A stretch of DNA of 64,000 nucleotides from Thermodesulfobacteriota bacterium (GTDB lineage: Bacteria > Desulfobacterota_D > UBA1144 > Nemesobacterales > Mycalebacteriaceae). The translations under genes and the position numbers were made by a program. Of this stretch, positions 1 through 64,000 are shown piece after piece. The stretch lies in contig OZ245366.1 of assembly GCA_965226585.1 (NCBI GenBank), positions 487,423 through 551,422 of the forward strand. The letters are read 5' to 3'. Under the pieces are notes generated by a model. It worked only from the letters and a program-made list of their open reading frames with translations, was not told the DNA's origin and searched no databases. Position 1 is the stretch's first letter. Each line of letters opens with the position of its first letter.

Positions 1-103
1 GAAATGTCAGGCCATGTCGATTCCACCTGTCAAAAATATACTTTAGTGTTTCCCTTGCCCCGTCTCTTACTATTTGAGTGTCAAACCTATTTGGTGTGCT
101 CAT
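1..103 (-). CDS. Partial CDS (N-terminus only; runs off the window start), hypothetical protein. Its start codon overlaps the Fic stop (ATGA).
   Basis: The reverse complement of bp 1-103 reads ATG AGC ACA CCA AAT..., giving MSTPNRFDTQIVRDGARETLKYIFDRWNRHGLTF... with no stop before the window edge. The ATG at 103-101 overlaps the TGA of the upstream Fic gene at 102-100. It is not in the ORF track because it is truncated. Confidence 0.3.
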   Translation of the reverse strand, partial: MSTPNRFDTQIVRDGARETLKYIFDRWNRHGLTF

Positions 104-1536
104 GTGTCACCCTTACATTCCTTGAGAATATCAAGAAACAAATGTTTGCCTTCAGCAAACAACTTTTTAACTTCTTCTTCGGAGTAGGGTTGGCTGTAGT
201 CCTTTTTCAAACCATTCACACTCTTTGCATTCAGTCCCTCTTTTTTAATTCTTAAACCTGTTTTATAACCGAGTTCTTCCAAAAAAAATGCTAACTTGCA
301 GTTGCAGTCAAAAGATCTATTTGCTTGGCCCATATATCCATAATATTGGTAATCTATTACGAATAAATTTCTTGCATGCCGTGAGATATACTCAAAATTC
401 ATAGTGAAGTTTTCTTTGATAGTATTAATTAGATTGTTTAGATTCTCATCCGTCAATTTAGCACCTTGGGAAATTGTTTGTAAGCATTTGTTAGAGTTGT
501 TCTCACTATAATTTTCATCCATTCTTGTTATTTCCAATGAAGTTTGCTCAAACAGGTCGCTATACACACTAAATTCTTTGATGAACATTTTAGAAGTCTC
601 TGCAAAACATTTATCAAATATTTCTGTGCAATTTGTCGGTGTGATTGGCACTTTTAACCCTGTTTCTTTTTGCTGTCGGATGAATTGCTGAGTTTCTTTA
701 TCAATGTCTTCAATCTCGCTTATATCTTCACCTTTTGCCGCCTTAACCCCAATCTCCAGCCAATAAACAAGAATGTTCCCAAGATATGTTGCAAGAGTAT
801 CCATATCTTCGTCATCCGCTTTCTGCAAAGCCGCAAAGTAGTTTCTTTTCTCTTCGCTCTTAATTACCAAAGGCGGGTAACCCAGTTTCAATAAAACATA
901 GTTCACCCACAGACGCACTACACGGCCGTTGCCGTCATCAAACGGGTGTATAACGATAAAGCGGTGGTGTAGTTCCGCGATAAAAGAAGCGATTGGCAGA
1001 GTCGGTTTTTCAATCTCATTGTTAAACCAATCCATAAGTTCATTCATTTTGGGAGAAACTTCCTGAGGTTCCGCAAACTTGAAAATCTCTCCCGTCTCTG
1101 TCCTTACGTGATTAGGTTGTGTCTTATACTGTCCGGGGATTATCTCTTTCTGAGTTTTTTGTCCGTCAGTAGTTTCCGCTTCTTTCCAGAAAGATTCTTT
1201 GAGAATAATTTTGTTCAAGCCCCTGATGTCGGCTTCCGTGAGATTTCTCTGTTTGTCTTCTGCAAACTCTCTGACTTTATCTATTGCCACATCGTGCGCT
1301 TTCATTTCCATATAATCGCGTTCAGGGTGAATTCCTTCCTCTTTTCCCTCAAGTATTAAGGCAACAGTTTCGCCGTAGGTAAGCGTATTCCCTTCAATGT
1401 GATTTGAATTGTAGTTCCACTCCAGACGGACTTTCTTATCAAACCGTTCCTTATCCTCCGGTTTAAGCGGTTGAATCTCCCGCCATTCCTTAAAAAGCGT
1501 TTCTATGCGTTTGTTAGTTTCCTGTAAAGACATCAC
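100..1536 (-). CDS. Fic/DOC family protein (class II Fic, putative AMP-transferase) with a roughly 190-aa C-terminal extension of unknown function
   Basis: It carries the canonical Fic motif HPFDDGNGR. An N-terminal SNHIEGN element matches the (S/T)xxxE(G/N) inhibitory-helix motif of class II Fic proteins. The coding DNA for the C-terminal third (about 100-700) is markedly AT-rich compared with the rest of the gene. Confidence 0.85.
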   Translation of the reverse strand: MMSLQETNKRIETLFKEWREIQPLKPEDKERFDKKVRLEWNYNSNHIEGNTLTYGETVALILEGKEEGIHPERDYMEMKAHDVAIDKVREFAEDKQRNLTEADIRGLNKIILKESFWKEAETTDGQKTQKEIIPGQYKTQPNHVRTETGEIFKFAEPQEVSPKMNELMDWFNNEIEKPTLPIASFIAELHHRFIVIHPFDDGNGRVVRLWVNYVLLKLGYPPLVIKSEEKRNYFAALQKADDEDMDTLATYLGNILVYWLEIGVKAAKGEDISEIEDIDKETQQFIRQQKETGLKVPITPTNCTEIFDKCFAETSKMFIKEFSVYSDLFEQTSLEITRMDENYSENNSNKCLQTISQGAKLTDENLNNLINTIKENFTMNFEYISRHARNLFVIDYQYYGYMGQANRSFDCNCKLAFFLEELGYKTGLRIKKEGLNAKSVNGLKKDYSQPYSEEEVKKLFAEGKHLFLDILKECKGDT

Positions 1537-2156
1537 TTCACTCCGGCTTTTGGTCTGTAATCCCTTTCGTCAATGCATCGGTCATACATATCCCTATCAA
1601 TCTTAATCCAATCCGTATCGTTTATTCCCCTTTTGTTTCTGCTTGCCGGGCCCACCGGAAACGCGCTTGCGATTTTAATCCAACGACTTTCCTTCCGTGC
1701 TATGTATCTAACTTCCTCCGCCACTTCGGACAAATCTTGATCTTGACTGAAGATAACTACAACATCACAGAGATTTTCAATTGCCGCCCTTGTAACATCA
1801 AGAGCGATTCTTATGTCAATTCCCTTCTCTCGCCCCACAAGTATTGGTGTGGAGTCATCCCGACTTGCATTTGAGTACTGGAGTTTTCTGGAGAAGACTT
1901 CTATTTCCGGGACTCTTCCCATAGCCGCCAATTTATTTTTCCAAAAAGCATGCCAATATGGGTCAACTTTTTCATCGGGAGTGCCGGTACAAAAGGTAAT
2001 TCCTGTTAGTTGCCATTTCTTGAGTTCACAGACTTTCTCCGAAAGTTTTTTGACTTCGTAGTTCGGGTATTTGTGTCCGAAAGCTTCCTTTGCTGAATGG
2101 AACAGATTTTGACCGTCAATGAAGAAACGGGCTCTTTTGATTTCGGGTTCAATCAT
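1533..2156 (-). CDS. NYN-domain (LabA/DUF88-like) putative ribonuclease
   Basis: FIDGQNLFH near the N-terminus and a KGIDIRIALD...VVVIFSQDQDL core are typical of NYN/LabA PIN-like nucleases. I placed the start at MIEPEIK (ATG at 2156-2154) because it is preceded by GGAGGTTT. The ORF-track start at 2246 has no RBS. The stop overlaps the Fic start (ATGA at 1533-1536). Confidence 0.7.
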   Translation of the reverse strand: MIEPEIKRARFFIDGQNLFHSAKEAFGHKYPNYEVKKLSEKVCELKKWQLTGITFCTGTPDEKVDPYWHAFWKNKLAAMGRVPEIEVFSRKLQYSNASRDDSTPILVGREKGIDIRIALDVTRAAIENLCDVVVIFSQDQDLSEVAEEVRYIARKESRWIKIASAFPVGPASRNKRGINDTDWIKIDRDMYDRCIDERDYRPKAGVK

Positions 2157-2315
2157 TGTTAAACCTCCAAAAAGCCAAAAAATAACCCCACTCAGAGGCC
2201 CGAAGGCAGGTCTGAGGGGGGGCAAATAGTTCAATATAAGTATCACCTGCCCTGAACATTGTCAAGAACGATGCCAAAGTTGACAAATTCCCCGATACAG
2301 ACATTTCCTTTACAA

Positions 2316-4112
2316 TCACTTTCCAGCCCCCAATTCCTTAAAAATCTTCCCGATTTCCCTGTCGCTTTTCTTTGCCTCTTTCTCAAGCATTGCCAGCTCC
2401 GCCCATATATCCGGTATTGAACGAAGAACCTCTTTCTCCGTTGTGTCTATGTAACGAGACGGCGAAAGGTTGTAGTCATTCTCCGCCGCCTTTTTGACGG
2501 TTATGACAGTTGAAAAACGCTCTTCCTCTTTCCATTTGGAAAAGACGTTCTCAATCCGCTTTGAACCCTCATCCGTCAAATGGTTCTTCGGGCTGACCTT
2601 TTTGAACTCGTTGCTCGCGTTGATAAGAACGATTTTCCGCTTTCTCGCGGCACTTTTGTTTTTATTCATAATGATTATGACACCCGCCGCCGCCGCATTG
2701 TAGAAAAGGTTGTCGGGAAGAAGGATTACGCCCTCAATCAAATCTTTATCAACAAACCATTTGCGTATTTTCTTTTCCTTGTCCTCTCCCGATGCCCCGC
2801 TTCCGCGTGTTACGGCTCCGGTGTCTATCACTACCGCCGCTCTCCCCCTGCTACTCATAGATTTTGCCGTGTGCTGAAGCCATGCCCAGTCCGCCTTTCC
2901 CGTTGTTGAACCGCCCTGCGACTCAAATCTGTCAAATTGGTCGTCTTCGTAAGTCCGGACATTAAACATCTGATTCCACATCGGATTGGCGACAACAATG
3001 TCAAAAGTCTGAAGCCCCCCCGTTTTATTGCGAAACTTCGGGTTCGTCATTGAGTTGCCCCGCACAATCTCACAGTCCATGTCGTGTATGATGGCATTCA
3101 TTCGCGCCATCGCGTAGTTGTCCGGTCCAAGTTCCTGCCCGGACAGTTTTAAGGGGATTCCCTTTTTCACATCGGGATAACGCTCGCGAAACGCAAGTTC
3201 GCACTTGATAAGCAGACCCGCAGACCCGCAAGCATAGTCATAAACGGTTTCGCCCTGAGTCGGCTTCATAATCCGCGCCATAAGCCACCCGACTTCCGTG
3301 GGCGTGAAAAACTCGCCCGCAGTCTTTCCCGAACCTTCCGCAAACTTTCTCAAAAGATATTCGTAACAACGTCCAATAAAATCCGGCTCCACATCGTGAA
3401 GACCAAGCCGGTATCTTGGCTTTGAAAACTTTTCTATTACTTCCTTGAGCGACTCGTCGCTTACCTCCCTCTCTCCGCCGGTTGTTTTGTTGTAGTCAAC
3501 AAGATCTATGACACCGTTTAACAACGGATTTCTTCTGGCGACCGCGCGCATCGTTGTAGTTATCTGCTCTCCCAGAGTTTTCGGCTTCTTTCCTTTCCGC
3601 CAGTTGAAACTTTTTCTGCCGCTCAGAACTTCCCATCTGGTTTCCGGCGGCAGATAAAAGTGGATGTAACCCTCTCCCCCGCTGACCATCTCCTCCGCCT
3701 CTTCCATACTCCCGAGTTTTTCCGCAATGCGGTTCATTTCGTCTTCAAACACATCCGAGAGGCGTTTGAGGAAAACGAGCGGAAGGAGAAAGTTTTTGAA
3801 CTGCGGCGCGTCTTTTTCACCCCTGATTGAACAGGCGGCGTCCCACAGCATCGTTTCCATCATCTTTCTGCTCAAAACATCTTGCCCGGTTTTGAGCCTG
3901 CGAACAGGCGATTCCGGGTCAGACTGTTCCGCTTTCTCCGCCATTGTCATTATTCTCTTGTGATACTTTTTGTGCGGAGACCGGCGTCCGTTTTCCCAGC
4001 CGTTCAGAGTGGAAAACGAAACGCCCAGCTTCGCGGCAAGGTTCTCCTGAGACAGATTCATCTTTTCTCTGATGCCCGCTATAATCTCTGATATGTTTTC
4101 TTTTTCCGCCAT
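2316..4112 (-). CDS. hsdM: N6-adenine DNA methyltransferase of the type I R-M HsdM family with an N-terminal XRE-type helix-turn-helix
   Basis: An HsdM_N-like region (MLWDAACSIRG...FLLPLVFLKRLSD) is followed by a SAM-binding motif (YDYACGSAGLL), the catalytic VANPMW (NPPY-type) motif and an HsdM C-terminal signature (YNLSPSRYID). The first 50 aa or so (LSQENLAAKLGVSFSTLNGWENGRR) look like an HTH_XRE. Confidence 0.8.
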   Translation of the reverse strand: MAEKENISEIIAGIREKMNLSQENLAAKLGVSFSTLNGWENGRRSPHKKYHKRIMTMAEKAEQSDPESPVRRLKTGQDVLSRKMMETMLWDAACSIRGEKDAPQFKNFLLPLVFLKRLSDVFEDEMNRIAEKLGSMEEAEEMVSGGEGYIHFYLPPETRWEVLSGRKSFNWRKGKKPKTLGEQITTTMRAVARRNPLLNGVIDLVDYNKTTGGEREVSDESLKEVIEKFSKPRYRLGLHDVEPDFIGRCYEYLLRKFAEGSGKTAGEFFTPTEVGWLMARIMKPTQGETVYDYACGSAGLLIKCELAFRERYPDVKKGIPLKLSGQELGPDNYAMARMNAIIHDMDCEIVRGNSMTNPKFRNKTGGLQTFDIVVANPMWNQMFNVRTYEDDQFDRFESQGGSTTGKADWAWLQHTAKSMSSRGRAAVVIDTGAVTRGSGASGEDKEKKIRKWFVDKDLIEGVILLPDNLFYNAAAAGVIIIMNKNKSAARKRKIVLINASNEFKKVSPKNHLTDEGSKRIENVFSKWKEEERFSTVITVKKAAENDYNLSPSRYIDTTEKEVLRSIPDIWAELAMLEKEAKKSDREIGKIFKELGAGK

Positions 4113-4149
4113 TTTAATTTGCCCGCATACAAAATAAACGCTATAGCGT

Positions 4150-5637
4150 TTATGTCAAGTTAGACCTGTCTTCAGTTAAGTTTTTTACGAGAGATTCTCT
4201 GAAATCGTTGCTGTTCAGAACCTTTCCCCATTCAAAGCAGAACAGGCTTGTGGGCAAAAACATGACTAATCTGTTTCTTACGGATTTGTGCCCAAACTTG
4301 CTTTTTGTCAGGCACGTTATGCCCCCGTTTTCGTTTCCAATATCGTGCTTTTGTGCAAAATCAAGAAGCCCCTCAATTTCCGACAAGTTGTCATAGGGTT
4401 TATCCGACCATTTGATTTCAATCGCGGATTCAACTTTTGTTCCGGTTTCATCCGGCAATACCAAATCCACCTCCTTACTGTTCCAGCGCGCGTAGTAGAG
4501 AGCTTCCGGCTTTTTTATCAAGTGAAACAGATGGCTGAACACCGCCGTCTCCACGAGTCTCCCAAGAACCGTGCCATCGCTGTCCTGCTCTCCCACAGTT
4601 CCGAAAAGCGCCGCATACATTGAGGGGTTTGTCAGATAGATCTTGAAAGTGTGGTCTCTTTGAAATCTTTTTATGTTCCTGTCCACCCTGCGGACGCGCC
4701 TAATAAGGAAAGCCGCCTCAAGGTATTCCAGATACTTTGAGATTGTGCTTTTGGTAACACTTGAGCCTTGCGAGAGTTTGGACAGATTAATTTCAAGCCC
4801 CGTATTATGGGCAACAGTCATGAAAAGGCGGTTGAGTTCGGGGATGTCCGTTATCCCGTATAAACTCGGCAAGTCTCTGAGGAGCACCTTGTCTATGATG
4901 TCGCTTCTGATAAAACGCCCCGGATCTTTTTTAATTTCCTCGGAAAACACGGCTTCGGGGTATCCTCCAAAATTCAGGTATTCGATGAAGTGTTTGTTGA
5001 TTTCACCGATATTTTCCACTGCTTTGCCGGCATTCATAAACACTCCGCCGCTTTGGTCAAATATCTTTGACTCTTCATCCGCAAACTTCATGTACTCCTG
5101 AAAAGTCATAGGCGGAAGAATAAAGTCCGTGAACCTTCCCGCGCCGGACTCGGTGCTTTTCAGTTTTAGTGCCGCCGCTGAAGATCCGGTAGCGATAAAG
5201 CGGTGCTGAGGGTAGGAATCAACAAGTGATTTCAGATGTATTTCCCAGTTTTTGAGATATTGAATCTCATCAAAAAAGATATAGGCGGAACTGTCCTGCG
5301 GGACTTTCTGCAGTTCAAGAAATGTCAGAAGAACTTTTTCAAGGTGCAGCCCGGCGTAAACGGGGTTGTCCAGAGGGATGTAGAGAATGTTTGCCGGACT
5401 GGTGTTTTCCTCTATCAGTTTGGCAATTGACTGATGCGCCATTACAGTTTTGCCGACCCTGCGCGGTCCCATGAGGACAATGGCGCGATTTATTCCGGTT
5501 TTGCACACCAACTCATAGAACGGGTCGAAGTAGACCCTTTTGGGTTCATCCTTCCACCTCACATTCTCAGGCTGTGTCCACCACGGATTGTCAGCTTCAA
5601 GACGTTGGCGGATTTCTTTTTCCGATATCTCAAGCAT
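4150..5637 (-). CDS. AAA+ ATPase of the DUF4143 family (ATP-binding protein)
   Basis: It has a Walker A (GPRRVGKT) and Walker B (IFFDEIQ). The N-terminus (PWW...YFDPFYELV) and the C-terminal region resemble AAA_14 plus DUF4143 proteins. Confidence 0.7.
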   Translation of the reverse strand: MLEISEKEIRQRLEADNPWWTQPENVRWKDEPKRVYFDPFYELVCKTGINRAIVLMGPRRVGKTVMAHQSIAKLIEENTSPANILYIPLDNPVYAGLHLEKVLLTFLELQKVPQDSSAYIFFDEIQYLKNWEIHLKSLVDSYPQHRFIATGSSAAALKLKSTESGAGRFTDFILPPMTFQEYMKFADEESKIFDQSGGVFMNAGKAVENIGEINKHFIEYLNFGGYPEAVFSEEIKKDPGRFIRSDIIDKVLLRDLPSLYGITDIPELNRLFMTVAHNTGLEINLSKLSQGSSVTKSTISKYLEYLEAAFLIRRVRRVDRNIKRFQRDHTFKIYLTNPSMYAALFGTVGEQDSDGTVLGRLVETAVFSHLFHLIKKPEALYYARWNSKEVDLVLPDETGTKVESAIEIKWSDKPYDNLSEIEGLLDFAQKHDIGNENGGITCLTKSKFGHKSVRNRLVMFLPTSLFCFEWGKVLNSNDFRESLVKNLTEDRSNLT

Positions 5638-5672
5638 CGCAACGGGAGTATAGTGAAAATGCCTAAAATGTC

Positions 5673-5856
5673 AAATAAGAACAATCAATTAGTCTTATTT
5701 GCCTTTTTGCTGTTTCGGTCAATAAAATCAGTATGATGAACAATGCAAATAGTGTAATGCAAAATAAGAACAGTTGATTAGTCTTAATGCATAGATACGC
5801 AATAAAGGTTGTGATACCAGTAAGTTATGTAATGCAAATAGTGTAATGCAATGCAA
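5673..5856. repeat. AT-rich intergenic repeat cluster: two copies of a 25-bp unit and two copies of a 21-bp unit, with TAATGCAA reiterated at least five times
   Basis: aaataagaacaatcaattagtctta at 5673-5697 matches aaataagaacagttgattagtctta at 5762-5786 at 22 of 25 positions. aatgcaaatagtgtaatgcaa at 5742-5762 is identical to 5831-5851. More taatgcaa copies occur at 5848 and 5879. Confidence 0.6.
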
Positions 5857-5985
5857 GACGCATAGGTTAACAGTCCGGTAATGCAATCCGCACAAAACCG
5901 GCGCGATGCCGTCTATTTCCGTTTGTTACTTTTTGACCTCAACCTCCGTTTAATTTACACTTTCCGCCGTTTCAGGGGCGGAACT

Positions 5986-7896
5986 ATGAACGGAGAAAAA
6001 ATCTGCAACGTTATTGTGATAGGCGGCGGGCACGCGGGCTGTGAAGCCGCGCTTGCGGCGGCGCGCATGGGGCGCAAAACACTTCTGCTTACGGCAAATA
6101 TAGACACAATCGGCGTTATGTCATGCAACCCGTCCATCGGCGGGGTTGGCAAAGGGCATATCGTGAGAGAGATAGACGCCCTCGGCGGCGAGATGGCTAA
6201 AGCCGCAGACGCAAGCGCGATTCAATACAGAACACTCAACACACGCAAAGGCGCGGCGGTGCGCGCCACCCGCTCTCAGGCGGACAGACAGGTGTACAGA
6301 GCGCATATGCGCCGGGTTCTTGAAGAGTGCGAAAATCTTGACATAAAACAGAGAATGGTGGACGGATTTCTTGTTTCCGGGGATGAGGTGAAGGGCGTGA
6401 AAACAAGCCTCGGAGAAACCTTTTTCTCTGACTCCGTTGTCGTTACGCCGGGAACTTTTCCGAACGGGCTTATACACGTTGGAGACGAACGCTACTCTTC
6501 GGGACGCGCCGGGGAAAAAGCGGCGATGGAGATAACCGGCTCATTCAAAGACCTGGGGCTTGAAGTGGGCAGACTCAAAACCGGAACGCCGCCCCGCTTT
6601 GACGGCAGAACAATACGCTGGGACGCCCTTACAGAGCAGAAAGGCGATGAAAATCCAAGACCGTTTTCTTTCTCAAACACCCGGACAGGCATCAGCCAGA
6701 TGTCGTGCTACATCACGCACACAAACGGGAAAACGCACGAAGTTATCAGAAAAAACCTTTCCCGCTCGCCCCTCTATTCTGGCGTGATAAGCGGCGTGGG
6801 TCCGCGCTACTGCCCGTCCGTTGAAGATAAAATTGTGAAGTTTCCCGACAAAGACCGCCACCAGATATTTCTTGAGCCGGAGGGCAGAAACACCTACGAA
6901 GTCTATCCAAACGGCATATCAACCAGCCTTCCGCTTGACGTGCAGACGGAGATGTCCAGAACGATAGAAGGGCTTGAACAGGTTGAAATAATGCGCCCCG
7001 GATACGCGGTGGAATACGATTTTATAAACCCGACACAACTGAACTCGGCGCTTGAATGCAAACGCGCGCGAGGGCTTTTCTTTGCCGGGCAGGTGAACGG
7101 AACAACCGGATACGAGGAAGCCGCCGGGCAGGGGATTGTGGCGGGAATAAACGCCGCTCTGCACTCGCGCGGCGACAGCCCCTTTGTGCTTGACCGCTCA
7201 GACGCCTACATCGGAATCATGATAGACGACCTTGTTACAAAGGGCGTTGACGAGCCATACAGGATGTTCACTTCAAGGGCGGAATACCGCCTTGTTCTGC
7301 GCGAAGACAACGCAGACATCAGACTTATGGAAAAAGGACACCGCGCGGGGCTCATAAGCGATGAACGCTACGAGCGGCTTGTCATCAAAAAACACGCGCT
7401 CAAGAGTGAAGTGGAAAGACTTGAACAGACCCGCTGTGTTCCCGGAAGCCCGGCGGATTTGCAACTGAAACAGATGGGCTCATCGGCGCTGAAAAAACCG
7501 CAGTCGCTCGCAGAGATTCTCAGAAGACCCGCAATCACTTACTCTGAACTCGCCCTTTTTGACACCGTGTCCGCCGAACTCGCCGGTTCAGACACCGCCG
7601 CGCAGGCGGAGATGCAGGTTAAATACGCGGGCTATGTGAAGATGCAGACGGAACAACTCGGCAGGTTCAAACGGTTTGAACGCATGTCCATACCGGAAAC
7701 CTTTGACTACGCCAAAGTGTCCGGGCTTTCCAAAGAGATAGTTCAGAAACTTTCAAGCGCGAGGCCGCGCTCTCTCGGGCAGGCGGGGCGAATATCAGGC
7801 GTTACGCCCGCCGCCGTTTCGGTTCTTATGCTGCACCTGAGGAAAAATCCCGCAAGGGAAGGTCAGTCAACCATCTCGACATCTTCTTCCTCGTAG
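5986..7896 (+). CDS. mnmG: tRNA uridine-5-carboxymethylaminomethyl modification enzyme MnmG (GidA)
   Basis: The FAD-binding N-terminus NVIVIGGGHAGCEAALAAARMG and the MnmG-specific motifs are present. I placed the start at M36 of the track ORF (ATG at 5986). The upstream 35 codons are not conserved. Confidence 0.93.
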   Translation: MNGEKICNVIVIGGGHAGCEAALAAARMGRKTLLLTANIDTIGVMSCNPSIGGVGKGHIVREIDALGGEMAKAADASAIQYRTLNTRKGAAVRATRSQADRQVYRAHMRRVLEECENLDIKQRMVDGFLVSGDEVKGVKTSLGETFFSDSVVVTPGTFPNGLIHVGDERYSSGRAGEKAAMEITGSFKDLGLEVGRLKTGTPPRFDGRTIRWDALTEQKGDENPRPFSFSNTRTGISQMSCYITHTNGKTHEVIRKNLSRSPLYSGVISGVGPRYCPSVEDKIVKFPDKDRHQIFLEPEGRNTYEVYPNGISTSLPLDVQTEMSRTIEGLEQVEIMRPGYAVEYDFINPTQLNSALECKRARGLFFAGQVNGTTGYEEAAGQGIVAGINAALHSRGDSPFVLDRSDAYIGIMIDDLVTKGVDEPYRMFTSRAEYRLVLREDNADIRLMEKGHRAGLISDERYERLVIKKHALKSEVERLEQTRCVPGSPADLQLKQMGSSALKKPQSLAEILRRPAITYSELALFDTVSAELAGSDTAAQAEMQVKYAGYVKMQTEQLGRFKRFERMSIPETFDYAKVSGLSKEIVQKLSSARPRSLGQAGRISGVTPAAVSVLMLHLRKNPAREGQSTISTSSSS

Positions 7897-7991
7897 AATT
7901 CTCCCAGTTCGTTCAATTCCACGTCGCCGACATCCATTTCTTCAGGGTCGTCGTTTCCCGCGTAAACCTGCTCATCAGGGTCCTCAATCAT
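7863..7991 (-). CDS. Possible very acidic 42-aa micro-ORF overlapping the 3' end of mnmG on the opposite strand (speculative)
   Basis: The minus-strand ORF ATG...TGA encodes MIEDPDEQVYAGNDDPEEMDVGDVELNELGEFYEEEDVEMVD. It is below the ORF-track size cutoff. No RBS was evaluated. Confidence 0.12.
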   Translation of the reverse strand: MIEDPDEQVYAGNDDPEEMDVGDVELNELGEFYEEEDVEMVD

Positions 7992-8120
7992 ATTGACGAG
8001 GTCTCTGATTCTTTCGTCTCTTGAAGTAGCCACCTCAACACCCCCTGTGTTGTGATTTAACGGACAGAGCCCGTTTCCGCCCCCATAATATTGACGGACG
8101 GGGAAAAATCAACCCTTTTT

Positions 8121-10190
8121 TTAGTCCGCAATTGAAGCGGCAAAATCGTCCGCGCCGGAAGGAAGTCCGCACGTCCCGTCTTCGCACACATAGACAAGCG
8201 TTTTCCCGTTTCCGCCCGCAGAGCATCCGGCGGCAAAAGGGGCTATGTTGCCGGTCTCAGAGCAGTCCGGTTTTTTGAGCAGAACTGTTGCCCCCGGCTC
8301 GTAGTTTTTCGCGAGCGCGTCCGTAACTTTTTCCGCCCCGTCCGTGCCTTCGGCGATAACAACCTCAAATGTTTTTCCCGCGGCAAACTCAAGCGCGCAG
8401 AGAAGCATTCCGTGTGAAGACGGCAGTTTTTCAACCGACAGCGAAAGAGAGCGGGCAATTTTAGCGGCGTCCTCATCGTACCGGTGGTTTCCCGTCAGGC
8501 GGGATATTTTCATCAGGTTGAGAGCCGCAACCGAGTTTCCGCACGGAAGCGCGCCGTCATGAAACTCCTTTTTCCTCACTATCAGACTTTCCGCCCCCGA
8601 CGGGGTGAAGAAAAAACCGCCTTTTTCCTCATCAGAAAAAAGTTCAATCATCTTGTCGTTCAGCCTCATCGCGGTTTTAAGGCGCGAGATGTCAAACCCC
8701 GCTTCGTAAAGCTCAAGCAGTCCCCAGACCATAAACGCATAGTCGTCCAAGTTTCCCCTGATGGCGGCGTCTCCGTCTCTGAATCTGTGCAGAAGTTCAT
8801 TGCCGTCAAACATATTTGCGAGAATGAAATCCGCCGCAGTTTCCGCCGCTTCAACATATTCTTTCCGCCCGAAAGCTCGTCCCGCTTTTGAGAACGCCGC
8901 TATCATCAAGCCGTTCCAGTCGGTCAGAATTTTGTCGTCTTTGTGCGGACGCGGGCGTTTTTCTCTGCGTTCAAACAGCTTTTTCACCGCAGATTCAGTA
9001 AGCCGCTCCGCTTCGGTTTTGTCTGTGCCCGCAGTTTCCGCCGCAAAGGAAAGCGGTTTTGTTCTGTGCGGGATGTTGGTTCCGGGCATTTTTCCGGTCG
9101 CCTCGTCAACAAAGTTCCCGCCGCTTTTTATGGTAAAAACCTCCGCCGCAATGCGGGCTTCATCCGCTCCCGCCGTCTCTCTGAATTCCTCTTCGCTCCA
9201 TAGGTAGAACTTTCCCTCCTCGCCCTCGCTGTCCGCGTCTTCTGCGGAGAAGAACGCGCCGCCTGAAGCGGTCATGTCTCTCATGACGTATTCAAGCGTT
9301 TTTTCCGCGCCGTTTTTATAGGCGGGGTTTGAGGTGGCAAGCCACGCCTCGGTCAGGGCGGCGCAGATAAGCGCCTGATCGTGGAGCATTTTTTCAAAGT
9401 GCGGCACAAGCCACCGGCGGTCGGTTGAATACCTGTGAAATCCGCCCCCGATGTGGTCGTTTATTCCGCCGTCAAGCATGGAGCCGAGCGTTTTTTCAGC
9501 AACTTCAAGGGATTTGGCATCTCCGGTTCTTTTCCAGTGGCGAAGCAGGAATATCAGGTTTTGCGGAGAGGGGAATTTAGGCGCGTCTCCGAAGCCCCCG
9601 AAAACGGGGTCAAAAGCCGCCGCCAGAGTTTCCGCGCCGTTTTTCAGCAGATCCTCATTGCCCATGCGCCCCTCAGACTGCATCACCGCTTGAGAGTCTC
9701 TGATGGCAATCTCAATGTCTCCGGCGGATTTTTCTATGTCTGCGCGCCGGGAACTCCACACCTCTTTTATCTGCGGTATCAGTTCAACCATTCCGGCTCT
9801 GCCGTATCTGTTGTGTTTCGGTATGTAGGTTGCCGCGAAAAACGGTTTTTTGCCGGGCGTCATAACAACATTCAGGGGCCATCCGCAGTTTCCTCTTGAA
9901 ACTATCTGGCACACGCTCATCAGAACCCCGTCAATGTCCGGACGCTCTTCGCGGTCAACCTTGATGGAGATGAAAACATCGTTCATCAACTCCGCCACTT
10001 CCGGGTCTTCAAAAGACTCCTTTTCCATCACGTGGCACCAGTGGCAGGTTGAGTATCCGACTGAAACGAGAACGGGCTTGTCTTCGCGCGCGGCGGTTTC
10101 AAACGCCTCTCCGCACCAGGGGTACCAGTTCACCGGGTTGCCCGCATGCTGGAGAAGATAAGGGCTTTTTTCTTTTGAAAGTCTGTTCAT
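8121..10190 (-). CDS. Thioredoxin-domain protein of the DUF255/YyaL family (N-acylglucosamine-2-epimerase-like C-terminal domain)
   Basis: The N-terminus ([17 protein letters not shown]...[18 protein letters not shown]) is the DUF255 thioredoxin-like signature. The long alpha/alpha-toroid-like C-terminus is typical of YyaL. Confidence 0.8.
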
Positions 10191-10295
10191 CGGCTTGTCT
10201 GAAACCGCAAAGAAAATACCCGTCCGCGCCGCGCCGTTCCATTATTTTTATGCAATATGTGTCCGGACGGTTTATATTGAAGGCGGGATTTTGCC

Positions 10296-10679
10296 GTGAA
10301 GTTGTATCACAAAGCCGGAGTGGTTGTCCGCAGAAGCGGAGATGACGGGGACGAGATTCTTCTCGTCAGCGCGCGCCGTCATGCCGGTTCGTGGGTTTTT
10401 CCCGCCGGAACGGTTGAAGAGGGAGAAGCCGCCGCGCAAGCCGCCGCGCGCGAGTGCGAGGAGGAAAGCGGATACACCGTCCGCACGGGGGAGGAGATAG
10501 GCGCGGTTACCGTTACGGGAGACGGCTGGACAAAAGAGTTTATTTTTTTCTCAGCCGCCGTTACGGGCGAGGTGGAGAGAAAGGAGAGCGACAGGGAACG
10601 CAAGTGGGTGCGGGTTTCCCGTCTTGAAGACGAGGTTGCCGATGTTTTCGCCCCCATAGCGAAACTTGTGAAAAAATAG
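10296..10679 (+). CDS. NUDIX hydrolase
   Basis: It carries the Nudix box GTVEEGEAAAQAAARECEEESG (Gx5Ex7REUxEExGU). Confidence 0.8.
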   Translation: MKLYHKAGVVVRRSGDDGDEILLVSARRHAGSWVFPAGTVEEGEAAAQAAARECEEESGYTVRTGEEIGAVTVTGDGWTKEFIFFSAAVTGEVERKESDRERKWVRVSRLEDEVADVFAPIAKLVKK

Positions 10680-10736
10680 CCGTTTTACGGTCTGCTCCCG
10701 TTCTGTTAGAATTGGCGCGAAATACGGACTGCCGCA

Positions 10737-11504
10737 ATGGAAAACTACTACGAAAAACTGGCGGGAAGATACAGAACCCTCCGCATGACGGACAACGAGC
10801 CGGTGGACTTTGCCTGCAAACTGCTTTCGTCATTAAAAGAAGGGCGCGTTGAGGTTGCCGACATGGGCTGCGGCGCAGGAAGATACGCCAAACTGTTTCT
10901 GGAAAATCTCGGAGACAACCTTTTTCTCCACTGCTTTGACACAAACGAAGTTATGCTCAACCAGCTTGAGAAATATCTCTCAGGCGAGGGCATAAAAAAC
11001 TTTTCCGCCAAAGTGGCGGACGCAAGAGAAGTTCCTCTCACCGAAAACACGCTTGATGCGGTGGTGTGCTTCAACTCCGTTCACCACATCGGGATTGTCG
11101 GTTTGCTGCAGGAGATTTCAAGGATATTGAAACCCGGCGGTCTGTTTTTTATCTACACAAGGTCGAGAGCCCAAAACGCGCGAACCGTGTGGGGGCGGTA
11201 TTTTCCGCTTTTCCAGCGCAAAGAGTCGCGCCTTTACGATCCGGAAGAGTTTGAGTTCAAGATTGAAAAATTTCCCGAGTTTGAAATTGAAGCCGCAAAA
11301 ACCTTCACCTACGAGCGCGTAACTTCAAAGAAAGACCTTGAAGAAAAGGCGTCCGCGAAGGCATATTCGCCTTTTCATTTCTACGGGCCCGAAGAGTTTG
11401 ACAGGGCGTTTGACGAGTTCAAAAGGAAACTGGAAGAGCAGTTTGAAGGCGATGTGGAGTGGGAGGACGAGAAGATAATGTACGTCCTCAAAAAACGCGC
11501 CTGA
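10737..11504 (+). CDS. Class I SAM-dependent methyltransferase
   Basis: Motif I VADMGCGAGRYA and a post-I acidic residue are present. The substrate is unknown. Confidence 0.7.
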   Translation: MENYYEKLAGRYRTLRMTDNEPVDFACKLLSSLKEGRVEVADMGCGAGRYAKLFLENLGDNLFLHCFDTNEVMLNQLEKYLSGEGIKNFSAKVADAREVPLTENTLDAVVCFNSVHHIGIVGLLQEISRILKPGGLFFIYTRSRAQNARTVWGRYFPLFQRKESRLYDPEEFEFKIEKFPEFEIEAAKTFTYERVTSKKDLEEKASAKAYSPFHFYGPEEFDRAFDEFKRKLEEQFEGDVEWEDEKIMYVLKKRA

Positions 11505-11519
11505 TATCAAAAAGCGGCT

Positions 11520-12434
11520 TCAACTGAGACAGTCTTTTATCTCGCGTGCGAGGTTTTCCACCACTTCAAAATAGAGGTCTTCACCCGGAGTGATGCCTGA
11601 GCCCAGAGGGTCTATAACTCCGATTTTCGCGTCTGTTCCCTCAACCACCGTTTTCATGATTTTTCTGCTGAACTGCGGCTCGCCGAAAACGCAGACGGCT
11701 CCGGACTTGCGTATTTTTTTGCGTATGCGGGTTATCTCCGCCGCAGACGGAGGGGAATCCGGGTTGAAGGTTATGGAGCCCACCGGTTTCAGCCCGTACA
11801 GTTTTTCAAAATAGATGTAGGCATCGTGAAAAACCACGTACGGAATGCCTTTCACTCCGGCGAGTTCTTTGCGTATTTTCGCGTCCAGTTTTTTCAGCCG
11901 CGCGATAAGAGCCCGCGCGTTTTTTTTGTATCTGCTTCTCTCGCCCGGATTTGCCTTAGACATTTCCCGCGTAATTATCTTCACGATTTTCTCCGCCATT
12001 GGAGGCGACAGCCAGATGTGCAAGTTGTGATTTCCGTGGTCGTGCCCGTCAGACTCCCATTCTCCGCTTTTTCTGACTTTCATAAGCGACAATCCGGAGT
12101 TATCCGCCACCGCCACCGTGCGAACGCCTGAGGGAACGGAGCGCAGGGCGTTGTTGAGAAACCCCTCAAGACCGCCGCTAATATAGAAAACCGCTTTCGC
12201 GTTTCTTATGCTTCTCACGTGCGACGGGCTGAGACTGAATCCGTGAGGCGAAATGCCTGACTTCACTATCAAATCCGTTTTTTCCGCGCCCTTTACAACT
12301 CCCGACACAAGAGCGTGAAGCGGCGCGATGCTTGCCGCTACCCTGCCCGAATCCTTCGCATTTACACCGCCTGAAAACACGGCAAACATCACGCCCGCAA
12401 GAACAAAAACACTTGCAAATCTTTTCATGTGCAA
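11520..12434 (-). CDS. znuA: Zinc ABC transporter substrate-binding protein ZnuA (TroA/cluster A-I SBP)
   Basis: It has a signal peptide and a cluster-9 SBP fold with a His-rich loop (DGHDHGNHNLHIW). It is divergent from zur-znuCB. Confidence 0.85.
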   Translation of the reverse strand: MHMKRFASVFVLAGVMFAVFSGGVNAKDSGRVAASIAPLHALVSGVVKGAEKTDLIVKSGISPHGFSLSPSHVRSIRNAKAVFYISGGLEGFLNNALRSVPSGVRTVAVADNSGLSLMKVRKSGEWESDGHDHGNHNLHIWLSPPMAEKIVKIITREMSKANPGERSRYKKNARALIARLKKLDAKIRKELAGVKGIPYVVFHDAYIYFEKLYGLKPVGSITFNPDSPPSAAEITRIRKKIRKSGAVCVFGEPQFSRKIMKTVVEGTDAKIGVIDPLGSGITPGEDLYFEVVENLAREIKDCLS

Positions 12435-12444
12435 CCCACCTCTT

Positions 12445-12477
12445 TTGACACAATATGCGTTATGTTATAACATAACG
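12445..12477. promoter_or_regulatory. Divergent znuA / zur-znuCB promoter region with a perfect 20-bp Zur-box-like palindrome
   Basis: TTGACA at 12445-12450 is followed by CGTTATGTTATAACATAACG (12458-12477; 10+10 perfect inverted repeat with a TGTTATAACA core). This resembles Fur/Zur-family operators and lies between znuA and zur. Confidence 0.6.
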
Positions 12478-12484
12478 CTTGATT

Positions 12485-12979
12485 ATGCAAAATTCAGAGC
12501 GAAAAACTGGAAATTCCGCAGTTTTCTGCGGCGACCATGATGTTTGCGTTGATGATGTTACCGCTTTTGCCGCCCGTGTTTGTTCGGAAAGGGGGGCGCG
12601 GCTCACGCCTATCAGAAAGCGCGTTCTTGAGATAGTCGCGCGCGCTCACAAGCCCGTCAAGGCGTATGACATCCTCGCCGACCTTTCAAGTTTCGCCAAG
12701 CCGCCCACGGTCTACCGCGCGCTTGATTTTCTGATAGAAAACGGTCTTGTCCACAAACTTTCCAGCATATCGTCTTACTCCGCCTGTTTTCACCCCGAAA
12801 GCGGGCACGCGGAGTGCTTTTTCCTTATCTGTTCGGAATGCGGAGGCAGTAGAGAGTTCTGCGGCTCAGACCTTTCGGGAGCAATAGAGGGAGCGGTTTC
12901 CCGTGAGGATTTCCGCAAGAAAAACGCGATTGTTGAAGTGCTCGGAACGTGCGCCGTGTGCGCGGAGGACGGGCGGTGA
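12485..12979 (+). CDS. zur: Fur-family zinc uptake regulator Zur
   Basis: It has a Fur-family winged helix (RKRVLEIVARAHKPVKAYDIL) and a C-terminal CxxC pair (CSECG...CAVC). It sits in the znu operon. The start is uncertain; I used the first ATG (12485), whereas the track uses TTG at 12479. Confidence 0.8.
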   Translation: MQNSERKTGNSAVFCGDHDVCVDDVTAFAARVCSERGARLTPIRKRVLEIVARAHKPVKAYDILADLSSFAKPPTVYRALDFLIENGLVHKLSSISSYSACFHPESGHAECFFLICSECGGSREFCGSDLSGAIEGAVSREDFRKKNAIVEVLGTCAVCAEDGR

Positions 12980-13728
12980 GGGAAGCCCTTATAAAGACTG
13001 AAAATGTGAACGTGTCGAGAGGCGGCGTTGAGATTTTGCGCGATATTTCGCTTGAGATAGGCGCGGGCGATTTTGTTTCAATCGTGGGTCCCAACGGAGC
13101 CGGAAAGACCACACTTCTGAAAATTCTCACGGGCGTTCTCAGCCCCGATTCCGGTTCGCGCTTCCGCAAGCCGGGGCTCAAAACGGGTTATATGCCGCAA
13201 ATCGTTGACAATATGAGTTTCATGCCCGTTTCGGCGGCGCGTTTTATACGTCTGCGTCACGGAAACGCCGGGGAAGAGGAGTTTAAATCTGTCTGCGGGG
13301 AAACGGGGGTTGCCGGTTTTGTGAACAGGGAGATGGGAAGACTTTCGGGCGGCGAGATTCAGCGCGTTCTGCTTGCAAGGGCTCTTATGGACAGCCCGGA
13401 CATACTCATTATGGATGAGCCCGCGCAAAACCTTGACGTTTCCGGGCAACTGGAGTTCTACAAACTGCTTGAAAGAATTCACCGCGAGCGCGGGGTTGCC
13501 GTTGTGATGGTATCGCACGACCTACACATGGTGATGTCTTCCACAAAGAATGTCATCTGCCTTTACGGGCATATATGTTGCGAGGGAGAGCCTCAGAGTG
13601 TGGCGAAACACCCGGAGTTCTCGGTGATGTTCGGCGAGGGTATGGCGCAACTGATGTCTGTCTATTCCCACAGTCACGAGCATACGCACGGCGGCAACAC
13701 GGGCGGAGAGACGAGCAAAAATGGGTGA
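12976..13728 (+). CDS. znuC: Zinc ABC transporter ATP-binding protein ZnuC
   Basis: It has Walker A GPNGAGKTTLLK, the ABC signature LSGGEIQRV and Walker B ILIMDEP. I propose a GTG start at 12976 overlapping the zur stop (GTGA). Confidence 0.85.
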   Translation: MREALIKTENVNVSRGGVEILRDISLEIGAGDFVSIVGPNGAGKTTLLKILTGVLSPDSGSRFRKPGLKTGYMPQIVDNMSFMPVSAARFIRLRHGNAGEEEFKSVCGETGVAGFVNREMGRLSGGEIQRVLLARALMDSPDILIMDEPAQNLDVSGQLEFYKLLERIHRERGVAVVMVSHDLHMVMSSTKNVICLYGHICCEGEPQSVAKHPEFSVMFGEGMAQLMSVYSHSHEHTHGGNTGGETSKNG

Positions 13729-14536
13729 AGATTTTGTCATACGCGCTCTTATAGCCGGAGCGGGGGTCGCAATCGCCGCGGGCGCGCTGGGATGCTTTGT
13801 TGTGTGGCGGCGCATGGCTTATTTTGGAGACTCGCTGTCTCACACCGCGCTTGCGGGCATTCCGTTCGGATTGCTTGCCGGAATAGGAATTGACTACGGG
13901 GTTTTTGCGGTTGTGGTGGTGTTTTCCCTTCTGCTCACTTGGGCGTATAAGCGCGGCAAACTCGGCACAGACACGGTTCTCGGCATAATAGCCCACGGCG
14001 CTCTTGCCATCGGTGTGGTCGCGGTTTCCCTTGTCAATTTCACTGCCATCAACCTTCACTCGGCTCTTTTCGGCGACATACTCACGGTCGTAAACGCAGA
14101 CATAGTGCGGATATACGTTTGCTGTGCCGTTGTTCTCGCCCTGATTTTGCTCAACTGGGATTCCCTTGTGCTTATAACGATAAGCGAAGACATGGCAAAG
14201 GCGGAGGGCGTCAGGGTGTTGGTGATGAACTTTATGCTTGTGTTTCTGATGGCGGTTATGGTGTCTGCTTCCTTCCGAATTGTGGGGGCTTTGCTGATAA
14301 CTTCAATGCTTATAATTCCCGCCGCCGCCGCGCGGATGCTCGCGCGTTCTCCCGAAATGATGGCGATTCTCGCGTGCGCGGTCGGGGTTTCATCCGTTGT
14401 GGTTGGCATATACGGTTCGCTTGTCTACAACACCCCTTCGGGGCCCACAATAATCACGGCTTCCGTTCTGTTTTTCGTTCTTTTTCTCGCTTGCGGGTTT
14501 ATTTACGAAAAGTGGTTCGCGGGCGTAAAAAACTAG
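13721..14536 (+). CDS. znuB: Zinc ABC transporter permease ZnuB
   Basis: It is a multi-TM protein of the ABC-3 family (GALGCFVVWRRMAYFGDSLSHTALAGI). Its start overlaps the znuC stop. Confidence 0.85.
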   Translation: MGEDFVIRALIAGAGVAIAAGALGCFVVWRRMAYFGDSLSHTALAGIPFGLLAGIGIDYGVFAVVVVFSLLLTWAYKRGKLGTDTVLGIIAHGALAIGVVAVSLVNFTAINLHSALFGDILTVVNADIVRIYVCCAVVLALILLNWDSLVLITISEDMAKAEGVRVLVMNFMLVFLMAVMVSASFRIVGALLITSMLIIPAAAARMLARSPEMMAILACAVGVSSVVVGIYGSLVYNTPSGPTIITASVLFFVLFLACGFIYEKWFAGVKN

Positions 14537-14548
14537 AGGTGTAATGTT

Positions 14549-15970
14549 ATGAAAACGTTTTTTGCTTTTATTCTAATGGCTTCCGCGATATTCGCGGCTG
14601 TTCCGCCCGCGTCCGGTGAAATAACCATAGACGGGCATATTGATATGAAACTCCACATGGACAAAGTCATAGACTCAGCCGAAGCAACCGGCGAGGTGCT
14701 TGAGGGCTATACCGATTCCCATATCTACACGATATTGCACCTGCCGTGGGGTTTTTCCCTTGAAACGGAAGTGCTTCTTGAGGGTGAACCGTGCGGACAC
14801 GACCACGGGCACGGCGAAGAAGAGGAGGAAGAAGAACATGCTCATGAAGCGGTGTGCAGAACAGCGGTAGAGGAGCATGAAGAAGAAGCAGCTGAGCCAC
14901 ATTCACACGCCGACCCTCCGGCAGCAGCACAAGCACAAGAAGAAGAAGAGGAAGTGGAATTAAGGAAACTTTCTTTCTTCGGTGACCATGTTTTTACGCT
15001 TCAAACCTTTATGCTGAAATACACACGCGCTTTCGGTCCCGTAAAATGGTCTCTCTACGGCGGCAAGTTTGTTCCCGTTGTCGGAATAGACGCGGAATCC
15101 CTGCCGGGTGTGTATTCATACCGCGCTCTCCACGAATACGATTTAGACCCGAAAATCGGTTTAGGCACAAAGTTTGTCGTGAACGCGGAGGATTTTGGAA
15201 CGCACCAGTTGAATACATCCCTCTTTACGGCGGACACAACCGCTTTCAGCGATAACGGCTCGGGCGACCGCCTCAAAAGGGCGGACGGTGGACCGTCCAA
15301 CAACGGCGACCTTACATCCGTGGTTTTTTCGCTTGGCGGAAAAAATTTCTACACCCTGAGAGACGGCTTTTTTGCCAACTTTCTGGAAGGTTTTTCATAC
15401 CGCATCGGCTATGCGAACCAGAAGAAGCAGAGCATGGCATATGAAGGTGAATATGATGAACACATCGGACCGCCGACCACAGGAGACGAAACGAGATACA
15501 CATTTTCAATGGGGCAGAAACGGAACTTTACGGAAAATCTCTCCCTCACACTCAAGACCGAATACATCAACATAAACAACTACGGGGGCGAAACGGGACG
15601 ATTGCGCAATGCGTGGACGGTGGCAACCGCTTTTGACTGGAAGCGGTGGACGCTTGCGGGTTCTTATTCCTCAACGGACAACAGGTCATCCACTTTCACC
15701 AGAAGGAGGATAGCGATAGAGACGCAGGTAAGGGATAGGACACCGAGAGAAAACGTGCTTCCGCCGGAAGAAGATACGGGGAGCCTTGGCGCGACTATTT
15801 ACAGCTTTTCCCTCTCACGCAAACTTGGCGGCGGCGGAGCGAAACTTGGTGTCGGCTACCAGAGTGTGAAAGAAGAGGGCGAAACAACCGGCAGAATTGG
15901 AATGCTCCTCAGTTACAGCGGCTCGTTTTTCTCAGGCTCCGCAGAGAGCCACGAAGGGCACGACCACTAA
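14549..15970 (+). CDS. Secreted/outer-membrane protein with a His- and Glu-rich low-complexity metal-binding region, co-transcribed with znuCB
   Basis: It has a signal peptide (MKTFFAFILMASAIFAAVPPASG). A tract GHDHGHGEEEEEEEHAHE...EEHEEEAAEPHSHAD...QEEEEEVE and a C-terminal SHEGHDH are present. The rest has the alternating pattern of beta-barrel strands. It begins 13 nt after znuB, with an RBS. Confidence 0.5.
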   Translation: MKTFFAFILMASAIFAAVPPASGEITIDGHIDMKLHMDKVIDSAEATGEVLEGYTDSHIYTILHLPWGFSLETEVLLEGEPCGHDHGHGEEEEEEEHAHEAVCRTAVEEHEEEAAEPHSHADPPAAAQAQEEEEEVELRKLSFFGDHVFTLQTFMLKYTRAFGPVKWSLYGGKFVPVVGIDAESLPGVYSYRALHEYDLDPKIGLGTKFVVNAEDFGTHQLNTSLFTADTTAFSDNGSGDRLKRADGGPSNNGDLTSVVFSLGGKNFYTLRDGFFANFLEGFSYRIGYANQKKQSMAYEGEYDEHIGPPTTGDETRYTFSMGQKRNFTENLSLTLKTEYININNYGGETGRLRNAWTVATAFDWKRWTLAGSYSSTDNRSSTFTRRRIAIETQVRDRTPRENVLPPEEDTGSLGATIYSFSLSRKLGGGGAKLGVGYQSVKEEGETTGRIGMLLSYSGSFFSGSAESHEGHDH

Positions 15971-15973
15971 TTT

Positions 15974-16354
15974 TCAGATGAGATATATGGCAAGAAAGGC
16001 GAAGAAAAATCCCGTCAAATAAATAACCACGGATACCGCCACCGTCCACAAACTCAAGGCGCGCAGACGCATGCACGAGCGCGCCGCCTCAGGGTCTGCC
16101 GGGCACGGGGCGTTTCTCTGCGAGTATCTCGCCACGGCGGCGATAAGAAGCATCACCCCCGCGACTGAAAAAACCCACACCTTGTGAGTGGAAAGCCAGA
16201 TAAGCCCCGGAAACGCGCTGACGAGCCCCGCCGTAACGGCTCCCATCCCGATTGCGGCAAGAAGCGAGGGAAGGGCGCAGCAGATTAGAGTTCCCGCAGA
16301 TGTGAACAGTGAGAAAAAGGGCAAAGCCGTGTCTTTCAGCCCTGCCTGTCTCAC
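15974..16354 (-). CDS. MerT-like inner-membrane metal transport protein
   Basis: It has three TM segments, a vicinal Cys pair in TM1 (LICCALP; compare MerT CCLGP) and a second Cys pair in the cytoplasmic loop (APCPADPEAARSC). Its size is about 125 aa. Confidence 0.6.
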   Translation of the reverse strand: MRQAGLKDTALPFFSLFTSAGTLICCALPSLLAAIGMGAVTAGLVSAFPGLIWLSTHKVWVFSVAGVMLLIAAVARYSQRNAPCPADPEAARSCMRLRALSLWTVAVSVVIYLTGFFFAFLAIYLI

Positions 16355-16749
16355 CGCCTGCCCTCTTTTTTGTAGAACGATATGGACTCAACCGAGTATC
16401 CGGCATCGTTCACAAGTTTGCTGATTTTCTTATCAGACAGTTTCTTTCTTTTCTTCATGTAGATGTTGATAAAACTGCGTTTCAGGTTGACATCCACATC
16501 TTCAACCGCGCCGGTTTTGAGAAAAACCTTGCGTATGGAACGCGCGCAGAAATCGCACACAAGCCCCTTCACCCGCACATGAACTATGTTTCCCGAAGAC
16601 ATGGGTTTGGCGTTTGCCTGTTTCTCTTTCTTTTCTTCCGAGTGGTCGTGTCCTCTGCTTCCGGAATGGTCTGCGTTTGCGGCTCCGGTGAGGCAAACCG
16701 CCGCCAGAATAAACGCCGCAACAAAAGTTCGTATCGCTGTTGTTTTCAT
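16351..16749 (-). CDS. MerP-like periplasmic heavy-metal-associated (HMA) domain protein with a His-rich N-terminal segment
   Basis: A signal peptide is followed by DHSGSRGHDHSEE, and then an HMA fold with a metal-binding VCDFCA motif (a variant of GMTCxxC). Its stop overlaps the merT-like start (ATGA). Confidence 0.65.
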   Translation of the reverse strand: MKTTAIRTFVAAFILAAVCLTGAANADHSGSRGHDHSEEKKEKQANAKPMSSGNIVHVRVKGLVCDFCARSIRKVFLKTGAVEDVDVNLKRSFINIYMKKRKKLSDKKISKLVNDAGYSVESISFYKKEGRR

Positions 16750-16759
16750 GGTTTTCCCC

Positions 16760-17398
16760 CTAAAACCGCCTGATAAAGTTCAGGGTCAGTTTTTCGCTAA
16801 AACTATATCCTACCTCAACAAGAGATTTCCCCTTAAACAAACGGACAACCGGCGTTATATCAATGTCTTTGTTTTCTCCGCCCTCAAAACGCTGGGTTGC
16901 ATCAACCATCAGCCATGTGTGAAGGGCTCCGTATTCCGCCACATACGGGGCGATTCCCGCTCTTGCGGAATGAGTAAAAAACTTTCCCGCGTCTCCAAGC
17001 GTCCACCCGCGACTTTCATAACGCGCAAAAAGCCGCCGCGTTTCCCAGTCCACAGCCGCGCCACCGAAAACGGCGGGAAAATAACGGTCTTCATAACGCC
17101 CGCCGCCCGCGCCCAGTTTTATGTAGAAGTTCGCCTGCGAGCCGATTTTGTTTATCCGCCTGATAAGAAAATTGGCTTGAGCCACCGCGCCCCGAAAATC
17201 ATTGCGCCTCAAATGGACCATCCTCAAGCCCAGCGAATGCCGCGCTGTGGGCGAGTAGTGGATGTGGAGCGAGGTGTTGTCTGCGTTGTGAAGTTGCATC
17301 ACAGTCCACCCGCCCGGATATGAAACGGGTCTTGCAAGCGCGGAAAAAGGAGCGAACGCGAATACGGTGAGAATTAGAAACAGTTTTATATTCCGCAA
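16760..17398 (-). CDS. Small outer-membrane beta-barrel protein (unknown), first gene of the merP/merT-like operon
   Basis: It has a TTG start with an AAGAGGA RBS and a signal peptide ending ALA. There is an alternating amphipathic pattern and a C-terminal aromatic (…NFIRRF). It lies 10 nt upstream of the merP-like gene. Confidence 0.5.
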   Translation of the reverse strand: MRNIKLFLILTVFAFAPFSALARPVSYPGGWTVMQLHNADNTSLHIHYSPTARHSLGLRMVHLRRNDFRGAVAQANFLIRRINKIGSQANFYIKLGAGGGRYEDRYFPAVFGGAAVDWETRRLFARYESRGWTLGDAGKFFTHSARAGIAPYVAEYGALHTWLMVDATQRFEGGENKDIDITPVVRLFKGKSLVEVGYSFSEKLTLNFIRRF

Positions 17399-17445
17399 AT
17401 CTTTTCCTCTTTTGGAACGGCGGGGCGGGGAAATAAAGGGAAAGG

Positions 17446-17523
17446 TGGCGCGCCCGAGAGGATTTGAACCTCTGACCCTTGGCTCCGGAGGCCAATGCTC
17501 TATCCGGACTGAGCTACGGGCGC
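17446..17523 (-). tRNA. tRNA-Arg (anticodon CCG), CCA encoded
   Basis: The reverse complement folds as GCGCCCG-TA-GCTC-AGTCCGGATA-GAGC-A-TTGGC-CTCCGGA-GCCAA-GGGTC-AGAGG-TTCAAAT-CCTCT-CGGGCGC-G-CCA. The anticodon loop is CU-CCG-GA. Confidence 0.9.
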
Positions 17524-18255
17524 TTAACCTTTTTTCAACTCCTCCATCACCACTTTCATATCATCCCACAGGGGGCGTTTGAAAGCCGGATTCCTGAGGA
17601 GCGCGGCGGGATGGTAGGTTACCATAAGTTTTGTTTTCCCGTATTCGTGAAACACCCCGCGCAGAGAGCCGAGAGAGACTCCGGCGCCGAGTTTCAAAAT
17701 CGCCTTTGCCGCCACAAGCCCCAGACACACCACAATTCGCGGAGAGATGACGCCCAGCTGCCCGAGCAAAAACGGCTCGCACTGCGCCACTTCATCGGGT
17801 TCAGGGTTGCGGTTTTCAGGCGGTCTGCACTTCACCACATTGCAGATATAGACATCGGAACGCTCCATATTCATCGCGGATATTATCTTGCCCAGAAGCT
17901 GTCCCGCCCTGCCGATAAACGGTCTTCCCTGCTCGTCCTCGTCCTTTCCGGGACCTTCGCCCACAAACACGAGTTTCGCCTCCGGGTTTCCTTCGCCGAA
18001 AACTATTGATTTTCTGCCCTCGTGAAGTTTGCACCTTTCGCAGTCGCCAAGATGCTCTCTTACTTCCTCAAGTGTTTTTGCTCCTTTTCCGTCAAAAAGC
18101 GATGACGGCGGGGCGACAGACACGGAAGACGGTTTTGCGGGAGATGGTTTTGCAGTTTTCGTTTTTATCGCCATTCCGTTTCCCATTCGCGACTGAAACT
18201 CAAGATAGCCCTTGAGGTCTCTTATCACGGCTTCGGTTTCTTCTTTTCTTCCCAT
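17524..18255 (-). CDS. Uracil-DNA glycosylase, family 4 (UdgA-type, Fe-S)
   Basis: GEGPG...EDEQGRPFIGRAG and the HPAALLR motifs are present with a Cys cluster (CERC...C). A low-complexity N-terminal extension of about 70 aa precedes the domain. Its stop codon directly abuts the tRNA-Arg 5' end. Confidence 0.85.
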   Translation of the reverse strand: MGRKEETEAVIRDLKGYLEFQSRMGNGMAIKTKTAKPSPAKPSSVSVAPPSSLFDGKGAKTLEEVREHLGDCERCKLHEGRKSIVFGEGNPEAKLVFVGEGPGKDEDEQGRPFIGRAGQLLGKIISAMNMERSDVYICNVVKCRPPENRNPEPDEVAQCEPFLLGQLGVISPRIVVCLGLVAAKAILKLGAGVSLGSLRGVFHEYGKTKLMVTYHPAALLRNPAFKRPLWDDMKVVMEELKKG

Positions 18256-18351
18256 TTGTCCGGGCGGTTAATTCATTTGAAAGCCGCCCCCCGTTAATCT
18301 ACAATATACACCCTTACGGGCGGCAGGTGGGATTTTTGCCGCAAGCGTCCA

Positions 18352-20781
18352 ATGAAAAAGATTTATACCCCTCAAACCGTTGAGACAAAATGGCAGGAAA
18401 AATGGGAGCGGGACGGCGCGCACAAACCCTGTTCCGATTCCGGCAAGCCGAAGTTCTATGTTCTGGAGATGTTTCCCTATCCGTCCGGGCGGATACACAT
18501 GGGGCACGTGCGCAACTACACAATTGGCGATGTTATTGCCCGCTATAAAAGGGCGCGCGGCTTTGACGTTCTGCATCCAATCGGGTGGGACGCCTTCGGT
18601 CTGCCCGCAGAAAACGCGGCGATAAGCAACGGGGTTGACCCTTCGGAGTGGACAAAAACAAACATCGCCCAGATGAGAACGCAGTTGAAACGGCTCGGTT
18701 TTTCCTACGACTGGTCGAGAGAGATAGCGACTTGCGACCCGTCATATTACAAATGGGAGCAGTGGCTTTTCACCCGGATGCTTGAGAAGGGGCTCGCGTA
18801 TCGCAAAAAAACATTTGTGAACTGGGATCCCGAAGACAAAACCGTTCTCGCCAATGAGCAGGTGATAGACGGAAAGGGCTGGCGTTCCGGCGCGCCCGTT
18901 GAGCGCAGGGAGATAGAGCAGTGGTTTTTGCGCATAAGCGACTACTCGGACGAACTGCTTGACGGACTGAAAAATCTCCGAGACTGGCCCGAGCCGGTAA
19001 AAACCATGCAGTCAAACTGGATAGGGCGTTCCGAAGGCGTTGAGATGACGTTTGACTGCCCGGATTCCTCTCCCGTAACGGTTTTTACCACAAGACCCGA
19101 CACGGTGATGGGGGTTACCTTCATCGCGGTTGCGCCGGGGCATCCGGCGGCTCTCGCGGCGGCAAAAACGGATAAAAAAGTTGCTGATTTTATCGGCGCG
19201 GCGAAAGCCCTTCCGGTTTCAGAGGCGCAGCTTGAGGCGGTTGAGAAAAAAGGCGTTCCGCTTGGGATTTCCGCCATACATCCGGTTTCCGGCGAAAAAA
19301 TTCCCGTGTGGGCGGCAAACTTTGTTCTTACGGGCTACGGTTCGGGAGCCGTTATGTGCGTTCCCGCTCACGACAGAAGGGATTTTGATTTTGCGAAAAA
19401 ATACGGATTGCCCGTAAAACAGGTTGTTTTCCCCAAAGGGGAGGATTTTGATATTGAGGAGGGCGCGTTTACGGGTGAGGGGATTTTGAAAAATTCAGGC
19501 GATTTTGACGGGCTTTCTTCAGATGAGGCGTTTTCAGAGATAGCGGATTTTCTGGGAAAAGCGGAAAAAGGCGGACGGGTTACAAACTACCGCCTGCGCG
19601 ACTGGGGAATATCGCGCCAGAGATACTGGGGCGCGCCCGTTCCCGTTATCCATTGCGGCGCGTGCGGGGCGGTTCCCGTTCCGGACGGCGACCTGCCCGT
19701 GCGTTTGCCCGAAGGCATGAATTTCAGCAGAGGAGAGGTTGCGTCTCTCGCTTCGGTAGAGTCTTTTGTGTCTGTCAACTGCCCGAAGTGCGGCGGAAAA
19801 GCGGAAAGAGACACAGACACGATGGACACTTTTGTTGAGTCGTCCTGGTATTTTCTCAGGTACGTGTCTCCCGATTTTGACGGGGCGATGTTCAACCCCG
19901 AATCCGCGCGCCGCTGGATGCCGGTTGATCAGTACATAGGCGGCGTTGAGCACGCGATACTTCACCTGCTTTATTCAAGATTTTTTGTGCGCGCTCTCAG
20001 GGATTTGGATATGTGCGATTTTGACGAGCCGTTTTCCGCCCTTCTCACTCAGGGCATGGTTACAAAAGACGGGGCGAAAATGTCAAAATCTCTCGGCAAC
20101 ACCGTTGACCCGGACGAAATGATAGAAAAATACGGCGCGGATGCGGTTCGTCTTTTTATTCTTTTCGCGGCTCCGGCGGAAAAGTCGCTTGACTGGAACG
20201 AAAAGGGAATTGAGGGAATGAGCAGATTTTTGAAGCGGCTTTGGTCTCTTGTCCAGTCGGCAAATACGGCGGATGAGGAGAGAAATCCCGGCGGTGAGGA
20301 AAAGCGGATACTCAGCCTTATGCACGGGACGATAAAAAAAGTTACCGAAGACACGGACGGTTTTCATTTCAACACCGCGATTGCCGCCCTGATGGAGTTT
20401 TTGAACTCCCTTTCCGCTTTCGCGGAAAAAAATCCTTCCTCCGCTCTGGTAAAAGAGGGGGCGGTTTCAATTATAAAACTCCTTTCCCCTATGGCTCCGC
20501 ATTTTTGCGAAGAGGCTTGGGAGATGACGGGCAATAAAGAGTCCGTTTTTCTTGAGCCGTGGCTTGAATTTGACAAGGAATTTTTGCATGGAGACACGAT
20601 GAGGGTGGTTTTTCAGGTGAACGGAAAGGTGAGGGCGCAGGCGGATATGCCCTCCGGTTCAACCGAAAAGGATATGGAAAACGCCGCTATTGCCGCTCCG
20701 GGGGTGGAGAAGTTTATTTCGGGGAGAGAGGTGAGGAAAATTATAGTTGTGCCGGGAAAACTGGTAAATATTGTGGTTTAG
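18352..20781 (+). CDS. leuS: Leucine--tRNA ligase
   Basis: It has the class I HIGH region ([15 protein letters not shown]) and a KMSKS motif (KMSKSLGN), at 809 aa. Confidence 0.95.
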
Positions 20782-20814
20782 AGATGGTTGATTCTCAAAA
20801 TACGGAGGCGTTTC

Positions 20815-21876
20815 ATGGGAAAGGATGACAAATTCTTTGAGAAGAAAGTTGAAGCCGTTGAGGTGGAGGGCGGCAAAAGCGTTTCGGATTTAATCTCCGC
20901 GATGTCAAAAACGGGCTTTCAGGGCAGAAGCCTTGCGCGAACGGTTGAGGTTTTCGAAAAAATAGTTAACGATCCTGATGTTACCGTTTTCCTCGGCTAT
21001 GCGGGCTCTCTCTCCACAACCGGGCAGTGGAAAATAATAAACTGGTTTATTGAGAACCGCTTTGTTGACGTGCTTATTCCCACGGGCGCGAACATATCAG
21101 AAGACATTATAGACGCGATGGGTTTCGGGTATTTTCAGGGTTCGGCAAACGCGGACGATACAAAACTTTTTTCCGAGGGAATAAACCGCTATTACGATGT
21201 CTATGGGAAAGAATCCGACTATCTTGAGATGACGGAGATGATAGCGGAGTTTATCCTCACTCTTGACAAGGGGCATAAATACTCTTCTCGTGAGTTTTTG
21301 AAACTTTTCGGCGGCTATCTTTCAAAAAAGAAAATAAACTCAATAGTGTCTGCGGCGGCTGACAGCGGTGTTCCGGTTTTTTGTCCGGCAATCGCGGACA
21401 GCCCGTACGGAGACGCCGCGCTTATAGCGGAGAGCCGGGGTTTTCATCTCACAATAGACGCGATAAAAGATTATGTGGAGTTTATGGAGATGGGCGAGAA
21501 GGTTAAAGATACGGCGGTAATTTATATCGGCGGCGGCGTTCCGAAAGATTTTATTCAGCTTTTTGCCGTAACCGGCGACCTGCTTTATGAAGACAGAGCG
21601 GTTCCGGGCAGAAAACAGGGAGTGAACAGAAAAGGAACGGGACCGGCTGAGACATACTATCCGCACAAATACGCGATTCAGATAACAACGGATTCTCCGC
21701 AGTGGGGCGGTCTCAGCGGTTGCACTTTTGAGGAGGCGGTTTCATGGGGAAAGGAAAATCCCGAAGGCGGTCTTGTGCAGTGTTATTGTGATGCGACAAT
21801 CGCCCTGCCGATTATTTCCCGCGCAATCGCGGAGAGGGTGAAAAAACCGAGAAAGGGAACGGATTTGGGATTTTAA
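20815..21876 (+). CDS. Deoxyhypusine synthase-like protein (DHS family)
   Basis: A DHS-family fold is recognisable (GYAGSLSTTGQW...IPTGANISEDIID). I placed the start at MGKDDKFF. Confidence 0.7.
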   Translation: MGKDDKFFEKKVEAVEVEGGKSVSDLISAMSKTGFQGRSLARTVEVFEKIVNDPDVTVFLGYAGSLSTTGQWKIINWFIENRFVDVLIPTGANISEDIIDAMGFGYFQGSANADDTKLFSEGINRYYDVYGKESDYLEMTEMIAEFILTLDKGHKYSSREFLKLFGGYLSKKKINSIVSAAADSGVPVFCPAIADSPYGDAALIAESRGFHLTIDAIKDYVEFMEMGEKVKDTAVIYIGGGVPKDFIQLFAVTGDLLYEDRAVPGRKQGVNRKGTGPAETYYPHKYAIQITTDSPQWGGLSGCTFEEAVSWGKENPEGGLVQCYCDATIALPIISRAIAERVKKPRKGTDLGF

Positions 21877-21896
21877 TTTATATGGAGGTTTCAAAA

Positions 21897-22658
21897 ATGA
21901 GACTTAAAGGAAAAACGGCTTTAATAACCGGCGGCAGTGAGGGCATTGGAAAGGCGACCGCTTTGCTTTTTTGCAAAGAGGGCGCGAAGGTGGGAATTAT
22001 GTCCAGAACCGCGAAAAACCTTAAAAAGGTTGTTTCCTCTGCGAAAGGGCGCGGGGAGATAAAAGCGTTTTCGGGTGATGTGTCAAACGAAAAAGATGTT
22101 AAAAGGGTTGTGAACGCATTTTACAAGCAGTTTGGCAGGATAGACATTCTTTTCAACAACGCCGGAATTCTTGAAGGCGGAACGGTTGCCACGACCACAA
22201 GCGAAGTTTGGGACAGAACGATTAACATAAATGTAAAGGGGGTTTTTCTGGTGAGCAAATACGCCGTTCCTTTAATGGCGAAGCACGGCGGCGGTTCCGT
22301 GATAAATAATTCAAGTGTTCTTGGAATGGTGGCGATGGAGGATTGTGTTGCGTATAACGCCTCAAAGGGCGCGGTTAGGCAGATAACAAAAAGCATGGCG
22401 CTTGACCACGCGAAGGAGAATATACGGGTTAATTCCGTTTGTCCGGGTTACATAAAGACGAAAATGGATGTTGAGTTTATGGGCAATCCTCCCGATGCTG
22501 AGGAGAAGCTTGATGAGATAGCGGCGGGGATGATACCGATGGTAAGAAGGGCTGAGCCGCTTGAGGTTGCGCAGTCCGTTCTTTTTCTCGCGTCTGACGA
22601 GTCAACATATATGACGGGTTCGGATCTTGTAATAGACGGCGGATGGACGGTTTTATAG
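21897..22658 (+). CDS. SDR-family oxidoreductase (3-oxoacyl-ACP reductase-like)
   Basis: It has TGGSEGIGKA (Rossmann), NNAG and the catalytic YNASK. The ATG at 21897 is preceded by GGAGG at an 8-nt spacing. Confidence 0.85.
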   Translation: MRLKGKTALITGGSEGIGKATALLFCKEGAKVGIMSRTAKNLKKVVSSAKGRGEIKAFSGDVSNEKDVKRVVNAFYKQFGRIDILFNNAGILEGGTVATTTSEVWDRTININVKGVFLVSKYAVPLMAKHGGGSVINNSSVLGMVAMEDCVAYNASKGAVRQITKSMALDHAKENIRVNSVCPGYIKTKMDVEFMGNPPDAEEKLDEIAAGMIPMVRRAEPLEVAQSVLFLASDESTYMTGSDLVIDGGWTVL

Positions 22659-22662
22659 GCAA

Positions 22663-23064
22663 GTGAGTGATATTGAAACAAGGGAGGATGTGGAACTGCT
22701 TGTAGACCGTTTCTACGACAAAATGCTCGCGGATTCAATTCTCGGTTTTATTTTCACGGATATTGCGAAGGTTGATATTGATAAACACAAGCCGGTTATT
22801 TGTGATTTTTGGGAAACGCTTTTGTTTAACAAGGCGGTCTACAAACGGGGACCCGAAGTGATGAATGTGCACAAGAGGCTTAATGAAAAGATTCCTCTAA
22901 AAAAAGGGCATTTCAAAAGGTGGCTTTTTCTGTTCTCAAGAACCGTTGACGAATTGTTTGAAGGCAAACGCGCAAGTTTTGCCAAAGAGAAAGCGGATTC
23001 AATTGCGGTGCTGATGCAAAAGAGAGTTGGGGTTGAGGGAGGGGTGGAAGGGAAAAGCATATAG
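22663..23064 (+). CDS. Globin-like protein (truncated haemoglobin family)
   Basis: It is about 130 aa with a truncated-Hb-like pattern (FYDKMLADSILGFIF...FWETLLF). It has a GTG start. Confidence 0.45.
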   Translation: MSDIETREDVELLVDRFYDKMLADSILGFIFTDIAKVDIDKHKPVICDFWETLLFNKAVYKRGPEVMNVHKRLNEKIPLKKGHFKRWLFLFSRTVDELFEGKRASFAKEKADSIAVLMQKRVGVEGGVEGKSI

Positions 23065-23089
23065 TGGTATTCTACGGGAGGTAGTATTG

Positions 23090-23896
23090 ATGGAATTACA
23101 AAAGAAGAAGTCAATTGAAGCTATAGTTCGTTCTGCTGTGGAGTCGTACGCCGTAGGCTTTCAAGCACGCCATGAAGGAGAGGTTGATAATCCTTCTGGC
23201 GTCATCAATATGAAGGTTCATAATGTTTTTATTGAGGCACTTGGGAAAGATATTCAATACTACGCTGCACTTGTACGTTCTTTGGATAGTTCACTCGGAA
23301 ACATGCTTGAAAACATGGCAATCAACATAGCAAAGATGTCATTTGAGGTGAGAACCAATGTTGAAGGTCCGCTTGACCCATCTCAAACACGGAAGATTGC
23401 AAATATTCTGGAGAAGTACAAAAGTCGCAAGAAGGTACCGGCAATATCTGACTATAAGGGTTTGAGAAAACCCCCGAAGGGTGACAAGGCAAGTAAAAAA
23501 CGCCATGAAAGCGATTACTACTTGATTGATGACAAAAATGACAGTCACTATTTGATTGAACTGAAAATTGGCGGTGATCTGGATAACAAGAAAGCCCGTT
23601 CCGAGAAAGAGGCGATTTTAGAACAGTTTGCCATATTGTCTAATACTCTCCCACAAGATAAAGAAATTAAGATTTTCTTTGCAACAGGCTATAACCGCTT
23701 TGGTGAGAATCAGCCTTGGAAACAGGAGCGTGTTCGTCAGTTTTTTGCTGATGAAGAACTACTTGTCGGCAAAGATTTCTGGAATTTTGTATGTTGTTCA
23801 GATGACGGCTATCCTACCGTCATTAATACTTACAGAGAGAGTGCCCACTTGATTAACAAAGCACTCGAGTCGATAAAGAGGACTTATCTTGGCTAA
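23090..23896 (+). CDS. Putative type II restriction endonuclease (PD-(D/E)xK fold)
   Basis: It lies immediately upstream of, and overlaps, a DNA methyltransferase gene. A candidate catalytic motif is ...YYLIDDKNDSHYLIELK (D...ELK). It is AT-rich and its start has a GGGAGG RBS. Confidence 0.5.
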   Translation: MELQKKKSIEAIVRSAVESYAVGFQARHEGEVDNPSGVINMKVHNVFIEALGKDIQYYAALVRSLDSSLGNMLENMAINIAKMSFEVRTNVEGPLDPSQTRKIANILEKYKSRKKVPAISDYKGLRKPPKGDKASKKRHESDYYLIDDKNDSHYLIELKIGGDLDNKKARSEKEAILEQFAILSNTLPQDKEIKIFFATGYNRFGENQPWKQERVRQFFADEELLVGKDFWNFVCCSDDGYPTVINTYRESAHLINKALESIKRTYLG

Positions 23897-24659
23897 AAAA
23901 GTAGAAAAGAGTTATCAATTGCGTCTGGGGGATAGCCATGAATTGATAAAGCAAGTACCCACTTCTTCTGTTGATTTAATCCTTACAGATCCTCCCTATA
24001 ATCTAAGTCCTTATTCTACCGGCAACATTAAGATGTCTTGGCGAAAAGATTTGAACAACGATCTTGCGGACTGGGATAAGGTTGAATTCAAGCCGTCCGA
24101 ATGGGTCAAGGAGTTTAAGAGAATACTAAAACCAGAAGGAAACATTTTTGCCTTCTGTAGTTACAATCTTATTGGCAAATGGCACGAGGTTTTCGACCCT
24201 GAATTTGATACATTCCAATTTATGGTATGGCATAAAACAAACCCAGCACCCAAGATTCGTCGGGCGGGTTTCTTGAACAGTTGTGAAATGATAATTTGTA
24301 TGTGGAACAAAAACCACACTTGGAATTTTACAAATCAAAGAGATATGCACAACTTTATTGAAACACCGATTTGCATGGGTGTTGAAAGGATGAAAAAACC
24401 GAAACACCCTACACAGAAGCCAGTAAGGGTTTTAGAACATTGTATCAACCTTGCTTCGGTGGAGGGTGATGTTGTTTTTGACCCGTTTATGGGAGTTGGT
24501 TCAACAGGAATTGCCGCCCTCAATTTGGATAGGAAGTTTATTGGATTTGAAATAGAAAAAGAATATTTTAAGGCAGCAGAGAAAAGATTGGATGGTAAAC
24601 CTGCCAAACTAGTTTTTGATTGCGATAAGCAAACTTCACGTAAGGTAGGTGTATCATAG
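23889..24659 (+). CDS. DNA methyltransferase, beta-class (N6-adenine or N4-cytosine)
   Basis: The catalytic DPPYN motif comes first, then HPTQKP, then a C-terminal SAM motif FDPFMGVGSTGIAA. This order is typical of beta-class amino-MTases. It has a TTG start overlapping the REase end. Confidence 0.85.
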   Translation: MAKKVEKSYQLRLGDSHELIKQVPTSSVDLILTDPPYNLSPYSTGNIKMSWRKDLNNDLADWDKVEFKPSEWVKEFKRILKPEGNIFAFCSYNLIGKWHEVFDPEFDTFQFMVWHKTNPAPKIRRAGFLNSCEMIICMWNKNHTWNFTNQRDMHNFIETPICMGVERMKKPKHPTQKPVRVLEHCINLASVEGDVVFDPFMGVGSTGIAALNLDRKFIGFEIEKEYFKAAEKRLDGKPAKLVFDCDKQTSRKVGVS

Positions 24660-25278
24660 GGTGATTATAGACTTTCCTGAGGCACAAACATATATTGCCA
24701 AGATAATTTCACAATATGTCAATAGACAAATTCGTGAACGCTCTAAATTGCTTTCAATGATGAATCCGGTACATGTCGTACATGAGGGTGACAGAATTGG
24801 AATTCACCGTGAAGATGGGAGCCGTGAGTCTAAACCACTTACGCTTCATAAGAGTGAGGTCCAAATAACAGGTGATAATGGGGTTGCAATTGGAGCAGAA
24901 GAACTGGTAAAAGGTCTTGATGATATGGTCGGGGATATGTCTCGTCAACTTGAAAAAAGTGTTGTGAGTGGAATACAAGATATCGCCGAGAAAGGCGAGA
25001 ATACAGTCTCAGGCAGTATGGACAATATTGAAAGTATGCAAGATATGCTTCTTCAATCAATGGAGAATATGCATATTGATTTCAAAGATGGTGATCGCAA
25101 TAAGCCAATACTCCCAAGTTTGCTTGTTCACCCCACTATGGGTTCAAAACTCGCCGAACTTGCATCAGGAGAGACGCAGATACAAAAAGATAACTTTAAG
25201 GAACGCGAAAAAAAGATATTGGATGAAAAATATAAGGATTACATAAATGATATCAATTCTCGTATTATCGTAGATTGA
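24649..25278 (+). CDS. Hypothetical protein X (no recognisable domain), third gene of the R-M operon
   Basis: Its start overlaps the MTase stop, and it is followed 1 nt later by the next gene. It is AT-rich. The start codon is uncertain (GTG at 24649/24661, or ATG at 24757). Confidence 0.45.
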   Translation: MYHRVIIDFPEAQTYIAKIISQYVNRQIRERSKLLSMMNPVHVVHEGDRIGIHREDGSRESKPLTLHKSEVQITGDNGVAIGAEELVKGLDDMVGDMSRQLEKSVVSGIQDIAEKGENTVSGSMDNIESMQDMLLQSMENMHIDFKDGDRNKPILPSLLVHPTMGSKLAELASGETQIQKDNFKEREKKILDEKYKDYINDINSRIIVD

Positions 25279-25279
25279 T

Positions 25280-26896
25280 ATGTGCAGTAGTAACAATCAA
25301 AATAGAGACCCTTTTTTACAGAGAGCTATTGAATACTGGCTAGATTCTGCAAACGAACTTGGCTATCAGCCACTTTTCTGTGAGTCATTGATAAACAAAG
25401 GGTATAGTCTCAAATATTCAATTAAAAATACGAGTTTTGAACAGGGAAAGGATGTTGTTGCAGTTGATTCTGAAGGAATACCCCATGCTTATCAATTAAA
25501 GGGTGGAAAGATAACTTTGGATAGGTGGAGAAGAGAAGTTAGACCTGAGATAGAGGCATTAATTGATTGTCCAATAGAGCATCCTGAAATTAAAAAAGAA
25601 GACATGCATGAGTCTCACCTCGTTACTAATGGTGAGTTAGATGATAGTGTTAGGGTTGAAATAAATAGCCTCAATTCCAAGAAATGGAAGGAAACTCCTC
25701 TGCGTTTAGAAACAAGAGGGGATTTGCTAAGTGCTTTTCAGAAAATGGCAGAAGGGATGTTTCCTATTGATGCGCAAATGTACAGACAAATTGTTGATTT
25801 AATGTTTGTGGATGGAGAGGGTTCTCCTAATCTGGATCGAGTAAACAATTTTCTTGTTGGGATTCTACAAATAAACAAAGACGGTAAAGTTCCAAAAGAG
25901 CAGAGGAAAAGAGATATAGCGGCAGCACTTCTTTACTCAACAATTTTTGTAGGGCATTACAGAAAAATGGAAAACCATATTTCCGTTGTCCGGATAATGG
26001 TTTTGTTGCTTTCTCTAATCTTTCATTTAGTCGACAAGCATAATCTTGAAGACAAGTATTGGATTGATTCCTACAAAATCATCTGGAATGACATTGTTGA
26101 AACATTAAAATTATTAGAAGGTGAAATTAAAGATGGTTCTCTTCATAGAATTCCTGAAGACCCTCTGAAGAGTGGACTCAAGCAATTTAGAGAGCATGGA
26201 GCAGTTTCCCTCCTGCTTTCCCTTCAATTGGCAGAATGTATCTCAAACAAAGAAAAACGTAACGATATAGTTGATTACTTAACTCAAGTAGATATAAACA
26301 AACATATTTTACTCTGGGGAGAATCTTCTTTAGTCCCCTACATTTTTATGTCGTTGATATTAAAGGTTCAAGAACCAAAATTCGCGTCTGATATTTTGAA
26401 AAATGCAGCATTAGAGATAATCAGACATAATGGAAGAACATCTAATGAAAAACTAGGTCTGCTTTCTCCTTATTATGATATAGATTATGCAGTAAAAATA
26501 AAATTCGATTTGTTGGAGAAAGAATTCGAGGATCATACACCTCTGCATTCTTATTTTTTAAATCCTCTCGTTCACCTGCTTGCAAGATTTCAAGAAAGAG
26601 CTTTTCTTTCTAGTGTTTGGAAGGAGATTTCCTTCATATATTTTGAAGAGTTTGTATTTGATAATAACATAGACTATTACCTTTGGAGATCCCAAAGAGG
26701 GGAAAATCTTACCACCGCTCCACAGAAACAGCAAAGTTGGTCGGATCTAGAGAATAAATCTTCTCAAACCAGTAGTGATATGCCTCCGAAAACGATGCAA
26801 AGATTTCCAGAATTTTTACCACTTTTCCTCTCAGTATTTCCTTTCAGATTAAATTCTCAAACACTATGTTTTTTGGACAGTCAAATTAATGGCTAA
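25280..26896 (+). CDS. Hypothetical protein Y with an N-terminal Mrr/NERD-like PD-(D/E)xK nuclease signature and a large C-terminal helical domain
   Basis: The N-terminal segment GKDVVAVDSEGIPHAYQLKGGK fits the D-x(n)-E/Q-x-K pattern of Mrr_cat/NERD restriction-endonuclease-like domains. The remaining roughly 420 aa have no recognisable motif. Confidence 0.5.
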   Translation: MCSSNNQNRDPFLQRAIEYWLDSANELGYQPLFCESLINKGYSLKYSIKNTSFEQGKDVVAVDSEGIPHAYQLKGGKITLDRWRREVRPEIEALIDCPIEHPEIKKEDMHESHLVTNGELDDSVRVEINSLNSKKWKETPLRLETRGDLLSAFQKMAEGMFPIDAQMYRQIVDLMFVDGEGSPNLDRVNNFLVGILQINKDGKVPKEQRKRDIAAALLYSTIFVGHYRKMENHISVVRIMVLLLSLIFHLVDKHNLEDKYWIDSYKIIWNDIVETLKLLEGEIKDGSLHRIPEDPLKSGLKQFREHGAVSLLLSLQLAECISNKEKRNDIVDYLTQVDINKHILLWGESSLVPYIFMSLILKVQEPKFASDILKNAALEIIRHNGRTSNEKLGLLSPYYDIDYAVKIKFDLLEKEFEDHTPLHSYFLNPLVHLLARFQERAFLSSVWKEISFIYFEEFVFDNNIDYYLWRSQRGENLTTAPQKQQSWSDLENKSSQTSSDMPPKTMQRFPEFLPLFLSVFPFRLNSQTLCFLDSQING

Positions 26897-26945
26897 TTCA
26901 GGAGGTTGCCAAATTTGTCTTTTTCCCGGCATTGTTTTAGGTATT

Positions 26946-28037
26946 TCACCCCATCTCATACCCCGTACTCCTTCCGCCTTCTTTGCTTTTCTTTAATATC
27001 TTCAACTCAATCAGCGCGTTAATATCCCTTTGCGCGGTGTCTTGGGAGCATTTTCCCATCTTTGCCCACTTTGACGAAGTGAGTTTGCCCTTGAAGTTTC
27101 CGTCCAGAAGCAAGTTCAAAATCTTTGTCTGCCTGCTGTTGAAAGGCACCTCAGCGTATTCCTCCCAAAAACGCGCCTTATGCAGGATTGCCGACAGCAT
27201 TTTGTCGGAACCCGCTATGGAACGTTTGAGACAACCCAGAAACCAACTCAGCCATTTTGTAATATCAACTCCGCTGTTTTGCGTTTCCTCAAGCTGTCTG
27301 TAGTAGTCCTGCCTCTCTTCCATTATCTGCGTGGACATACTGTAAAAACGTTGCGATGTTTCCTCGGAACGGGCAAGAGCCATCTCCGCTATCGCCCTTG
27401 TTGTGCGCCCGTTCCCGTCATCAAACGGGTGGATAATTACAAACCACAGGTGAGCAACCGCCGCTTTAATCACCGGATCCATTGAAGACGGCGAGTTAAA
27501 CCACGAAAGAAAATCATCCATCTCCTTCGGAACCCGCTCTGCGGGCGGAGCAACAAAATGAACCCTCATCCTTCCCTCGCGCCCCGATACAACCTGAACT
27601 CCGTGAGTACGCCACTTTCCGGTTGTTATCTTGTGAAAACCACTGCGCCCGTCCGGGAAAAGAGAAGCGTGCCAGCCGAAAAGCCGCTTTTTTGTGAGCG
27701 TTTTGTCAAAATTTGTTGTGGCGTCAATCAGTATCTCCACTATGCCGTCCACCTCACGCCCGTACGGTTTGCCCTCATACGTATCTATTCCCAAACGCCG
27801 CGCAACGGATGAACGAACCTCCTCAACATCAAGAAACTCCCCCTCAATTTCACTGGTTTTGATAATCTCTCCCGACAGAGTCCGGAAAGCGGCGTCACGC
27901 CTCAGATTAAAACCGAGACCGCTCATGCGTCCCAGCAAAAGCCCCTGCGTGCGGTGAACCTCCGCCAAAAGAGCAGACAACTCGCCGTCATCCCACTTCA
28001 AAAGGGGCCAACCCTTTTCTTCCCATAAATACGGCAT
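26946..28037 (-). CDS. Fic family protein (DUF4172-type N-terminus, C-terminal winged-helix domain)
   Basis: It carries the Fic motif HPFDDGNGR and an inhibitory-type motif TSEIEGE, with a C-terminal wHTH (KILNLL...SSKWAKMGKCSQDTAQRDINAL). I placed the start at MPYLWEE (ATG at 28037, RBS AGAGG). The 14-codon extension in the ORF track overlaps the operator-like repeats. Confidence 0.85.
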   Translation of the reverse strand: MPYLWEEKGWPLLKWDDGELSALLAEVHRTQGLLLGRMSGLGFNLRRDAAFRTLSGEIIKTSEIEGEFLDVEEVRSSVARRLGIDTYEGKPYGREVDGIVEILIDATTNFDKTLTKKRLFGWHASLFPDGRSGFHKITTGKWRTHGVQVVSGREGRMRVHFVAPPAERVPKEMDDFLSWFNSPSSMDPVIKAAVAHLWFVIIHPFDDGNGRTTRAIAEMALARSEETSQRFYSMSTQIMEERQDYYRQLEETQNSGVDITKWLSWFLGCLKRSIAGSDKMLSAILHKARFWEEYAEVPFNSRQTKILNLLLDGNFKGKLTSSKWAKMGKCSQDTAQRDINALIELKILKKSKEGGRSTGYEMG

Positions 28038-28046
28038 ATTGTGAAC

Positions 28047-28212
28047 CTCTGCGGAGATTAATGTTGCTATTCTCCGCATATTTTGCGGAGAATATAGCCC
28101 GCATTCACCGCAAAATCAACCTTAATCTCCGCACATTCTGCGGAGATTAGCAATTTCTATGACTCATAATTTGGGGGTTTTATGAGTCATAGAACAGTTT
28201 CCTATGACTCAT
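28047..28212. promoter_or_regulatory. Cluster of three perfect palindromes plus half-sites in the Fic 5' region
   Basis: The first palindrome is ATTCTCCGCA-tattt-TGCGGAGAAT (28069-28093). The second is TAATCTCCGCA-cattc-TGCGGAGATTA (28123-28149), with a half-site TGCGGAGATTA (28050-28060) overlapping the Fic RBS. The third is CTATGACTCATAA-N10-TTATGAGTCATAG (28157-28192), with a third CTATGACTCAT copy at 28202-28212. Confidence 0.55.
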
Positions 28213-28834
28213 CATTAAAAAACCCCGCCAGTTTTCGCGCCGCAGTTTCGGGGTCTTTCTCCCCAAATATTGCCGTGATGACGGCTATTCCGTCCACTCC
28301 GGTTTTCAGCACATCGGCGGCGTTTTCGGGGGTTATTCCGCCAATCGCGAAAACGGGGATGGTCAGTTTCGCTTTTGCCTCGCGCAAAACCTCAAACGGG
28401 GTCGGTTTTCTGCCGGGCTTTGTGGGAGTGAAATACGGAGTTCCAAAAGCCGCGTAATCCGCCCCCGCTTTTTCGGCGGCAACCGCCCTTTCAATATCCC
28501 CGTAGCATGAAACGCCTATAATCGCCCCGCCGCCAAGCAGTTCTCTCGCCTCACAAACGGTTTTGTCTCCGCCGCCGAGATGAACCCCGTCCGCGCCCGC
28601 CTTTTTCGCAATCTCAGGGCTGTCATTGATTATGAACGGAACTCCGTATCTCCGCGCAATCGCGGCAAGGGCTTTTCCCTTTCCGGCTGTCTCATCTGCG
28701 CTTGAGTTTTTATCGCGCAGTTGAACAACCCTCGCCCCGCCTTTTATCGCGGCTTCAACGGAGCGGGCAAAACCGCCTTCCGGAATCAGCTTTTCATCCG
28801 TAATTGCGTAGAGTCCGCGCAGGGAAAAGTTCAT
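28202..28834 (-). CDS. thiE: Thiamine-phosphate synthase
   Basis: It shows a TMP-TENI fold (GLYAITDE...VVQLRDK...VHLGGGD...IGVSCY...IAIGGI). Confidence 0.85.
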   Translation of the reverse strand: MNFSLRGLYAITDEKLIPEGGFARSVEAAIKGGARVVQLRDKNSSADETAGKGKALAAIARRYGVPFIINDSPEIAKKAGADGVHLGGGDKTVCEARELLGGGAIIGVSCYGDIERAVAAEKAGADYAAFGTPYFTPTKPGRKPTPFEVLREAKAKLTIPVFAIGGITPENAADVLKTGVDGIAVITAIFGEKDPETAARKLAGFFNDES

Positions 28835-28843
28835 CGCGGTTTT

Positions 28844-30238
28844 TCAGTTTCCTTCAATGTGTTTGAAAATTGCGTCTTTCACAACGTCATAACTGTTGGG
28901 CAGTTCCAGAGGCTGATTGCGGAACGTTTTGTTCGCGCCCTTTATCTTCCCCTCGTGATACCCGATTTTGAACTCAACAAACTTCAGCCCGTGCGCCGTG
29001 GAGATAATCACCACCTTGTCTTTCTTTTTGAAAGTTCCCCGCGCCTGAAGTTTAAGGAAAACGGCAAGTGCCACACCCGTGTGCGGGCAGTTGAATGTGC
29101 CGGTTTTATCCGCCATCGCAGAAGCGTCTGACAGCTCTTTTTCAGATGCCTGCTCCACAATTCCGTCAAACTCCCGCAAGGTTTTTATCGCCTTGTTCAC
29201 GCTCACCGGGTTTCCAATCTGAATCGCGTTGGCAAGCGTTTTCTTTGCCTTCACGGGCTTGAACTCTTTGAATCCTTTTTTGTAACTCAAGTAAAGCGGG
29301 TTGGCGTTTTGAGACTGCGCGCAAACGATGCGGGGCAGTTTTTTTATCAGCCCCAAGTCGCGCATAAGCAGAAATCCCTTTCCCAGCGCGGACACATTTC
29401 CGAGGTTTCCGCCCGGAATTATAATCCAGTCCGGCACGTCCCATTTGAACTGCTGGCAAAGCTCAATGCTGATGGTTTTCTGCCCTTCAATCCGCAAAGA
29501 GTTTATGGAGTTCGCCAGATATATGTTGTTTTCCTGCGTAACTTTCTGAACCATTTTCATACAGCCGTCAAAATCGGTATCAAGAGAAAGCACCATCGCG
29601 CCGTTTGAAATTGGCTGAACAAGTTGAGCGAGAGAAACCTTTCCTCTCGGCAGAAACACAATCGCCGGAATATCAGCCGCCGCGCAATAAGCCGCCAGAG
29701 CGGCGGAGGTGTCTCCCGTTGAGGCGCAGGCGACCGCCGGAATGTCGCGGTTTTTTTTGCGCATATGCTGAACAACGGAAACAAGAACCGTCATTCCGAG
29801 GTCTTTGAAAGAGCCCGTGTGGCTGTTTCCGCACATCTTTATCCAGATGTCATTCATTCCCACCTGTTTGCCGAACCTCTCCGCCCAGAACAGATTTGTT
29901 GAGCCCTCATACATTGAGACGATGTCTTCATCCTTCACCACCGGGCAGACCCATTCTTTTTTGCCCCACACCGAACTGCCGAAGGGCCATGACTGATTTT
30001 TGTAGCGTTCGTCAAAGATGTTTTTCCACTCTTGCGGAGGCGTTTGGGCAAGCAGTTCCCTGTCGTGCGTTACTTCAAGCAGTTCGCCGCATTCACCGCA
30101 ACGGTAGATAACTTCGTCAATTTCGTAGGTTTTGCCGCATTCGGGGTTGATGCAACTGAGCCATGCCCTGTAGACGGGTTTTTTTCCGGAGAGCTTTTTT
30201 TTGCGGGTGCTTCGGGAACCCGGAGAGGTGTTGGGCAT
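28844..30238 (-). CDS. thrC: Threonine synthase (long form with N-terminal zinc ribbon)
   Basis: It has a PLP-lysine motif (HTGSFKDLGM) and a fold-type II PLP enzyme layout. The N-terminus carries CxxC...CxxC. Confidence 0.8.
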   Translation of the reverse strand: MPNTSPGSRSTRKKKLSGKKPVYRAWLSCINPECGKTYEIDEVIYRCGECGELLEVTHDRELLAQTPPQEWKNIFDERYKNQSWPFGSSVWGKKEWVCPVVKDEDIVSMYEGSTNLFWAERFGKQVGMNDIWIKMCGNSHTGSFKDLGMTVLVSVVQHMRKKNRDIPAVACASTGDTSAALAAYCAAADIPAIVFLPRGKVSLAQLVQPISNGAMVLSLDTDFDGCMKMVQKVTQENNIYLANSINSLRIEGQKTISIELCQQFKWDVPDWIIIPGGNLGNVSALGKGFLLMRDLGLIKKLPRIVCAQSQNANPLYLSYKKGFKEFKPVKAKKTLANAIQIGNPVSVNKAIKTLREFDGIVEQASEKELSDASAMADKTGTFNCPHTGVALAVFLKLQARGTFKKKDKVVIISTAHGLKFVEFKIGYHEGKIKGANKTFRNQPLELPNSYDVVKDAIFKHIEGN

Positions 30239-30288
30239 AGCGAAAAATACCGCACGAAACGGGCGGGTGTCAATCTCTGGGCGCGGAT

Positions 30289-32691
30289 TTAGAACAGATA
30301 CTTCAGGCGCAAGCCAATCCTTCTCGGCTCCGTAACGGTTCTGGCGTATATGCGGATGGAAAAGCCGTCTCTGAGGCTGAATAATGGGTCGTTCAGAAGT
30401 GGCACGCCGTTCACGGCGCTGGTTGCCGAGTATTTGTTGAACAGGTTTTCCGCGAATGCGGAGAGCTTCATCCGTCCGACTGAAACCGAAGCCGAAAGGT
30501 TGTGAACCCCGTAGCCGCCGAATTTGTCGCGGTAGTTCCCGTGCCCTCTGAAGAATTTGGATGTGCGCGAGTATCCGTAGAGAAAGTCCACGGGCGCGCC
30601 CGCCAGAGCGGTTTTGTAGAGCGCGAGCAAACTTGCCGTGTGCTCCGGCGCGTACGGGATTACCTCGTTATGCCCGTCTTCGGTATTCAGATAGCTCCAC
30701 GAGCCGCGAATCTCCGCCTCTTCAAACGGCTTCAACACAAGCGAGAATTCCAGACCGGCGGTTTCGGCTTCCCCCTCATTAACGGTGATTGCCTCGCCGC
30801 TTCCGGTGGATGCGGCAATCGTCTGAATGTCTTTCCATTGCGCGCTGAAAACCGCCGCGTCCGCTTCCACCGCGCCGCCAAGCCATGAGCCGCGAAACCC
30901 GATTTCGTAATTTGCCACGCTGTCCGGCATGAAGCTCACCTCATTCGGCTGAAGGCAACTTGCCTGCACGGTTTCGCCTTCCCCGGCGCCGAGATGCTGA
31001 CTGCAGACCGGAAGCCGGTTGCGCCCGCCCAGCCGGTAGCCGCCCGCCCGCGTGAAATACGCGAAAAAGTTTTCCCGCATTTTCATCTCCATTTTCACGC
31101 TGTAGACCGCGCCGCTGTCTTCACTGCCGAATTTTGAGTAGGGCGAGTCGTGCTCTCCGGTCCCGCCGTTTTCTCCGGGCGTGAACGGAAAGCGGGTGAA
31201 CCCTTCAACCGTTCCCTCATACGAATACCACCGCCCGCCCGCGCTGATTTTCAGCCACCGGTCGAAAAGCGAGCGCGAAACCTCGCCGAACACGGCTTTT
31301 TCCGTATTCCGGTTGCGCTCTTCCGTTTCATATTCAAGCGTTTTGTCTGCGGCGTCAAAATCCGCAAGATTGAAAAAATCCACAAGTCCGGGCGTGAACT
31401 CCTTTTGCGCGTCCGTATCGTCATTCTCCTCATAGAAAAGCCCCGCCGCAAATCTCCACTTGCCAATGTCATCTGACTCGGCGCGTATTTCAAAGCGCGT
31501 GTTTTCAATCTCAAAGTTGTCAACCGTAAGGGCGGAAAACTCCCGGAAACAGAAAGCGGCGGCGGTGGCGGGGTTACCGCACACACTCAAATCCGGCTGT
31601 CCGTTTTCGAGATAGGGCGAATAGTCGGCGTCATTTTCGTCTGCGTAGGGCGCAACCGTGCCGTGGGGCAGTAAGCCGCCGATGCCGAGCCACAGGAGCA
31701 GAAAATCCGTCTGGTCGCGCCAGCCCTCATACGAAAACTTTGAGTGTCCCGCCACGCCGGTGAACAGAACGGGACCTTTTTTCCATTTGAGGTTCGCGCT
31801 CCATATTTCGTTTTCAGAGTCGCCGGGTTCAAGGTAGCGGAATGCGGATTCATATTTTCCGGTGTTAAAATCGGAGATTGTGTGGTTTGCCCGCCGCGCG
31901 CCGGATTCCTGTTTTTGTCTGTCGTATGACACGGCTGCCTCAATGTCTTCTGTCAACCGCCAGAGCAGTGAAAGGCGCGAGTACAGGGCTTTCTCATCAT
32001 CCGCGTCTTTTTTCCTGCGCAGGTTGTCCGCCCGTGCGCTTTCGCCAAAATCCCTTGGGTCTGGCAGGGAAACTCCCGGTTCCCGCAGAAGGTAGTTGTA
32101 GTCAATAAATCCCGGCTCTCCGCTCCGCCGCACCGCGCCGCGAAAGGCAAGGCGGTTTTTCAAAACGGGCAGGTTGACGATTGCGTCCGCTTCGTAGCCG
32201 TATCCGCCGCTCTTACTGCGAACATCTCCGCCCGCGCGGACGGACAGAGAAAATTTATCGGTATCCGGCTTGCGGGGAATGTAATGCACCACGCCGCTCA
32301 TAATGCCGGAGCCGTGCGCGACTCCCTGAGGTCCCTTAACGATTTCAACGCGTTCAAGGTCAAGCAGTTTCGGGTCTATGCCGATAACCGGAAGTTCGCC
32401 GAGAAAGGCGGCGGAATGCGAGAAGCCGCGTATCAGCCGCAGGTTTTCTTCCCGTCCGCCCGTGTCAAAAACTGAAAACCCCGCAACCCACGGCGACAAG
32501 TCCGAGATGTTGTCCGCGCCGAGCCGGTCAATTAAATCGCCGTCAATCAGAGTTACGGCGAAAGGTGTTTCAAAGAAGTTTTCCGTGTGCCATGTTTCCC
32601 TTGAGTAACCCGGCTCTGCGGTAAGGAGCAGGGCAAGGGAGACAAACAAGAAGTGGGTAAAAATGAGAGTTCTCGTCATGATGTGCTTCAC
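30289..32691 (-). CDS. TonB-dependent outer-membrane receptor
   Basis: It has a signal peptide, an N-terminal plug, a long beta-barrel of about 800 aa and a C-terminal aromatic (LRLKYLF). The substrate is unknown. Confidence 0.85.
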   Translation of the reverse strand: MKHIMTRTLIFTHFLFVSLALLLTAEPGYSRETWHTENFFETPFAVTLIDGDLIDRLGADNISDLSPWVAGFSVFDTGGREENLRLIRGFSHSAAFLGELPVIGIDPKLLDLERVEIVKGPQGVAHGSGIMSGVVHYIPRKPDTDKFSLSVRAGGDVRSKSGGYGYEADAIVNLPVLKNRLAFRGAVRRSGEPGFIDYNYLLREPGVSLPDPRDFGESARADNLRRKKDADDEKALYSRLSLLWRLTEDIEAAVSYDRQKQESGARRANHTISDFNTGKYESAFRYLEPGDSENEIWSANLKWKKGPVLFTGVAGHSKFSYEGWRDQTDFLLLWLGIGGLLPHGTVAPYADENDADYSPYLENGQPDLSVCGNPATAAAFCFREFSALTVDNFEIENTRFEIRAESDDIGKWRFAAGLFYEENDDTDAQKEFTPGLVDFFNLADFDAADKTLEYETEERNRNTEKAVFGEVSRSLFDRWLKISAGGRWYSYEGTVEGFTRFPFTPGENGGTGEHDSPYSKFGSEDSGAVYSVKMEMKMRENFFAYFTRAGGYRLGGRNRLPVCSQHLGAGEGETVQASCLQPNEVSFMPDSVANYEIGFRGSWLGGAVEADAAVFSAQWKDIQTIAASTGSGEAITVNEGEAETAGLEFSLVLKPFEEAEIRGSWSYLNTEDGHNEVIPYAPEHTASLLALYKTALAGAPVDFLYGYSRTSKFFRGHGNYRDKFGGYGVHNLSASVSVGRMKLSAFAENLFNKYSATSAVNGVPLLNDPLFSLRDGFSIRIYARTVTEPRRIGLRLKYLF

Positions 32692-32728
32692 CGGGGCAAT
32701 TTATACGACTTCTTCCCCGCCGTAAATC

Positions 32729-32757
32729 TTGACACAAAACGGCTTTTGAAACACAAT
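32729..32757 (+). promoter_or_regulatory. Sigma70-like promoter for tRNA-Val
   Basis: TTGACA (32729-32734), a 17-nt spacer and CACAAT (32752-32757). The tRNA 5' end is at 32772. Confidence 0.4.
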
Positions 32758-32771
32758 AGGCGGGCTTAAAA

Positions 32772-32843
32772 GAGCGCGTAGCTCAGCGGGAGAGCGCTTG
32801 CCCGACACGCAAGAGGTCGCTGGTTCGATCCCAGCCGCGCTCA
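32772..32843 (+). tRNA. tRNA-Val (anticodon GAC inferred); no CCA encoded
   Basis: It folds as GAGCGCG-TA-GCTC-AGCGGGA-GAGC-G-CTTGC-CCGACAC-GCAAG-AGGTC-GCTGG-TTCGATC-CCAGC-CGCGCTC-A. The loop CCGACAC gives GAC at positions 34-36, but position 33 is C instead of the near-universal U. Confidence 0.75.
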
Positions 32844-33280
32844 TGGAGGGAAATCTATTGCTAAAGGATTACCAAGAAAGGACAGATTTTGGGTACATAT
32901 TTCCCGCCAAGAGAAAGGACGGAAGTATGATTATGCTTGTCAGATTTGGAAGACATGATGGGAAGGGGTATGACTTTGAGCTACATTGTATATCTGCCGA
33001 ACACCACAAGGAATGGTTAAAATTAGGACACGCACCATCAGACATTAAGACTGTTAGGCAACACGTCAGTGTTAGTCCACATTGGGAGGACAGCAGTAAG
33101 TGGGTAGTAACTGATGTATCTGCGGATTACGACCAAAAAATTGTAGACTCAAGGGAAGATGCTTTTGCTGAGGCAATTCGTGCAATGACGGAAGATGATG
33201 ACCCTATAAGGGAAAAGATTCCCGATGTTAATCACAGTATTAAATGGTGGATGGATGAAACCGCAAAGTTTGATTGGTGA
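32843..33280 (+). CDS. Hypothetical protein P1 (island cargo)
   Basis: This AT-rich ORF begins at the last nt of the tRNA (MEGNLLLKDYQ...). An alternative start is MIMLVRF at 32927. No recognisable domain was found. Confidence 0.4.
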   Translation: MEGNLLLKDYQERTDFGYIFPAKRKDGSMIMLVRFGRHDGKGYDFELHCISAEHHKEWLKLGHAPSDIKTVRQHVSVSPHWEDSSKWVVTDVSADYDQKIVDSREDAFAEAIRAMTEDDDPIREKIPDVNHSIKWWMDETAKFDW

Positions 33281-33282
33281 AA

Positions 33283-33948
33283 ATGAACTCAGATCTTATA
33301 GAAGTCATCACAACTTACGCTACCAAGTCTCACGGAGACCTGAATGCCTTGTTATCTGGAAAGTCAAAAGACAACATCACTTCTATTCTTGTTGACCTTC
33401 TCACCACTTACTACAATGACAAAAACTCATCAACTTTAAGAGAGTTTGTTCTGGTGTCCCTGAGTGGTTTTGAACAGAACCTCGGTAAAATCGGCTATAA
33501 CGGTTACAAGCATGAGAGTATTGGTAGCAAGACAAAATATTGCGAAGCGAAACCCAAGAATGTCAACACAAACGATCCGAAGCCAAAGAAGCTGAATGGC
33601 GGGGGAAACTTTACGGACTACACTTGGGCGAGACTGGAAAAAGATAAGTCGTCTAACCCAACAATGCTTGTTGGGGGCTTTATAGACGGACGCCTGATTT
33701 ACATATTCAAGTTTCCTTTCAATTCAAAGGATTTTGTTGATAGGCTGGAGCACCAGTTAAAAAACAAGTTTCCTGACGGAGACGTAAGTGGATACTTTCT
33801 CAGAAGTGCTTCTTTTGGCTTAAAACACTACAAAAGTATTGCTAATTTGGATGTTGAAGTTTTTGTAAAAGAGCAAGATTTACCTAAATATGAAAACAGC
33901 ATTACAAAAGGGTTATACTCTTTCATAGAGGAGTCCTTTACCGAATAA
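33283..33948 (+). CDS. Hypothetical protein P2, possible restriction endonuclease partner of the downstream methyltransferase
   Basis: Its start is 2 nt after the P1 stop, and its stop overlaps the MTase ATG (TAATG). It is AT-rich. A possible PD-(D/E)xK-like segment GYKHESIGSKTKYCEAK is present. There is no secure domain call. Confidence 0.4.
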   Translation: MNSDLIEVITTYATKSHGDLNALLSGKSKDNITSILVDLLTTYYNDKNSSTLREFVLVSLSGFEQNLGKIGYNGYKHESIGSKTKYCEAKPKNVNTNDPKPKKLNGGGNFTDYTWARLEKDKSSNPTMLVGGFIDGRLIYIFKFPFNSKDFVDRLEHQLKNKFPDGDVSGYFLRSASFGLKHYKSIANLDVEVFVKEQDLPKYENSITKGLYSFIEESFTE

Positions 33949-34829
33949 TGGAACTCAAGCCTGAACAGTACAGAAACAAACTTATATGTGGTGATACTTT
34001 CGAGGCTTTGCGGTCAATCCCAAACGGTGTTGTAGATGTTGGTGTAACCTCTCCTCCATATAACAAGAAAGAAAAAAACAAGGGCTGGTTGGTAAAGAAT
34101 GTTGTCTACTCTGAATACAAGGACAAAGTTCCTGAAAACAAGTATCAGGCAAATCAAGTTGCTGTTTTGAACGAAATCCACCGTATAACCAAAAGCGATG
34201 GGTCTTTTTTCTATAATCACAAAATCAGGTGGGAAGATGGAGAGATGTTTCACCCTATGGATTGGTTGAGAAAGACCGATTGGGTTGTTAAGCAAGAAAT
34301 CATCTGGGATAGGACTATCGCCGCGAATATAAGAGGGTGGAGATATTGGCAAGTTGAGGAGAGGATTTACTGGCTTTACAAGCCGATTGGTACAAACAAG
34401 AAAGGGAGAGAGCTGGCATCAAAGGATGCAAAGTTAACCTCAGTGTGGCGAGCAGTTCCTGAAAACAACAATCCTCATCCCGCTCCTTTTCCCCTTTGGC
34501 TTCCGGCAAGGATCATCATTTCACTTTTAGAAGGTAAAAAAAGCGGTCTTGTTTTAGACCCGTATGTTGGTAGTGGCACAACTGCGGTTGCCGCAAAATT
34601 GCTCGGCTTTGATTATCTGGGTGTGGATATTGGAGAGGAGTACATTGACTACGCTGAAGAACGTCTTGCAAATGCTGAAAGAGAAAGAAGCAAGATTATG
34701 GGTGAGCAGAGCCTTCATAAAGTCCACAAGACCTTTAAGTCCAGAAAAGAAAGGGGAGAAAATACTGGCAAATATCGTAAAGAGGAAGAATCTAACAAGC
34801 CTCTAACACTCTTTGAGCATAGGAAATAG
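33948..34829 (+). CDS. DNA methyltransferase, beta-class (SPPY motif; N4-cytosine or N6-adenine)
   Basis: VGVTSPPYN comes first, then a C-terminal SAM motif LDPYVGSGTTAVAA. Its size and layout match beta-class amino-MTases. Confidence 0.85.
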   Translation: MELKPEQYRNKLICGDTFEALRSIPNGVVDVGVTSPPYNKKEKNKGWLVKNVVYSEYKDKVPENKYQANQVAVLNEIHRITKSDGSFFYNHKIRWEDGEMFHPMDWLRKTDWVVKQEIIWDRTIAANIRGWRYWQVEERIYWLYKPIGTNKKGRELASKDAKLTSVWRAVPENNNPHPAPFPLWLPARIIISLLEGKKSGLVLDPYVGSGTTAVAAKLLGFDYLGVDIGEEYIDYAEERLANAERERSKIMGEQSLHKVHKTFKSRKERGENTGKYRKEEESNKPLTLFEHRK

Positions 34830-34880
34830 TGCGCTAAGTAAGGGTAATTTGCTAGGGTGGTTTTTATTTTGAGTTTGAAT

Positions 34881-35285
34881 ATGGAAGACAAAGTCCAGAA
34901 AGATTATGATTACAGGCAGGGACTTATTTCCACAGAAACCAGTCTCAGACATTCTTATGACAAATTAGTAGTTGCCATTGCAACGGGTACGGTTTGGATA
35001 AGTGTTTTCTTTGTTGATGGTAGGGAGATGATAGTCTCAGAAAGGTTTATCTTCTGGGGCTGGTTTTTTTCAATTCTTTCCATAGTTTCCGTGTTGTTCT
35101 CAGTCTATTTAGGTATCAAAGCACACAGAAAAGCAGTTGAGCAAAGGGATAAAAACCCTAGCCAGACACACAGGCTAGGTGGAAATTTTTCGCTTTTGTC
35201 GAGCTATTTTCACAACTCTGCCTTAGCCTTTTTGATTGTCGGTATGTGTTTTATATGTGCATTTGTCTTTTTTAATATAAGGTAG
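34881..35285 (+). CDS. Small membrane protein (3 predicted TM), unknown function
   Basis: Hydrophobic segments VVAIATGTVWISVFFV, FIFWGWFFSILSIVSVLFSVYL and LAFLIVGMCFICAFVFF. It is AT-rich. I placed the start at MEDKVQ. Confidence 0.4.
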   Translation: MEDKVQKDYDYRQGLISTETSLRHSYDKLVVAIATGTVWISVFFVDGREMIVSERFIFWGWFFSILSIVSVLFSVYLGIKAHRKAVEQRDKNPSQTHRLGGNFSLLSSYFHNSALAFLIVGMCFICAFVFFNIR

Positions 35286-35300
35286 TACAATTCGGGTGGC

Positions 35301-35465
35301 ATGAAGGACGATAAACAAAATCCTCCAACTCCTACAGAGCCAGAGGAGCGTCCCACTCCTAAGCCTGTTGGGGACAACAGAAGGGATCAGTCTTGGGAAC
35401 CACCGCCACCACCCCCGTCGCCACCATCACCCCCGCCAAAAGAAAATCCTAATCAAGATGATTAG
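35301..35465 (+). CDS. Possible proline-rich 54-aa ORF (speculative)
   Basis: It encodes MKDDKQNPPTPTEPEERPTPKPVGDNRRDQSWEPPPPPPSPPSPPPKENPNQDD. It is below the ORF-track cutoff and sits between the membrane-protein gene and the tRNA. Confidence 0.15.
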   Translation: MKDDKQNPPTPTEPEERPTPKPVGDNRRDQSWEPPPPPPSPPSPPPKENPNQDD

Positions 35466-35520
35466 ATGGACAGTTGGTTTTTTGACAACGCTTGTTATTT
35501 CAAAGCATATACGAACTTCA

Positions 35521-35592
35521 GGCCCCGTAGCTCAGGGGGAGAGCGTTCGCCTCACACGCGAAAGGTCGTTGGTTCAATTCCAACCGGGGCCA
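35521..35592 (+). tRNA. tRNA-Val (anticodon CAC); no CCA encoded
   Basis: It folds as GGCCCCG-TA-GCTC-AGGGGGA-GAGC-G-TTCGC-CTCACAC-GCGAA-AGGTC-GTTGG-TTCAATT-CCAAC-CGGGGCC-A. It is preceded by TTGACA (35482-35487). Confidence 0.85.
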
Positions 35593-35627
35593 AGCTAGGC
35601 TAGGATAAGAAATATAGGGGATTGATT

Positions 35628-36173
35628 ATGTTTTCTATTGTTTTTGCATCAATTGCTCTCTTGATTTCTGTTTTCACCCTTTACTTACAGTTTTTTCATC
35701 ATCCGCGCAGGATCAGAGTTGTCAGCCTCGGGATACACACCCCTCACGGACAAAGGTTTGCTATATGTAATGGAGGCAAGCAAGCAGCTTATCTGGTCAG
35801 CATATCGGCAAATTATATGTTTCCGCTGAATCAAGGAACTCTTTTTTCGCCGGTTGAGAAAATACAAACGGTAAGTACCAGTTTTATCCAACCTGATGGT
35901 TTCCTCGAATTTTTCTATCAAGATACACAAGAAAATTTTCGGAAAGCTACGGACACATACTCATCTCTTGCGAGGTCGGGTAAGGTTCAAAACAAAAGAG
36001 TGAGCATCATGATTGATGTTTCCATTTCATTTTCTGATGGCGTAATATTCTATCATCAGTTTGAATCTGCTGTGGTCTCATTCAACGACCAGCATGCTCT
36101 TCAAGCAATGTCTTACAATGAGGTTGGTCTTGATTTTTTAAAGAGTGCAAAAGAAAAAGGCTTTTCTAAGTGA
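35628..36173 (+). CDS. Hypothetical protein with an N-terminal TM helix (AT-rich, island-like)
   Basis: MFSIVFASIALLISVFTLYLQFF, followed by a soluble domain with no motif. AGGGG sits 6 nt upstream of the ATG. Confidence 0.4.
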   Translation: MFSIVFASIALLISVFTLYLQFFHHPRRIRVVSLGIHTPHGQRFAICNGGKQAAYLVSISANYMFPLNQGTLFSPVEKIQTVSTSFIQPDGFLEFFYQDTQENFRKATDTYSSLARSGKVQNKRVSIMIDVSISFSDGVIFYHQFESAVVSFNDQHALQAMSYNEVGLDFLKSAKEKGFSK

Positions 36174-36247
36174 AATCCGTTGAATAGTTTGGTAAAAACG
36201 GCAAGGTATGTCTCAAGTTTCTTCTGAAAACCATCGTATCTCTCACT

Positions 36248-38179
36248 ATGTCTAGTATAACAATCACAAACAAAGACAACTCCGCCGAAATTGAATTCGG
36301 TTCAACAGTCGCGCAAGCCCTTGCCGCTCTCGGCGCGGAGAAATCCGCTATCGGGGCTACTGTCAACGGCAACCTGATGGACTTGACGCAAACCCTTGCG
36401 GAAAACTCCGCGCTTGAACCCGTTAAACAAAACTCCCCCGAAGGGCTTGCCCTTATACGCCACACCGCCGCGCACGTTATGGCGGAAGCGGTTCAAGGGC
36501 TCTTCCCGGATGTGAAAGTTACCATCGGTCCCGTTATTGATAACGGTTTCTATTACGATTTTGACGCTCCAACACCGTTCACACCGGAAGACCTGGAGAA
36601 GATTGAAGAAAAAATGACGGAAATAGTCTCGGAAAACAAACCGCTTGCGCGCAAGACCGTCTCACGCGAAGACGCGGTTAAAACCTTTTCGGATATGGGC
36701 GAAAACTATAAAGTGGAAATCATCCGCGACCTGCCCGAAGACGAAGACATCACGATTTACGAACAAGGCAAATGGTTCGACCTGTGCAGAGGGCCCCACG
36801 CGCCTTCAACCGGCGCGGTCAAAGCGTTCAAACTCACGTCCTCCGCCGGAGCTTACTGGCGCGGCGTTGAAACCAACCCCATGCTTCAGCGCATATACGG
36901 CACGGCTTTCCCCGACAGAAAAGAACTGAAAAAACACCTCGCCATGCTTGAAGAAGCAAAAAAACGCGACCATAGAAAACTGGGCAAAGAACTCGACCTT
37001 TTCAGCATCCGAGACGATGTGGGTCCGGGGCTTGTTCTCTGGCATCCGAAAGGGGCGAGAGTGCGCGGAATTATTGAAGACTACTGGAGAAAAGAGCACC
37101 GCAAGGCGGGATACGACATTCTCTACACACCGCACCTTGCGCGTCTCGACCTTTGGAAAACAAGCGGACATCTGGACTTCTACTCTGAAAGCATGTTCTC
37201 GCCGTCACAAATTGACAACGCAGACTATCAGATAAAACCGATGAACTGCCCGTTTCATATCCTTATCTACAAATCCACCGTCAGAAGCTACAGAGACCTG
37301 CCGCTTCGCTGGGCGGAAGTGGGAACGGTCTACAGATACGAACGCTCAGGCGTTCTGCACGGGCTTTTGAGAGTGAGAGGCTTTTCACAGGATGATGCCC
37401 ATATATTCTGCCGCCCCGACCAGATTGCGGATGAAGTGGGAGACGTTATAGACCTTACGCTCTCATTCCTGAAAAAGTTCGGGTTTGACGATTTTGAGAT
37501 ATTTCTCTCCACACGCCCCGACAAGTTTGTGGGAAGCGAAGAAGACTGGGAAAGATCAACCGAAGCCATCAAATCCGTGATGGAGGACAAGGGGCTGGAG
37601 TATTCCATTGACGAAAAAGGCGGCGCGTTTTACGGGCCCAAGATAGACCTCAAGATAAAGGACGTTCTCGGAAGGTCTTGGCAGTGTTCCACCGTTCAGT
37701 TAGACTTCAACCTGCCCAAGAGGTTTGACATGGCGTTTGCGGGTGAAGATAATGCGCGCCATGTTCCGATAATGATTCATCGCGCCATATTCGGTTCGTT
37801 TGAGAGATTTTTCGGGATTTTAGTTGAGCATTACGGCGGAGCGTTTCCGTTGTGGCTCAGCCCGGTTCAAGTCCGGGTTGCCACTGTCGGGGGCGAATAC
37901 GCCGGATACGCGCAATCGGTTGTGGATGCTCTCAGGGGGAAGGGAATACGGGTTGAAGAAGACTTCAGAAACGAAAAACTCGGCTACAAGGTTAGAGAGG
38001 CTCAAGTGATGAAGGTGCCGTACCTGCTCGTGATTGGAGAAAAGGAAGCCGCGAATTCAACCGTGGCGCCAAGAAAATATGGAAGTGAAAGTTTGAACCC
38101 AATGGGGATTGGCGAGTTTATAGAAGTGCTGAACACTGAAGGCGCGGAGTTTGAATCCGGCGGGGAGATGTCGCCATAA
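36248..38179 (+). CDS. thrS: Threonine--tRNA ligase
   Basis: It has a TGS/second-site N-terminus, class II motifs and a C-terminal anticodon-binding domain, at 643 aa. Confidence 0.95.
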   Translation: MSSITITNKDNSAEIEFGSTVAQALAALGAEKSAIGATVNGNLMDLTQTLAENSALEPVKQNSPEGLALIRHTAAHVMAEAVQGLFPDVKVTIGPVIDNGFYYDFDAPTPFTPEDLEKIEEKMTEIVSENKPLARKTVSREDAVKTFSDMGENYKVEIIRDLPEDEDITIYEQGKWFDLCRGPHAPSTGAVKAFKLTSSAGAYWRGVETNPMLQRIYGTAFPDRKELKKHLAMLEEAKKRDHRKLGKELDLFSIRDDVGPGLVLWHPKGARVRGIIEDYWRKEHRKAGYDILYTPHLARLDLWKTSGHLDFYSESMFSPSQIDNADYQIKPMNCPFHILIYKSTVRSYRDLPLRWAEVGTVYRYERSGVLHGLLRVRGFSQDDAHIFCRPDQIADEVGDVIDLTLSFLKKFGFDDFEIFLSTRPDKFVGSEEDWERSTEAIKSVMEDKGLEYSIDEKGGAFYGPKIDLKIKDVLGRSWQCSTVQLDFNLPKRFDMAFAGEDNARHVPIMIHRAIFGSFERFFGILVEHYGGAFPLWLSPVQVRVATVGGEYAGYAQSVVDALRGKGIRVEEDFRNEKLGYKVREAQVMKVPYLLVIGEKEAANSTVAPRKYGSESLNPMGIGEFIEVLNTEGAEFESGGEMSP

Positions 38180-38778
38180 GGGGACCCAGGAGAAAACCGG
38201 AAAGACGCCCCCCCGCCACACGGATAAACCGCAGGATAAGGGCTCCACAGGTGAGAGTGATTGACGAAGAAGGTAATCAGCTTGGGGTTATGGCAATAGA
38301 TGACGCTCTGGCAAGGGCGGAGCAGGTTGAGCTTGACCTTGTTGAGGTCGCGCCCGAATCAAGCCCTCCCGTTTGCAGGCTTGTTGACTACGGAAAATAC
38401 AAATATCTGCAGAAGAAAAACACGCGCAAGCAGAAGCCGAGCCAGGTGAAGGAAATAAACTTGAGACCGCACATAGGACAGCACGATCTGGCAGTTAAAA
38501 TGGGAAGACTGAAGAACTTTCTTCAAGACGGCTGCAAGACGAAACTGAAGGTTATGTTCAGGGGAAGAGAGTTTGCTCATCAGAACACCGGCTTTGAACT
38601 TATCTCCTCAATAGTGGCACAAGTCTCGGATTTGGGTAAAGTAGATTCTCCGGCGAAACTTGAAGGCAGAAGCATAGTGGCTGTTCTGTCTCCCGCTTCC
38701 GGCGCGGTTAAGGCGGAAGGCACAGATAAGGCGGCGGAAAAGAAACTGCCGGAAGACGGAGCGCGGGAAGCGTCATGA
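38176..38778 (+). CDS. infC: Translation initiation factor IF-3; a non-AUG start is inferred (AUA at 38176; the minimal ORF begins at GTG 38251)
   Basis: IF3 N- and C-domains are present (VRVIDEEGNQLGV...). The in-frame translation upstream of the GTG gives RINRRIRAPQ. This matches the conserved IF3 N-terminal RINxEIRA motif, so the true start lies upstream, probably ATA 38176 overlapping the thrS TAA, or ATA 38224. Confidence 0.85.
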   Translation: MRGPRRKPERRPPATRINRRIRAPQVRVIDEEGNQLGVMAIDDALARAEQVELDLVEVAPESSPPVCRLVDYGKYKYLQKKNTRKQKPSQVKEINLRPHIGQHDLAVKMGRLKNFLQDGCKTKLKVMFRGREFAHQNTGFELISSIVAQVSDLGKVDSPAKLEGRSIVAVLSPASGAVKAEGTDKAAEKKLPEDGAREAS

Positions 38779-38975
38779 AAAACAAAATCAAAACAAACAG
38801 AAGCGCGGCGAAAAGGTTTTCTTTTACCGGCGGCGGAAAAGTGAAAATGGCAAGGGGCGGCAAATCGCACCTGAACGTCAAAAAGAACTCCAAGAGGATG
38901 AGGCGGCTCGGCTCGGCTCTCTACCTTGACGGAGCCGCGGCGAAAAAAATCGCCTCGTATATTTCGGGGAAATAA
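38775..38975 (+). CDS. rpmI: 50S ribosomal protein L35
   Basis: [15 protein letters not shown]... is a classic L35. Its ATG overlaps the infC stop. Confidence 0.95.
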
Positions 38976-38991
38976 CACAGGAGCAAATCAG

Positions 38992-39360
38992 ATGAGAGTA
39001 ACACCGTCAGTCGCGTCACGGAACAGGCGCAAAAAACTTCTGAAACAGGCAAGGGGCTACTGGGGACGCAGGAAAAACAACCTCAGGAAAGCCAAAGAAA
39101 CTCTTCTGCGCGCTATGGCGTATTCATACCGCGACCGCCGCAACAGAAAGAGAGAGTTCAGGGCGCTGTGGATAACGCGCATAAACGCGGCGGTTAGACC
39201 CTACGGGCTTTCATACAGCCGTTTTATGGCGGAACTCAAAAAATCAGGCGTTGAACTTGACAGGAAATCCCTTTCGGAACTCGCCATCAGAGACCCTCGC
39301 GGATTTGAGCAGATTGTCAAAAACGCGGGCGGCGATGCCTCCGCTTCCGCCGCCAACTGA
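38992..39360 (+). CDS. rplT: 50S ribosomal protein L20
   Basis: [29 protein letters not shown] is a classic L20. CAGGAG lies 9 nt upstream of the ATG at 38992. Confidence 0.95.
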
Positions 39361-39372
39361 AGGCGGCATTTT

Positions 39373-40065
39373 TCATCCAACAGTTTTTGCCCCGCCCGGC
39401 GGAAGGTCTGCGCGAAGCGGGCAGTTTTCGCAATCCGGTTTTCTTTTGTGGCAGAACAGTTTTGCCGTTCTGACTATAAGCGCGTGATACTCGCCCCACA
39501 TCTCCACATCACGGGGCAGGTTTTCTTCAAACAGTTGTTGAACATCTCCGTAAGCCGCTTTTTCATCCGAAAGCCCGTGCCGCGAGGTTATCCGTTTGGT
39601 GTAGGCGTCAACAACAAAAGAGGGTTTGCCCGCCGCGTAAAGCGTTATGCTGTCCGCCGTTTCGGGGCCTATGCCTTCAAGGTTCAAAAGGGTTTCCCGC
39701 AGTTTTCCGGTTTCTTCGGCAAGAAGGGCGTCTATTTCCCCGCCGTAGTTTTGTGTTACAAAACGGGCAAAGATTTTCAGGCGTTTTGCTTTCTGATTGA
39801 AGTAGCCGCTTGGTTTTATCAACCGCGCAAGGCGGAAAAGCGGCATATCGTCAATCCCCCGGACGGTCAGTTTCGCGCTGTTTTTCAGGTTTTTTATCGC
39901 CTTCTCAACGTTTGTCCAAGCCGTGTTTTGCGTAAGGATTGCCCCCGCCACGCACTCAAACGCCGTTTCAGCGGGCCACCAGTTCTGCCCGCCGAAGTGT
40001 GAAAACATCGCGCCGTAGATTTTTTCAAGCCTTTCGCCCGTTTTGCCCACGGCGGCAATATACAC
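39373..40065 (-). CDS. HhH-GPD superfamily DNA glycosylase (endonuclease III-like)
   Basis: It has a helix-hairpin-helix plus Gly/Pro-rich loop (LLNLEGIGPETADSI) followed by the catalytic Asp. A C-terminal Cys cluster CHKRKPDCENC has only three Cys. Confidence 0.7.
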   Translation of the reverse strand: MYIAAVGKTGERLEKIYGAMFSHFGGQNWWPAETAFECVAGAILTQNTAWTNVEKAIKNLKNSAKLTVRGIDDMPLFRLARLIKPSGYFNQKAKRLKIFARFVTQNYGGEIDALLAEETGKLRETLLNLEGIGPETADSITLYAAGKPSFVVDAYTKRITSRHGLSDEKAAYGDVQQLFEENLPRDVEMWGEYHALIVRTAKLFCHKRKPDCENCPLRADLPPGGAKTVG

Positions 40066-40093
40066 GGAAAGTGCGTCTCATCCGCCGTGTTTG

Positions 40094-40121
40094 TTGACAA
40101 TTTCTCTGTGTGATGTTTAAT
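40094..40121 (+). promoter_or_regulatory. Sigma70-like promoter of the gcvTHP operon
   Basis: TTGACA (40094-40099), a 16-nt spacer and TTTAAT (40116-40121). The leader is very short, so there is no room for a glycine riboswitch. Confidence 0.4.
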
Positions 40122-40134
40122 CATAACTCTTTCG

Positions 40135-41229
40135 ATGAAGCACACCTCCCTTTACAGGAAACACATAGAAAACGGCGCGAAAATGACCGAATTTGCCGGC
40201 TGGGATATGCCGCTTTTCTATGAGGGAATCAGAGAGGAACACCGCGCCGCGCGCTCCTCCTGCGGCGTTTTTGACGCAAGCCACATGGGCGAAATCGAGA
40301 TAACCGGAACCGGCGCGCAGGAGTTGTGCCAGCGGCTTGTTACAAATGATGTTTCGCGCATAGACGGCGGGCGCGTCCAATACAACCTGCTCTGCAACGA
40401 AGAGGGCGGCATTCTGGACGACCTTATGGTCTATAAGTTTTCCGAAGAAAGATTTGTTCTTTGCGTCAACGCCTCAAACACGGAGAGAGACTTTGAGTGG
40501 ATAGCGGAACGCGCCAAAGGTTCCGGAGCCGAAGCCAGAAACATAAGCGACTCAGTTGCCCTTGTCTCCGTGCAAGGGCCTGATTCTCCCTCAGCCGCCC
40601 GCGCCGCGCTTTCAGAAACAGGAGCGGATGTTGAACTTCCCGGCAGGTTTTCATTCACACTGCTTGACGGCGGCACGGAGGCGTTCATATCGAGAACCGG
40701 CTACACGGGAGAGGACGGTTTTGAGATATTTCTTCCGCAGAAAAACGCGCCCGCGCTCTGGGACGCGCTTGTTTCATCAGGCGCTGCAGTGTGCGGGCTC
40801 GGATGCAGAGACACGCTCAGGCTTGAGATGGGGTACACTCTTTACGGAAACGAAATATCAGAGGAGATAAACCCTTTTGAGGCGAACCTCGGCGGGTATG
40901 TGAAAATGGACAAGGGCGATTTTTGCGGCAGAAGCGCGCTTGAAAAAGTTGTGAGCGAAGGGGCAAAACGCTCTCTCTGCGGCATCACAATGGCTGAACC
41001 GGGTATTCCGCGAAGTCTTTACAAGGTGTTTTGCGGCGGCGATGAGGCGGGCTTTGTTACAAGCGGAACGATGTCGCCAAGTTTGGAAAAACCGGTCGGG
41101 CTTGTGATGATAAACTCTGCTGCGGTTGAAACGGCGCGGCGCGAAGGTGTTGAGATTCAGATTAGAAAAAACCGCAAAAAAGCGGAGATTACAGACCCGC
41201 CTTTTTACGGAAAAGACGGCAAAAAATAA
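40135..41229 (+). CDS. gcvT: Glycine cleavage system aminomethyltransferase T
   Basis: MKHTSLYRKHIENGAKMTEFAGWDMPLFYEG is the GcvT N-terminal signature. Confidence 0.9.
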   Translation: MKHTSLYRKHIENGAKMTEFAGWDMPLFYEGIREEHRAARSSCGVFDASHMGEIEITGTGAQELCQRLVTNDVSRIDGGRVQYNLLCNEEGGILDDLMVYKFSEERFVLCVNASNTERDFEWIAERAKGSGAEARNISDSVALVSVQGPDSPSAARAALSETGADVELPGRFSFTLLDGGTEAFISRTGYTGEDGFEIFLPQKNAPALWDALVSSGAAVCGLGCRDTLRLEMGYTLYGNEISEEINPFEANLGGYVKMDKGDFCGRSALEKVVSEGAKRSLCGITMAEPGIPRSLYKVFCGGDEAGFVTSGTMSPSLEKPVGLVMINSAAVETARREGVEIQIRKNRKKAEITDPPFYGKDGKK

Positions 41230-41250
41230 ATTCACAGGGAGGAAACTGTT

Positions 41251-41637
41251 TTGAGCGAGCCGGAAAACTTGAAATATACACGGGAGCACGAGTGGGCGCT
41301 GCTTGATGGCGGCGTGGTAACGGTGGGCATAACGGACTATGCCCAGCAGACACTCGGCGAGATAGTTTTTGTGGAACTGCCTTCAGAGGGAGCCGCGTTC
41401 GGGCGGGGAGATGTTTTCGGGGCGGTAGAGTCCACCAAGGCGGTTTCCGACCTGTTCTGCCCGGTTTCGGGAAAGGTGGTTGAGATAAACGAGACGCTTG
41501 TTGACTCCCCCGAAACGGTCAACGGCTCGCCTTACACGGAGGGCTGGATAATAAAGGTTTCCGTTGATGACGCTTCCCCGCTTGAAGGTCTGATGGATTC
41601 AGCCGAGTATAAGAAATTTTTGGAGACCGCCGGATAA
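41251..41637 (+). CDS. gcvH: Glycine cleavage system H protein (lipoyl carrier)
   Basis: The lipoyl-lysine motif ESTKAVSDL is present. It has a TTG start with a GGGAGG RBS. Confidence 0.93.
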   Translation: MSEPENLKYTREHEWALLDGGVVTVGITDYAQQTLGEIVFVELPSEGAAFGRGDVFGAVESTKAVSDLFCPVSGKVVEINETLVDSPETVNGSPYTEGWIIKVSVDDASPLEGLMDSAEYKKFLETAG

Positions 41638-41658
41638 GGTTTTCTCCGCGGAGTTTTT

Positions 41659-44526
41659 TTGATGGACAAAGACTCTTACCCTGACGGTTTTGATTTAAGG
41701 CACATCGGCTCTCTCGGGCGCGACTGCGGGGAGATGCTGAGCGAGATCAAGGCGGATTCTCTTGAAGCCCTCATCCGCCAGTCAGTTCCCGCAGACATTC
41801 TTGACGACAGCCCCCTTTCCATTCCGCCCGCCTCTGATGAGCACGGGTTTCTCAAAGAGATGAAGGAACTGGAGTCCATGAACAGGCGGTTCAAATCGTT
41901 TATCGGGCTCGGCTACAGCGACTGCAAAACCCCCGAAATTATAAAAAGAAACGTGCTGGAAAACCCCGGCTGGTACACGCAGTACACCCCTTATCAGGCG
42001 GAAATAGCGCAAGGGCGTCTGGAAGCACTTCTCAATTTTCAGACCGTTGTGTGCGATATGACGGGTATGGAGGTTGCCAACGCCTCGCTTCTTGACGAGG
42101 CGACCGCGGCGTGTGAGGCGATGGCGATGATGCACAGAATATCCCCGTCCGGCGCGGGCAGATTTTTTGTTGACAGCGGATGCTTTCCGCAAACCATTGA
42201 AGTTTTGAAGTCGCGAACCGAGCCGCTTGGGATAGAGACCGTTGTTGACAGTTATGAAAACTTTGACTCTTCCGCCGGTTTTTTCGGCGCGCTGGTTGCT
42301 TTTCCCGACAGGCGCGGACAGGCAAACGACTACTCGGATTTTATTGAAGCCGCCCACAAAGAGGGCGTTCTGGTGGCGGTTTCGGCGGATATTCTTTCGC
42401 TCGCCGTTTTCACCCCGCCCGGAGAGATTGGGGCGGATGTGGTTGTGGGCTCAACCCAGCGGCTCGGCGTTCCGATGGGTTGCGGGGGCCCTCATGCGGC
42501 GTATCTGGCGACCAGAGAGAAGTTTCAGCGGCAGGTGCCGGGAAGGATTATAGGGGTGTCGGTTGACCGCGAGGGAAACCGCGCCTACAGGATGTCTCTT
42601 CAAACCCGCGAACAGCACATAAGACGGGAGAGGGCGACCTCTAACATCTGCACGGCGCAGTCTCTTCCGGCGATAATGGCGGCGATGTATTGCGTCTATC
42701 ACGGACCCTCAGGGCTTGAAAAAACGGCGAAAAAGATTCACTCTTCCGCCCTCGCCCTTTCCCGCGCTCTCACCGAAGCGGGATTTTCACAAACCAATTC
42801 GCGCTTTTTTGACACACTTTCGTTTGACCTCTCCGCGCTTCCCCCCGGAACGGGGGAGAACATCAGAAAAGTATCCCTTGAGCACGGGGCGAACTTTCTT
42901 CACGAAGAGGGCAGGGTGGGCGTTTCGCTTGACGAAACAACCGGAACCGCGGAATTGAACCTCATAGCGCGGATATTTTCCTCCGCCGCAGGCAAAGACG
43001 CCCCGGCGGTTGAGGATTTGGAAAACGGCGACAGCCTCCGGGGGCTTGAGAGAAAGACCGCGTTTTTATCTCATCCGGTTTTCAACACGCACAATTCGGA
43101 AACGGAGATGGTCAGATACATAAAACAACTTGAGAACAAAGACCTTTCGCTTACGCACTCCATGATACCTCTGGGTTCATGCACAATGAAACTGAACTCC
43201 GCTTCGGAACTTGCTCCGGTCAGCTGGGACGGTTTTTCAAACATCCACCCGTTTGCCCCGCGCGAGCAGATTGCGGGATATGAAAAAATCATCAGCGAGC
43301 TGGGCGGCTTCCTTTGCGAGATAACGGGTTTTTCTTCCGCGTCATTACAACCGAACTCCGGGGCTCAGGGCGAGTTCGCGGGGCTGATGGTTATAAGGGC
43401 GTATCACAGAAACAGGGGAGACGAGGGCAGAAATGTGGCTCTTGTTCCGTCTTCCGCTCACGGAACAAATCCGGCGTCTGCGGCGGCGGCGGGGATGAAG
43501 GTTGTTACGGTTGCCTGCACGGGTGACGGCTCCATAGACACGGACGACCTTGAGAAAAAATGCGCTGAAAACGCAGAAACTCTTTCAGCGATAATGATCA
43601 CCTATCCGTCCACTCACGGCGTTTTTGAGAAAGACATCAAAAAAGTGTGCGCGACCGTTCACGCCCACGGCGGGCAGGTCTACATGGATGGCGCGAACCT
43701 GAACGCGCAGGTTGGAATCACAAAACCCGCGCTCATAGGCGCGGACTTGTGCCACGTGAATCTTCACAAAACTTTCAGCATACCGCACGGCGGCGGAGGT
43801 CCCGGAATGGGCCCCATCTGCGCCGCCGCGCACCTTGCCCCGTTTCTGCCCGGACATCCGTTTTCTCCGGAAGGCGGGAGCCCCTCCGCTTCCGCTCCCG
43901 TCGCCTCCGCCCCGTGGGGAAGCGCGAGTATAACGGTGGTTTCCTACGCCTATATCAGACTGCTTGGCGCGGACGGAGTTAAGAGCGCGACCATGCACGC
44001 GATACTGAACGCCAACTATATGAAGCAGCGTCTTGGGCGCACTTACAAGGTTCTCTATGAGGGAGACGGCGGCCGTGTGGCGCACGAGTTTATTCTGGAT
44101 TTGAGAGAGTTTAAAAAGAGCGCGGATATAGACGTTGAGGACTTTGCCAAACGGCTGATGGATTACGGCTTTCACGCCCCGACCGTCTCATGGCCCGTTG
44201 CCGGAACCATAATGATAGAGCCGACCGAGAGCGAATCAAAAGCCGAGATTGACCGTTTTTGCGAAGCTCTTGAAAGCATCCGCGCTGAGATAGCGGACAT
44301 AGAGGCGGGAAAGGCGGACAAGGCGGACAATGTTTTGAAAAACAGCCCGCACACCGCGAAAACCGCAACGGCGGACATCTGGGAACATTCCTACTCGCGC
44401 CGGGAAGCCTGCTTTCCCGCAGGTTTTGTGGAGGCGAACAAGTTCTGGCCCCCCGTATCGCGCATAGACAGCGCTTACGGAGACAGAAATCTTTTCTGCA
44501 CCTGCCCTCCGCCGGAAGACGATTAG
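41659..44526 (+). CDS. gcvP: Glycine dehydrogenase (decarboxylating), single-chain P protein
   Basis: It is 955 aa and shows the tandem PLP-dependent GDC-P domains. Confidence 0.9.
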   Translation: MMDKDSYPDGFDLRHIGSLGRDCGEMLSEIKADSLEALIRQSVPADILDDSPLSIPPASDEHGFLKEMKELESMNRRFKSFIGLGYSDCKTPEIIKRNVLENPGWYTQYTPYQAEIAQGRLEALLNFQTVVCDMTGMEVANASLLDEATAACEAMAMMHRISPSGAGRFFVDSGCFPQTIEVLKSRTEPLGIETVVDSYENFDSSAGFFGALVAFPDRRGQANDYSDFIEAAHKEGVLVAVSADILSLAVFTPPGEIGADVVVGSTQRLGVPMGCGGPHAAYLATREKFQRQVPGRIIGVSVDREGNRAYRMSLQTREQHIRRERATSNICTAQSLPAIMAAMYCVYHGPSGLEKTAKKIHSSALALSRALTEAGFSQTNSRFFDTLSFDLSALPPGTGENIRKVSLEHGANFLHEEGRVGVSLDETTGTAELNLIARIFSSAAGKDAPAVEDLENGDSLRGLERKTAFLSHPVFNTHNSETEMVRYIKQLENKDLSLTHSMIPLGSCTMKLNSASELAPVSWDGFSNIHPFAPREQIAGYEKIISELGGFLCEITGFSSASLQPNSGAQGEFAGLMVIRAYHRNRGDEGRNVALVPSSAHGTNPASAAAAGMKVVTVACTGDGSIDTDDLEKKCAENAETLSAIMITYPSTHGVFEKDIKKVCATVHAHGGQVYMDGANLNAQVGITKPALIGADLCHVNLHKTFSIPHGGGGPGMGPICAAAHLAPFLPGHPFSPEGGSPSASAPVASAPWGSASITVVSYAYIRLLGADGVKSATMHAILNANYMKQRLGRTYKVLYEGDGGRVAHEFILDLREFKKSADIDVEDFAKRLMDYGFHAPTVSWPVAGTIMIEPTESESKAEIDRFCEALESIRAEIADIEAGKADKADNVLKNSPHTAKTATADIWEHSYSRREACFPAGFVEANKFWPPVSRIDSAYGDRNLFCTCPPPEDD

Positions 44527-44535
44527 GCGGCGCGT

Positions 44536-45471
44536 TTAGATTCTGAGGTCTATCAGGGAGTTGCTGAAACCTTCTTCTATGACGGACGAGATTATGCGCT
44601 CGGTTTCCAGAAAAGCCATCTCTTCAATCAGCGAGTTTTTCAGTTCGGGCGGAACAATCACTCCGCTGTCTTTTACGGCAATCACCCTCACGATGTGAAA
44701 ACCCGCGCCTGACTTCACGGGCCCGTTCACGTCTCCCGGCTCCGCGCCGTCCACGGCTTCCTGCAGAGGTTTGATAAGTTCGTCGTATTTGAAGTATCCG
44801 AGGTCTCCCCCTCTGGCGGCGGTTCGCTCGTCAATTGAATGTTCTGCGGCGAGTTCCGGAAAGTTCGCCCCTTCTTTTTTTGCTTCAAGCGCGATTTTTT
44901 CCGCCGCCTCAAGAGAGTTCCGCTTTACGGACGGCAAAAGTATGTGGGCTATTCTCACTTGCGCGGATGAGTCCGCGTCCGGGTTTTTCTGTCTGTAATA
45001 CTCTTCAACCTTCTTGTCGTCTATGGAAAGCCCCGACCGCGACACTTCGTATTGCACAAGTTTTCTGGTCAGAATCTGCACGCTCATCTCCCTGAAAAAG
45101 CCGTCCATCGTGAGATTTTTTTCAGTAAGCGTTTTTACAAAACCCGCGTCATCAAGCCCCTGAGACTTTTTGAAATCCGCCGTGGCGGCTTGAAGTTCTT
45201 CGGGAGACGTTTTGATATTTCTTTTCGCGGCTTCCTGAAAGATAAGCGTTTCGCTTATGATGTTGTTCACAATATCGTCTTTTGACGCCTGAGGGGCGCG
45301 CTGTCTCACCCTGTCTGCCCTGCGGTTGTATTCGGAGAGCGTGACTATTGAGTTGTTGATAACTATGGCAATTCCGTCAACCTTCTCCTTTGCGCGCGCG
45401 TCCGCCGAAAGCGCGAGGACGAAGGCGAGAAAAACCGCAATGATGATTTTTGCTCTGGTCACGAAATTCAA
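44536..45471 (-). CDS. Periplasmic peptidyl-prolyl isomerase (SurA N-domain plus parvulin)
   Basis: It has a signal peptide, a SurA_N-like chaperone region and a parvulin PPIase domain (FHIVRV...). Confidence 0.7.
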   Translation of the reverse strand: MNFVTRAKIIIAVFLAFVLALSADARAKEKVDGIAIVINNSIVTLSEYNRRADRVRQRAPQASKDDIVNNIISETLIFQEAAKRNIKTSPEELQAATADFKKSQGLDDAGFVKTLTEKNLTMDGFFREMSVQILTRKLVQYEVSRSGLSIDDKKVEEYYRQKNPDADSSAQVRIAHILLPSVKRNSLEAAEKIALEAKKEGANFPELAAEHSIDERTAARGGDLGYFKYDELIKPLQEAVDGAEPGDVNGPVKSGAGFHIVRVIAVKDSGVIVPPELKNSLIEEMAFLETERIISSVIEEGFSNSLIDLRI

Positions 45472-45480
45472 TTCTACACC

Positions 45481-48400
45481 CTAAACGCTCTTTATAGAAG
45501 AGAGAAGCCGCGCCGCTCTGCCCGCCGCTTTTTCAGATATGCCTTTGCGGAACACCGTCCGCCACTGTCCGCCGCTTTCAGAGAATGTTGCCACAGTTTC
45601 CGCGCGGTCTTTTGATGTGTAAGCCCTCGCCCCGCCGCTTTTTATCTCCATAAATCCAACCGAGTGTTTTTTCAAAATGATTTTCAGGGCGGCGAGGGCG
45701 AGCAGATTTTTCAGCCGCGCGGGCGGGGGCCCGAACCTGTCCGTCATCTCTTTTTTCAGTTTGTTCACCTCCCCGATTGCGGATGATGACGATATTCTTC
45801 TGTAAAACACAAGTCTTTCCCCGTTGTTTGCCACATAGTCTCCCGGAATGCGGGCGTCTGTGTTTATTTTGATTTCCGTCTCAACCGTTTTTTCCGTCTT
45901 TCCGGTTTTCAGGCTTTCCACCGCCTCGCGAAGCATCTCCATATAGAACTCAACGCCCACGCCCGTTATATGCCCCGACTGCTCCACGCCGAAAAGGTTT
46001 CCAACCCCGCGCATCCGCAGGTCTGAAAACGCCAGTTCGTATCCGCTGCCGAAATCCCACAGTTCGGCAAAACGCCGGAGCCGCCGCCACGCCTCTTCCG
46101 GCGGGCTGGTTTTTTCAGGCACAAGCAGGCACGCGTACGCCTGTTCCGACCCGCGCCCGACTCTGCCCTTGAGCTGGTAAAGGTCTGCCACTCCGAACCT
46201 GTGCGAATCGTTCACGATTATCGTGTTTGCCCTTGTTATATCAAGCCCCGATTCCACTATCGCGGTTGTTACGAGCATATCAACCTCGCCGCGCGCGAAC
46301 CTTTCAATTCTGCTCTCAAGATCTTTTTTCCCCGTTCTGCCGTGCGTGATTTCAATTGACACTCCGGGCGATATTTCCTCAAGCCGTTTCGCTGTCTCGC
46401 CGATGTTTTCAATCCTGTTGTGTATGAAAAACACTCCGCCGCCCCTGTTCGTTTCCCTGCTGATAAGGTCGCGTATCAGATTTTTGTTCCACCGCTTTAT
46501 CTGTATTTTCACCGGAAGCCGTCCGCGCGGCGGCGTGCTGATGGGGCTGATGTCTCTCATTCCGGCGAGAGAAAGCTGGAGCGTTCTCGGTATGGGAGTT
46601 GCCGAAAGCGAAAGCACTTCAAGGTTTTCCTTCATCGTTTTCAGTTTTTCCTTGTGCCGCACACCGAATTTGTGCTCTTCGTCTATTATCAGCAGACCGA
46701 GATTTTTGAATCTGACCCCGCCGCCAAGCAGTTTGTGCGTTCCGATAACGATGTCCGCCGTGCCGCGCTCAATTTCCTCAAGTATCTTTTTGCTCTCGCT
46801 CTGAGTGTTGAACCTTGAGAATGCCACCGCGTTTACCGGGAATTTTTCAAGGCGTTTTTTTGCGGTTTTTATGTGCTGGCTCACAAGCAGGGTTGTGGGC
46901 GTTATAAAGGCGACCTGAAAACCGTCCATCGCCGCCTTGACCGCCGCGCGTAAAGCCACTTCGGTTTTTCCGAAACCCGTGTCGCCGCATATCAGCCTGT
47001 CCATAGGGCGCGGCGACTCCATGTCTCTCATAACGTCTTCTATCGCTTTTTTCTGTTCCGGAGTTTCCTCAAACATAAAACCCATCTCGAACTCCCTGAA
47101 CTCCGCGTCCGGAGGCGAAAACCTGTGTCCCGAAACTGATTTTCTGCTCGCGTACAGTTCAAGCAGTTCCCTTGCCATGGTTTCGGTCGCTTTCTTCGCC
47201 CCTTTGACGGTTTTCCGCCACGTTACGCCGCCCAGTTTGTCTATCTTCGGCTTGCTTTCATCGCCGCCCGAATATTTGTGAAGAAGGTTGAACTTTGACA
47301 CGGGAACATAAACGCTGTCTCCGCCCTGATATTCGCACTCTATAAAATCGCCCGCCGCCCCTCTAATCGACAGATTTTTCAGCCCCCTGAATATCGCAAT
47401 TCCAAACTCCCGGTGAACCACAAGGTCTCCGTCTTTCATCTCACCGAAAGCGGATTCAAAAGACGCGGGTGAAAGTTTGTCGTTTGCCGGGGTTTTTGCC
47501 GCGGGGATTTTCTCCGTAAAATCGCGCTCGTCTATAAACGCCGTTCCCATATCCGGAAAAACAAACCCTCCGCCCGCGGTTCCGGTGTGGAACTCCGCTC
47601 CGGAAACGCCTTCCGAAGCAAAAATCTCGCGCATCTTCTCCGCTTCGGCCGCGCCTGAGAGAAACAGTTTCAGTCCGTACCCCTCGCGCTTCAAAAGTTT
47701 TGCCGCGTTCAGTATTTTTCCCGCCGTTGTGGATGTTTCTCCGCCCCCCGGCGGCACGGGAGAAGTTTTAAAATCTATCTCCGCCGTGTTCAGGCTTCGC
47801 GCCAGAACTTTTTTCCGCCCGGCAATCTTTTGTTCCATTTCCTCCGCGCTGAAAAATCCGTCCGTATCTGACTCCGCGCCCGCCCTCGCGGCGTTGCCGA
47901 GAGATTCTCCGGGGCTTTCATCGTTTTTTTGCTCAACAAACACAATGCCGCCGCAGTAGTCAAAAACAGACGCCTCCGCCTCTCCGCCCCCCGTCCCGCT
48001 CAGACCGGCGGGAAGAATATGCGCCCCGACCGCCTGCTCCGTTGACATTTGGCTTTGAGGAGAAAAAAGTCTCATAGACCGTATTTTGCCGCCGGAAAAC
48101 TCAACCCTCAGGGGCGTTTCCCCTCCGGCTCCGGCTACGTCAACAATCGCGCCCCGCACAGACATTTCTCCCTCAAGCCGCGCGAACTCCCTGTCTTCGT
48201 AACCCATTTCCCGCAAGCGGGCGGCAAAAACATCTCTCTCAATTTTCTGCCCGGCTTTTACGCTCAGAGAGACGGATTCAAGAAGTGAAGGGTGAACAAT
48301 TTTCCGCGCGGCGTCTTCAAAGGTGGAGCAGACGATTTGAGCGTTTTTCGCCCGCGCGGCAAAAGAAGCGGTGTCCCGCCCCGCAACCGGCGGCTCTTCT

Positions 48401-48702
48401 CCCGTAAACGCCGCAATGGCTTGCACAGCCCGCGCGCAGTTTTCGCTTGAGTTTGCTATGTAGAGAAGGCGAGTTTTAAGGTGTTTTGATATAAGACAGG
48501 CGATAAGGAAAGATGAGCCGCCCGCAAGTCCGGACACTTCCACTTCGCCGTCTGCAGGCGCGTTCCGCAGGGTTTGCGCGAGCGTTCCAATCCTGTTTCC
48601 GGGGTCTGAGGCAAAGAGGGAAAGCCCTTCAACCGGGGAGTTTCTCGCGGGCGCTACCGTTTGAGAAGTTTGCCCGCCACTGTTTCTCCCATCTCGCGGC
48701 AT
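45481..48702 (-). CDS. mfd: Transcription-repair coupling factor Mfd
   Basis: It has UvrB-homology, CarD-like/RID, DEAD/DEAH-box helicase (FGKTEVALRAA, DEEH) and TRG motifs, at about 1070 aa. The start is ambiguous; the ORF as drawn overlaps the leuB 3' end by 49-64 nt. Confidence 0.9.
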   Translation of the reverse strand: MPRDGRNSGGQTSQTVAPARNSPVEGLSLFASDPGNRIGTLAQTLRNAPADGEVEVSGLAGGSSFLIACLISKHLKTRLLYIANSSENCARAVQAIAAFTGEEPPVAGRDTASFAARAKNAQIVCSTFEDAARKIVHPSLLESVSLSVKAGQKIERDVFAARLREMGYEDREFARLEGEMSVRGAIVDVAGAGGETPLRVEFSGGKIRSMRLFSPQSQMSTEQAVGAHILPAGLSGTGGGEAEASVFDYCGGIVFVEQKNDESPGESLGNAARAGAESDTDGFFSAEEMEQKIAGRKKVLARSLNTAEIDFKTSPVPPGGGETSTTAGKILNAAKLLKREGYGLKLFLSGAAEAEKMREIFASEGVSGAEFHTGTAGGGFVFPDMGTAFIDERDFTEKIPAAKTPANDKLSPASFESAFGEMKDGDLVVHREFGIAIFRGLKNLSIRGAAGDFIECEYQGGDSVYVPVSKFNLLHKYSGGDESKPKIDKLGGVTWRKTVKGAKKATETMARELLELYASRKSVSGHRFSPPDAEFREFEMGFMFEETPEQKKAIEDVMRDMESPRPMDRLICGDTGFGKTEVALRAAVKAAMDGFQVAFITPTTLLVSQHIKTAKKRLEKFPVNAVAFSRFNTQSESKKILEEIERGTADIVIGTHKLLGGGVRFKNLGLLIIDEEHKFGVRHKEKLKTMKENLEVLSLSATPIPRTLQLSLAGMRDISPISTPPRGRLPVKIQIKRWNKNLIRDLISRETNRGGGVFFIHNRIENIGETAKRLEEISPGVSIEITHGRTGKKDLESRIERFARGEVDMLVTTAIVESGLDITRANTIIVNDSHRFGVADLYQLKGRVGRGSEQAYACLLVPEKTSPPEEAWRRLRRFAELWDFGSGYELAFSDLRMRGVGNLFGVEQSGHITGVGVEFYMEMLREAVESLKTGKTEKTVETEIKINTDARIPGDYVANNGERLVFYRRISSSSAIGEVNKLKKEMTDRFGPPPARLKNLLALAALKIILKKHSVGFMEIKSGGARAYTSKDRAETVATFSESGGQWRTVFRKGISEKAAGRAARLLSSIKSV

Positions 48703-49733
48703 CCGACCTTCCTGCATCCTTCCTCGTATATGTCTGCGGTTCTCAAACCTTCATCCAGCGCGCTCCTCACGGCGAGGTCTATTTTTTCCGCCTCATCGTT
48801 CATTCCGAAAGAGTATTTCAGCATCATAGCGACAGACAGTATAGCCGCGACCGGGTTGGCGATGTCTTTGCCTGCTATGTCCGGCGCGCTTCCGTGAACC
48901 GGCTCGTATATCGCGCCGCCGTCTCCCATGCTTGCGGACGGAAGCATTCCAAGCGAGCCCGTGAGTTGCGCCGCCTCGTCGCTTATGATGTCGCCGAACA
49001 GGTTTCCCGCAAGGATTACGTCAAACGTTGCGGGTCTTCTGATTATCTGCATCGCCGCGTTGTCCACGTAAAGGTGGTCAAGTTTCACGTCCGGGAACTC
49101 TTCCCGCCCGACTTTTGAGACCGTTTCCCTCCACAGAACCATAGATTCCAGCACGTTTGATTTGTCAACCGAGGTGAGAATTCCCTTCCGTAACTGCGCG
49201 GCGGCAAACGCTTTTCTTGCCACGCGCTCTATTTCCGGTGTTGAGTATGAGAGCGTGTTGAAGCCCTTGCGCCCGCCGTCCGGAGAGTCTTCAATCCCTC
49301 TCGGCTCCCCGAAATATATGCCGCCCGTCAACTCGCGCACAACAAGTATGTCTGTGCCGGAGACCACCTCTTTTTTAAGCGATGACGCATCCGCAAGCGC
49401 GGGATAGACCTTCGCGGGACGCAGATTGGCGTAGGCGTCAAGCTTTTTTCTGAGCGTAAGCAGACCGGTTTCGGGCTTGATTGAGTGCTCAATATTTTCC
49501 CATTTTTCGCCGCCCACCGCTCCCAGAAGCACGGCGTCCGCTTTTTCCGCCATAGCGATAACCTCGTCCGTTACGGGAACTCCGTGTTTATCTATGGAAC
49601 AGCCGCCAAAAAGCGCGGTTGTTTTTTCAAAAGAAACGCCTGATGCTTTCTCCGTTTCTTCAAGCACCTTGAGAGCCGCAGAGGTTACTTCGGGACCTAT
49701 CCCGTCACCGGGGATGATTAGAATGTGAGGCAT
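48654..49733 (-). CDS. leuB: 3-isopropylmalate dehydrogenase (isocitrate/isopropylmalate dehydrogenase family)
   Basis: It has IIPGDGIGPEV and NLFGDIISDEAAQLTGSLG, at 359 aa. Substrate assignment within the family is by size and similarity only. Confidence 0.75.
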   Translation of the reverse strand: MPHILIIPGDGIGPEVTSAALKVLEETEKASGVSFEKTTALFGGCSIDKHGVPVTDEVIAMAEKADAVLLGAVGGEKWENIEHSIKPETGLLTLRKKLDAYANLRPAKVYPALADASSLKKEVVSGTDILVVRELTGGIYFGEPRGIEDSPDGGRKGFNTLSYSTPEIERVARKAFAAAQLRKGILTSVDKSNVLESMVLWRETVSKVGREEFPDVKLDHLYVDNAAMQIIRRPATFDVILAGNLFGDIISDEAAQLTGSLGMLPSASMGDGGAIYEPVHGSAPDIAGKDIANPVAAILSVAMMLKYSFGMNDEAEKIDLAVRSALDEGLRTADIYEEGCRKVGCREMGETVAGKLLKR

Positions 49734-49759
49734 TTAAGAGGGGAGTATATCACAGCGCC

Positions 49760-50497
49760 TTAATACTCAACCTTTTCCAAAAACAGCCCCTGCGGCGGAG
49801 CCGACACTACGTCAACCGTTTTTACGCCGGTTTTCATTATCTCCTCAAAACCCTTTGCGCTCAGTTTTCCCCTGCCCACCCGCACAAGCGTTCCGACAAT
49901 CAGCCTGACCATTCGTTTGAGAAAACCGTTTGCCTCAATTGAGAAAATAAGAAAATCACCGCTGTTTTTCAAGGTCGCGGAAAAAACCGTTCGCACCGTT
50001 GTCCGCACCTTTGAATCCGCGTGCGCGAATACGGCAAAGTCATGCTCTCCCACCACAAACCCGCAGGCGTCTCTCATCGCATCCGCGTCAAGAGGCTGGG
50101 GTATGAACCAGCAGGTTTTTCTCTCAAGCGCGGACGGGGAAGGGCGGTTCAGTATTTTATAGACATAAGTCTTTTTAATCAGGGAAGCCCGCGAGTGAAA
50201 ATCTGACGGCATTTCCTCCACGCGGCTTACCGAAATGTCTTCGGGCAGAAAAGAGTTAAGCGCCTTGCACAGGGTTTCCGTGTCCATCTCCGTTCCGGTG
50301 AGAAAATTCGCCGTCTGCGCTATGGCGTGAACCCCCGCGTCTGTTCTGCCTGAGCCGTGAATGGCGATTTTTTCGCCCGTGGTTTTGAGGATGGACTCCT
50401 CTATTTTTTCCTGAATTGTTACTTCCGATTTTGTCTGTCTCTGCCAGCCGTTGTATGCCGTGCCTTCATATTCCACTGTTAATTTGATATTTCTCAA
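49760..50497 (-). CDS. truA: tRNA pseudouridine(38-40) synthase TruA
   Basis: MRNIKLTVEYEGTAYNGWQRQ with a catalytic Asp in the GRTDAGVHA motif. Confidence 0.9.
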   Translation of the reverse strand: MRNIKLTVEYEGTAYNGWQRQTKSEVTIQEKIEESILKTTGEKIAIHGSGRTDAGVHAIAQTANFLTGTEMDTETLCKALNSFLPEDISVSRVEEMPSDFHSRASLIKKTYVYKILNRPSPSALERKTCWFIPQPLDADAMRDACGFVVGEHDFAVFAHADSKVRTTVRTVFSATLKNSGDFLIFSIEANGFLKRMVRLIVGTLVRVGRGKLSAKGFEEIMKTGVKTVDVVSAPPQGLFLEKVEY

Positions 50498-53439
50498 ATC
50501 TTTTTTCTTACATAGAAAGTGCGCACGGTTTCAAGGTCGCTTGTGTCTTTCGCGGTTATTTTCATCTCGTTTATTCCGTCTTCAAGCGGAACGGTGAAAC
50601 TGAAACTGCGCTCTTTTTCCCTGGAATTAATTATGTGTATTTTGTCGTCATTGTTAAAAAACGAAATGTTGACCACCATCTCCATGTCTTTTACCGTGCC
50701 GCTTATTTCTATCTCGTTTTTGTCCGTTACGGAAACGTGCTTGTCAATACTTATAACGGGTGAACCCTCAAACTCGTATTTCAGCCCCGGGCGCGGTCTT
50801 CTGCTTTCAAGAGGGGATGTGAGCGCGGTTTTTATCCAGCCCGCTCTTTTTCTGCCGGTTTTTATTTTCAGCCACTCCCCGGCATTCCCCCGGACGCGAT
50901 ATGAGCTTCCCGCCTTTGCCAGAAAAACCGGAACAGCCCCGTCAAATCCGCCGCCCAGAATTTCCGTGTCTTCGGGAATTTTTACCGACCCCCTTTTGCC
51001 GGAAAACTCCTCTCCTTTTTCTATGGGAACGGTTATGCCGTAAATTGCTGAAAAACCGGATTCAAAATCGTTTGCCATAAGTTCAAATTCCGCCTCTTCG
51101 GGAATTTTATCGCCTTCCCCTTTTTCAAAATGAAACCTCATTGCCACGTCTTCCTCTTCACCGGGTTTTATTTCCCCTATTTCTTCAATGGCTTTTTCAA
51201 GAAACAGTTTTTCACCCGATTTGTTTTTAAGGTAAAGCCCCAAATCCTCGCTGACTCCGAGCCCCGTGTTTTTTATTCTGAACAGAAGCGTGATTGTTTC
51301 ATCCGCCGATATCCGTCCGTCTCCGTTTCCTTTTGAGCCGAACCTTCCGTCATCAACTATTTCGTAGTTGTAACTGATTGCCGGCATATCCCTTTCCTCC
51401 ACCGCAACCGTGAATGTTTGTGAGAAAACCTCTTTTCCCGAAGAGTCAAAAAATCTTATCACGCACTCGTCATCGCGGGCGCGGGCGTTTTTCGGGATTT
51501 TCACCCCGGATTTCCATCCGGCATTTTCGCCCGGAGAGATTTTTCCGAAAATAAACTCCCTGCCGTCAAAAAGAAAGTTTTCAGAATCGGTAACCGCCGT
51601 GAGTTTATAAACGGGATCGCCGCCGAGATTTTCAACCTTGATTTGCAGTTCCGCTTCTTCGCCCGCTTTGAATACTCTGCTCTCCGGAGATATTGTTACC
51701 TTGAGGTCGGCTTTTTTTATTTCCCCTTCCGTCTTTTTGCCGTCATCAGACCAGTCCACTTTGAATTCTTCCAGTTTTTCTTTTATCCGTCCGTTTTCCT
51801 CTTCTCTTATGCTCTCAAGAACCCGCGAGGCGGTTTGAAGCATGTCGCTTCTGTCAACGCCCTTTGATTCCGTAATTATGCGCCGCGCCGCGAGTATAAG
51901 CGGGTCTTTTTCCCAATTCTTTCTTTTCTCTTTTTTATCCGGATTCCGGGGCAGGTCGTCATCGTCTTCATCGTATTCCCGCGTGAGGGATTCATTCAGA
52001 ATTTTGAACGCGTAGGACGGAGGCTCCGGTTCGCGGTGCATTTTGTCGTCAATATAATCCTTGCGGTATTGCTCAAGCCGGAACTCAAACTCAGGCGTTT
52101 TGTATATCGCCATATCTTCAGAAAAATCCACCTCTTCAATAAATATGTCGGGGGTTATTCCAACCTTGTGTATGGATATGTCTCCCGGTATCAGATATTT
52201 GGCTATCGTGAGTTTGAAGGCGGAGCCGTCTGAAAGTTCAACTATGTCTTGAATGGAGCCCTTGCCGAATGTTTTTGTTCCCATTGTGAGGGCTCTGTCA
52301 TTTTCTTTCAGGGCTCCCGTTACAATTTCAGACGCGCTTGCCGAGCCGGAGTTTACCAGCACAACCGTTTTTTCCCGCAATTCAAAACGGCTTCGTCCGG
52401 AGGCGGGATAGGGGTTTATTTCATCGCCCTTTTTCACGCTGAAAACAGTTCCGTATTTAAGAAAAAGGTCTGATATTTCCGCCGCCTGATTAAGAAGCCC
52501 GCCGGGGTTGTCTCTGAAATCAAGAATTATTCCCGTGAGTCTCTCTTTCTTTTTTCGTTTTATCAGGGCTTCAACCGCGCTTTCCGTAGTGTTTCTCTGA
52601 AAGTTTTTAATTTTGAGATAGAGAATGCCGTCTGAAAAAAGATGCTCTTCAACGCTCTCTATTTTTATCACGTCTCTGACTATCGTAAGCAGTTTGGGTT
52701 TTGTCAGGGAATCCCTGAGAATTCTTATGTTGACGGGCTTGCCCTTGGGACCCCTCAGTTTGCTGACCGCCTCTTCAATGGACATATTCACGGTGGATTC
52801 GTTTTCTATCTGAACTATTTTGTCGCCCGATTTCATGCCCGCCCTGTAAGCGGGAGTGTCTTCAATTGGAGACACGACTGTTATCCACCCTTTCCGGGAA
52901 CTGATTACAATTCCGAGCCCCGTAAAACTGCCCTCGGTTTCAACCTTAAACTCTTTGTATTCCCTCGGCGGAATTATGCGCGTGTGCCTGTCCACGGCGG
53001 AAAACATTCCGTTTACCATCGCGTACTCTATGTCTCCGCCGTTTTCTTCTCCGCTGTCCGCATTTTTATGGACAAAGGAAAACGCCTGAGATGATATTTT
53101 TTCAAGGTCGTTCCACGAGCGCGGGTCTCTGTATCTGAAACTCTTTTTGTTCTGTCCGACCACCAGTTCGAATTTGCGCCCATCTTCGGGCCAGTCAACA
53201 AGAACTTCGTCTATGTTGGTTTCCAGATTGTTCAGCCCTTTTTTGAGCATTTCGGGGAAATCCGCCTCGGATTTGTAAAAGAATCTCTGCCGCGCGATTT
53301 CAAAAACCCTTGCCATGATTTTCGGAGAGGTTTTTTCCTCCGCGCCCGCGCCGGAAACCAAAAGCATTGCCGCGCAAAGATGCGCGCAGGCAAGCGCGAA
53401 CACCGTCTGTTTTCTCAATCTTCTCAATACAAACCTCAT
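50494..53439 (-). CDS. S41-family carboxyl-terminal processing protease (PDZ plus S41) with a roughly 500-aa C-terminal extension
   Basis: It has a signal peptide, a PDZ (GLGIVISS...GDKIVQIE) and an S41 catalytic core (VLVNSGSASASEIVTGAL...TFGKGSIQ). The C-terminal half has repetitive beta-rich segments of unknown function. Confidence 0.85.
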   Translation of the reverse strand: MRFVLRRLRKQTVFALACAHLCAAMLLVSGAGAEEKTSPKIMARVFEIARQRFFYKSEADFPEMLKKGLNNLETNIDEVLVDWPEDGRKFELVVGQNKKSFRYRDPRSWNDLEKISSQAFSFVHKNADSGEENGGDIEYAMVNGMFSAVDRHTRIIPPREYKEFKVETEGSFTGLGIVISSRKGWITVVSPIEDTPAYRAGMKSGDKIVQIENESTVNMSIEEAVSKLRGPKGKPVNIRILRDSLTKPKLLTIVRDVIKIESVEEHLFSDGILYLKIKNFQRNTTESAVEALIKRKKKERLTGIILDFRDNPGGLLNQAAEISDLFLKYGTVFSVKKGDEINPYPASGRSRFELREKTVVLVNSGSASASEIVTGALKENDRALTMGTKTFGKGSIQDIVELSDGSAFKLTIAKYLIPGDISIHKVGITPDIFIEEVDFSEDMAIYKTPEFEFRLEQYRKDYIDDKMHREPEPPSYAFKILNESLTREYDEDDDDLPRNPDKKEKRKNWEKDPLILAARRIITESKGVDRSDMLQTASRVLESIREEENGRIKEKLEEFKVDWSDDGKKTEGEIKKADLKVTISPESRVFKAGEEAELQIKVENLGGDPVYKLTAVTDSENFLFDGREFIFGKISPGENAGWKSGVKIPKNARARDDECVIRFFDSSGKEVFSQTFTVAVEERDMPAISYNYEIVDDGRFGSKGNGDGRISADETITLLFRIKNTGLGVSEDLGLYLKNKSGEKLFLEKAIEEIGEIKPGEEEDVAMRFHFEKGEGDKIPEEAEFELMANDFESGFSAIYGITVPIEKGEEFSGKRGSVKIPEDTEILGGGFDGAVPVFLAKAGSSYRVRGNAGEWLKIKTGRKRAGWIKTALTSPLESRRPRPGLKYEFEGSPVISIDKHVSVTDKNEIEISGTVKDMEMVVNISFFNNDDKIHIINSREKERSFSFTVPLEDGINEMKITAKDTSDLETVRTFYVRKKI

Positions 53440-53495
53440 ACGGGGGAAGCCGTGTATAATATCACAATCTGTTTTTTTATAATAGAGTTTTCCGG

Positions 53496-54674
53496 ATGGA
53501 AGTTCTTGTTCACTACGGAGATTTGTCCCTCAAGGGAAGGAACCGGGGCGACTTTGTCAGCCGCCTCGCAAACAACATAAGACTTGCCACAGGCGGAAGA
53601 TGCGAAGAGCACAGAGAGCGCATCATTTTGCGCGGCGGAGACCCTTCAAAACTGAAAGACATTTTCGGAATATCGTGGTACGCGCCCTGCTTCACCTGCG
53701 GGAAAAAAATGGATGAGATAGTTCCGCTTTGCGTAAAAGAGACGGAAAACGAGATTGCCCGGCGCGGCGGGAAGGATAAAACATTTGCCGTCTTCGCAAA
53801 ACGCGCGGACAAAGACTTTCCCCTGAAATCGTCTGAAATAGAGGCGGAAGTTGGCGAGAAGATACGCCGGGGTTTCGGTCTGGAGGTCAACATAAAGTCT
53901 CCCGATTTACAGGTGCATATCAGAATAGACCGCGACACGGCGCGTCTGCATTTTGAGAGAAATCCCGGAGCCGGCGGTCTTCCGGTTGGCGTTTCCGCGC
54001 CGCTTCTCTGCCTGCTTTCGGGCGGAATAGACTCTCCGGTTGCATCATTTCTCGCCATGAAACGGGGCTGCGCGGTGGATTTTCTCCACTTCCACGTTTT
54101 TCCCGACTCAGTTCCCGTGCGCGGCACAAAGATTGCCGACATATCCGGTGAACTGGAACGCTATCAGCCGGAGTCAAAGATGTTTCTCGCGTCCTACAAG
54201 TATTTTCAGGCGGGCGCGCTTGCGTCTTTTCCGAAGTCGGAAATATTCAGGGGTTACGAACTTGTTCTTTTCAGAAGGTTTATGCTGAAAGTGGCGGAAG
54301 GGATTTTACAAAAGCGCGGATACGGCGGCGTTGTTACGGGAGACTGCATAGGGCAGGTGGCTTCGCAGACCGTTGAAAACATGGCTTGCGCCGCAGTCGG
54401 GCTTGACTGCCTCGTTATGAGTCCGCTTCTGGGTTTTGACAAGAACGAAATCGTGGAAACCGCCCGCCGTATCGGAACCTACGGACACAGCACACAGCCC
54501 TACAACGAATGCTGTTCAATAGTCTCGCCGTCTCCCCGGACGCGGTGCCGCGCTTCGGTTTTACGGCGGCTTGAGGAAGATGTTTCAATGAACGCTCTTG
54601 TCGCGTCAACCCTTGAAAATATTGAGGAGTTTGCTCCCGCATCGTTACAGGAGGAGAAAAGTGAAACGGGTTAG
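53496..54674 (+). CDS. thiI: tRNA 4-thiouridine synthase ThiI
   Basis: It has a THUMP region and a PP-loop (SGGIDSPVASFLAMKRG). Confidence 0.85.
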   Translation: MEVLVHYGDLSLKGRNRGDFVSRLANNIRLATGGRCEEHRERIILRGGDPSKLKDIFGISWYAPCFTCGKKMDEIVPLCVKETENEIARRGGKDKTFAVFAKRADKDFPLKSSEIEAEVGEKIRRGFGLEVNIKSPDLQVHIRIDRDTARLHFERNPGAGGLPVGVSAPLLCLLSGGIDSPVASFLAMKRGCAVDFLHFHVFPDSVPVRGTKIADISGELERYQPESKMFLASYKYFQAGALASFPKSEIFRGYELVLFRRFMLKVAEGILQKRGYGGVVTGDCIGQVASQTVENMACAAVGLDCLVMSPLLGFDKNEIVETARRIGTYGHSTQPYNECCSIVSPSPRTRCRASVLRRLEEDVSMNALVASTLENIEEFAPASLQEEKSETG

Positions 54675-56367
54675 GGTGGCTCTGTGCCAGATGAACTGCC
54701 GCGTGGGCGCGATAGGGCGAAATGTTTCCGCCATCAGGCGAAACACCGAAAAAGCCATCGCTTCGGGCGCAGACATCGTCTGTTTTCCCGAACTGGCGGT
54801 TTGCGGCTATCAGCCCGAAGACCTTTTGCTCAAGCCCGCGTTTATAGAGAAAAACATTCAGGGGATGAAGGAACTGAAAAAAGCCGCTTATCCCGTAACG
54901 ATGGTGTTCGGTTTCGTTGAGCGCGGCGGCACAAAAAAATCGCCCTTAATCCATAACGCCGCCGCAGTTGTTTCAGGCGGGCGCGTTTCCGGAATCTACC
55001 GCAAAAACCGGCTTCCGAACTACGGCGTTTTTGACGAAAGCCGCTACTTTGAGAGCGGCAAAGACGCTCCCGTTTTTGAAGGCGGCGGCTTCAGGGCGGG
55101 GGTAACGATATGCGAAGACATCTGGTTTGCAGACGGTCCCGCCGCCGCAATGGCTGAGCGCGGGGCGGATTTGATAATCAACCTTTCCGCCTCTCCCTAC
55201 GCCATCGGCAAACCGCAGGCAAGGGAGAAAATGCTTTCAAAAAGGGCGAAATCGGCGGGCGTTCCGCTTGCCTTTTGCAATCTTGCGGGCGGACAGGACG
55301 AACTGGTTTTTGACGGGCACAGCGTCTTTCTGGACGCTCGCGGGAAGGTTACGGCGCGGGCGCGGGGCTTTGGTGAAGACATGATATTCGGTGATTTTGA
55401 GATTCCCCGGCGGGGAAAGAAAAAACTGCAGAGCGCGGAATACAAAATAAAATCCCCGTCCGCGAAAGAAAAATCCCCCGCGCCCCCCCGTATGGAGAGG
55501 TTCACGGAAAAAGAGGATGAGATATTTTCCGCCCTTGTGCTCGGCACACGCGACTATGTGGAGAAAAACGGCTTCAAGTCCGTTGTTCTCGGTCTGTCGG
55601 GCGGGATAGATTCCGCCCTTGTGGCGGCGGTTGCCGTTGAGGCTCTGGGGGCGGAAAAGGTTGCGGCGGTCAATATGCCGTCTGTTTTCAGTTCCTCTCC
55701 GGGCATCAGGGATTCAGAAAAAGTTGCCCGCAACCTGAACATAGAACTCCTTTCCGTCCCGATACAAGACATCGTTGACTCCTACCGCAAAAATGTGTCC
55801 GCGCCTTTCAAACTTCACTCAGGCGAGAAATCAAGCCCCGCCCTTGAAAACATACAGGCGCGGGTGAGGGGAAACATACTTATGGCGTTTTCCAACCGCT
55901 TCGGGTGGCTTGTGCTGACAACCGGCAACAAAAGCGAACTCAGCATAGGCTACTCAACGCTCTACGGCGACACCGCCGGAGGCTTCGCGGTCATAAAAGA
56001 CGTGAAGAAAACCCTTGTGTACGACCTTGCCCGCTTTTACAACCGCAAGCGCGGTTTTGACGCCATCACAAACTCCGTGATTGAAAGACCTCCGTCCGCA
56101 GAACTTAAAAGGGGGCAGCTTGACTCGGATGAACTCCCGCCCTACGAAGTTCTGGACGAGATACTGAAACACTATGTTGAGCGAGACAGGAGCGTAGCCG
56201 AAACGGTTGCCCTTTCGGGCATGGGAGTGAAAACGGTTCGCAAGGTTATAGACATGGTGGACAGGAACGAATACAAAAGAAGGCAAAGTCCGCCGGGCAT
56301 CAAACTGACCGACAAGGCGTTTGGCAAAGACCGCCGCATGCCGATAACAAACCTCTACCGAAACTGA
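54661..56367 (+). CDS. nadE: Glutamine-dependent NAD+ synthetase (nitrilase domain plus NAD synthase domain)
   Basis: The N-terminal CN-hydrolase has catalytic C in TICEDIWF. The C-terminal PP-loop is SGGIDSALVAAVA. It has a GTG start at 54661 with AGGAGGAG upstream, overlapping the thiI end by 14 nt. Confidence 0.9.
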   Translation: MKRVRVALCQMNCRVGAIGRNVSAIRRNTEKAIASGADIVCFPELAVCGYQPEDLLLKPAFIEKNIQGMKELKKAAYPVTMVFGFVERGGTKKSPLIHNAAAVVSGGRVSGIYRKNRLPNYGVFDESRYFESGKDAPVFEGGGFRAGVTICEDIWFADGPAAAMAERGADLIINLSASPYAIGKPQAREKMLSKRAKSAGVPLAFCNLAGGQDELVFDGHSVFLDARGKVTARARGFGEDMIFGDFEIPRRGKKKLQSAEYKIKSPSAKEKSPAPPRMERFTEKEDEIFSALVLGTRDYVEKNGFKSVVLGLSGGIDSALVAAVAVEALGAEKVAAVNMPSVFSSSPGIRDSEKVARNLNIELLSVPIQDIVDSYRKNVSAPFKLHSGEKSSPALENIQARVRGNILMAFSNRFGWLVLTTGNKSELSIGYSTLYGDTAGGFAVIKDVKKTLVYDLARFYNRKRGFDAITNSVIERPPSAELKRGQLDSDELPPYEVLDEILKHYVERDRSVAETVALSGMGVKTVRKVIDMVDRNEYKRRQSPPGIKLTDKAFGKDRRMPITNLYRN

Positions 56368-56455
56368 CTCCGTGTTTTTGAAATAAGGCGGGTTTTCTGT
56401 TAGCTTAAAACCCCTGAAATTGTAGTTGGAGTTTCCCGCGACAAAGGGGTGATTT

Positions 56456-59400
56456 ATGGGTTTTTCCTTTGAGAAACAAGGTCTTTATGACCCCTCTTTT
56501 GAGCACGATTCGTGCGGAGTGGGTTTTATTGCCAACATAAAGGGCGTAAAATCGCGCTCCATCGTGGCGGACGCCCTGACCGTTCTTCAAAACCTTGAAC
56601 ACAGAGGGGCGTGCGGATGCGAGCCCGAAACCGGTGACGGCGCGGGCATTCTGATACAGATACCTCACGGGTTTTTCAGCAAGCAGTGCTCTTCCTCCGG
56701 GGCGGAGCTTCCGCCTCCGGGAGACTACGGCGTGTGCATGATGTTTGCCCCCCCGGACGAAAAAGAGAGGGAGAGCGCGCTCAAAACTTTTGAGAAGATA
56801 GTGGAAAGCGAGGGGCAGACGGTTATCCACACAAGAGCCGTGCCGACAGACAACTCTTCGCTTGGCAAAACATCAAGAGAGTCTGAGCCGTTTTCATGTC
56901 AGATGTTCATAAGGCGCGGCTCATCCACCAAGCCCGGAACGGAGTTTGAAAGGGCTCTGTTTGTCATAAGAAAACAGGCGGAAAAACAGATAAATTCCGA
57001 ATGGTTCTACGTTTCAAGCATTTCTTCAAAAACCGTTGTCTACAAGGGAATGCTCACCACCGCTCAAGTGCCTCTCTACTATCCCGACCTTGCGCACGAA
57101 AAAATGGAGAGCGCGATAGCCCTTGTGCATTCGCGTTTCAGCACAAACACCACCCCGAACTGGAGCAGGGCGCATCCGTACCGCTTTATTATCCACAACG
57201 GCGAGATAAACACCTTGCGCGGAAACACAAACTGGATGCATTCAAGACACCCGATGCTCGGGGCAGACGGCGGGGCTTTCGGCTCAGAACCGGAAAAGGT
57301 TTTCCCCCTCACAGAGCAAGACGGAAGCGACAGCGCGGCTTTTGACAACTGCCTTGAACTTCTAACCCTTTGCGGCTTTTCAATAGAGCACGCCGTTATG
57401 ATGATGGTTCCCGAACCGTGGTTTAAGCACAAAGATATGGACGAAGCGGCGCGGGCGTTTTACAGGTATCACGGCTGTCTGATGGAGCCGTGGGACGGTC
57501 CCGCGTCCGTTTGCTTTACAGACGGCGAAAAGGTTGGAGCCGTGCTTGACAGAAACGGGCTTCGCCCCGGCAGGTACTACGTTACAACCGACGACACGGT
57601 GATACTTTCCTCTGAAGTCGGCGTTCTTCCGGTCGCGCCCGAAAAGGTGGTCTCAAAAGGGCGGCTTGAGCCGGGGCGGATGCTTCTGGTTGACACTCGC
57701 GAAGGCAGAATAGTGGAAGACGGGGAAATAAAATCCGGTCTTTCAGAAGCGTTTCCCTACAAGAAATGGACTGACGAGCACATGGTTAATCTGTCTGCCG
57801 TAGGGCCCGCGCCCGCAAGGGAAAACGGGATCGCGCCCTCAGACATTCTGATTCAGCAAAAGATATTCGGATACACATTTGAGGAGATACGGATACTGCT
57901 TGAGCCGATGGCTCTAAACGGCGTGGAGCCGGTGGGGGCGATGGGCAAAGACGTTCCGCTCGCGGTTCTTTCCGAAAGACCCAAACTGCTCTACAACTAC
58001 TTCAATCAACTCTTCGCGCAGGTTACAAACCCGCCCATAGACTCAATCAGAGAGGAGATTGTTACGGCGTCAAACATGAATCTGGGCGCGATGGGAAACC
58101 TGTTCAGCCCCGCCCCGGACAGTTGCAAAGTGATACAGATAGACAGCCCGATTTTATCAGGCGGCGAGATGGAAAAGATTCGCAACCTTTCGGGCGGTTT
58201 CAAATCAGCCGTGCTGGAAAGTTTTTTTGACCCCGGCGGCGGCGGAAAATCGCTTGAATCAGCCCTTGAGGAGATGTTCTCAAAAGCCGATGAAGCGGTG
58301 CGGGGCGGCGCGAATGTGCTGATAATTTCAGACCGGGGAGCCGGAAAGGGAAAATGCCCCGTCCCCGCGCTTCTTGCCACGGGCGGGCTTCACCACCACA
58401 TGATACGGAGCGGAAACCGGATGAAGGCAAGCATAGTTGTTGAGTCGGGAGAGCCGAGAGAGGTTCATCACTTTGCCCTGCTTATAGGCTACGGCGCTTC
58501 GGCGGTCAACCCGTATCTGGCTTTTGAAACCCTTGCCGATATGAAACGTTCGGGCGCGCTTGCAATAGAACTTGATGACGCTTACAAAAACTACATCACG
58601 GGAATGACAAAGGGGATAGTCAAAATAATGTCGAAAATGGGCATCTCCACCGTGCAGAGTTATCACGGGGCGCAGATTTTTGAGGCTCTTGGTCTTTCAG
58701 ACGAACTTGTGGACAGATACTTCACCCGCACACAGTCGCGGATAGGCGGAATAGGCATAGATATTGTTGCCGAAGAGGCGGCGCAGAGATACGCAAAGGC
58801 GTTTCCCGAACGCGGAGATTCGTCTGCCGAACCGCTTGAAGAGGGCGGCGTTTACCAGTGGAGGCGCGAGGGCGAGGCGCATATGTACAGCCCGAAAACT
58901 GTTCACACCTTGCAGAGGGCTTGCCGCACGGGAGATTTCTCGATGTTTGAAAAGTTTTCAGAACTCGTGGGAAATGAGGAGCGCGCGCATTTCACCTTGA
59001 GGGGAATGCTTGATTTCAAGTTTCAGAAAAACCCCGTTCCGCTTGAAGAGGTGGAGCCGGAAGAGGAAATACTCAGGCGTTTCAAAACGGGCGCGATGTC
59101 TTACGGCTCCATAAGCGCGGAAGCGCACGAGAGCCTTGCCATAGCGATGAACAGAGTGGGCGGCAAAAGCAACACCGGGGAAGGCGGGGAAGACACCCGC
59201 AGGTGGACGCCCGATGAAAACGGCGACCTGCGCCGGAGCGCGATAAAACAGGTGGCTTCGGGCAGATTCGGTGTTACGGGCGAGTATCTTGCCAACTCCG
59301 ATGAGATACAGATAAAAATGGCGCAGGGCGCGAAGCCCGGCGAGGGCGGACAGCTTCCGGGCAAAAAGGTGTACCCGTGGATAGCCAAAGTGCGTCTTTC

Positions 59401-61036
59401 CACTCCCGGAGTGGGTCTAATATCACCGCCGCCTCACCACGACATCTACTCCATTGAAGACCTCGCGGAATTGATATACGACCTTAAAAACTCAAATCCC
59501 GCAGCGCGGGTGAACGTCAAACTCGTTTCAGAGGCGGGCGTGGGAACCATCGCGGCGGGTGTTGCCAAAGGGCACGCCGATGTGATTCTGGTAAGCGGAA
59601 ATGACGGCGGCACGGGCGCGTCTCCCCAGAACAGCATTCAATACGCCGGGCTTCCGTGGGAACTCGGCGTTAGCGAAACGCACCAGACCCTTCTTCTGAA
59701 CAACCTCAGAAGCCGCGTGGTTCTTGAGACGGACGGGCATATGAAAACCGGCAGAGACGTTGCCATCGCCGCGCTTCTGGGAGCCGAGGAATACGGGTTT
59801 TCAACCTCTCCGCTTATCGCGCTCGGCTGTATAATGATGAGGGTTTGCCATCTGGACACCTGCCCCGTAGGCGTGGCGACACAAAACCCCTCACTCCGCG
59901 AAAAATTCACCGGAGACCCCGCCCATGTGGTCAACTTCATGCGTTTTGTCGCCCGCCAGATGCGGCAGATTATGGCACAGCTGGGCTTCCGCACGATGAA
60001 TGAAATGATAGGCAGAACAGACAAACTGAAAGCCGTAAAGCCCGAAGGGCACTGGAAGGCGGCGGATATTAATCTGGACGCGATACTGCACCGCCCTGAT
60101 GTTCCCGCAAACTACGGAACCTACTGTCAGATTAAACAGGATCACGGCATAGGCGAGAGTCTTGACATGACAAAACTGCTGAAAATCTGCGCTCCGGCGA
60201 TAGAAAGGCGCGAAAAGGTTGAGGCGTCTGTCGCCATAAAAAACACAGACCGCACGGCGGGCACGATAGTTGGCAATAAAATATCATCCGCCTACGGATC
60301 TTCTTCTCTTGATGACGACACCGTTACGCTAAAATTCAGCGGCTCTGCGGGGCAGAGTTTCGCGGCTTTTGTTCCGAAAGGGATGACCATGCTTCTTGAA
60401 GGTGATTCAAACGACTACATCGGCAAAGGGCTTTCGGGTGGAAAGGTGGCGGTTTTTCCGCCGAAGCAGTCAACCTTTGCGGCTGAAGAAAACGTGATAA
60501 CCGGCAACGTGGCTTTCTACGGGGCGACTGCGGGCGAGGCGTACATACGCGGGGCGGCTGGAGAGCGTTTTTGCGTGAGAAACAGCGGTGTGGACGCCGT
60601 TGTTGAAGGCGTGGGAGACCATGCGTGCGAGTACATGACCGGAGGCCGTGTGGCGGTTCTCGGCTCTGCGGGCAGGAACTTCGCGGCGGGAATGTCGGGC
60701 GGGGTGGCTTATGTTTTTGACGAAAGCGGGGATTTTGAGGAGAAAAAGTGCAACACTCAGGTGGTTTCCGTCTCATCTGTTCCGCCCGAAGACGGCAAGT
60801 CTCTCAAAACGATGATTATGCGCCATCTCCAGTACACCGGAAGCACAGTTGCCGAAAGGATTTTGAGCGACTGGGAGGCGTCTTTGAGCAGGTTCGTCAA
60901 GGTAACGCCCAACGACTACAAAAGGATGCTTGACTCCATCAAAAGAGTGGAAGACAGGGGTCTCAGCGGAGAGGAGGCGCTTATGGCGGCGTTTGAGGAA
61001 AACATCAAAGATGCGTCCCGCGTAAGCGGCAATTAG
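56456..61036 (+). CDS. gltB: Glutamate synthase large subunit
   Basis: It is 1526 aa with an N-terminal Ntn amidotransferase (CGVGF), a central FMN/Fe-S domain and a C-terminal GXGXG domain. Confidence 0.95.
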
Positions 61037-61044
61037 GAGAAACA

Positions 61045-62526
61045 ATGGGAAACCCTACAGGATTTATGCTCCACAACAGGAGAACGGGAAAAGACCGAGA
61101 CCCTTCCGAAAGAGTTTCGGACTGGGATGAGTTTCACGGTCATCTTTCAGAAAAAGACCTTGGCGTTCAGGGTTCAAGATGTATGGACTGCGGAGTGCCG
61201 TTTTGCCAGACGGGCGATATTCTCGCCGGAATGGCGACCGGGTGCCCGGTCTACAACCTGATTCCCGAATGGAACGACCTTGTCTACAAGGGCAAATGGC
61301 GCGAGGCTCTCGGCAGGCTTCACAAAACCAACAACTTTCCGGAATTCACCGGCAGGGTTTGCCCCGCGCCGTGCGAAGGTTCCTGTGTTCTCGGCATAAA
61401 CGAGCCGCCGGTAACCATCAAGGCGATAGAGTGCGCGATAGTGGACAAGGGCTTTGAGGAGGGCTGGATAGTTCCCGAACCTCCCTCCCGCCGCACGGGT
61501 AAAAAAGTGGCGGTTGTGGGCTCCGGTCCCGCCGGGCTTGCGTGCGCGGCGCAACTGAACAAAGCCGGACACAGCGTTGTTGTCTATGAGAGAGACGACC
61601 GCATTGGCGGTCTTTTGATGTACGGGATTCCCAATCCGCACCTTGACAAAAAGGTTGTGGAAAGGCGGGTGGACATTCTCAAACGGGAAGGCGTTGAGTT
61701 TGTCGTGAGCACGGAGATTGGAAAAGACATAGAGCCTCGAGACCTTGTGAGGGATAACGATGCGGTTGTTATCTGCAGCGGGGCGACAAAGCCCAGAGAC
61801 CTTGACGTTGAGGGCAGAAAATCAGAGGGCGTGTATTTCGCGATGGATTTTTTGCGGGGAAACACAAAAAAGCTTCTGGACAGCGGCTTCAAAACCGCGG
61901 GTGACATATCCGCCGAGGGCAAAGACGTTATCGTTCTGGGTGGCGGAGACACCGGAACGGACTGTGTTGCGACCTCAATGAGGCACGGATGCAAGAGTCT
62001 TCTGCAGTTTGAGATACTTCCCATGCCTCCCGAAAAAAGGGGCGCGGAAAACCCCTGGCCCCAGTGGCCCAGAGTGTACAAACTGGACTACGGGCAGGAA
62101 GAGGCGATGGCAAAGTTCGGCGGCGACCCGCGCAAATACCGCGTTCTCACAAAAAGCATTGAAACGGGCGGCGGCAGAGTAAAAGGGCTTAACACCGTGC
62201 GTATAGAGTGGAAACAGTCTGCGGACGGGCGTATGGAGATAGAGGAACAGCCCGGAACGGAAGAGTTTTTCCCCGCCCAGCTGGTTCTGCTCGCGCTCGG
62301 GTTTCTGGGTCCCGAACAGGGGCTGATAGACAAACTGGGCTTGGATAAAGACGACCGCTCCAACATCAACGCTCAATACGGCAAGTATCAGACCAGTGTT
62401 GAAAAAGTGTTTGCCGCCGGAGACGCGAGAAGAGGGCAGAGTCTTGTTGTGTGGGCGATAAACGAGGGGCGCGAAGCCGCCAGAGAGTGCGACCGCTACC
62501 TTATGGGTTCAACCGAACTCCCTTGA
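61045..62526 (+). CDS. gltD: Glutamate synthase small subunit (NADPH)
   Basis: It has N-terminal Fe-S Cys clusters and an FAD/NADPH Rossmann (KVAVVGSGPAGLACA), at 493 aa. Confidence 0.9.
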   Translation: MGNPTGFMLHNRRTGKDRDPSERVSDWDEFHGHLSEKDLGVQGSRCMDCGVPFCQTGDILAGMATGCPVYNLIPEWNDLVYKGKWREALGRLHKTNNFPEFTGRVCPAPCEGSCVLGINEPPVTIKAIECAIVDKGFEEGWIVPEPPSRRTGKKVAVVGSGPAGLACAAQLNKAGHSVVVYERDDRIGGLLMYGIPNPHLDKKVVERRVDILKREGVEFVVSTEIGKDIEPRDLVRDNDAVVICSGATKPRDLDVEGRKSEGVYFAMDFLRGNTKKLLDSGFKTAGDISAEGKDVIVLGGGDTGTDCVATSMRHGCKSLLQFEILPMPPEKRGAENPWPQWPRVYKLDYGQEEAMAKFGGDPRKYRVLTKSIETGGGRVKGLNTVRIEWKQSADGRMEIEEQPGTEEFFPAQLVLLALGFLGPEQGLIDKLGLDKDDRSNINAQYGKYQTSVEKVFAAGDARRGQSLVVWAINEGREAARECDRYLMGSTELP

Positions 62527-62528
62527 CT

Positions 62529-63719
62529 ATGAAAGACTTGACCCCCACAGAGCAACTTGAGATTATCAAGAGGGGCGCAGACAATGTTGTCTCCGACTCT
62601 GAACTTATTGACAAGTTGAGCAAGACCCGACCCCTGCGCGTCAAAGCCGGATTTGACCCCACCGCGCCCGACCTTCACCTTGGGCATTGTGTTCTTTTGA
62701 AGAAACTGAGGGATTTTCAAGATCTGGGGCACACGGTTGTTTTTCTCATAGGCGATTTCACGGCGCAGATAGGCGATCCAAGCGGCAGGGCGGACGAGAG
62801 ACCTCTTCTTTCTCCCGAAGACATAAAGAAAAACGCGCAAACCTACAAAAGCCAGGTTTTTCCCATACTGAACAAAGAGCAGACCGAAGTGCGTTTCAAC
62901 TCGGAATGGCATTCCGGCATGAGTTCGGAAGACCTTTTGCGCCTTGCGTCAATGGCGAATGTTGCCAATTTGCTTGAAAGGGATGACTTCAAAACCCGCT
63001 ACAAGGCGGGAAAACCCATATCAATAAAGGAGTTTCTCTATCCGCTGATACAGGCGTATGACTCTGTTGCCCTTGAGGCGGATGTTGAGATAGGCGGCAC
63101 AGACCAGACTTTTAATCTTTTGCTTGGCAGAGAGGTGCAGAAGCGGTTTAATCAGCCTCAGCAGGCGGCGGTTTTTCTGCCCATACTTGAAGGGCTTGAC
63201 GGCGTGAACAAGATGTCAAAATCGCTTGGCAATTACATAGCGGTAAAAGACACGCCTGAGGATGTGTTTGCAAAGGTTATGTCTGTTTCCGATGAGATGA
63301 TGTGGAGATATTACGACCTGCTCAGTTCAAAGACTGCGGATGAGGTTAAGGGTTTGAAAAAAGAGCATCCTATGGACGCGAAAAAGACGCTTGCGTTTGA
63401 GATAACGGCGTGGCTGAACGGTGAAAAAGAGGCAAAACAGGCGGAAGGCGCGTTTGCGGGCAAGTTTTCAAAAAGGGAGTTTCCCGAAGATGCTCCTGAA
63501 AAAGAGGTTTCACGCGGAAATATAAAGACGGTTCTTGATTTCGCGGTTGAGGTTTCGGATTCGCTGAAAAGCAGGGCGGAGGCGAAACGTCTGATAGCGC
63601 AGGGCGGATTGACAATAAACGGCGAGAAGTATTCCGACCACGGCGCAAACGCGCCTGAGGGAGAGGTTTTTGAGGTTAAAATTGGGAAGAAGGAGTTTGT
63701 GAGGGCGCGGGTGGGGTGA
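62529..63719 (+). CDS. tyrS: Tyrosine--tRNA ligase
   Basis: It has the class I HIGH (HLGH), KMSKS (KMSKSLGN) and a C-terminal S4-like domain. I placed the start at MKDLTPTEQ (ATG at 62529), 2 nt after the gltD stop. Confidence 0.93.
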   Translation: MKDLTPTEQLEIIKRGADNVVSDSELIDKLSKTRPLRVKAGFDPTAPDLHLGHCVLLKKLRDFQDLGHTVVFLIGDFTAQIGDPSGRADERPLLSPEDIKKNAQTYKSQVFPILNKEQTEVRFNSEWHSGMSSEDLLRLASMANVANLLERDDFKTRYKAGKPISIKEFLYPLIQAYDSVALEADVEIGGTDQTFNLLLGREVQKRFNQPQQAAVFLPILEGLDGVNKMSKSLGNYIAVKDTPEDVFAKVMSVSDEMMWRYYDLLSSKTADEVKGLKKEHPMDAKKTLAFEITAWLNGEKEAKQAEGAFAGKFSKREFPEDAPEKEVSRGNIKTVLDFAVEVSDSLKSRAEAKRLIAQGGLTINGEKYSDHGANAPEGEVFEVKIGKKEFVRARVG

Positions 63720-63758
63720 ATCTGTTATATTAGACAGCAACGGGAGACACGCCCAGAT

Positions 63759-64000
63759 ATGAAAACGCCCGCCATTCCGCATTTTTACCGCCAGAGATTG
63801 TTGCTTGCTCTTATAAGAGAGTTTGAAGGCGACATGAACAGAACCGATCTTCATAAACGCCTTTTCCTGTTTATGCGGGAAGAGGGGCGCAGTGAATACG
63901 AGTTTTTTCCTTACAAATACGGTTGCTGGTCAATGAACTGCGACAACGACCTGCAGAGATTGTCCCGGTTAGGATGGCTTGAGACGGGTGATAACGTCAG
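63759..64000 (+). CDS. Partial CDS (N-terminus only; runs off the window end), hypothetical
   Basis: An ATG at 63759 opens a frame (MKTPAIPHFYRQRLLLALIREFEGDMNRTDLHKRLFLFMREEGRSEYEFFPYKYGCWSMNCDNDLQRLSRLGWLETGDNV...) that stays open to the edge. No domain was recognised. Confidence 0.3.
   Translation, partial: MKTPAIPHFYRQRLLLALIREFEGDMNRTDLHKRLFLFMREEGRSEYEFFPYKYGCWSMNCDNDLQRLSRLGWLETGDNV

Follow-up and report, generated by a model that had tools for sequence, protein, structure and literature searches.

The 538-amino-acid protein Y, encoded in the 64,000-nucleotide stretch of DNA analysed here (the window), and the small protein X encoded immediately upstream of it form a strictly conserved, widespread and unnamed two-gene cassette, a conclusion which is strongly supported by the conservation of the gene order and the co-divergence of the two proteins. 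Y has the fold of a nuclease with invariant active-site residues, X and Y are obligately paired, and the pair has a foreign base composition and has been inserted repeatedly beside or inside restriction-modification (R-M) and other defence loci. On balance, this genomic context favours a defence role, in which X-Y would act as a self-contained, horizontally mobile nuclease cassette directed against phages and other mobile elements. A more specific proposal is possible and is advanced here tentatively: X-Y may be an unrecognised, widespread and NTPase-free defence system in which a new kind of helical sensor domain, together with the dedicated partner protein, licenses an Mrr-type nuclease, and which may back up R-M, either through a new reader fold that recognises modifications of phage DNA or through the sensing of anti-restriction.

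The gene pair and its neighbourhood

The genes of the pair and their neighbours in the window are the following.

23090..23896, + strand: TdeIII-like type II restriction endonuclease (Pfam RE_TdeIII, 4.2e-40)
23889..24659, + strand: N6_N4 DNA methyltransferase, co-directional (Pfam N6_N4_Mtase, 8.3e-41; PADLOC MTase_II, 5.2e-58)
24661..25278, + strand: gene X, encoding the obligate partner of Y, about 205 aa (family alignment; position upstream of Y)
25280..26896, + strand: gene Y, an ATG-start open reading frame encoding a 538-aa protein whose N-domain is a predicted Mrr-like PD-(D/E)xK nuclease and whose C-domain is novel and all-helical
26946..28079, - strand: SoFic-like Fic/DOC protein, convergent, with host-like GC (PADLOC SoFic, 2.3e-51; Pfam DUF4172 and Fic)

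The reading frame of Y is exactly that given in an earlier note on this DNA, which had been made from the sequence alone. The same note described X as a protein of 209 aa, a length which is obtained by reading 24649..25278 from a GTG; the GTG at 24661, which gives 205 aa, is the likelier start, since it is favoured both by the family alignment and by the public gene call (P0075, 205 aa). The TGA stop codon of X is separated by 1 nt from the ATG of Y, and the stop codon of the methyltransferase is likewise followed, after 1 nt, by the GTG of X. The gene for the TdeIII-like endonuclease, which is listed from a TTG at 23027 and for which the ATG at 23090 is the likelier start, overlaps the start of the methyltransferase by 8 nt. 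X and Y are co-operonic in the window with this type II R-M system, and the SoFic-like gene probably lies outside the cassette. The GC content of the island is 0.35-0.41, compared with about 0.52. Within the window, the borders of the island were not found to be marked by flanking direct repeats, by a tRNA gene or by an integrase, and no promoter or terminator signals were convincing above shuffles.

A predicted Mrr-like nuclease domain at the N-terminus of Y

At 50% identity and E<=1e-3, the Y family comprises 1,531 clusters, nearly all of the best 150 of which are near-full-length. Every one is labelled “hypothetical”, and they come from many phyla, cultured Stenotrophomonas included. If the reading is confirmed, some 1,500 “hypothetical protein” clusters could be annotated as “Mrr-like nuclease, X-associated”. 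The median identity across 210 members is 27%. Y itself has no match in Pfam, NCBIfam, PADLOC or PHROGs, no family of PADLOC-DB v2.0.0 is matched by either X or Y at E<=1, and a Pfam scan of 44 aligned members (Y and 43 relatives) at E<=10 returned no nuclease family, Mrr_cat included. HMMER searches of PDB sequences with Y, with the family profile and with a profile of the N-domain alone returned spurious matches only, among them thiG, a glutathione transferase and designed repeat proteins.

The nuclease domain emerges instead from the predicted structure and from the pattern of conservation, and its features are as follows.

25280..25759, + strand: Y N-terminal domain, residues 1-160, predicted restriction-endonuclease-like core (DSSP of the model, Foldseek, hhalign)
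25355..25357, + strand: codon for E26, at the start of the core helix, invariant (202/202 aligned members; also in alignments A1 and A9)
25439..25453, + strand: codons for E54-Q-G56-K57-D58, an E-x-G-K-D motif in which D58, where strand 2 begins, is the predicted metal-binding Asp (conservation)
25493..25501, + strand: codons for Q72-L73-K74, an (E/Q)-x-K motif on strand 3 (conservation)

The AlphaFold2 model of Y (pLDDT 88.9, pTM 0.75) contains the alpha-beta-beta-beta-alpha-beta core of the PD-(D/E)xK fold within residues 26-157; the earlier note had named the absence of such a core from a structure prediction as a refutation. The elements assigned to the N-domain by DSSP are H26-39, E43-47, E59-62, E68-74, H80-96, E111-116, H122-133, E141-144 and H146-157; in the model, D58 enters strand 2 and Q72 and K74 lie on strand 3. 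Nuclease folds are the best Foldseek matches: MspJI (4f0q; E 5.5e-3, prob 1.00) leads those in the PDB, where it is joined by NucS (2vld) and EndoMS (5gke), both also with prob 1.00, and by Nt.BspD6I, and phage “Restriction endonuclease” proteins, again with prob 1.00, and Mrr-domain proteins are matched in BFVD. The Foldseek E-values for Y are modest, that of MspJI being the best.

A bridge to a named family is provided by a distant relative from Rhodococcus, which scores above the cut-off of Pfam Mrr_cat (PF04471; 22.8 against 21 bits) and which aligns by hhalign with the N-domain of Y with a probability of 98.9% and an E-value of 2.2e-17. The assignment of the N-terminus to an Mrr/NERD-like family in the earlier note is thus borne out on the Mrr side, with Y itself below Pfam thresholds, but not on the NERD side, as Pfam NERD (PF08378) matches neither Y, nor any of the 44 members, nor the Rhodococcus relative.

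The conservation of the candidate catalytic residues, the lack of which would have refuted the nuclease according to the earlier note, is close to complete. E54, D58, Q72 and K74 are each present in 210/210 members, as E26 is in all those aligned, and they are accompanied by G56 (208/210), K57 (205/210) and L73 (209/210). The spacing between D58 and Q72 is also nearly fixed, at 13 intervening residues in 204/210 members, and Y carries the D...Q-x-K active-site variant of Mrr_cat as D58-x13-Q72-L-K74. The stretch quoted in the earlier note as evidence for a nuclease, FEQGKDVVAVDSEGIPHAYQLKGGK, exists but occupies residues 53-77 and not about 55-80. The signature that was read in it, D-x(6-12)-(E/Q)-x-K, does match literally, but no better than chance: Y contains four literal matches to D-x(6-12)-[EQ]-x-K, against a mean of 2.0 in shuffles of Y, of which 83.5% have one or more. 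The match also uses D63, which is conserved in 46% of members, and not the invariant D58, which is the predicted catalytic Asp of Y. The nuclease signal is nevertheless real, because it is carried by conservation and structure and not by the motif match. Together these data support an intact Mrr-like PD-(D/E)xK nuclease domain at the N-terminus of Y, with predicted activity.

The helical C-terminal domain of Y

The remainder of Y forms a separate domain.

25760..26893, + strand: Y C-terminal domain (residues ~161-538), made up of some 12 long helices and a small beta-hairpin at 454-479 (AF2 model, conservation)

What the earlier note had called an uncharacterised helical part of roughly 420 residues is indeed all-helical and without known relative in the AF2 model and Foldseek searches, but it spans about 378 residues, as the N-domain takes up about 160. 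Foldseek returned low-probability TPR/14-3-3-like matches only, and no internal sequence repeats were found in the domain. Neither Y nor the 44 aligned members gave an AAA or NACHT match in Pfam, and the Walker A pattern GxxxxGK[ST] occurs in 0/210 members. The C-domain of the Rhodococcus relative shows weak collinear similarity to that of Y (16.8 bits, hhalign probability 5%). The near-invariant residues N232, R304, E348, Y398, W447, W487 and R523 suggest that the domain contains a second functional site, and the helical domain or X may have a “sensor” role. If confirmed, X and the C-domain of Y would constitute two new protein families, unannotated in Pfam, NCBIfam, PADLOC and PHROGs.

The helix at 233-251 is hydrophobic, yet position 238 is E, R or Q in most members; on these grounds, and with a family-mean hydropathy of 1.41, a membrane protein was rejected as an explanation of Y.

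X and its pairing with Y

X has no match in Pfam, NCBIfam, PADLOC, PHROGs or PDB, its family has none in Pfam or PDB, its AF2 model is weak (pLDDT 62.5) and Foldseek found nothing with it (best E = 3). A word-indexed homologue search with X alone retrieved only X itself, and a profile query recovered only 11 X clusters. The search with X alone is misleading, because comparison of the loci shows that X is conserved: an X homologue lies directly upstream of Y in 72/73 of the loci fetched, the sister pair from Rhodococcus among them. The genes are separated by gaps of 1-4 nt or overlap by about 35 nt, and the divergence of X is correlated with that of Y (r = 0.90), a value reached by 0/500 permutations. 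The two-gene module proposed in the earlier note is thus strongly supported. X is mildly acidic, with a median pI of 5.5, and at this value an identification of X as a DNA mimic is not supported.

Distribution and genomic context

The spread of X-Y is patchy, with loci in Patescibacteria, Bacteroidota, Myxococcota, Proteobacteria and Actinomycetota. A pattern-based scan of one genome for each of 185,579 species, which gives a lower bound, found at least 10 loci; the pair occurs commonly in Patescibacteria (CPR), whose genomes are reduced, and it is present in clinical Stenotrophomonas maltophilia, for which the member, P0230 with a partner of 198 aa, was found on 23 contigs. Relatives occur in 1 of 2.9 million viral contigs and, as a single distant relative, among 72,556 plasmid records, a near-absence which fits a cellular system. 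A blastn search of E. coli gave no relatives, and P0073 likewise has none among the phage or plasmid records.

The neighbours of the pair are informative in several genomes. X-Y adjoins a different type II R-M system in a Patescibacteria genome (L010), interrupts the type I R-M operon of a Bacteroidota MAG between hsdS and hsdR (L013), and adjoins SIR2-HerA at a further locus (L016); on a Rhodococcus plasmid, its neighbours are a DEAD helicase and an endonuclease of the OLD type. The 114 neighbours at 24 further loci include recurrent SLFN_AlbA_2, TIR_2, MmeI-type methylases and STAND NTPases. In about half of the loci surveyed, the neighbours are housekeeping or unknown genes only, R-M neighbours are absent from most loci, as dedicated methyltransferases are, and no conserved third gene was found beside X-Y across the loci compared. 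Integrases adjoin the pair at L015-L017, and it is the low GC of the island, the patchy spread and these adjacent integrases that indicate horizontal mobility. The defence role is proposed because R-M and other anti-phage genes adjoin X-Y at several loci.

The same contexts bear on two readings in which defence is not the primary role. The first is that Y, with an accessory subunit, is a housekeeping nuclease of DNA repair or recombination, akin to NucS/EndoMS or to a resolvase. The top fold matches include NucS and EndoMS, and several loci lie amid housekeeping genes (smpB, ftsH, recG, gyrB, dnaE), but the accessory distribution of the pair, its foreign GC, its variable neighbours and the adjacent integrases all argue against such a factor, and the sequence bridge leads to Mrr_cat and not to NucS; we regard this reading as very improbable. 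The second is that X-Y is a selfish addiction module of the toxin-antitoxin kind, in which Y would be the nuclease toxin and X the antitoxin, and which would stabilise islands or plasmids. With about 540 aa and a conserved extra domain of 380 aa, Y is far above the size of a classical type II toxin, X has no DNA-binding or autoregulatory domain detectable in Pfam and PDB searches, and the near-absence from plasmids is a further difficulty. An addiction role, which these points make quite unlikely, would account for the gene order, which with its overlap between a small gene and the larger nuclease gene downstream of it would fit a type II toxin-antitoxin pair, for the foreign base composition, and for the places in which the pair occurs: islands with integrases, a plasmid, and the vicinity of R-M systems, themselves addictive.

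Proposed mechanism and its variants

In the favoured reading, that of a defence cassette, X and Y would be produced by coupled translation from their overlapping or abutting genes. Y would serve as the effector, an Mrr/MspJI-type endonuclease active on DNA, whose predicted catalytic residues are E26, E54, D58, Q72 and K74. The helical C-domain would act with the small X as a sensing or licensing unit which sets the timing or the target of nuclease action. The outcome may be either a type IV-like, modification-dependent restriction which complements the adjacent R-M system or the cutting of DNA by the effector after a phage cue. If confirmed, such a compact, NTPase-free two-protein nuclease system would join the catalogue of bacterial immunity, and its physical fusion, more than once, with R-M systems of three different kinds would offer a tractable case for the study of how restriction is backed up.

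The first of these outcomes is the sub-case in which X-Y is a two-component type IV enzyme, with Y cutting DNA whose modification is foreign to the host and the C-domain, X or both reading the modification; it would complement neighbouring R-M systems, to which unmodified DNA alone is visible. The catalytic domain is of the kind found in the Mrr and MspJI type IV endonucleases, with which Y shares the PD-(D/E)xK core and the D...Q-x-K active-site variant, such an enzyme needs no NTPase, and the scarcity of dedicated methyltransferases at X-Y loci is what it would predict. In known Mrr enzymes, the catalytic domain is C-terminal, behind the DNA-binding domain. Y departs from this arrangement, in that its catalytic domain is N-terminal, and it also differs from the Mrr/MspJI enzymes in falling below every Pfam model and in having an obligate partner of 200 aa and a novel helical domain of 380 aa. 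No SRA, EVE, YTH, winged-helix or other known reader was detected by Pfam or by fold search. The C-domain is moreover acidic (median pI 6.0) and similar to no known reader of DNA or of modified bases, which weakens the type IV reading, and its conserved N, R, E, Y, W, W and R resemble a pocket for a ligand or a protein more than a DNA-binding surface. A precedent for the genomic arrangement does exist in TgvAB, a two-gene type IV system of the GmrSD family embedded in the type I R-M cluster of Vibrio cholerae VPI-2 (PMC11411939). Like X-Y at L013, TgvAB is a two-gene nuclease system inside a type I R-M operon, and it is also found outside R-M clusters; X and Y share no family with it (PADLOC and Pfam negative). 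On this evidence, the type IV sub-case is somewhat unlikely.

The second variant is that X-Y is a guard which acts by abortive infection, in the manner of PrrC or PARIS: X, perhaps with the C-domain, would silence Y until a phage product such as an anti-restriction protein frees it, and indiscriminate DNA degradation would follow. X-Y is physically coupled to R-M in three independent cases, each with a system of a different kind, which speaks for a guard; tight translational coupling would suit a fixed ratio of inhibitor to effector, the co-divergence of X and Y is strict, and folds of the kind weakly matched by the helical domain (TPR/14-3-3-like) are typical of protein-binding sensors. Most X-Y loci do not adjoin R-M, however, so that X-Y cannot generally serve as a dedicated guard of R-M, and the mild acidity of X does not make it an obvious DNA-mimic inhibitor; we consider the guard reading unlikely.

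Comparison with known defence systems

No described system with the X-Y architecture was found in the literature searched, but several systems share individual features with it. The Avs/STAND anti-phage NTPases, the subject of work by Gao et al. in 2022, reportedly carry N-terminal nuclease effectors and C-terminal helical-repeat sensors. Y has the same order of nuclease effector and helical domain, and its C-domain gives weak TPR-like fold matches, but it lacks the NTPase module and helical sequence repeats, has only one-third to one-half of their size and depends on a partner encoded by a gene of its own. PrrC (EcoprrI), an ABC-ATPase-like anticodon RNase, is encoded within a type I R-M locus. 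X-Y resembles it in placing an effector nuclease gene in an R-M operon, which suggests a functional linkage with restriction, but Y is a PD-(D/E)xK protein without NTPase, and most X-Y loci are without R-M. Lamassu combines LmuA with the SMC-like ATPase LmuB, whereas X-Y has no conserved LmuB/SMC-like third gene and no PADLOC Lamassu match; the fold match of LmuA to Y has a Foldseek probability of only 0.28.

Shedu (SduA) has a PD-(D/E)xK effector under the control of a variable domain attached to it, to which KELShedu adds control by a second protein (bioRxiv 10.1101/2023.08.10.552793; PMC12577705). Y is likewise a predicted PD-(D/E)xK effector, and X-Y, like KELShedu, has two components. In Shedu, however, the nuclease (DUF4263) lies at the C-terminus and is recognised by PADLOC and Pfam, neither of which detects Y, and KELA of KELShedu is unrelated to X as far as family searches show. 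The END nucleases, finally, have a different architecture from X-Y, in which a type IIS-like nuclease is fused to an inactive EndoIII domain (PMC12191111).

The Y locus and its island

The reading frame of Y is as the earlier note described it: it runs from 25280 to 26896 on the forward strand with an ATG start and encodes 538 aa. Y lies in an island of about 4 kb whose GC content is 0.35-0.41, the flanks being at about 0.52. The four genes of the island are closely spaced and run in one direction, and X-Y is fused there to a type II restriction-modification (R-M) operon.

Genes accompanying X-Y in the window
23027-23896 as listed (TTG 23027), forward: TdeIII-like type II restriction endonuclease gene (Pfam RE_TdeIII, 4.2e-40)
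Between the endonuclease gene and X, forward: N6_N4 DNA methyltransferase gene (Pfam, 8.3e-41)
26946-28079, reverse: SoFic-like Fic/DOC gene (PADLOC SoFic, 2.3e-51; Pfam DUF4172 and Fic)

The endonuclease and methyltransferase genes overlap by 8 nt, and a single nucleotide separates the methyltransferase stop (TAG) from the GTG start of X, as it does the stop of X (TGA) from the ATG of Y. The TTG-23027 version of the endonuclease frame runs into the end of a globin-like gene (22663-23064); a start at ATG 23090 (MELQKKK...) is more plausible and sets the island's left edge near 23065-23090. The SoFic-like gene, a further defence-type gene at the locus, is convergent with Y and lies 49 nt past its stop; it is probably outside the acquired island, because its GC content is host-like.

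The nuclease domain of Y

The earlier note had read the N-terminus of Y as Mrr/NERD-like from a D-x(6-12)-(E/Q)-x-K signature in a peptide that corresponds to residues 53-77. The signature is present, but it is weightless as a pattern, since Y contains four literal matches and at least one occurs in 83.5% of shuffles; the match within this peptide uses D63, which is conserved in only 46%. The Mrr-like assignment itself is upheld by conservation, by fold and by a bridging relative from Rhodococcus; Y itself does not reach the NERD and Mrr_cat Pfam models.

Y has no match in Pfam, NCBIfam, PADLOC v2, PHROGs or PDB sequences. A word-indexed search returned 74 clusters, and an exhaustive profile search 1,531 clusters (50% identity) at E<=1e-3 and 698 at E<=1e-30, the top 150 being nearly all near-full-length (about 490-570 aa). 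The conservation of the D/E/K residues in homologues, which the earlier note had proposed as a check, was evaluated in 210 near-full-length members with a median identity to Y of 27% and a minimum of 21%. E54, D58, Q72 and K74 are invariant in all 210, E26 is invariant in the 202 members aligned there, and the spacing from D58 to Q72 is 13 residues in 204 of the 210.

The structure model, also proposed as a check, agrees. In the AlphaFold2 model (44-sequence alignment; pLDDT 88.9, pTM 0.75), residues 26-157 form a helix, three strands, a helix, a strand, a helix, a strand and a helix, with D58 entering strand 2 and Q72 and K74 on strand 3; the arrangement, as modelled, is the canonical PD-(D/E)xK layout. 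At the top of a Foldseek search of the PDB stand MspJI (E 5.5e-3, prob 1.00), a type IV enzyme with a D...QxK site, and NucS, EndoMS and Nt.BspD6I; the top matches among viral models are phage "Restriction endonuclease" and "type IV Mrr domain" proteins and Rpb5. In a tblastn search, residues 5-132 of Y matched a gene for a 511-aa "restriction endonuclease" on Rhodococcus qingshengii plasmid pdjl-6-4. This protein scores 22.8 bits with Pfam Mrr_cat, above the cut-off of 21, and hhalign matches its N-terminus to the profile of the Y family (probability 98.9%, E 2.2e-17) with E-x-GKD, Q-x-K and T-x-G preserved. Neither Y nor any of 43 relatives reaches a Pfam model, be it Mrr_cat, NERD or another, and the domain is therefore labelled Mrr-like and not filed as a Pfam Mrr_cat member. 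Within its well-known superfamily it is a divergent member, and these data show that its predicted Mrr-type active site is intact and strongly constrained.

The helical C-terminal domain

Residues from about 161 to 538 are modelled as some 12 long helices and a small hairpin (454-479), for which Foldseek gives low-probability TPR, 14-3-3 and LGN-like matches only. No internal sequence repeats were found in this domain, and a Walker A motif occurs in none of the 210 members. The very hydrophobic helix 233-251 is a core helix; a membrane span was considered for it and rejected, because most members carry E, R or Q at position 238. The near-invariant residues N232 (210/210), R304, E348, Y398, W447, W487 and R523 point, from sequence conservation, to a second functional site that may be an interface or a pocket for a ligand or protein.

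The partner X

X has no match in Pfam, NCBIfam, PADLOC v2 or PHROGs and no PDB relative, and a single-sequence homologue search recovers only X itself. Its model is weak (pLDDT 62.5, mostly long helices), Foldseek matched nothing to it, and the median pI of the family, 5.5, is mildly acidic. Every Y homologue examined is nevertheless directly preceded by a gene of about 198-205 aa, and along its full length X shares about 30% identity with its counterparts in the closest loci. The earlier proposal of a two-gene module is borne out by an X-family HMM: of 73 fetched loci (69 distinct, four being duplicate fetches), 72 have an X homologue upstream of Y, and in the sole exception the sequence extends just 83 nt upstream. 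The layout is the same in the Rhodococcus pair, whose 195-aa gene is an X homologue (hhalign 97.7%).

The two genes abut with gaps of 1-4 nt in the branch of the window and overlap by about 35 nt in most loci of the larger branch (L015-L017 and most of L019-L073 among the fetched loci), for example:

L015, 7439-8035: X
L015, 8001-9659: Y, with the X stop about 35 nt inside its frame

That the overlap is kept despite the wide divergence of the sequences suggests that translational coupling is under constraint. Pairwise divergences of X and Y over 43 distinct pairs are tightly correlated (r = 0.90 overall, 0.72 among distant pairs), a value reached by 0 of 500 label permutations. X and Y are inherited as one unit; the correlation is compatible with a physical complex but is no proof of one, since co-inheritance alone could also yield it. 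Together these results show X to be an obligate, translationally coupled partner of Y.

A third, more divergent branch (L067-L073, e.g. L072 5331-7551) has Y proteins of 531-599 aa with HMM E-values of about 1e-70 to 1e-78; it carries T-G in place of N117-G118 and keeps E26, E54, G56, K57, D58, Q72 and K74. This branch and the Rhodococcus pair suggest a wider superfamily of X-associated Mrr-like nucleases.

Genomic context and proposed function

X-Y is accessory and patchy in distribution (Patescibacteria, Bacteroidota, Myxococcota, Peribacteria, Stenotrophomonas/Xanthomonas, Rhodococcus) and almost absent from plasmids and from viral contigs (1 of 2.9 million, the 38.7-kb IMGVR_UViG_3300050335_000119, with X-Y at 7439-9599). 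That contig may be a prophage with the cassette as cargo or a cellular island that was binned wrongly. Conflict and mobility genes recur as neighbours. In a complete Patescibacteria genome (L010) the pair abuts a different type II R-M system, with a D12-class methyltransferase and an unrelated endonuclease, and in a Bacteroidota MAG (L013) it lies between hsdS and hsdR of a type I operon, with a SLFN_AlbA_2 (Schlafen-like) domain fused to HATPase_c_4 and HTH between Y and hsdR (7649-9064). The pair adjoins SIR2-HerA and an integrase in L016 and integrases in L015 and L017; on the Rhodococcus plasmid its neighbours include an OLD-type endonuclease, an RNase_T-domain protein and a DEAD helicase. 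The 114 neighbours of 24 further metagenomic loci include SLFN_AlbA_2 (3), TIR_2 (2), MmeI/Eco57I-type methylases (2), STAND-type NTPases and a transposase. In about half of the loci the neighbours are all housekeeping genes or genes of no assigned function, and no conserved third gene was found in the loci compared. The data show that the pair is foreign in composition and has repeatedly inserted next to or within defence loci.

SLFN_AlbA_2 proteins adjoin X-Y in four loci in total (L013 and three neighbour proteins of alignment A8); the L013 gene may either act together with X-Y or be embedded there independently. In L015 a 592-aa gene without Pfam or PADLOC match (9662-11440) begins 3 nt past Y in the same orientation, with an integrase gene after it. 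It is not conserved in other loci and may be an additional component specific to that lineage.

The general reading, favoured with moderate confidence, is that X-Y is a defence cassette, an addiction module or a DNA-repair role being less likely. Y would act as a DNA endonuclease effector, with the helical domain and X governing its activity or target choice. Two versions fit the evidence, though neither is rated likely. One, a two-protein, type IV-like restriction of modified DNA that would complement the neighbouring R-M system, has a direct precedent in TgvAB of V. cholerae (PMC11411939); the acidic C-terminal domain with its pocket-like conservation, and the lack of a known reader of DNA or modified bases, argue mildly against it. 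In the other, a phage cue would release the nuclease, as a triggered guard or abortive effector; that most X-Y loci lack an R-M system argues against a dedicated R-M guard.

The logic of an effector nuclease with a regulatory domain and partner is already known from Shedu/KELShedu, Avs and type IV enzymes, and the superfamily of the catalytic domain is known as well. What is new is that a Mrr-like domain at the N-terminus, an unrelated helical domain of 380 aa and an obligate 200-aa partner are combined, with no NTPase. The X family and the family of the Y C-terminal domain are in none of the libraries searched, and a literature search found no paper describing the architecture. The pair also occurs in Stenotrophomonas maltophilia.

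A second low-GC island

A second island, at 32772-35592 in the window (GC 0.40-0.43), is bordered by two tRNA genes.

32772-32843: tRNA-Val(gac), one border
33274-33948: 224-aa ORF, abutting the next
33948-34829: 293-aa ORF with an SPPY motif typical of N4/N6 DNA methyltransferases
35521-35592: tRNA-Val(cac), other border

Judged from these features, it is probably another type II R-M system, inserted at a tRNA gene.

Follow-up and report, generated by a model that had tools for sequence, protein, structure and literature searches.

A half-site cluster that probably forms the operator of a winged-helix Fic protein's own gene

The fic gene analysed here is preceded by closely packed palindromic sequences, which raises the question of what these repeats do and which protein, if any, recognises them. 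The initial annotation described three different palindromes in an unusually elaborate arrangement, with at least two DNA-binding inputs, and pointed to the C-terminal winged helix-turn-helix (wHTH) domain of Fic itself as a candidate binder. We propose that the TCTCCGCA/TGCGGAGA repeats serve as operator for the fic gene that follows them and are bound by the wHTH of its product, and that the third palindrome is a separate matter. Judged from comparative sequence evidence, we put the probability of this reading at roughly 0.78.

The fic gene and the sites around its promoter

The fic gene lies on the minus strand of the window (the whole 64-kb stretch of DNA that was analysed). Pfam assigns residues 3-84 of its product to DUF4172 (PF13776, E 1.3e-29) and detects a Fic domain (E 5.1e-18). 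Two features place the protein in class II. One is the segment HPFDDGNGRTTR at residues 203-214; the other is the inhibitory motif (S/T)xxxE(G/N), which precedes the Fic core in the same polypeptide as TSEIEG at residues 61-66, with S62, E63, I64, E65 and G66 unchanged across 34 homologues. The closest solved homologue is CbFic2 of Coxiella burnetii (8CIL), which has the same domain order and aligns to residues 3-362 (E 1.8e-99); residues 13-359 also match profile positions 18-348 of 361 in the PADLOC SoFic model PDLC03963 (E 2.7e-51). The C-terminal wHTH is recognised from the 8CIL alignment, which extends to residue 362, and from the AF2 model (pLDDT 88), with helices at residues 301-312, 321-328 and 332-344 and strands at 348-350 and 360-362. 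Pfam returned only HTH_DeoR over this region, as a weak, sub-threshold match (E 0.008). The third helix of this predicted wHTH begins with Q332 and is near-invariant across the family.

The start of the gene had been reassigned to ATG 28037, and this agrees both with the homologues, which all begin M-x-Y-[IL]-W at the matching position, and with the NCBI MAG record GCA_051010995.1, in which a 99% identical Fic is called from the same ATG. The earlier suspicion that the N-terminal extension of the longer open reading frame is not translated is likewise supported. The features of the gene and its upstream region are as follows.

26946-28037, minus strand: fic coding sequence, 363 amino acids, with DUF4172, class II Fic and C-terminal wHTH
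27006-27044, minus strand: predicted recognition helix QDTAQRDINALIE, codons 332-344, from the AF2 model, mutual information and invariance
28046-28049, minus strand: Shine-Dalgarno sequence GAGG, 8 nt ahead of ATG 28037, read from the sequence
28050-28060, minus strand: extra half-site TGCGGAGATTA (TAATCTCCGCA on the minus strand), directly upstream of the Shine-Dalgarno sequence
28068-28094, no strand assigned: putative proximal operator dyad TATTCTCCGCA-N5-TGCGGAGAATA, perfect, spanning the -10 hexamer together with the expected start of transcription, kept in all syntenic loci
28091-28096, minus strand: predicted -10 hexamer TATATT, invariant in the syntenic alignment and overlapped by the proximal dyad's left arm
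28103-28112, minus strand: degenerate fourth half-site ATTCACCGCA (TGCGGTGAAT on the minus strand), within the promoter spacer
28114-28119, minus strand: predicted -35 hexamer TTGATT from a sigma70-like scan, TTGA invariant in the syntenic alignment
28123-28149, no strand assigned: putative distal operator dyad TAATCTCCGCA-N5-TGCGGAGATTA, perfect, ending 3 nt upstream of the -35 hexamer

All of the palindromes first reported are found where they had been placed, and in numbers well above chance. Within the 64 kb, TCTCCGCA occurs 11 times against 2.4 expected, with five of these copies inside a 100-bp stretch upstream of fic, and the dyad pattern with up to three mismatches gives five matches against 0.23 expected, a count reached in none of 100 shuffles. 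The two dyads are the only perfect matches to the pattern in the window. They do not belong to different families, since both dyads, the extra half-site and the degenerate fourth half-site reduce to the single motif TGCGGAGAWTA (W = A or T), and this removes the ground for postulating at least two DNA-binding inputs. The half-site at 28050-28060 had been described as covering the ribosome-binding site, but it abuts GAGG. In three relatives (L002, L004 and L283) the half-site before the Shine-Dalgarno sequence has a degenerate partner that reaches into the start codon.

The pair TTGATT-17-TATATT is the only sigma70-like promoter predicted between 27900 and 28400, by consensus match only, and it is wrapped by half-sites. 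The inverted repeats thus overlap the -35 and -10 elements of fic's own predicted promoter, the arrangement described for CccR (see below).

Conservation of the sites and co-variation with residue 332

In seven syntenic thiE-fic loci, whose Fic proteins are 72-99% identical, the half-sites, TTGA and TATATT are the parts of the intergenic region that do not change. The arm cores of the distal dyad (ATCTCCGC and TGCGGAG) do not vary in these loci, and its flanks do. The motif also precedes homologues at 56-66% identity in unrelated contexts, for example in Paracoccus methylovorus, and therefore it tracks fic and not thiE; the neighbouring genes of fic loci vary widely. Among 76 DUF4172-Fic-wHTH loci selected by protein similarity alone, the region from -130 to +3 holds at least two half-sites in 74 and at least three in 68, and 204 of 228 control windows from coding regions contain none. 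We also scanned 185,579 genomes (596 Gb) with a pattern of one dyad plus a third half-site, for which less than one match is expected by chance. At least 120 loci matched, spread over most bacterial phyla; among the 120 matches listed, about 78 abut the start of a full-length DUF4172-Fic gene and about nine more abut Fic remnants or other Fic genes. Half-site positions 8-10 (W, T, A) are conserved even though they were absent from the search pattern. Two loci, L131 and L112, retain the operator ahead of ORFs of 84 and 107 amino acids whose sole Fic-related portion is the wHTH domain, detected with domain HMMs (single-sequence phmmer was too insensitive for it).

If R denotes TGCGGAGAWTA and F its complement, the canonical form is a pair of R-N13-F-N5-R triples that lie 55 bp apart; the final half-site ends at the start codon. 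The fic gene stands on the dyad side of the cluster and not after the single half-site. In hundreds of loci the sites are placed with base-pair precision over the -35, the -10, the ribosome-binding site and the start codon; TATAAT overlaps the F arm family-wide, and a cTTGa/c element occupies the place equivalent to the -35. In the Bacteroidota loci examined the sites are shifted upstream of what we take to be promoter boxes of the Bacteroidota type (TAnnTTTG-like). The layout at the window locus, which had seemed unusually elaborate, is thus a variant of a family norm of multiple half-sites, six in the canonical form. Its distal dyad corresponds to the family's distal F-R pair, and its degenerate half-site at 28103-28112 is the first R of the proximal triple, with the family R peak at the equivalent place. 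In the window clade the triple is displaced 33 nt upstream, one half-site has been added and the first distal R is missing, so that rules of occupancy are not simply transferable from the canonical layout. In the literature outside subscription journals we found no mention of TGCGGAGA or TCTCCGCA in a Fic context, and an earlier description is possible.

These patterns bear on two other explanations of the dyads. If they acted as nucleic-acid hairpins, either as a terminator of thrC-thiE or as an mRNA leader structure, their arms could pair once transcribed, and the distal dyad does fit a simple terminator-like consensus scan on both strands. We nevertheless consider this highly improbable: conservation extends to the sequence itself, beyond complementarity, to the W-T-A positions outside the stems and to lone half-sites that have no partner, and the same sites occur behind many different upstream genes and in divergent intergenic regions. 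The repeats could also be of a dispersed REP/MITE-like or att-type mobile kind, present here by accident. The surroundings give some reason to think of this, since the fic island has been inserted when compared with Ca. Mycalebacterium and copies of the motif without fic occur in contexts rich in mobile elements, some beside tRNA genes. Against a mobile repeat stand the fixed position relative to the fic start, the lack of terminal-repeat or target-duplication signatures around the clusters, and the finding of one cluster per replicon or window examined. REP-type dispersal had been named as the observation that would speak against an operator, but there is no other dyad in the 64-kb window and a single cluster in a complete 67.7-kb plasmid bearing a homologue. 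An accidental mobile repeat is in our view barely credible.

Indirect evidence connecting the sites with Fic itself comes from the predicted recognition helix. Residue 332 shares 0.444 bit of mutual information with the operator variant, the highest value of 363 positions and one reached in none of 1000 permutations, calculated without correction for shared ancestry. It co-varies with half-site positions 5-6: glutamine pairs with TGCGGAGA in 76 of 78 cases, and histidine pairs with TGCGT[AC]GA in all cases. The loci with His-332 belong to at least three lineages when the rest of the protein outside the wHTH is compared, and independent events at this residue are few, about three for histidine and several for small residues. 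We therefore regard residue 332 as a candidate specificity-determining residue, a reading that predicts that the substitution Q332H would move the preference from TGCGGAGA to TGCGTAGA.

The same co-variation argues against a separate trans-acting regulator that binds TGCGGAGAWTA and counts fic merely as one member of its regulon, since the operator variant follows residue 332 of the adjacent Fic in several lineages. Clusters of the motif without a nearby fic, in genomes and in phage contigs, would suit such a regulator. The neighbours of fic loci, though, differ widely, neither the 64-kb window nor the complete plasmid has further sites, and no gene family is shared within 4 kb on either side of 39 viral loci that lack fic. 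A separate regulator is thus very unlikely, and the motif's association with fic across contexts and phyla, together with the co-variation, favours the dyads as a probable operator for Fic's own C-terminal wHTH.

The hairpin at the thiE end

The third palindrome lies between the distal dyad and the upstream neighbour thiE, and has different properties.

28155-28194, no strand assigned: stem-loop with perfect 15-nt arms (28155-28169 and 28180-28194) and a 10-nt loop, from an inverted-repeat search and RNA folding
28202-28834, minus strand: thiE (thiamine-phosphate synthase) coding sequence, Pfam TMP-TENI, E 3.3e-61
28202-28212, minus strand: X1, ATGAGTCATAG on the minus strand (a CTATGACTCAT copy), the last 11 nt of thiE including the stop codon TAG at 28202-28204

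A palindrome with 13-bp arms had been reported at 28157-28192. It is indeed perfect there, but the arms run to 15 nt. A third copy of CTATGACTCAT does span the thiE stop codon, as first noted: X1 recurs in direct orientation at 28157-28167 and inverted at 28182-28192, and CTATGACTCAT occurs three times in the 64 kb against 0.56 expected, each time in the hairpin region. The stem-loop, for which RNA folding gives -24.9 kcal/mol (z = -4.4), belongs to a 45-bp insert that is flanked by 11-bp direct repeats and consists of an inverted plus a direct copy of the thiE 3' end. Two strains carry this insert, the one represented by the window and L285. L001, whose Fic is 99% identical, lacks it, the loss falling precisely between the 11-bp direct repeats, and four other syntenic loci lack it as well. 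The more distant L284 has an analogue with the same 9/13/10/13 geometry and a different sequence, made from its own thiE 3' end and with three compensated stem positions. Since the hairpin is polymorphic among near-identical strains it appears to be dispensable, and since L284 keeps the geometry and not the sequence, the near-palindromic TATGA(C/G)TCATA arms are probably an accident of the thiE 3' end.

The third palindrome thus does not behave as a conserved operator element; on the sequence comparison it is a lineage-specific hairpin copied from the end of thiE and is not part of the Fic operator. Any role it has would be limited to that of an insulator or RNA stem-loop serving the thrC-thiE transcript. 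That it is not a simple terminator, as first proposed, is in keeping with the stem, which is A+T-rich and is followed by AAAUUGC with no U-tract; the terminator scan did not call it. We also considered whether the three TATGA(C/G)TCATA units might be protein-binding palindromes at even spacing and rejected this, as the arms in L284 are not self-palindromic. An origin as a mobile element or att scar was likewise discarded: there are no extra copies in the window and none in viral contigs, about 150 other fic loci showed no comparable hairpin upstream, and no integron attC-like core was visible by eye.

A more specific possibility is that the hairpin is a selected RNA switch or insulator in which the thiE end and its copies form two mutually exclusive hairpins according to ribosome occupancy at the stop codon. 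The strong predicted stem, the presence of the hairpin in a second strain and the shared geometry, compensated positions and separate thiE source in L284 would fit such a device. Its absence from L001 and the four other syntenic loci, from the roughly 150 other fic loci and from viral contigs, and the missing U-tract, do not, and the apparent compensation in L284 could be mere re-copying of the thiE end. We regard an RNA switch as possible but doubtful.

Autoregulation, sites without fic and related proteins

Physical binding by Fic, repression as the sign of regulation and the stoichiometry on the sites are what we infer from these patterns, the sign following from the position of the sites and the precedent of CccR. 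Read along fic transcription on the minus strand, the first dyad lies just upstream of the -35 (TTGATT), the degenerate half-site is in the spacer, the second dyad covers the -10 (TATATT) and the expected start, and the last half-site is beside the ribosome-binding site; this layout is a local variant of the family-wide two-triple architecture. Fic dimers on these sites would obstruct RNA polymerase and probably also the ribosome-binding region, and the resulting negative feedback would hold a potentially toxic AMP-transferase at a low level.

CccR (YPK_0951) of Yersinia pseudotuberculosis is a class II Fic toxin and transcription factor that represses its own gene through inverted repeats at the -35 and -10 (PMC9755527). 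It shares with the window protein the combination of DUF4172, Fic and a C-terminal HTH, and binds as a dimer to the inverted repeats of its own promoter, with autoregulation demonstrated experimentally. The two differ in that the CccR operator is a single widely spaced pair, AGATAATCAT-N26-ATGATAATCT, whereas the window family has four to six TGCGGAGAWTA half-sites with 13- and 21-bp spacings. CccR is also a T6SS effector and a distant protein; only the Fic core of SoFic- and CccR-like chains aligns to the window Fic (E about 1e-10 to 1e-12). In the Phd/Doc type II toxin-antitoxin system operator binding similarly keeps the expression of a toxin of the Fic/Doc fold low, by way of several neighbouring palindromes at the toxin's own promoter, but the window Fic carries the DNA-binding module and the intramolecular inhibitor in the toxin chain, and the locus has no separate antitoxin gene.

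In CbFic2 the wHTH is needed for DNA binding and for DNA-induced dimerisation; random DNA alone was tested, with nM affinity, and according to the authors a specific motif is not known (PMC10628234). CbFic2 was proposed to target host histones. That nM affinity for random DNA weighs against regarding sequence specificity as proven. In the C. burnetii gene, too, an R-F-R triple with the same geometry lies over the TATAAT; its half-site is the predicted variant GAAGCGATTA, and the recognition helix of CbFic2 reads S-R-T-T-A where that of the window Fic reads S-Q-D-T-A. The predicted CbFic2 operator is GAAGCGATTA-N6-TAATCGCTTC-N7-GAAGCAATT; candidate operator DNA for these sites is GAAGCGATTAATGTTATAATCGCTTCACAATACGAAGCAATT. 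For SoFic, autoregulation is suggested, as the protein binds DNA within the 100 bp that precede its start (bioRxiv 10.64898/2026.07.09.737422). SoFic and EcSofic, the 'SoFic' of PADLOC, are single-gene anti-phage defence systems (PMC12249575), and the PADLOC model matches the window protein over its whole length. The window gene is located in a variable defence-gene hot spot, adjoined by restriction-modification genes, and the cargo differs among relatives. SoFic lacks a defined operator sequence, and solved SoFic chains resemble the window Fic in the Fic core only. EcSofic further has a downstream antitoxin, AS1 (47 aa). The ORFs of at least 50 aa that follow the window fic are on the opposite strand.

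DNA-induced dimerisation switches the activity of CbFic2 (PMC10628234), which suggests another role for the sites, namely that binding to them makes Fic dimerise and thereby switches it between its AMPylase and deAMPylase states, promoter occlusion being only a side effect. Dimerisation also governs the activity of SoFic and EcSofic, and sites outside promoters and away from fic would suit a ligand-site function. A mainly allosteric operator is nonetheless quite improbable, since base-pair-precise placement over the -35, -10, ribosome-binding site and start codon is what transcriptional control predicts, and the sites relocate ahead of the presumed Bacteroidota-type boxes. The allosteric and transcriptional roles are not mutually exclusive.

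Autoregulation by Fic does not account for every cluster. Among the 120 genome matches listed, about 30 (about 25%) have no fic within reach, as do most phage-contig matches with the correct architecture, and one such cluster sits between convergent genes and not at a promoter. Fic remnants are found in only about 10 of 76 clusters without fic. The idea of a gene shared beside these clusters was rejected, as no common family emerged from all-against-all BLASTP, whether of the directly flanking ORFs or of every ORF up to 4 kb away on either side. The motif is thus not confined to fic autoregulation, and a different binding protein or a different function may lie behind the remaining clusters. 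In these places the R-F-R triples are intact and correctly spaced. They may be working Fic sites in phages, prophages and mobile-element-rich regions, serving as decoys or as a sensed DNA cue, although we think this rather unlikely. Decoy triples of this kind would keep SoFic-type defence proteins DNA-bound and dimeric; a widespread Fic AMPylase/deAMPylase would then have a specific DNA sequence as its physiological ligand and switch, and mobile elements would take advantage of this.

Fic AMP-transferases with a C-terminal wHTH are widespread, with a homologue of the window Fic on 439 plasmids in PLSDB, and are catalogued as 'SoFic' defence, and the DNA side of this family has so far consisted of one defined operator (CccR) and one bound promoter fragment (SoFic). 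To these the present analysis adds the half-site consensus TGCGGAGAWTA, an arrangement of six sites anchored to the -35, -10, ribosome-binding site and start codon, a candidate specificity residue at 332 and a predicted operator for the crystallised CbFic2. The motif survey also raises the question of what the sites without fic do in phages. Whether specific DNA controls both the activity and the expression of Fic thereby becomes a directly approachable question.

The fic locus and its predicted promoter region

On the minus strand of the window the gene order is thrC, thiE, fic, and the ATG at 28037 proposed as the fic start in the initial annotation is supported by all homologues and is also the start annotated by NCBI in a relative with a 99% identical Fic. 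The Fic protein has the inhibitory motif TSEIEG at residues 61-66 and HPFDDGNGRTTR at residues 203-214, and its C-terminal domain is a predicted winged helix-turn-helix (wHTH) with helices at 301-312, 321-328 and 332-344 and two strands (AF2, pLDDT 88.4).

Genes of the locus
28844-30238, minus strand, thrC, upstream of thiE
28202-28834, minus strand, thiE, between thrC and fic
26946-28037, minus strand, fic, DUF4172 domain and class II Fic core

Every repeat previously listed upstream of fic is present and far above chance in shuffling controls, and an additional fourth, degenerate half-site lies at 28103-28112. The arms of the third palindrome, described as 13 nt, are in fact 15 nt long.

Elements from thiE to fic, in order as read on the minus strand
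thiE stop
hairpin block of 45 nt
AAATTGC
distal dyad TAATCTCCGCA-GAATG-TGCGGAGATTA
AGG
TTGATT, the predicted -35 hexamer
17-nt spacer holding TGCGGTGAAT
TATATT, the predicted -10 hexamer, fused to the dyad (TA)TTCTCCGCA-AAATA-TGCGGAGAATA
7 nt, then the half-site TAATCTCCGCA
GAGG, then 8 nt, then ATG

Since a promoter scan found TTGATT-17-TATATT to be the sole sigma70-like site in 27900-28400, the repeats can be placed around it: one dyad lies just upstream of the -35 and a half-site inside the spacer, while the second dyad overlies the predicted -10 and the expected start point and the last half-site abuts the ribosome-binding site. The distal dyad (28122-28150) also fits a simple terminator-like pattern on both strands (stem and T-rich tail), and it becomes the first stem-loop downstream of thiE in those strains that lack the 45-bp hairpin.

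The window has one other Fic-domain gene (100-1536, minus strand, 478 aa), about 26% identical to the Fic core (E 6e-11). A 4-nt overlap between its ORF and the one upstream (1533-2246) suggests that the two form an operon, and it has no TCTCCGCA sites nearby.

Insertion hot spot and hairpin

Between thiE and a convergent pair of SDR and deoxyhypusine-synthase genes lies an insertion hot spot (22659-28201), with fic at its edge. In Ca. Mycalebacterium (zealandia), thrC-thiE is followed directly by the convergent pair, leaving an empty site with neither fic nor cargo, and therefore fic and its variable cargo represent an insertion. The cargo differs between the window and its relatives (L001, L002/L003, L285 and L286/L287), being an AAA_11/12 helicase in L001, GmrSD in both L002 and L003, and a methyltransferase with a RAMA domain in L285.

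Cargo of the window (GC 0.35-0.41)
23027-23896, TdeIII-like restriction endonuclease
23889-24659, N4/N6 methyltransferase
24649-25278, ORF with no family match
25280-26896, ORF with no family match

The window belongs to a Thermodesulfobacteriota/Dadabacteria-like MAG lineage. Seven syntenic thiE-fic loci were recovered (Fic identity 72-99%); aligned, they show between the genes just the half-sites, TTGA and TATATT as invariant blocks, with drifting spacers. Compared with L001 (99% Fic identity), the window has an insert of exactly 45 bases, flanked by an 11-nt direct repeat, ATGAGTCATAG, one copy of which is the end of thiE including its stop codon, with an inverted copy between the two direct copies. 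The same insert is present in L285, a second strain with different downstream cargo, and absent from the relatives L002, L003, L004 and L283 and from the fic-less L288. In L284 (72% Fic identity) the geometry recurs exactly (9-nt spacer, 13-nt arm, 10-nt loop, 13-nt arm), in an element made from its own, different thiE end, GATGATGTATAG. No comparable element was found upstream of about 150 other fic loci, and the hairpin sequence was absent from viral contigs. Since the insert is polymorphic in relatives and nothing comparable exists at those other loci, the third palindrome is neither a component of the Fic operator nor a second regulatory input common to the family. Its RNA stem is strong (-24.9 kcal/mol, z = -4.4) and, as had been suggested, is not a simple terminator, having no U-tract and not being called in a terminator scan. 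It may be an RNA stem-loop or insulator that the strains can do without, or else a templated duplication that arises repeatedly and is readily lost between its direct repeats.

Architecture and distribution of the probable operator

The same half-sites are found in the same places before homologues of 56-66% identity in unrelated neighbourhoods: after a helicase gene, with shufflon and transposase genes as neighbours, and on the chromosome of Paracoccus methylovorus. With the start codons of the loci aligned, the peaks of half-site starts fall at -97 (R, TGCGGAGAWTA), -76 (F, its complement) and -63 (R), followed by a cTTGa/c element and then R at -42, F at -21 (overlapping TATAAT) and R at -8, with the ATG at once. 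The family layout is two R-N13-F-N5-R triples 55 bp apart, and in the proximal dyad the 5 nt between the arms often resemble GGAG. In the variant of the window clade the proximal triple is displaced 33 nt upstream, an extra half-site covers the RBS region (a degenerate full dyad in L002, L004 and L283), and there is no first distal R, its place being taken by the end of thiE. In Bacteroidota loci (L085, L092, L144, L145, L165 and others) the triple lies further upstream, at about -130 to -60, and TAnnTTTG-like boxes follow it in place of TATAAT. We take these boxes to be the Bacteroidota promoter type, and the operator seems to have been adapted to it.

A scan of one genome per species (185,579 species) for a dyad plus third half-site, for which less than one match is expected by chance, gave at least 120 matches. 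Those listed include Acidobacteriota, Pseudomonadota, Bacteroidota, Planctomycetota, Verrucomicrobiota, Spirochaetota, Bacillota, Cyanobacteriota and Chlamydiota, among others. A full-length DUF4172-Fic gene adjoins about 78 of the 120 matches listed and Fic remnants or other Fic genes about 9, fic is absent at about 30, and 4 at block edges were left out of the neighbour assessment. In the converse test, 80 metagenome loci were chosen by protein similarity alone; among the 76 usable, 74 had at least two half-sites (at most one mismatch) within -130 to +3 and 68 had at least three, compared with none in 204 of 228 coding control windows. A complete 67.7-kb Roseibium plasmid contains exactly one motif cluster, before its fic.

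The operator is also kept at L131 (84-aa ORF) and L112 (107-aa ORF), where the wHTH is the sole Fic-related part of the ORF. The short ORFs after the operator at these loci and at L140 match only the C-terminal wHTH of Fic, and are either stand-alone repressor genes or deletion derivatives without the Fic core. In L189 (Sediminibacterium) an ORF begins 2 nt past a canonical triple and has, by reading of the sequence, a Fic_N-type N-terminus; it may encode a Fic protein of a different subfamily, so that the operator is perhaps not confined to DUF4172-type genes.

When the bare dyad was used as the pattern, IMG/VR yielded 73 loci, only one with fic; about 40 of the 73 have the third half-site at the exact family spacing. 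The flanks of the fic-less sites are heterogeneous and mobile-element-rich (integrase, recombinase, TacAT, methyltransferases), and some sites lie next to tRNA genes, directly so at L070 and L074. Intact fic-less triples lie in phage or prophage contigs and mobile-element-rich genome regions (among the IMG/VR loci L010-L082 and at about 30 of the loci L083-L202), and no shared protein family was found among their flanks. In an Alistipes putredinis contig (CAVCKM010000046.1; L121 1061-1101 and L145 5559-5600), a fic-less triple is placed between two convergent genes, 2.3 kb downstream of a fic with its own operator, and both operator and triple point the same way; this triple is not a promoter site. 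Fic-less sites are possibly remnants, secondary targets or decoys.

Probable recognition by the Fic wHTH, and known systems

The only gene conserved beside the motif is fic. Each locus has one operator variant throughout (TGCGGTGA, TGCGGCGA, TGCGTAGA or TGCGTCGA), and the variant goes with the protein encoded next to it. Residue 332 has the top mutual information with the operator variant among 363 positions (0.444 bit, 0/1000 permutations, ancestry ignored). Gln-332 pairs with GA at half-site positions 5-6 in 76/78 and His-332 with T[AC] in every case, while Gly, Thr, Asn, Ala or Ser mostly accompany G[TC]; by comparison of the protein outside the wHTH, the His-332 loci fall into at least three lineages. 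This residue opens helix 3, the predicted recognition helix, in a stretch otherwise nearly invariant. Together these comparisons argue strongly, though indirectly, for reading of the half-sites by the Fic wHTH. From the placement of the sites and from precedent, we infer that Fic would repress its own promoter. The comparative evidence gives good support to the autoregulation through the Fic wHTH proposed in the initial annotation, but not to its model of three palindromes and two inputs.

CccR, a DUF4172-Fic-HTH protein like the window Fic but distant, autorepresses via AGATAATCAT-N26-ATGATAATCT at its -35/-10 (PMC9755527), and the 100 bp upstream of the SoFic start are bound by SoFic, with the motif undefined (bioRxiv 10.64898/2026.07.09.737422). 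PADLOC places the window protein under the SoFic defence model; the EcSofic study does not address DNA (PMC12249575). A literature search for the half-site motif found no paper giving it.

The closest solved homologue of the window Fic is CbFic2 of C. burnetii (8CIL, E 1.8e-99), whose DNA binding requires its wHTH and in which DNA-induced dimerisation toggles between AMPylase and deAMPylase; that work used random DNA only, and its authors leave open whether a specific motif exists (PMC10628234). Upstream of the CbFic2 gene we found GAAGCGATTA-N6-TAATCGCTTC-N7-GAAGCAATT (1448-1490 of L291, the CbFic2 region), with the F arm fused to TATAAT, 10 nt before the ATG. The R-F-R geometry is that of the family operator but the half-site is a variant, and the recognition helix reads S-R-T-T-A in CbFic2 and not S-Q-D-T-A. 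The principle of autoregulation was already known; what appears to be new is the motif with its architecture, the specificity residue and the prediction for CbFic2. No specific DNA ligand has been reported for CbFic2, and its upstream triple is a prediction ready for experiment.

Follow-up and report, generated by a model that had tools for sequence, protein, structure and literature searches.

The window, by which we mean the whole stretch of 64,000 nucleotides that was analysed, carries two tRNA-Val genes followed by thrS, and the spaces between these three core features are occupied by a series of co-oriented genes (Table 1). A first description of the region made from the letters alone (hereafter, the sequence-only reading) had placed the two tRNA genes on either side of an AT-rich island. 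Both genes were reproduced by ARAGORN at the same positions, on the plus strand, and the ORF inventory of that reading, with thrS beginning at 36248, was confirmed. The AT-rich stretch is likewise real, with a GC content of 0.33-0.47 over 32900-36250 against approximately 0.53-0.60 in the flanks; the island as a whole (32847-36247) has a GC content of 0.414 and its flanks 0.532. The reported lack of an integrase, a transposase or an att repeat was borne out, as none of the island ORFs matched an integrase or transposase in domain searches, and searches for att-like, terminal or flanking inverted repeats around the island returned nothing above chance. The only direct repeat to involve tRNA sequence is formed by the two tRNA genes, which share 82% identity across 61 nt. 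Each tRNA gene had also been credited with its own TTGACA promoter, which is correct for tRNA-Val(GAC); tRNA-Val(CAC) has a TTGACA followed by a weak -10 (3/6) that our promoter scan missed.

Table 1. Features of the region, numbered from the first nucleotide of the window
Feature	Positions	Strand	Remarks
sigma-70-like promoter TTGACA-17-CACAAT of tRNA-Val(GAC)	32729-32757	+	10/12 match
tRNA-Val(GAC)	32772-32843	+	ARAGORN; left conserved anchor of the putative hotspot; CCA not encoded
P1, 145 aa	32843-33280	+	ORFan; public annotation P0121 has the same start
P2, 221 aa, type II restriction endonuclease (predicted)	33283-33948	+	PvuII-like PD-(D/E)xK fold (model); invariant C-E88-x-K90
Two overlapping promoter-like hexamer pairs	33890-33949	+	in the last part of R, shortly before the MTase gene begins
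Beta-class amino-methyltransferase (MTase), motif IV TSPPY	33948-34829	+	m4C product predicted; PF01555
142-aa TM protein	34857-35285	+	ORF and homology to related locus L001
Pro-rich acidic 54-aa ORF, pI 4.6	35301-35465	+	counterpart in L001 by position
tRNA-Val(CAC) with TTGACA promoter region	35481-35592	+	tRNA itself 35521-35592 (ARAGORN)
p183, 183-aa protein with N-terminal TM helix	35622-36173	+	slot-2 cargo
thrS 5' end	36248-36310	+	putative right-hand recombination boundary

The ATG of P1 does start on the final base of the tRNA, as had been observed, and an alternative start is possible at 32928, behind an AAGGA-like ribosome-binding site. P1 represents a lineage-specific insert of ~435 bp that separates the tRNA from the R gene (P2); it is missing from L001, from a second related locus (L169) and from all 80 other loci with these restriction-modification (R-M) genes. 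Profile searches gave no HTH or other family match, and by these comparisons P1 is a genuine ORFan; it does not qualify as the small HTH controller gene that lies upstream of R in C-protein-controlled R-M operons. At the other end of the segment, the 142-aa TM protein is 43% identical to the product of positions 4180-4599 of L001 (dN/dS 0.33) and accompanies the R-M genes only in the window lineage and L001, while a TaqI-family R-M stands in its place in L169. The L001 DNA after its TM gene encodes a comparable Pro-rich peptide. Neither the TM protein nor p183 had a family match in profile searches.

The restriction-modification genes

The MTase matched PF01555 (E 1.4e-31) and the PADLOC model MTase_II (E 2e-35). 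Its motifs, TSPPY at residues ~34-38, DPYVGSGTT and FxGxG near residue 205, follow the order of the beta class (IV-VIII, TRD, X-I-III). N4-cytosine MTases are told apart by a motif IV rule of S-P-P-Y/F versus D/N-P-P-Y/F (PMC8885841), and the window enzyme is of the S-P-P-Y/F type. Its best relative in the PDB is the bdelloid rotifer N4CMT (8s9n; E 2e-43, 40% identity over 248 aa), a demonstrated 4mC enzyme (PMC10406627). An SPPY motif IV and the motif order of the beta class are shared by the two enzymes (PDB 8S9M/8S9N for N4CMT), but N4CMT is eukaryotic, intron-containing, equipped with a chromodomain and devoid of a partner nuclease, whereas the window enzyme is a bacterial R-M methylase. 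On the strength of these motifs, we predict that it makes N4-methylcytosine.

The MTase had been described as orphan-looking, a view that no longer holds with P2 identified as its predicted cognate restriction endonuclease of PvuII fold. In the window, the stop codon of R overlaps the start codon of M (TAATG). A co-oriented orthologous MTase directly adjoins the P2 homolog in 80/80 metagenomic loci, each of which has kept TSPPY, and likewise in L004; P1, the TM protein and p183 were carried by none of the 80. Both R and M are under purifying selection, with dN/dS of 0.05-0.10 similar to that of thrS. P2 and the MTase combine a methylase bearing catalytic and AdoMet-binding motifs with a separate, linked gene for a predicted endonuclease, and probably constitute a translationally coupled type II R-M operon.

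The assignment of P2 draws on its structure model (pLDDT 86.9), which two methods placed clearly closest to the PvuII fold, with DpnI and Hjc also among the matches. The E-x-K that is invariant in the P2 family (E88/K90) sits on a core beta-strand of the model; the upstream catalytic Asp of the canonical PD...(D/E)xK was not placed, and residues 70-82 of the model are of low confidence. Equivalence of E88/K90 with E68/K70 of PvuII is only a lead, and when the P2 family was compared with PvuII (an approximate query sequence) in hhalign, the probability was a non-significant 0.16. The P2 sequence had no match in PDB sequences, PLSDB plasmids, IMG/VR contigs or the PADLOC REase models, and matched only the unannotated PHROG phrog_3210 (E 7e-18). 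Its family of ~800 members is unannotated in Pfam, NCBIfam and PADLOC, and the R-M gene family is scattered over unrelated phyla. The missing family match, the presence of DpnI and Hjc among the fold matches and the unlocated Asp would suit a methyl-directed (DpnI-like) nuclease, a resolvase or a regulator beside a regulatory orphan MTase, but this is hardly probable at all given the strict linkage to a co-diverging orthologous MTase, the overlapping reading frames, the top rank of PvuII, the position of E-x-K and the self-toxicity that a methyl-directed nuclease would bring to an operon with an MTase unless their specificities differ.

The closest known counterpart in fold is the type IIP PvuII system, in which R.PvuII is a PD-(D/E)xK homodimer and M.PvuII a beta-class N4-cytosine MTase. 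P2 is longer (221 aa versus 157 aa) with undetectable sequence similarity, and the window MTase and M.PvuII are no more than distant relatives that align over the C-terminal part alone (E 2e-4). Moreover, R precedes M in the same orientation with overlapping stop and start and without a C (controller) gene, unlike the PvuII system, whose genes are divergent and include C.PvuII. In the window, depletion affects numerous 4-mers and GC-rich 6-mers, and avoidance of palindromes is broad (GGCC, GATC, TCGA, CTAG, CCCGGG), singling out no one recognition site; such depletion is consistent with a genome that has encountered many R-M systems.

Alleles in relatives and breakpoints of the exchanged tract

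Comparison with related loci revealed the empty site that the sequence-only reading had predicted. In the conspecific L165 and L166, whose flanks are 98-99% identical to the window at the DNA level, only 49 nt separate the two tRNA genes, and L167 is completely empty (tRNA-186 nt-tRNA-9 nt-thrS). Conspecifics therefore differ in content, and the segment is accessory, strain-variable DNA, as had been proposed. We refer to the space between the tRNA genes as slot 1 and to that between tRNA-Val(CAC) and thrS as slot 2. The position of p183 in slot 2 is taken by PDC-S11 in L165 and by PDC-S57/S18 in L166 (PADLOC; PDC families are defence candidates), so that the same core flanks enclose three different alleles in these two and the window. 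Slot 1 is empty and slot 2 filled in L168 and L171, with a p183 homolog (34% identical) in the former and T5orf172 in the latter. L167 and L170 are empty or nearly so, L005 retains the decayed remnant of a different MTase, and L001 and L169 hold the same R-M in slot 1, L169 together with its TaqI-family R-M. The cargo is accordingly rich in defence functions: R-Ms in the window, L001 and L169, the MTase remnant, the PDC candidates and T5orf172. The sequences of L165, L166 and L169 come from metagenome or Logan assemblies, which may contain strain mixtures or assembly errors. The R gene of L169 carries a frameshift, which may be an assembly error.

Relatives with the same gene content and composition had been named in the sequence-only reading as evidence against an insertion. 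Two such relatives exist (L001 and L169) and six contradict them (L165, L166, L167, L168, L170 and L171), so the island interpretation stands, but for a hotspot that is old and polymorphic, not for an insertion of recent date. AT-richness does not signal recent arrival, since this R-M occupies one and the same site in the window, L001 and L169, which represent three deep branches with saturated dS, and GC of the R-M family lies below that of its flanks in 31/32 hosts. A long target duplication created by R-M insertion, as the origin of the two tRNA-Val genes, was also ruled out, both being present, 48-49 nt apart, in empty alleles.

Homology to the conspecific empty allele stops at 32846, 3 nt past tRNA-Val(GAC), and resumes at 36257 (blastn). 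Against conspecifics, thrS shows 89-91% identity over 36248-36347 and 95-100% further on. The strain-specific tract starts 3 nt past tRNA-Val(GAC) and ends within the initial ~20 codons of thrS. While tRNA-Val(GAC) is identical in the window, L165, L166 and L001, the tRNA-Val(CAC) of the window differs from that of L165/L166 at 5 positions, with compensatory stem changes, and is identical to that of L168/L171; its promoter resembles that of L005. Judged by these matches, the window tRNA-Val(CAC) is a foreign allele that forms part of the swapped tract. Two distant lineages share the same pair of segregating slot-2 gene families. Such sharing of alleles across deep lineages would imply homologous recombination among symbionts.

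Origin of the variation and relation to known hotspots

We favour, with a probability of about 0.7, a two-slot defence hotspot that holds a type II R-M operon and whose contents are exchanged by homologous recombination in the flanks. The hotspot would be bounded by the core sequences tRNA-Val(GAC), tRNA-Val(CAC) and thrS. Slot 1 houses the predicted P2 endonuclease and the TSPPY MTase with P1, the small membrane protein and the Pro-rich peptide, and slot 2 houses the membrane-anchored 183-aa protein. The MTase would protect host sites and the endonuclease would cut unmethylated incoming DNA. Both slots would be gained, lost and exchanged among strains and lineages through recombination in the flanks, a process that would leave no integrase, att site or target duplication. 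We infer this mechanism from the placement of the breakpoints and the distribution of alleles.

Recombinational exchange is not easily told apart from simple vertical descent accompanied by repeated deletion, because the R-M genes have diverged among carriers as deeply as housekeeping genes have: identity is 79-81% for R and 83% for M, compared with 79-84% for thrS, with dS saturated in both classes and strong purifying selection. Together with the occurrence of the same R-M at the same site on three deep branches, this is what an operon resident since the common ancestor of this Dadabacteria clade, and lost repeatedly with no horizontal exchange, would produce. We nevertheless consider that history unlikely. 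Conspecifics at 98-99% flank identity are devoid of the R-M, and their 49-nt spacer is homologous to the spacers of the distant empty loci L168 and L171, a match that no new deletion would be expected to regenerate. The distribution of the tRNA-Val(CAC) allele, like that of the slot-2 families, is incongruent with the housekeeping tree, at least 5 independent precise losses would be needed, and the gene family is found across unrelated phyla.

A decayed tRNA-targeting integrative island, with integrase and att sites lost and the cargo stranded, is very unlikely, even though the cargo has a low GC content and adjoins tRNA genes, the classic integrase targets, and R-M plus integrase units in tRNA genes are documented (PMC2853133). 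The insertion lies in the inter-tRNA spacer instead of the tRNA 3' half, the right boundary falls inside thrS, the second tRNA is itself swapped, and low GC typifies the family regardless of context. The locus has no recombinase gene and no partial tRNA copy; nor does it have the direct repeat of a tRNA 3' segment, as its only repeat consists of two full-length, functionally distinct tRNA genes also found in empty alleles. The 11 related loci, in seven cargo states, contained no integrase, and 10 related alleles had no tyrosine or serine recombinase gene. The sequence-only reading had left a choice between a lost mobility module and capture by another mechanism; the latter is the better of the two, since no site-specific mobility module is involved.

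The favoured hotspot has close parallels. In many bacteria pheS/pheT/rplT follow thrS-infC-rpmI-rplT, which would place cDHS1 of Pseudomonas aeruginosa at the far end of the conserved translation cluster that includes thrS. cDHS1 is flanked by pheS, pheT, rplT and a tRNA, and belongs to a group of defence hotspots flanked by core genes and tRNAs without an assignable MGE, for which homologous recombination in the flanks has been proposed as a scarless transfer route (PMC10250203). Like cDHS1, cDHS2 (PMC10250203) and the E. coli hotspots (PMC10121019), the locus combines variable low-GC defence cargo and invariant core flanks with a non-coding RNA gene alongside, and its systems vary by strain, some having no identifiable mobilisation genes. 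It differs in that each slot measures 0-3.3 kb, compared with a median of 26 kb, in that two adjacent slots are split by a tRNA that itself is exchanged, and in its host, an uncultured sponge symbiont with a ~1.5-Mb genome, where MGE genes were not seen in the 11 alleles examined. Intraspecific indel and substitution polymorphism of R-M loci between conserved flanks is frequent (Furuta, Abe & Kobayashi 2010; PMC2853133). As in those loci, the R-M is present, absent or replaced by unrelated genes, with no mobility gene and with decayed remnants (L005); unlike them, there is no long target duplication, the tRNA-Val genes being distinct isoacceptors that also occur in empty alleles, and no inverted repeats were detected at the flanks. 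The concept is already known and the puzzle of the missing integrase is resolved by known biology; a Dadabacteria symbiont near Ca. Mycalebacterium harbours a small-scale version of the integrase-free, core-flanked hotspot described from Pseudomonas and E. coli.

Expression and specificity of the P2 family

Ahead of P1 and R, the promoter of tRNA-Val(GAC) is the sole promoter-like site; it is kept in L001 (97.5% identity over 120 nt including the tRNA). Along the lineage the R gene has stayed within 8 nt of the tRNA 3' end over the long term (saturated dS), and in the window it lies behind P1. This arrangement suggests that R is co-transcribed with tRNA-Val(GAC): having no promoter of its own, its synthesis would need read-through from the tRNA promoter and 3' processing of the tRNA precursor. 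Such coupling would stand in for a C protein, and P1, as a leader ORF either newly arisen or captured, would provide additional tuning of R translation. The MTase might also be expressed independently of R from the overlapping hexamer pairs upstream of its start, although the region holds 8 promoter-like sites, not above the shuffle expectation of 6.2 +/- 2.2. The P2 family may have a new specificity, and the clade of its partner MTases may be the bacterial one from which the rotifer N4CMT arose. As a whole, this combination of tRNA-coupled restriction control with a new specificity and an N4CMT source clade is speculative and quite improbable. More directly, a "hypothetical" family of ~800 members gains a predicted function as PvuII-fold endonucleases partnered with predicted N4CMT-like m4C methylases, which is of use in annotating R-M and defence genes (REBASE, PADLOC, DefenseFinder) and might also provide a new specificity.

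The tRNA-Val/thrS locus and its alleles

The tract bracketed by the two tRNA-Val genes, both recovered by ARAGORN, is AT-rich, with GC of 0.33–0.47 over 32900–36250 against about 0.53–0.60 in the flanks (mean 0.414 for the island at 32847–36247 and 0.532 for its flanks). The sequence-only reading had described this tract, its set of open reading frames and the start of P1 on the last nucleotide of tRNA-Val(GAC), and all three were confirmed. It had also seen no integrase or transposase, and domain and family searches of the locus ORFs likewise returned none.

Annotated features of the tRNA-Val/thrS locus and of the variable sites upstream
Feature	Position	Strand	Remarks
TdeIII-family restriction endonuclease	23027–23896		second island; PF09520, E 4e-40
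N6_N4 MTase	23889–24659		second island
Unannotated gene, 209 aa	24649–25278		second island
Unannotated gene, 538 aa	25280–26896		second island
SoFic (DUF4172+Fic)	26946–28079	minus	PADLOC SoFic, E 2e-51
TonB-dependent receptor, 800 aa	30289–32691	minus	between threonine synthase and tRNA-Val(GAC)
tRNA-Val(GAC)	32772–32843	plus	ARAGORN
P1	32843–33280		ORF; ATG begins on final base of tRNA-Val(GAC)
P2 (R)	33283–33948		ORF
MTase (M)	33948–34829		PF01555
TM protein, 142 aa	34857–35285		membrane protein ORF
Pro-rich ORF, 54 aa	35301–35465		
tRNA-Val(CAC)	35521–35592	plus	ARAGORN
p183, 183 aa	35622–36173		N-terminal TM helix; after tRNA-Val(CAC)
thrS-infC-rpmI-rplT			3' of p183

By its thrS homologs the window falls within the Dadabacteria that are symbionts of sponges, close to Ca. 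Mycalebacterium, and the locus was compared across ten related genomes. Two of these, L165 and L166, belong to the window's species (thrS 99% identical, with 98–99% identity in about 5.9 and 5.7 kb of flanking DNA). Their tRNA genes lie just 49 nt apart, and the interval from tRNA-Val(CAC) to thrS (slot 2) holds a DUF4268 protein (PADLOC candidate defence family PDC-S11, E 3e-91) or a T5orf172+DUF5655 protein (candidate families PDC-S57 and PDC-S18). The empty site that had been predicted is present in the related genome L167, which reads tRNA, 186 nt, tRNA, 9 nt, thrS; L170 is similar. In L168 (Ca. M. zealandia) and L171, 48 nt separate the tRNAs and slot 2 carries a p183 homolog (34% identity) or a T5orf172 gene. 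P2 and the MTase (R and M) also occupy the interval between the tRNAs (slot 1) in L001 and L169, with 79–81% identity for R and 83% for M. L001 also shares the TM and Pro-rich genes, in whose place L169 has a second, TaqI-family restriction-modification (R-M) system. The P2 orthologue of L169 (159–826) is broken by a 1-nt deletion that puts residues 1–37 and 37–221 in separate frames next to an intact MTase; the break reflects either decay of the R gene, with the methylase left on its own, or a mistake in the Logan assembly. Slot 1 of L005 holds a decayed piece of a different MTase (30% identity, E 3e-7), and in the more distant L006 and L007 tRNA-Val(GAC) directly precedes thrS and tRNA-Val(CAC) is absent. 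This variety of alleles marks the locus as a two-slot hypervariable site with mostly defence or defence-candidate cargo, a miniature core-gene-flanked defence hotspot of a known kind in a reduced sponge-symbiont genome. A comparable core defence hotspot of P. aeruginosa is bordered by pheS, pheT, rplT and a tRNA (PMC10250203). p183, which found no match in family libraries, is one among several alternative slot-2 genes.

Two smaller observations concern the same interval. Tandem repeats lie between the tRNAs of L005 (7860–8231), beside the MTase fragment, and read on the minus strand as ~19-aa repeats ('RPLRKTLQDLALNKMSVDY...'). A 3'-CCA is encoded by both tRNA-Val genes of L167, by tRNA-Val(GAC) of L005 and by tRNA-Val(CAC) of L169 and L170; the window, L165, L166 and L001 lack an encoded CCA, as does tRNA-Val(CAC) of L168 and L171. 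As only some lineages encode it, the bases right after the discriminator have been remodelled in the CCA-less ones.

The P2–MTase pair and its small companions

Its sequence makes the MTase a clear type II amino-methyltransferase of the beta class (PF01555, E 1.4e-31; PADLOC MTase_II, E 2e-35; motif IV TSPPY). Among solved proteins it comes closest to an enzyme of the rotifer Adineta vaga, N4CMT, which forms 4mC (8S9N; 40% identity across 248 aa, E 2e-43; PMC10406627). P2 matched nothing in Pfam, NCBIfam, PADLOC or PDB sequences; it belongs to a family of about 796 proteins of ~220 aa, every one annotated as hypothetical, whose hosts span widely different phyla (Dadabacteria, CPR groups, Poribacteria). 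In all 80 metagenomic loci carrying a P2 relative, a co-oriented MTase orthologue (55–68% identity to that of the window) adjoins it, downstream in 78 and upstream in 2. Relatives of P1, the TM protein and p183 are missing from every one of these loci. The stop codon of R overlaps the start codon of M in the window (TAATG), and between carrier lineages both genes are kept under strong purifying selection (dN/dS 0.05–0.10, comparable to thrS). Linkage, overlap and selection together argue that P2 and the MTase form a type II R-M system, the methylase predicted to make m4C and P2 predicted to be its cognate restriction endonuclease. The MTase had looked like an orphan in the sequence-only reading; the 80/80 linkage makes it half of a standard type II system. 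An invariant C-E88-x-K90 sits on a core strand of P2, and no position was found for the acidic residue that precedes it in the canonical motif. The family, unannotated so far, is a predicted PvuII-fold endonuclease family of an already known kind.

Characterised bacterial relatives of N4CMT recognise TCGA or CCSGG (PMC8885841), which by analogy is only a lead to the site recognised here. Palindrome avoidance in the window is broad and points to no particular recognition site: observed/expected ratios over the whole window are 0.11 for GGCC, 0.18 for GATC, 0.24 for CTAG, 0.29 for TCGA and 0.41 for AGCT, with CCCGGG found once against 13.9 expected and GGCGCC 3 times against 27. Such strong depletion of short palindromes is consistent with a long history of contact with numerous R-M systems, of the sort reported for sponge symbionts (PMC8163846). 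The structural paper on N4CMT gives its bacterial relatives as 'under ~40%' identical, and the window MTase, at 40% to the N4CMT catalytic domain, stands at the top of that range. The P2-linked MTases may lie close to the bacterial donor clade of this horizontally transferred eukaryotic gene (PMC10406627, PMC8885841).

Upstream of P1 and R, the promoter of tRNA-Val(GAC) is the sole promoter-like site, and no terminator-like site was found on the plus strand within 32500–36400. In L001 and L169 the R ATG lies 8 nt past the tRNA, a gap too short for a promoter. R is thus probably translated from a transcript that reads through from the tRNA. Within the 3' end of R, just 5' of M, two promoter-like sites might allow independent expression of the methylase, although such sites are no more frequent in the region than in shuffled sequence.

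P1 is a ~435-bp insert absent from L001 and L169. It is open over its full length (just 0.46% of shuffles reach at least 140 codons), its GC1>GC2 bias resembles that of coding sequence, and its product has a pI of 5.3. Neither of two very large protein searches nor any of the family libraries yielded a relative, and the single-sequence structure model was unreliable. A role as C protein was rejected, since P1 has no HTH and is missing from all other members of the R-M system; a young leader ORF modulating R translation is the most economical guess. The TM and Pro-rich genes are conserved with L001 only (TM 43% identity, dN/dS 0.33) and are outside the R-M module.

Age and replacement of the cargo

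R and M have reached synonymous saturation among the window, L001 and L169 (dS 1.3 to more than 2), a divergence at least as deep as that of thrS, which makes the cassette an old tenant of the site and no recent arrival. Its low GC does not speak against this: of 32 unrelated host contexts that offer 4 kb or more of flank, 31 show the pair below its surroundings, by 7 points on average, so that AT-richness belongs to the gene family and is no clock.

Homology between the window and its conspecifics ends 3 nt past tRNA-Val(GAC) and restarts at 36257, and thrS identity is 89–91% in the first 100 nt and 95–100% deeper. The tRNA-Val(CAC) of the window departs from the conspecific copies at 5 positions, compensatory changes of the acceptor and T stems. 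It matches the L168 and L171 copies exactly, and its promoter resembles that of L005. Slot-2 genes of the p183 type and of the T5orf172 type are each shared between the window's species and the Mycalebacterium pair, and on a star-like tree of five housekeeping proteins the R-M carriers fall on three separate deep branches. These patterns fit replacement of alleles by homologous recombination, with crossovers that would fall in the conserved flanks, a route that has been put forward for core defence hotspots in P. aeruginosa as well (PMC10250203). Integrase-free indel and substitution polymorphism is frequent at R-M loci (PMC2853133), and the turnover seen here is consistent with it. A fresh deletion in the conspecifics is contradicted by their 49-nt empty spacer, which is homologous to the 48-nt spacer of L168 and L171 and thus no scar. 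Nor did integration at the tRNAs, as att targets, find support: no allele compared has an integrase, transposase, att site or target duplication, and the sole tRNA-related direct repeat at the locus consists of the pair of tRNA genes, which share 82% identity over 61 nt. The tRNAs would act rather as conserved recombination anchors. What stands of the earlier interpretation is that the segment is accessory, that its empty site can be identified and that it has no module for site-specific mobility; the orphan MTase and the att role fall away, and the cassette is old.

Variable sites nearby

A second defence island of low GC (0.35–0.41) lies at 23027–28079. Its flanking genes (leuS-DS-adh_short and thiE-thrC) are close together in L167, L168 and L171, and the conspecific L165 has another gene at the site (N6_N4 MTase+RAMA), with homology to the window beginning only at 26949. 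The TonB-dependent receptor is limited to the window's species (window, L165, L166), and in all other relatives threonine synthase abuts the tRNA directly; its GC is normal (0.56), so it looks like a lineage-specific gain of another kind. L170 has two additional variable spots in this neighbourhood, a phage-capsid-like gene (PF19821; 3201–4241) between adh_short and thiE, and an extra block (100-aa ORF, Peptidase_M78, DUF2085; 10256–12123) between rplT and the HhH-GPD gene.
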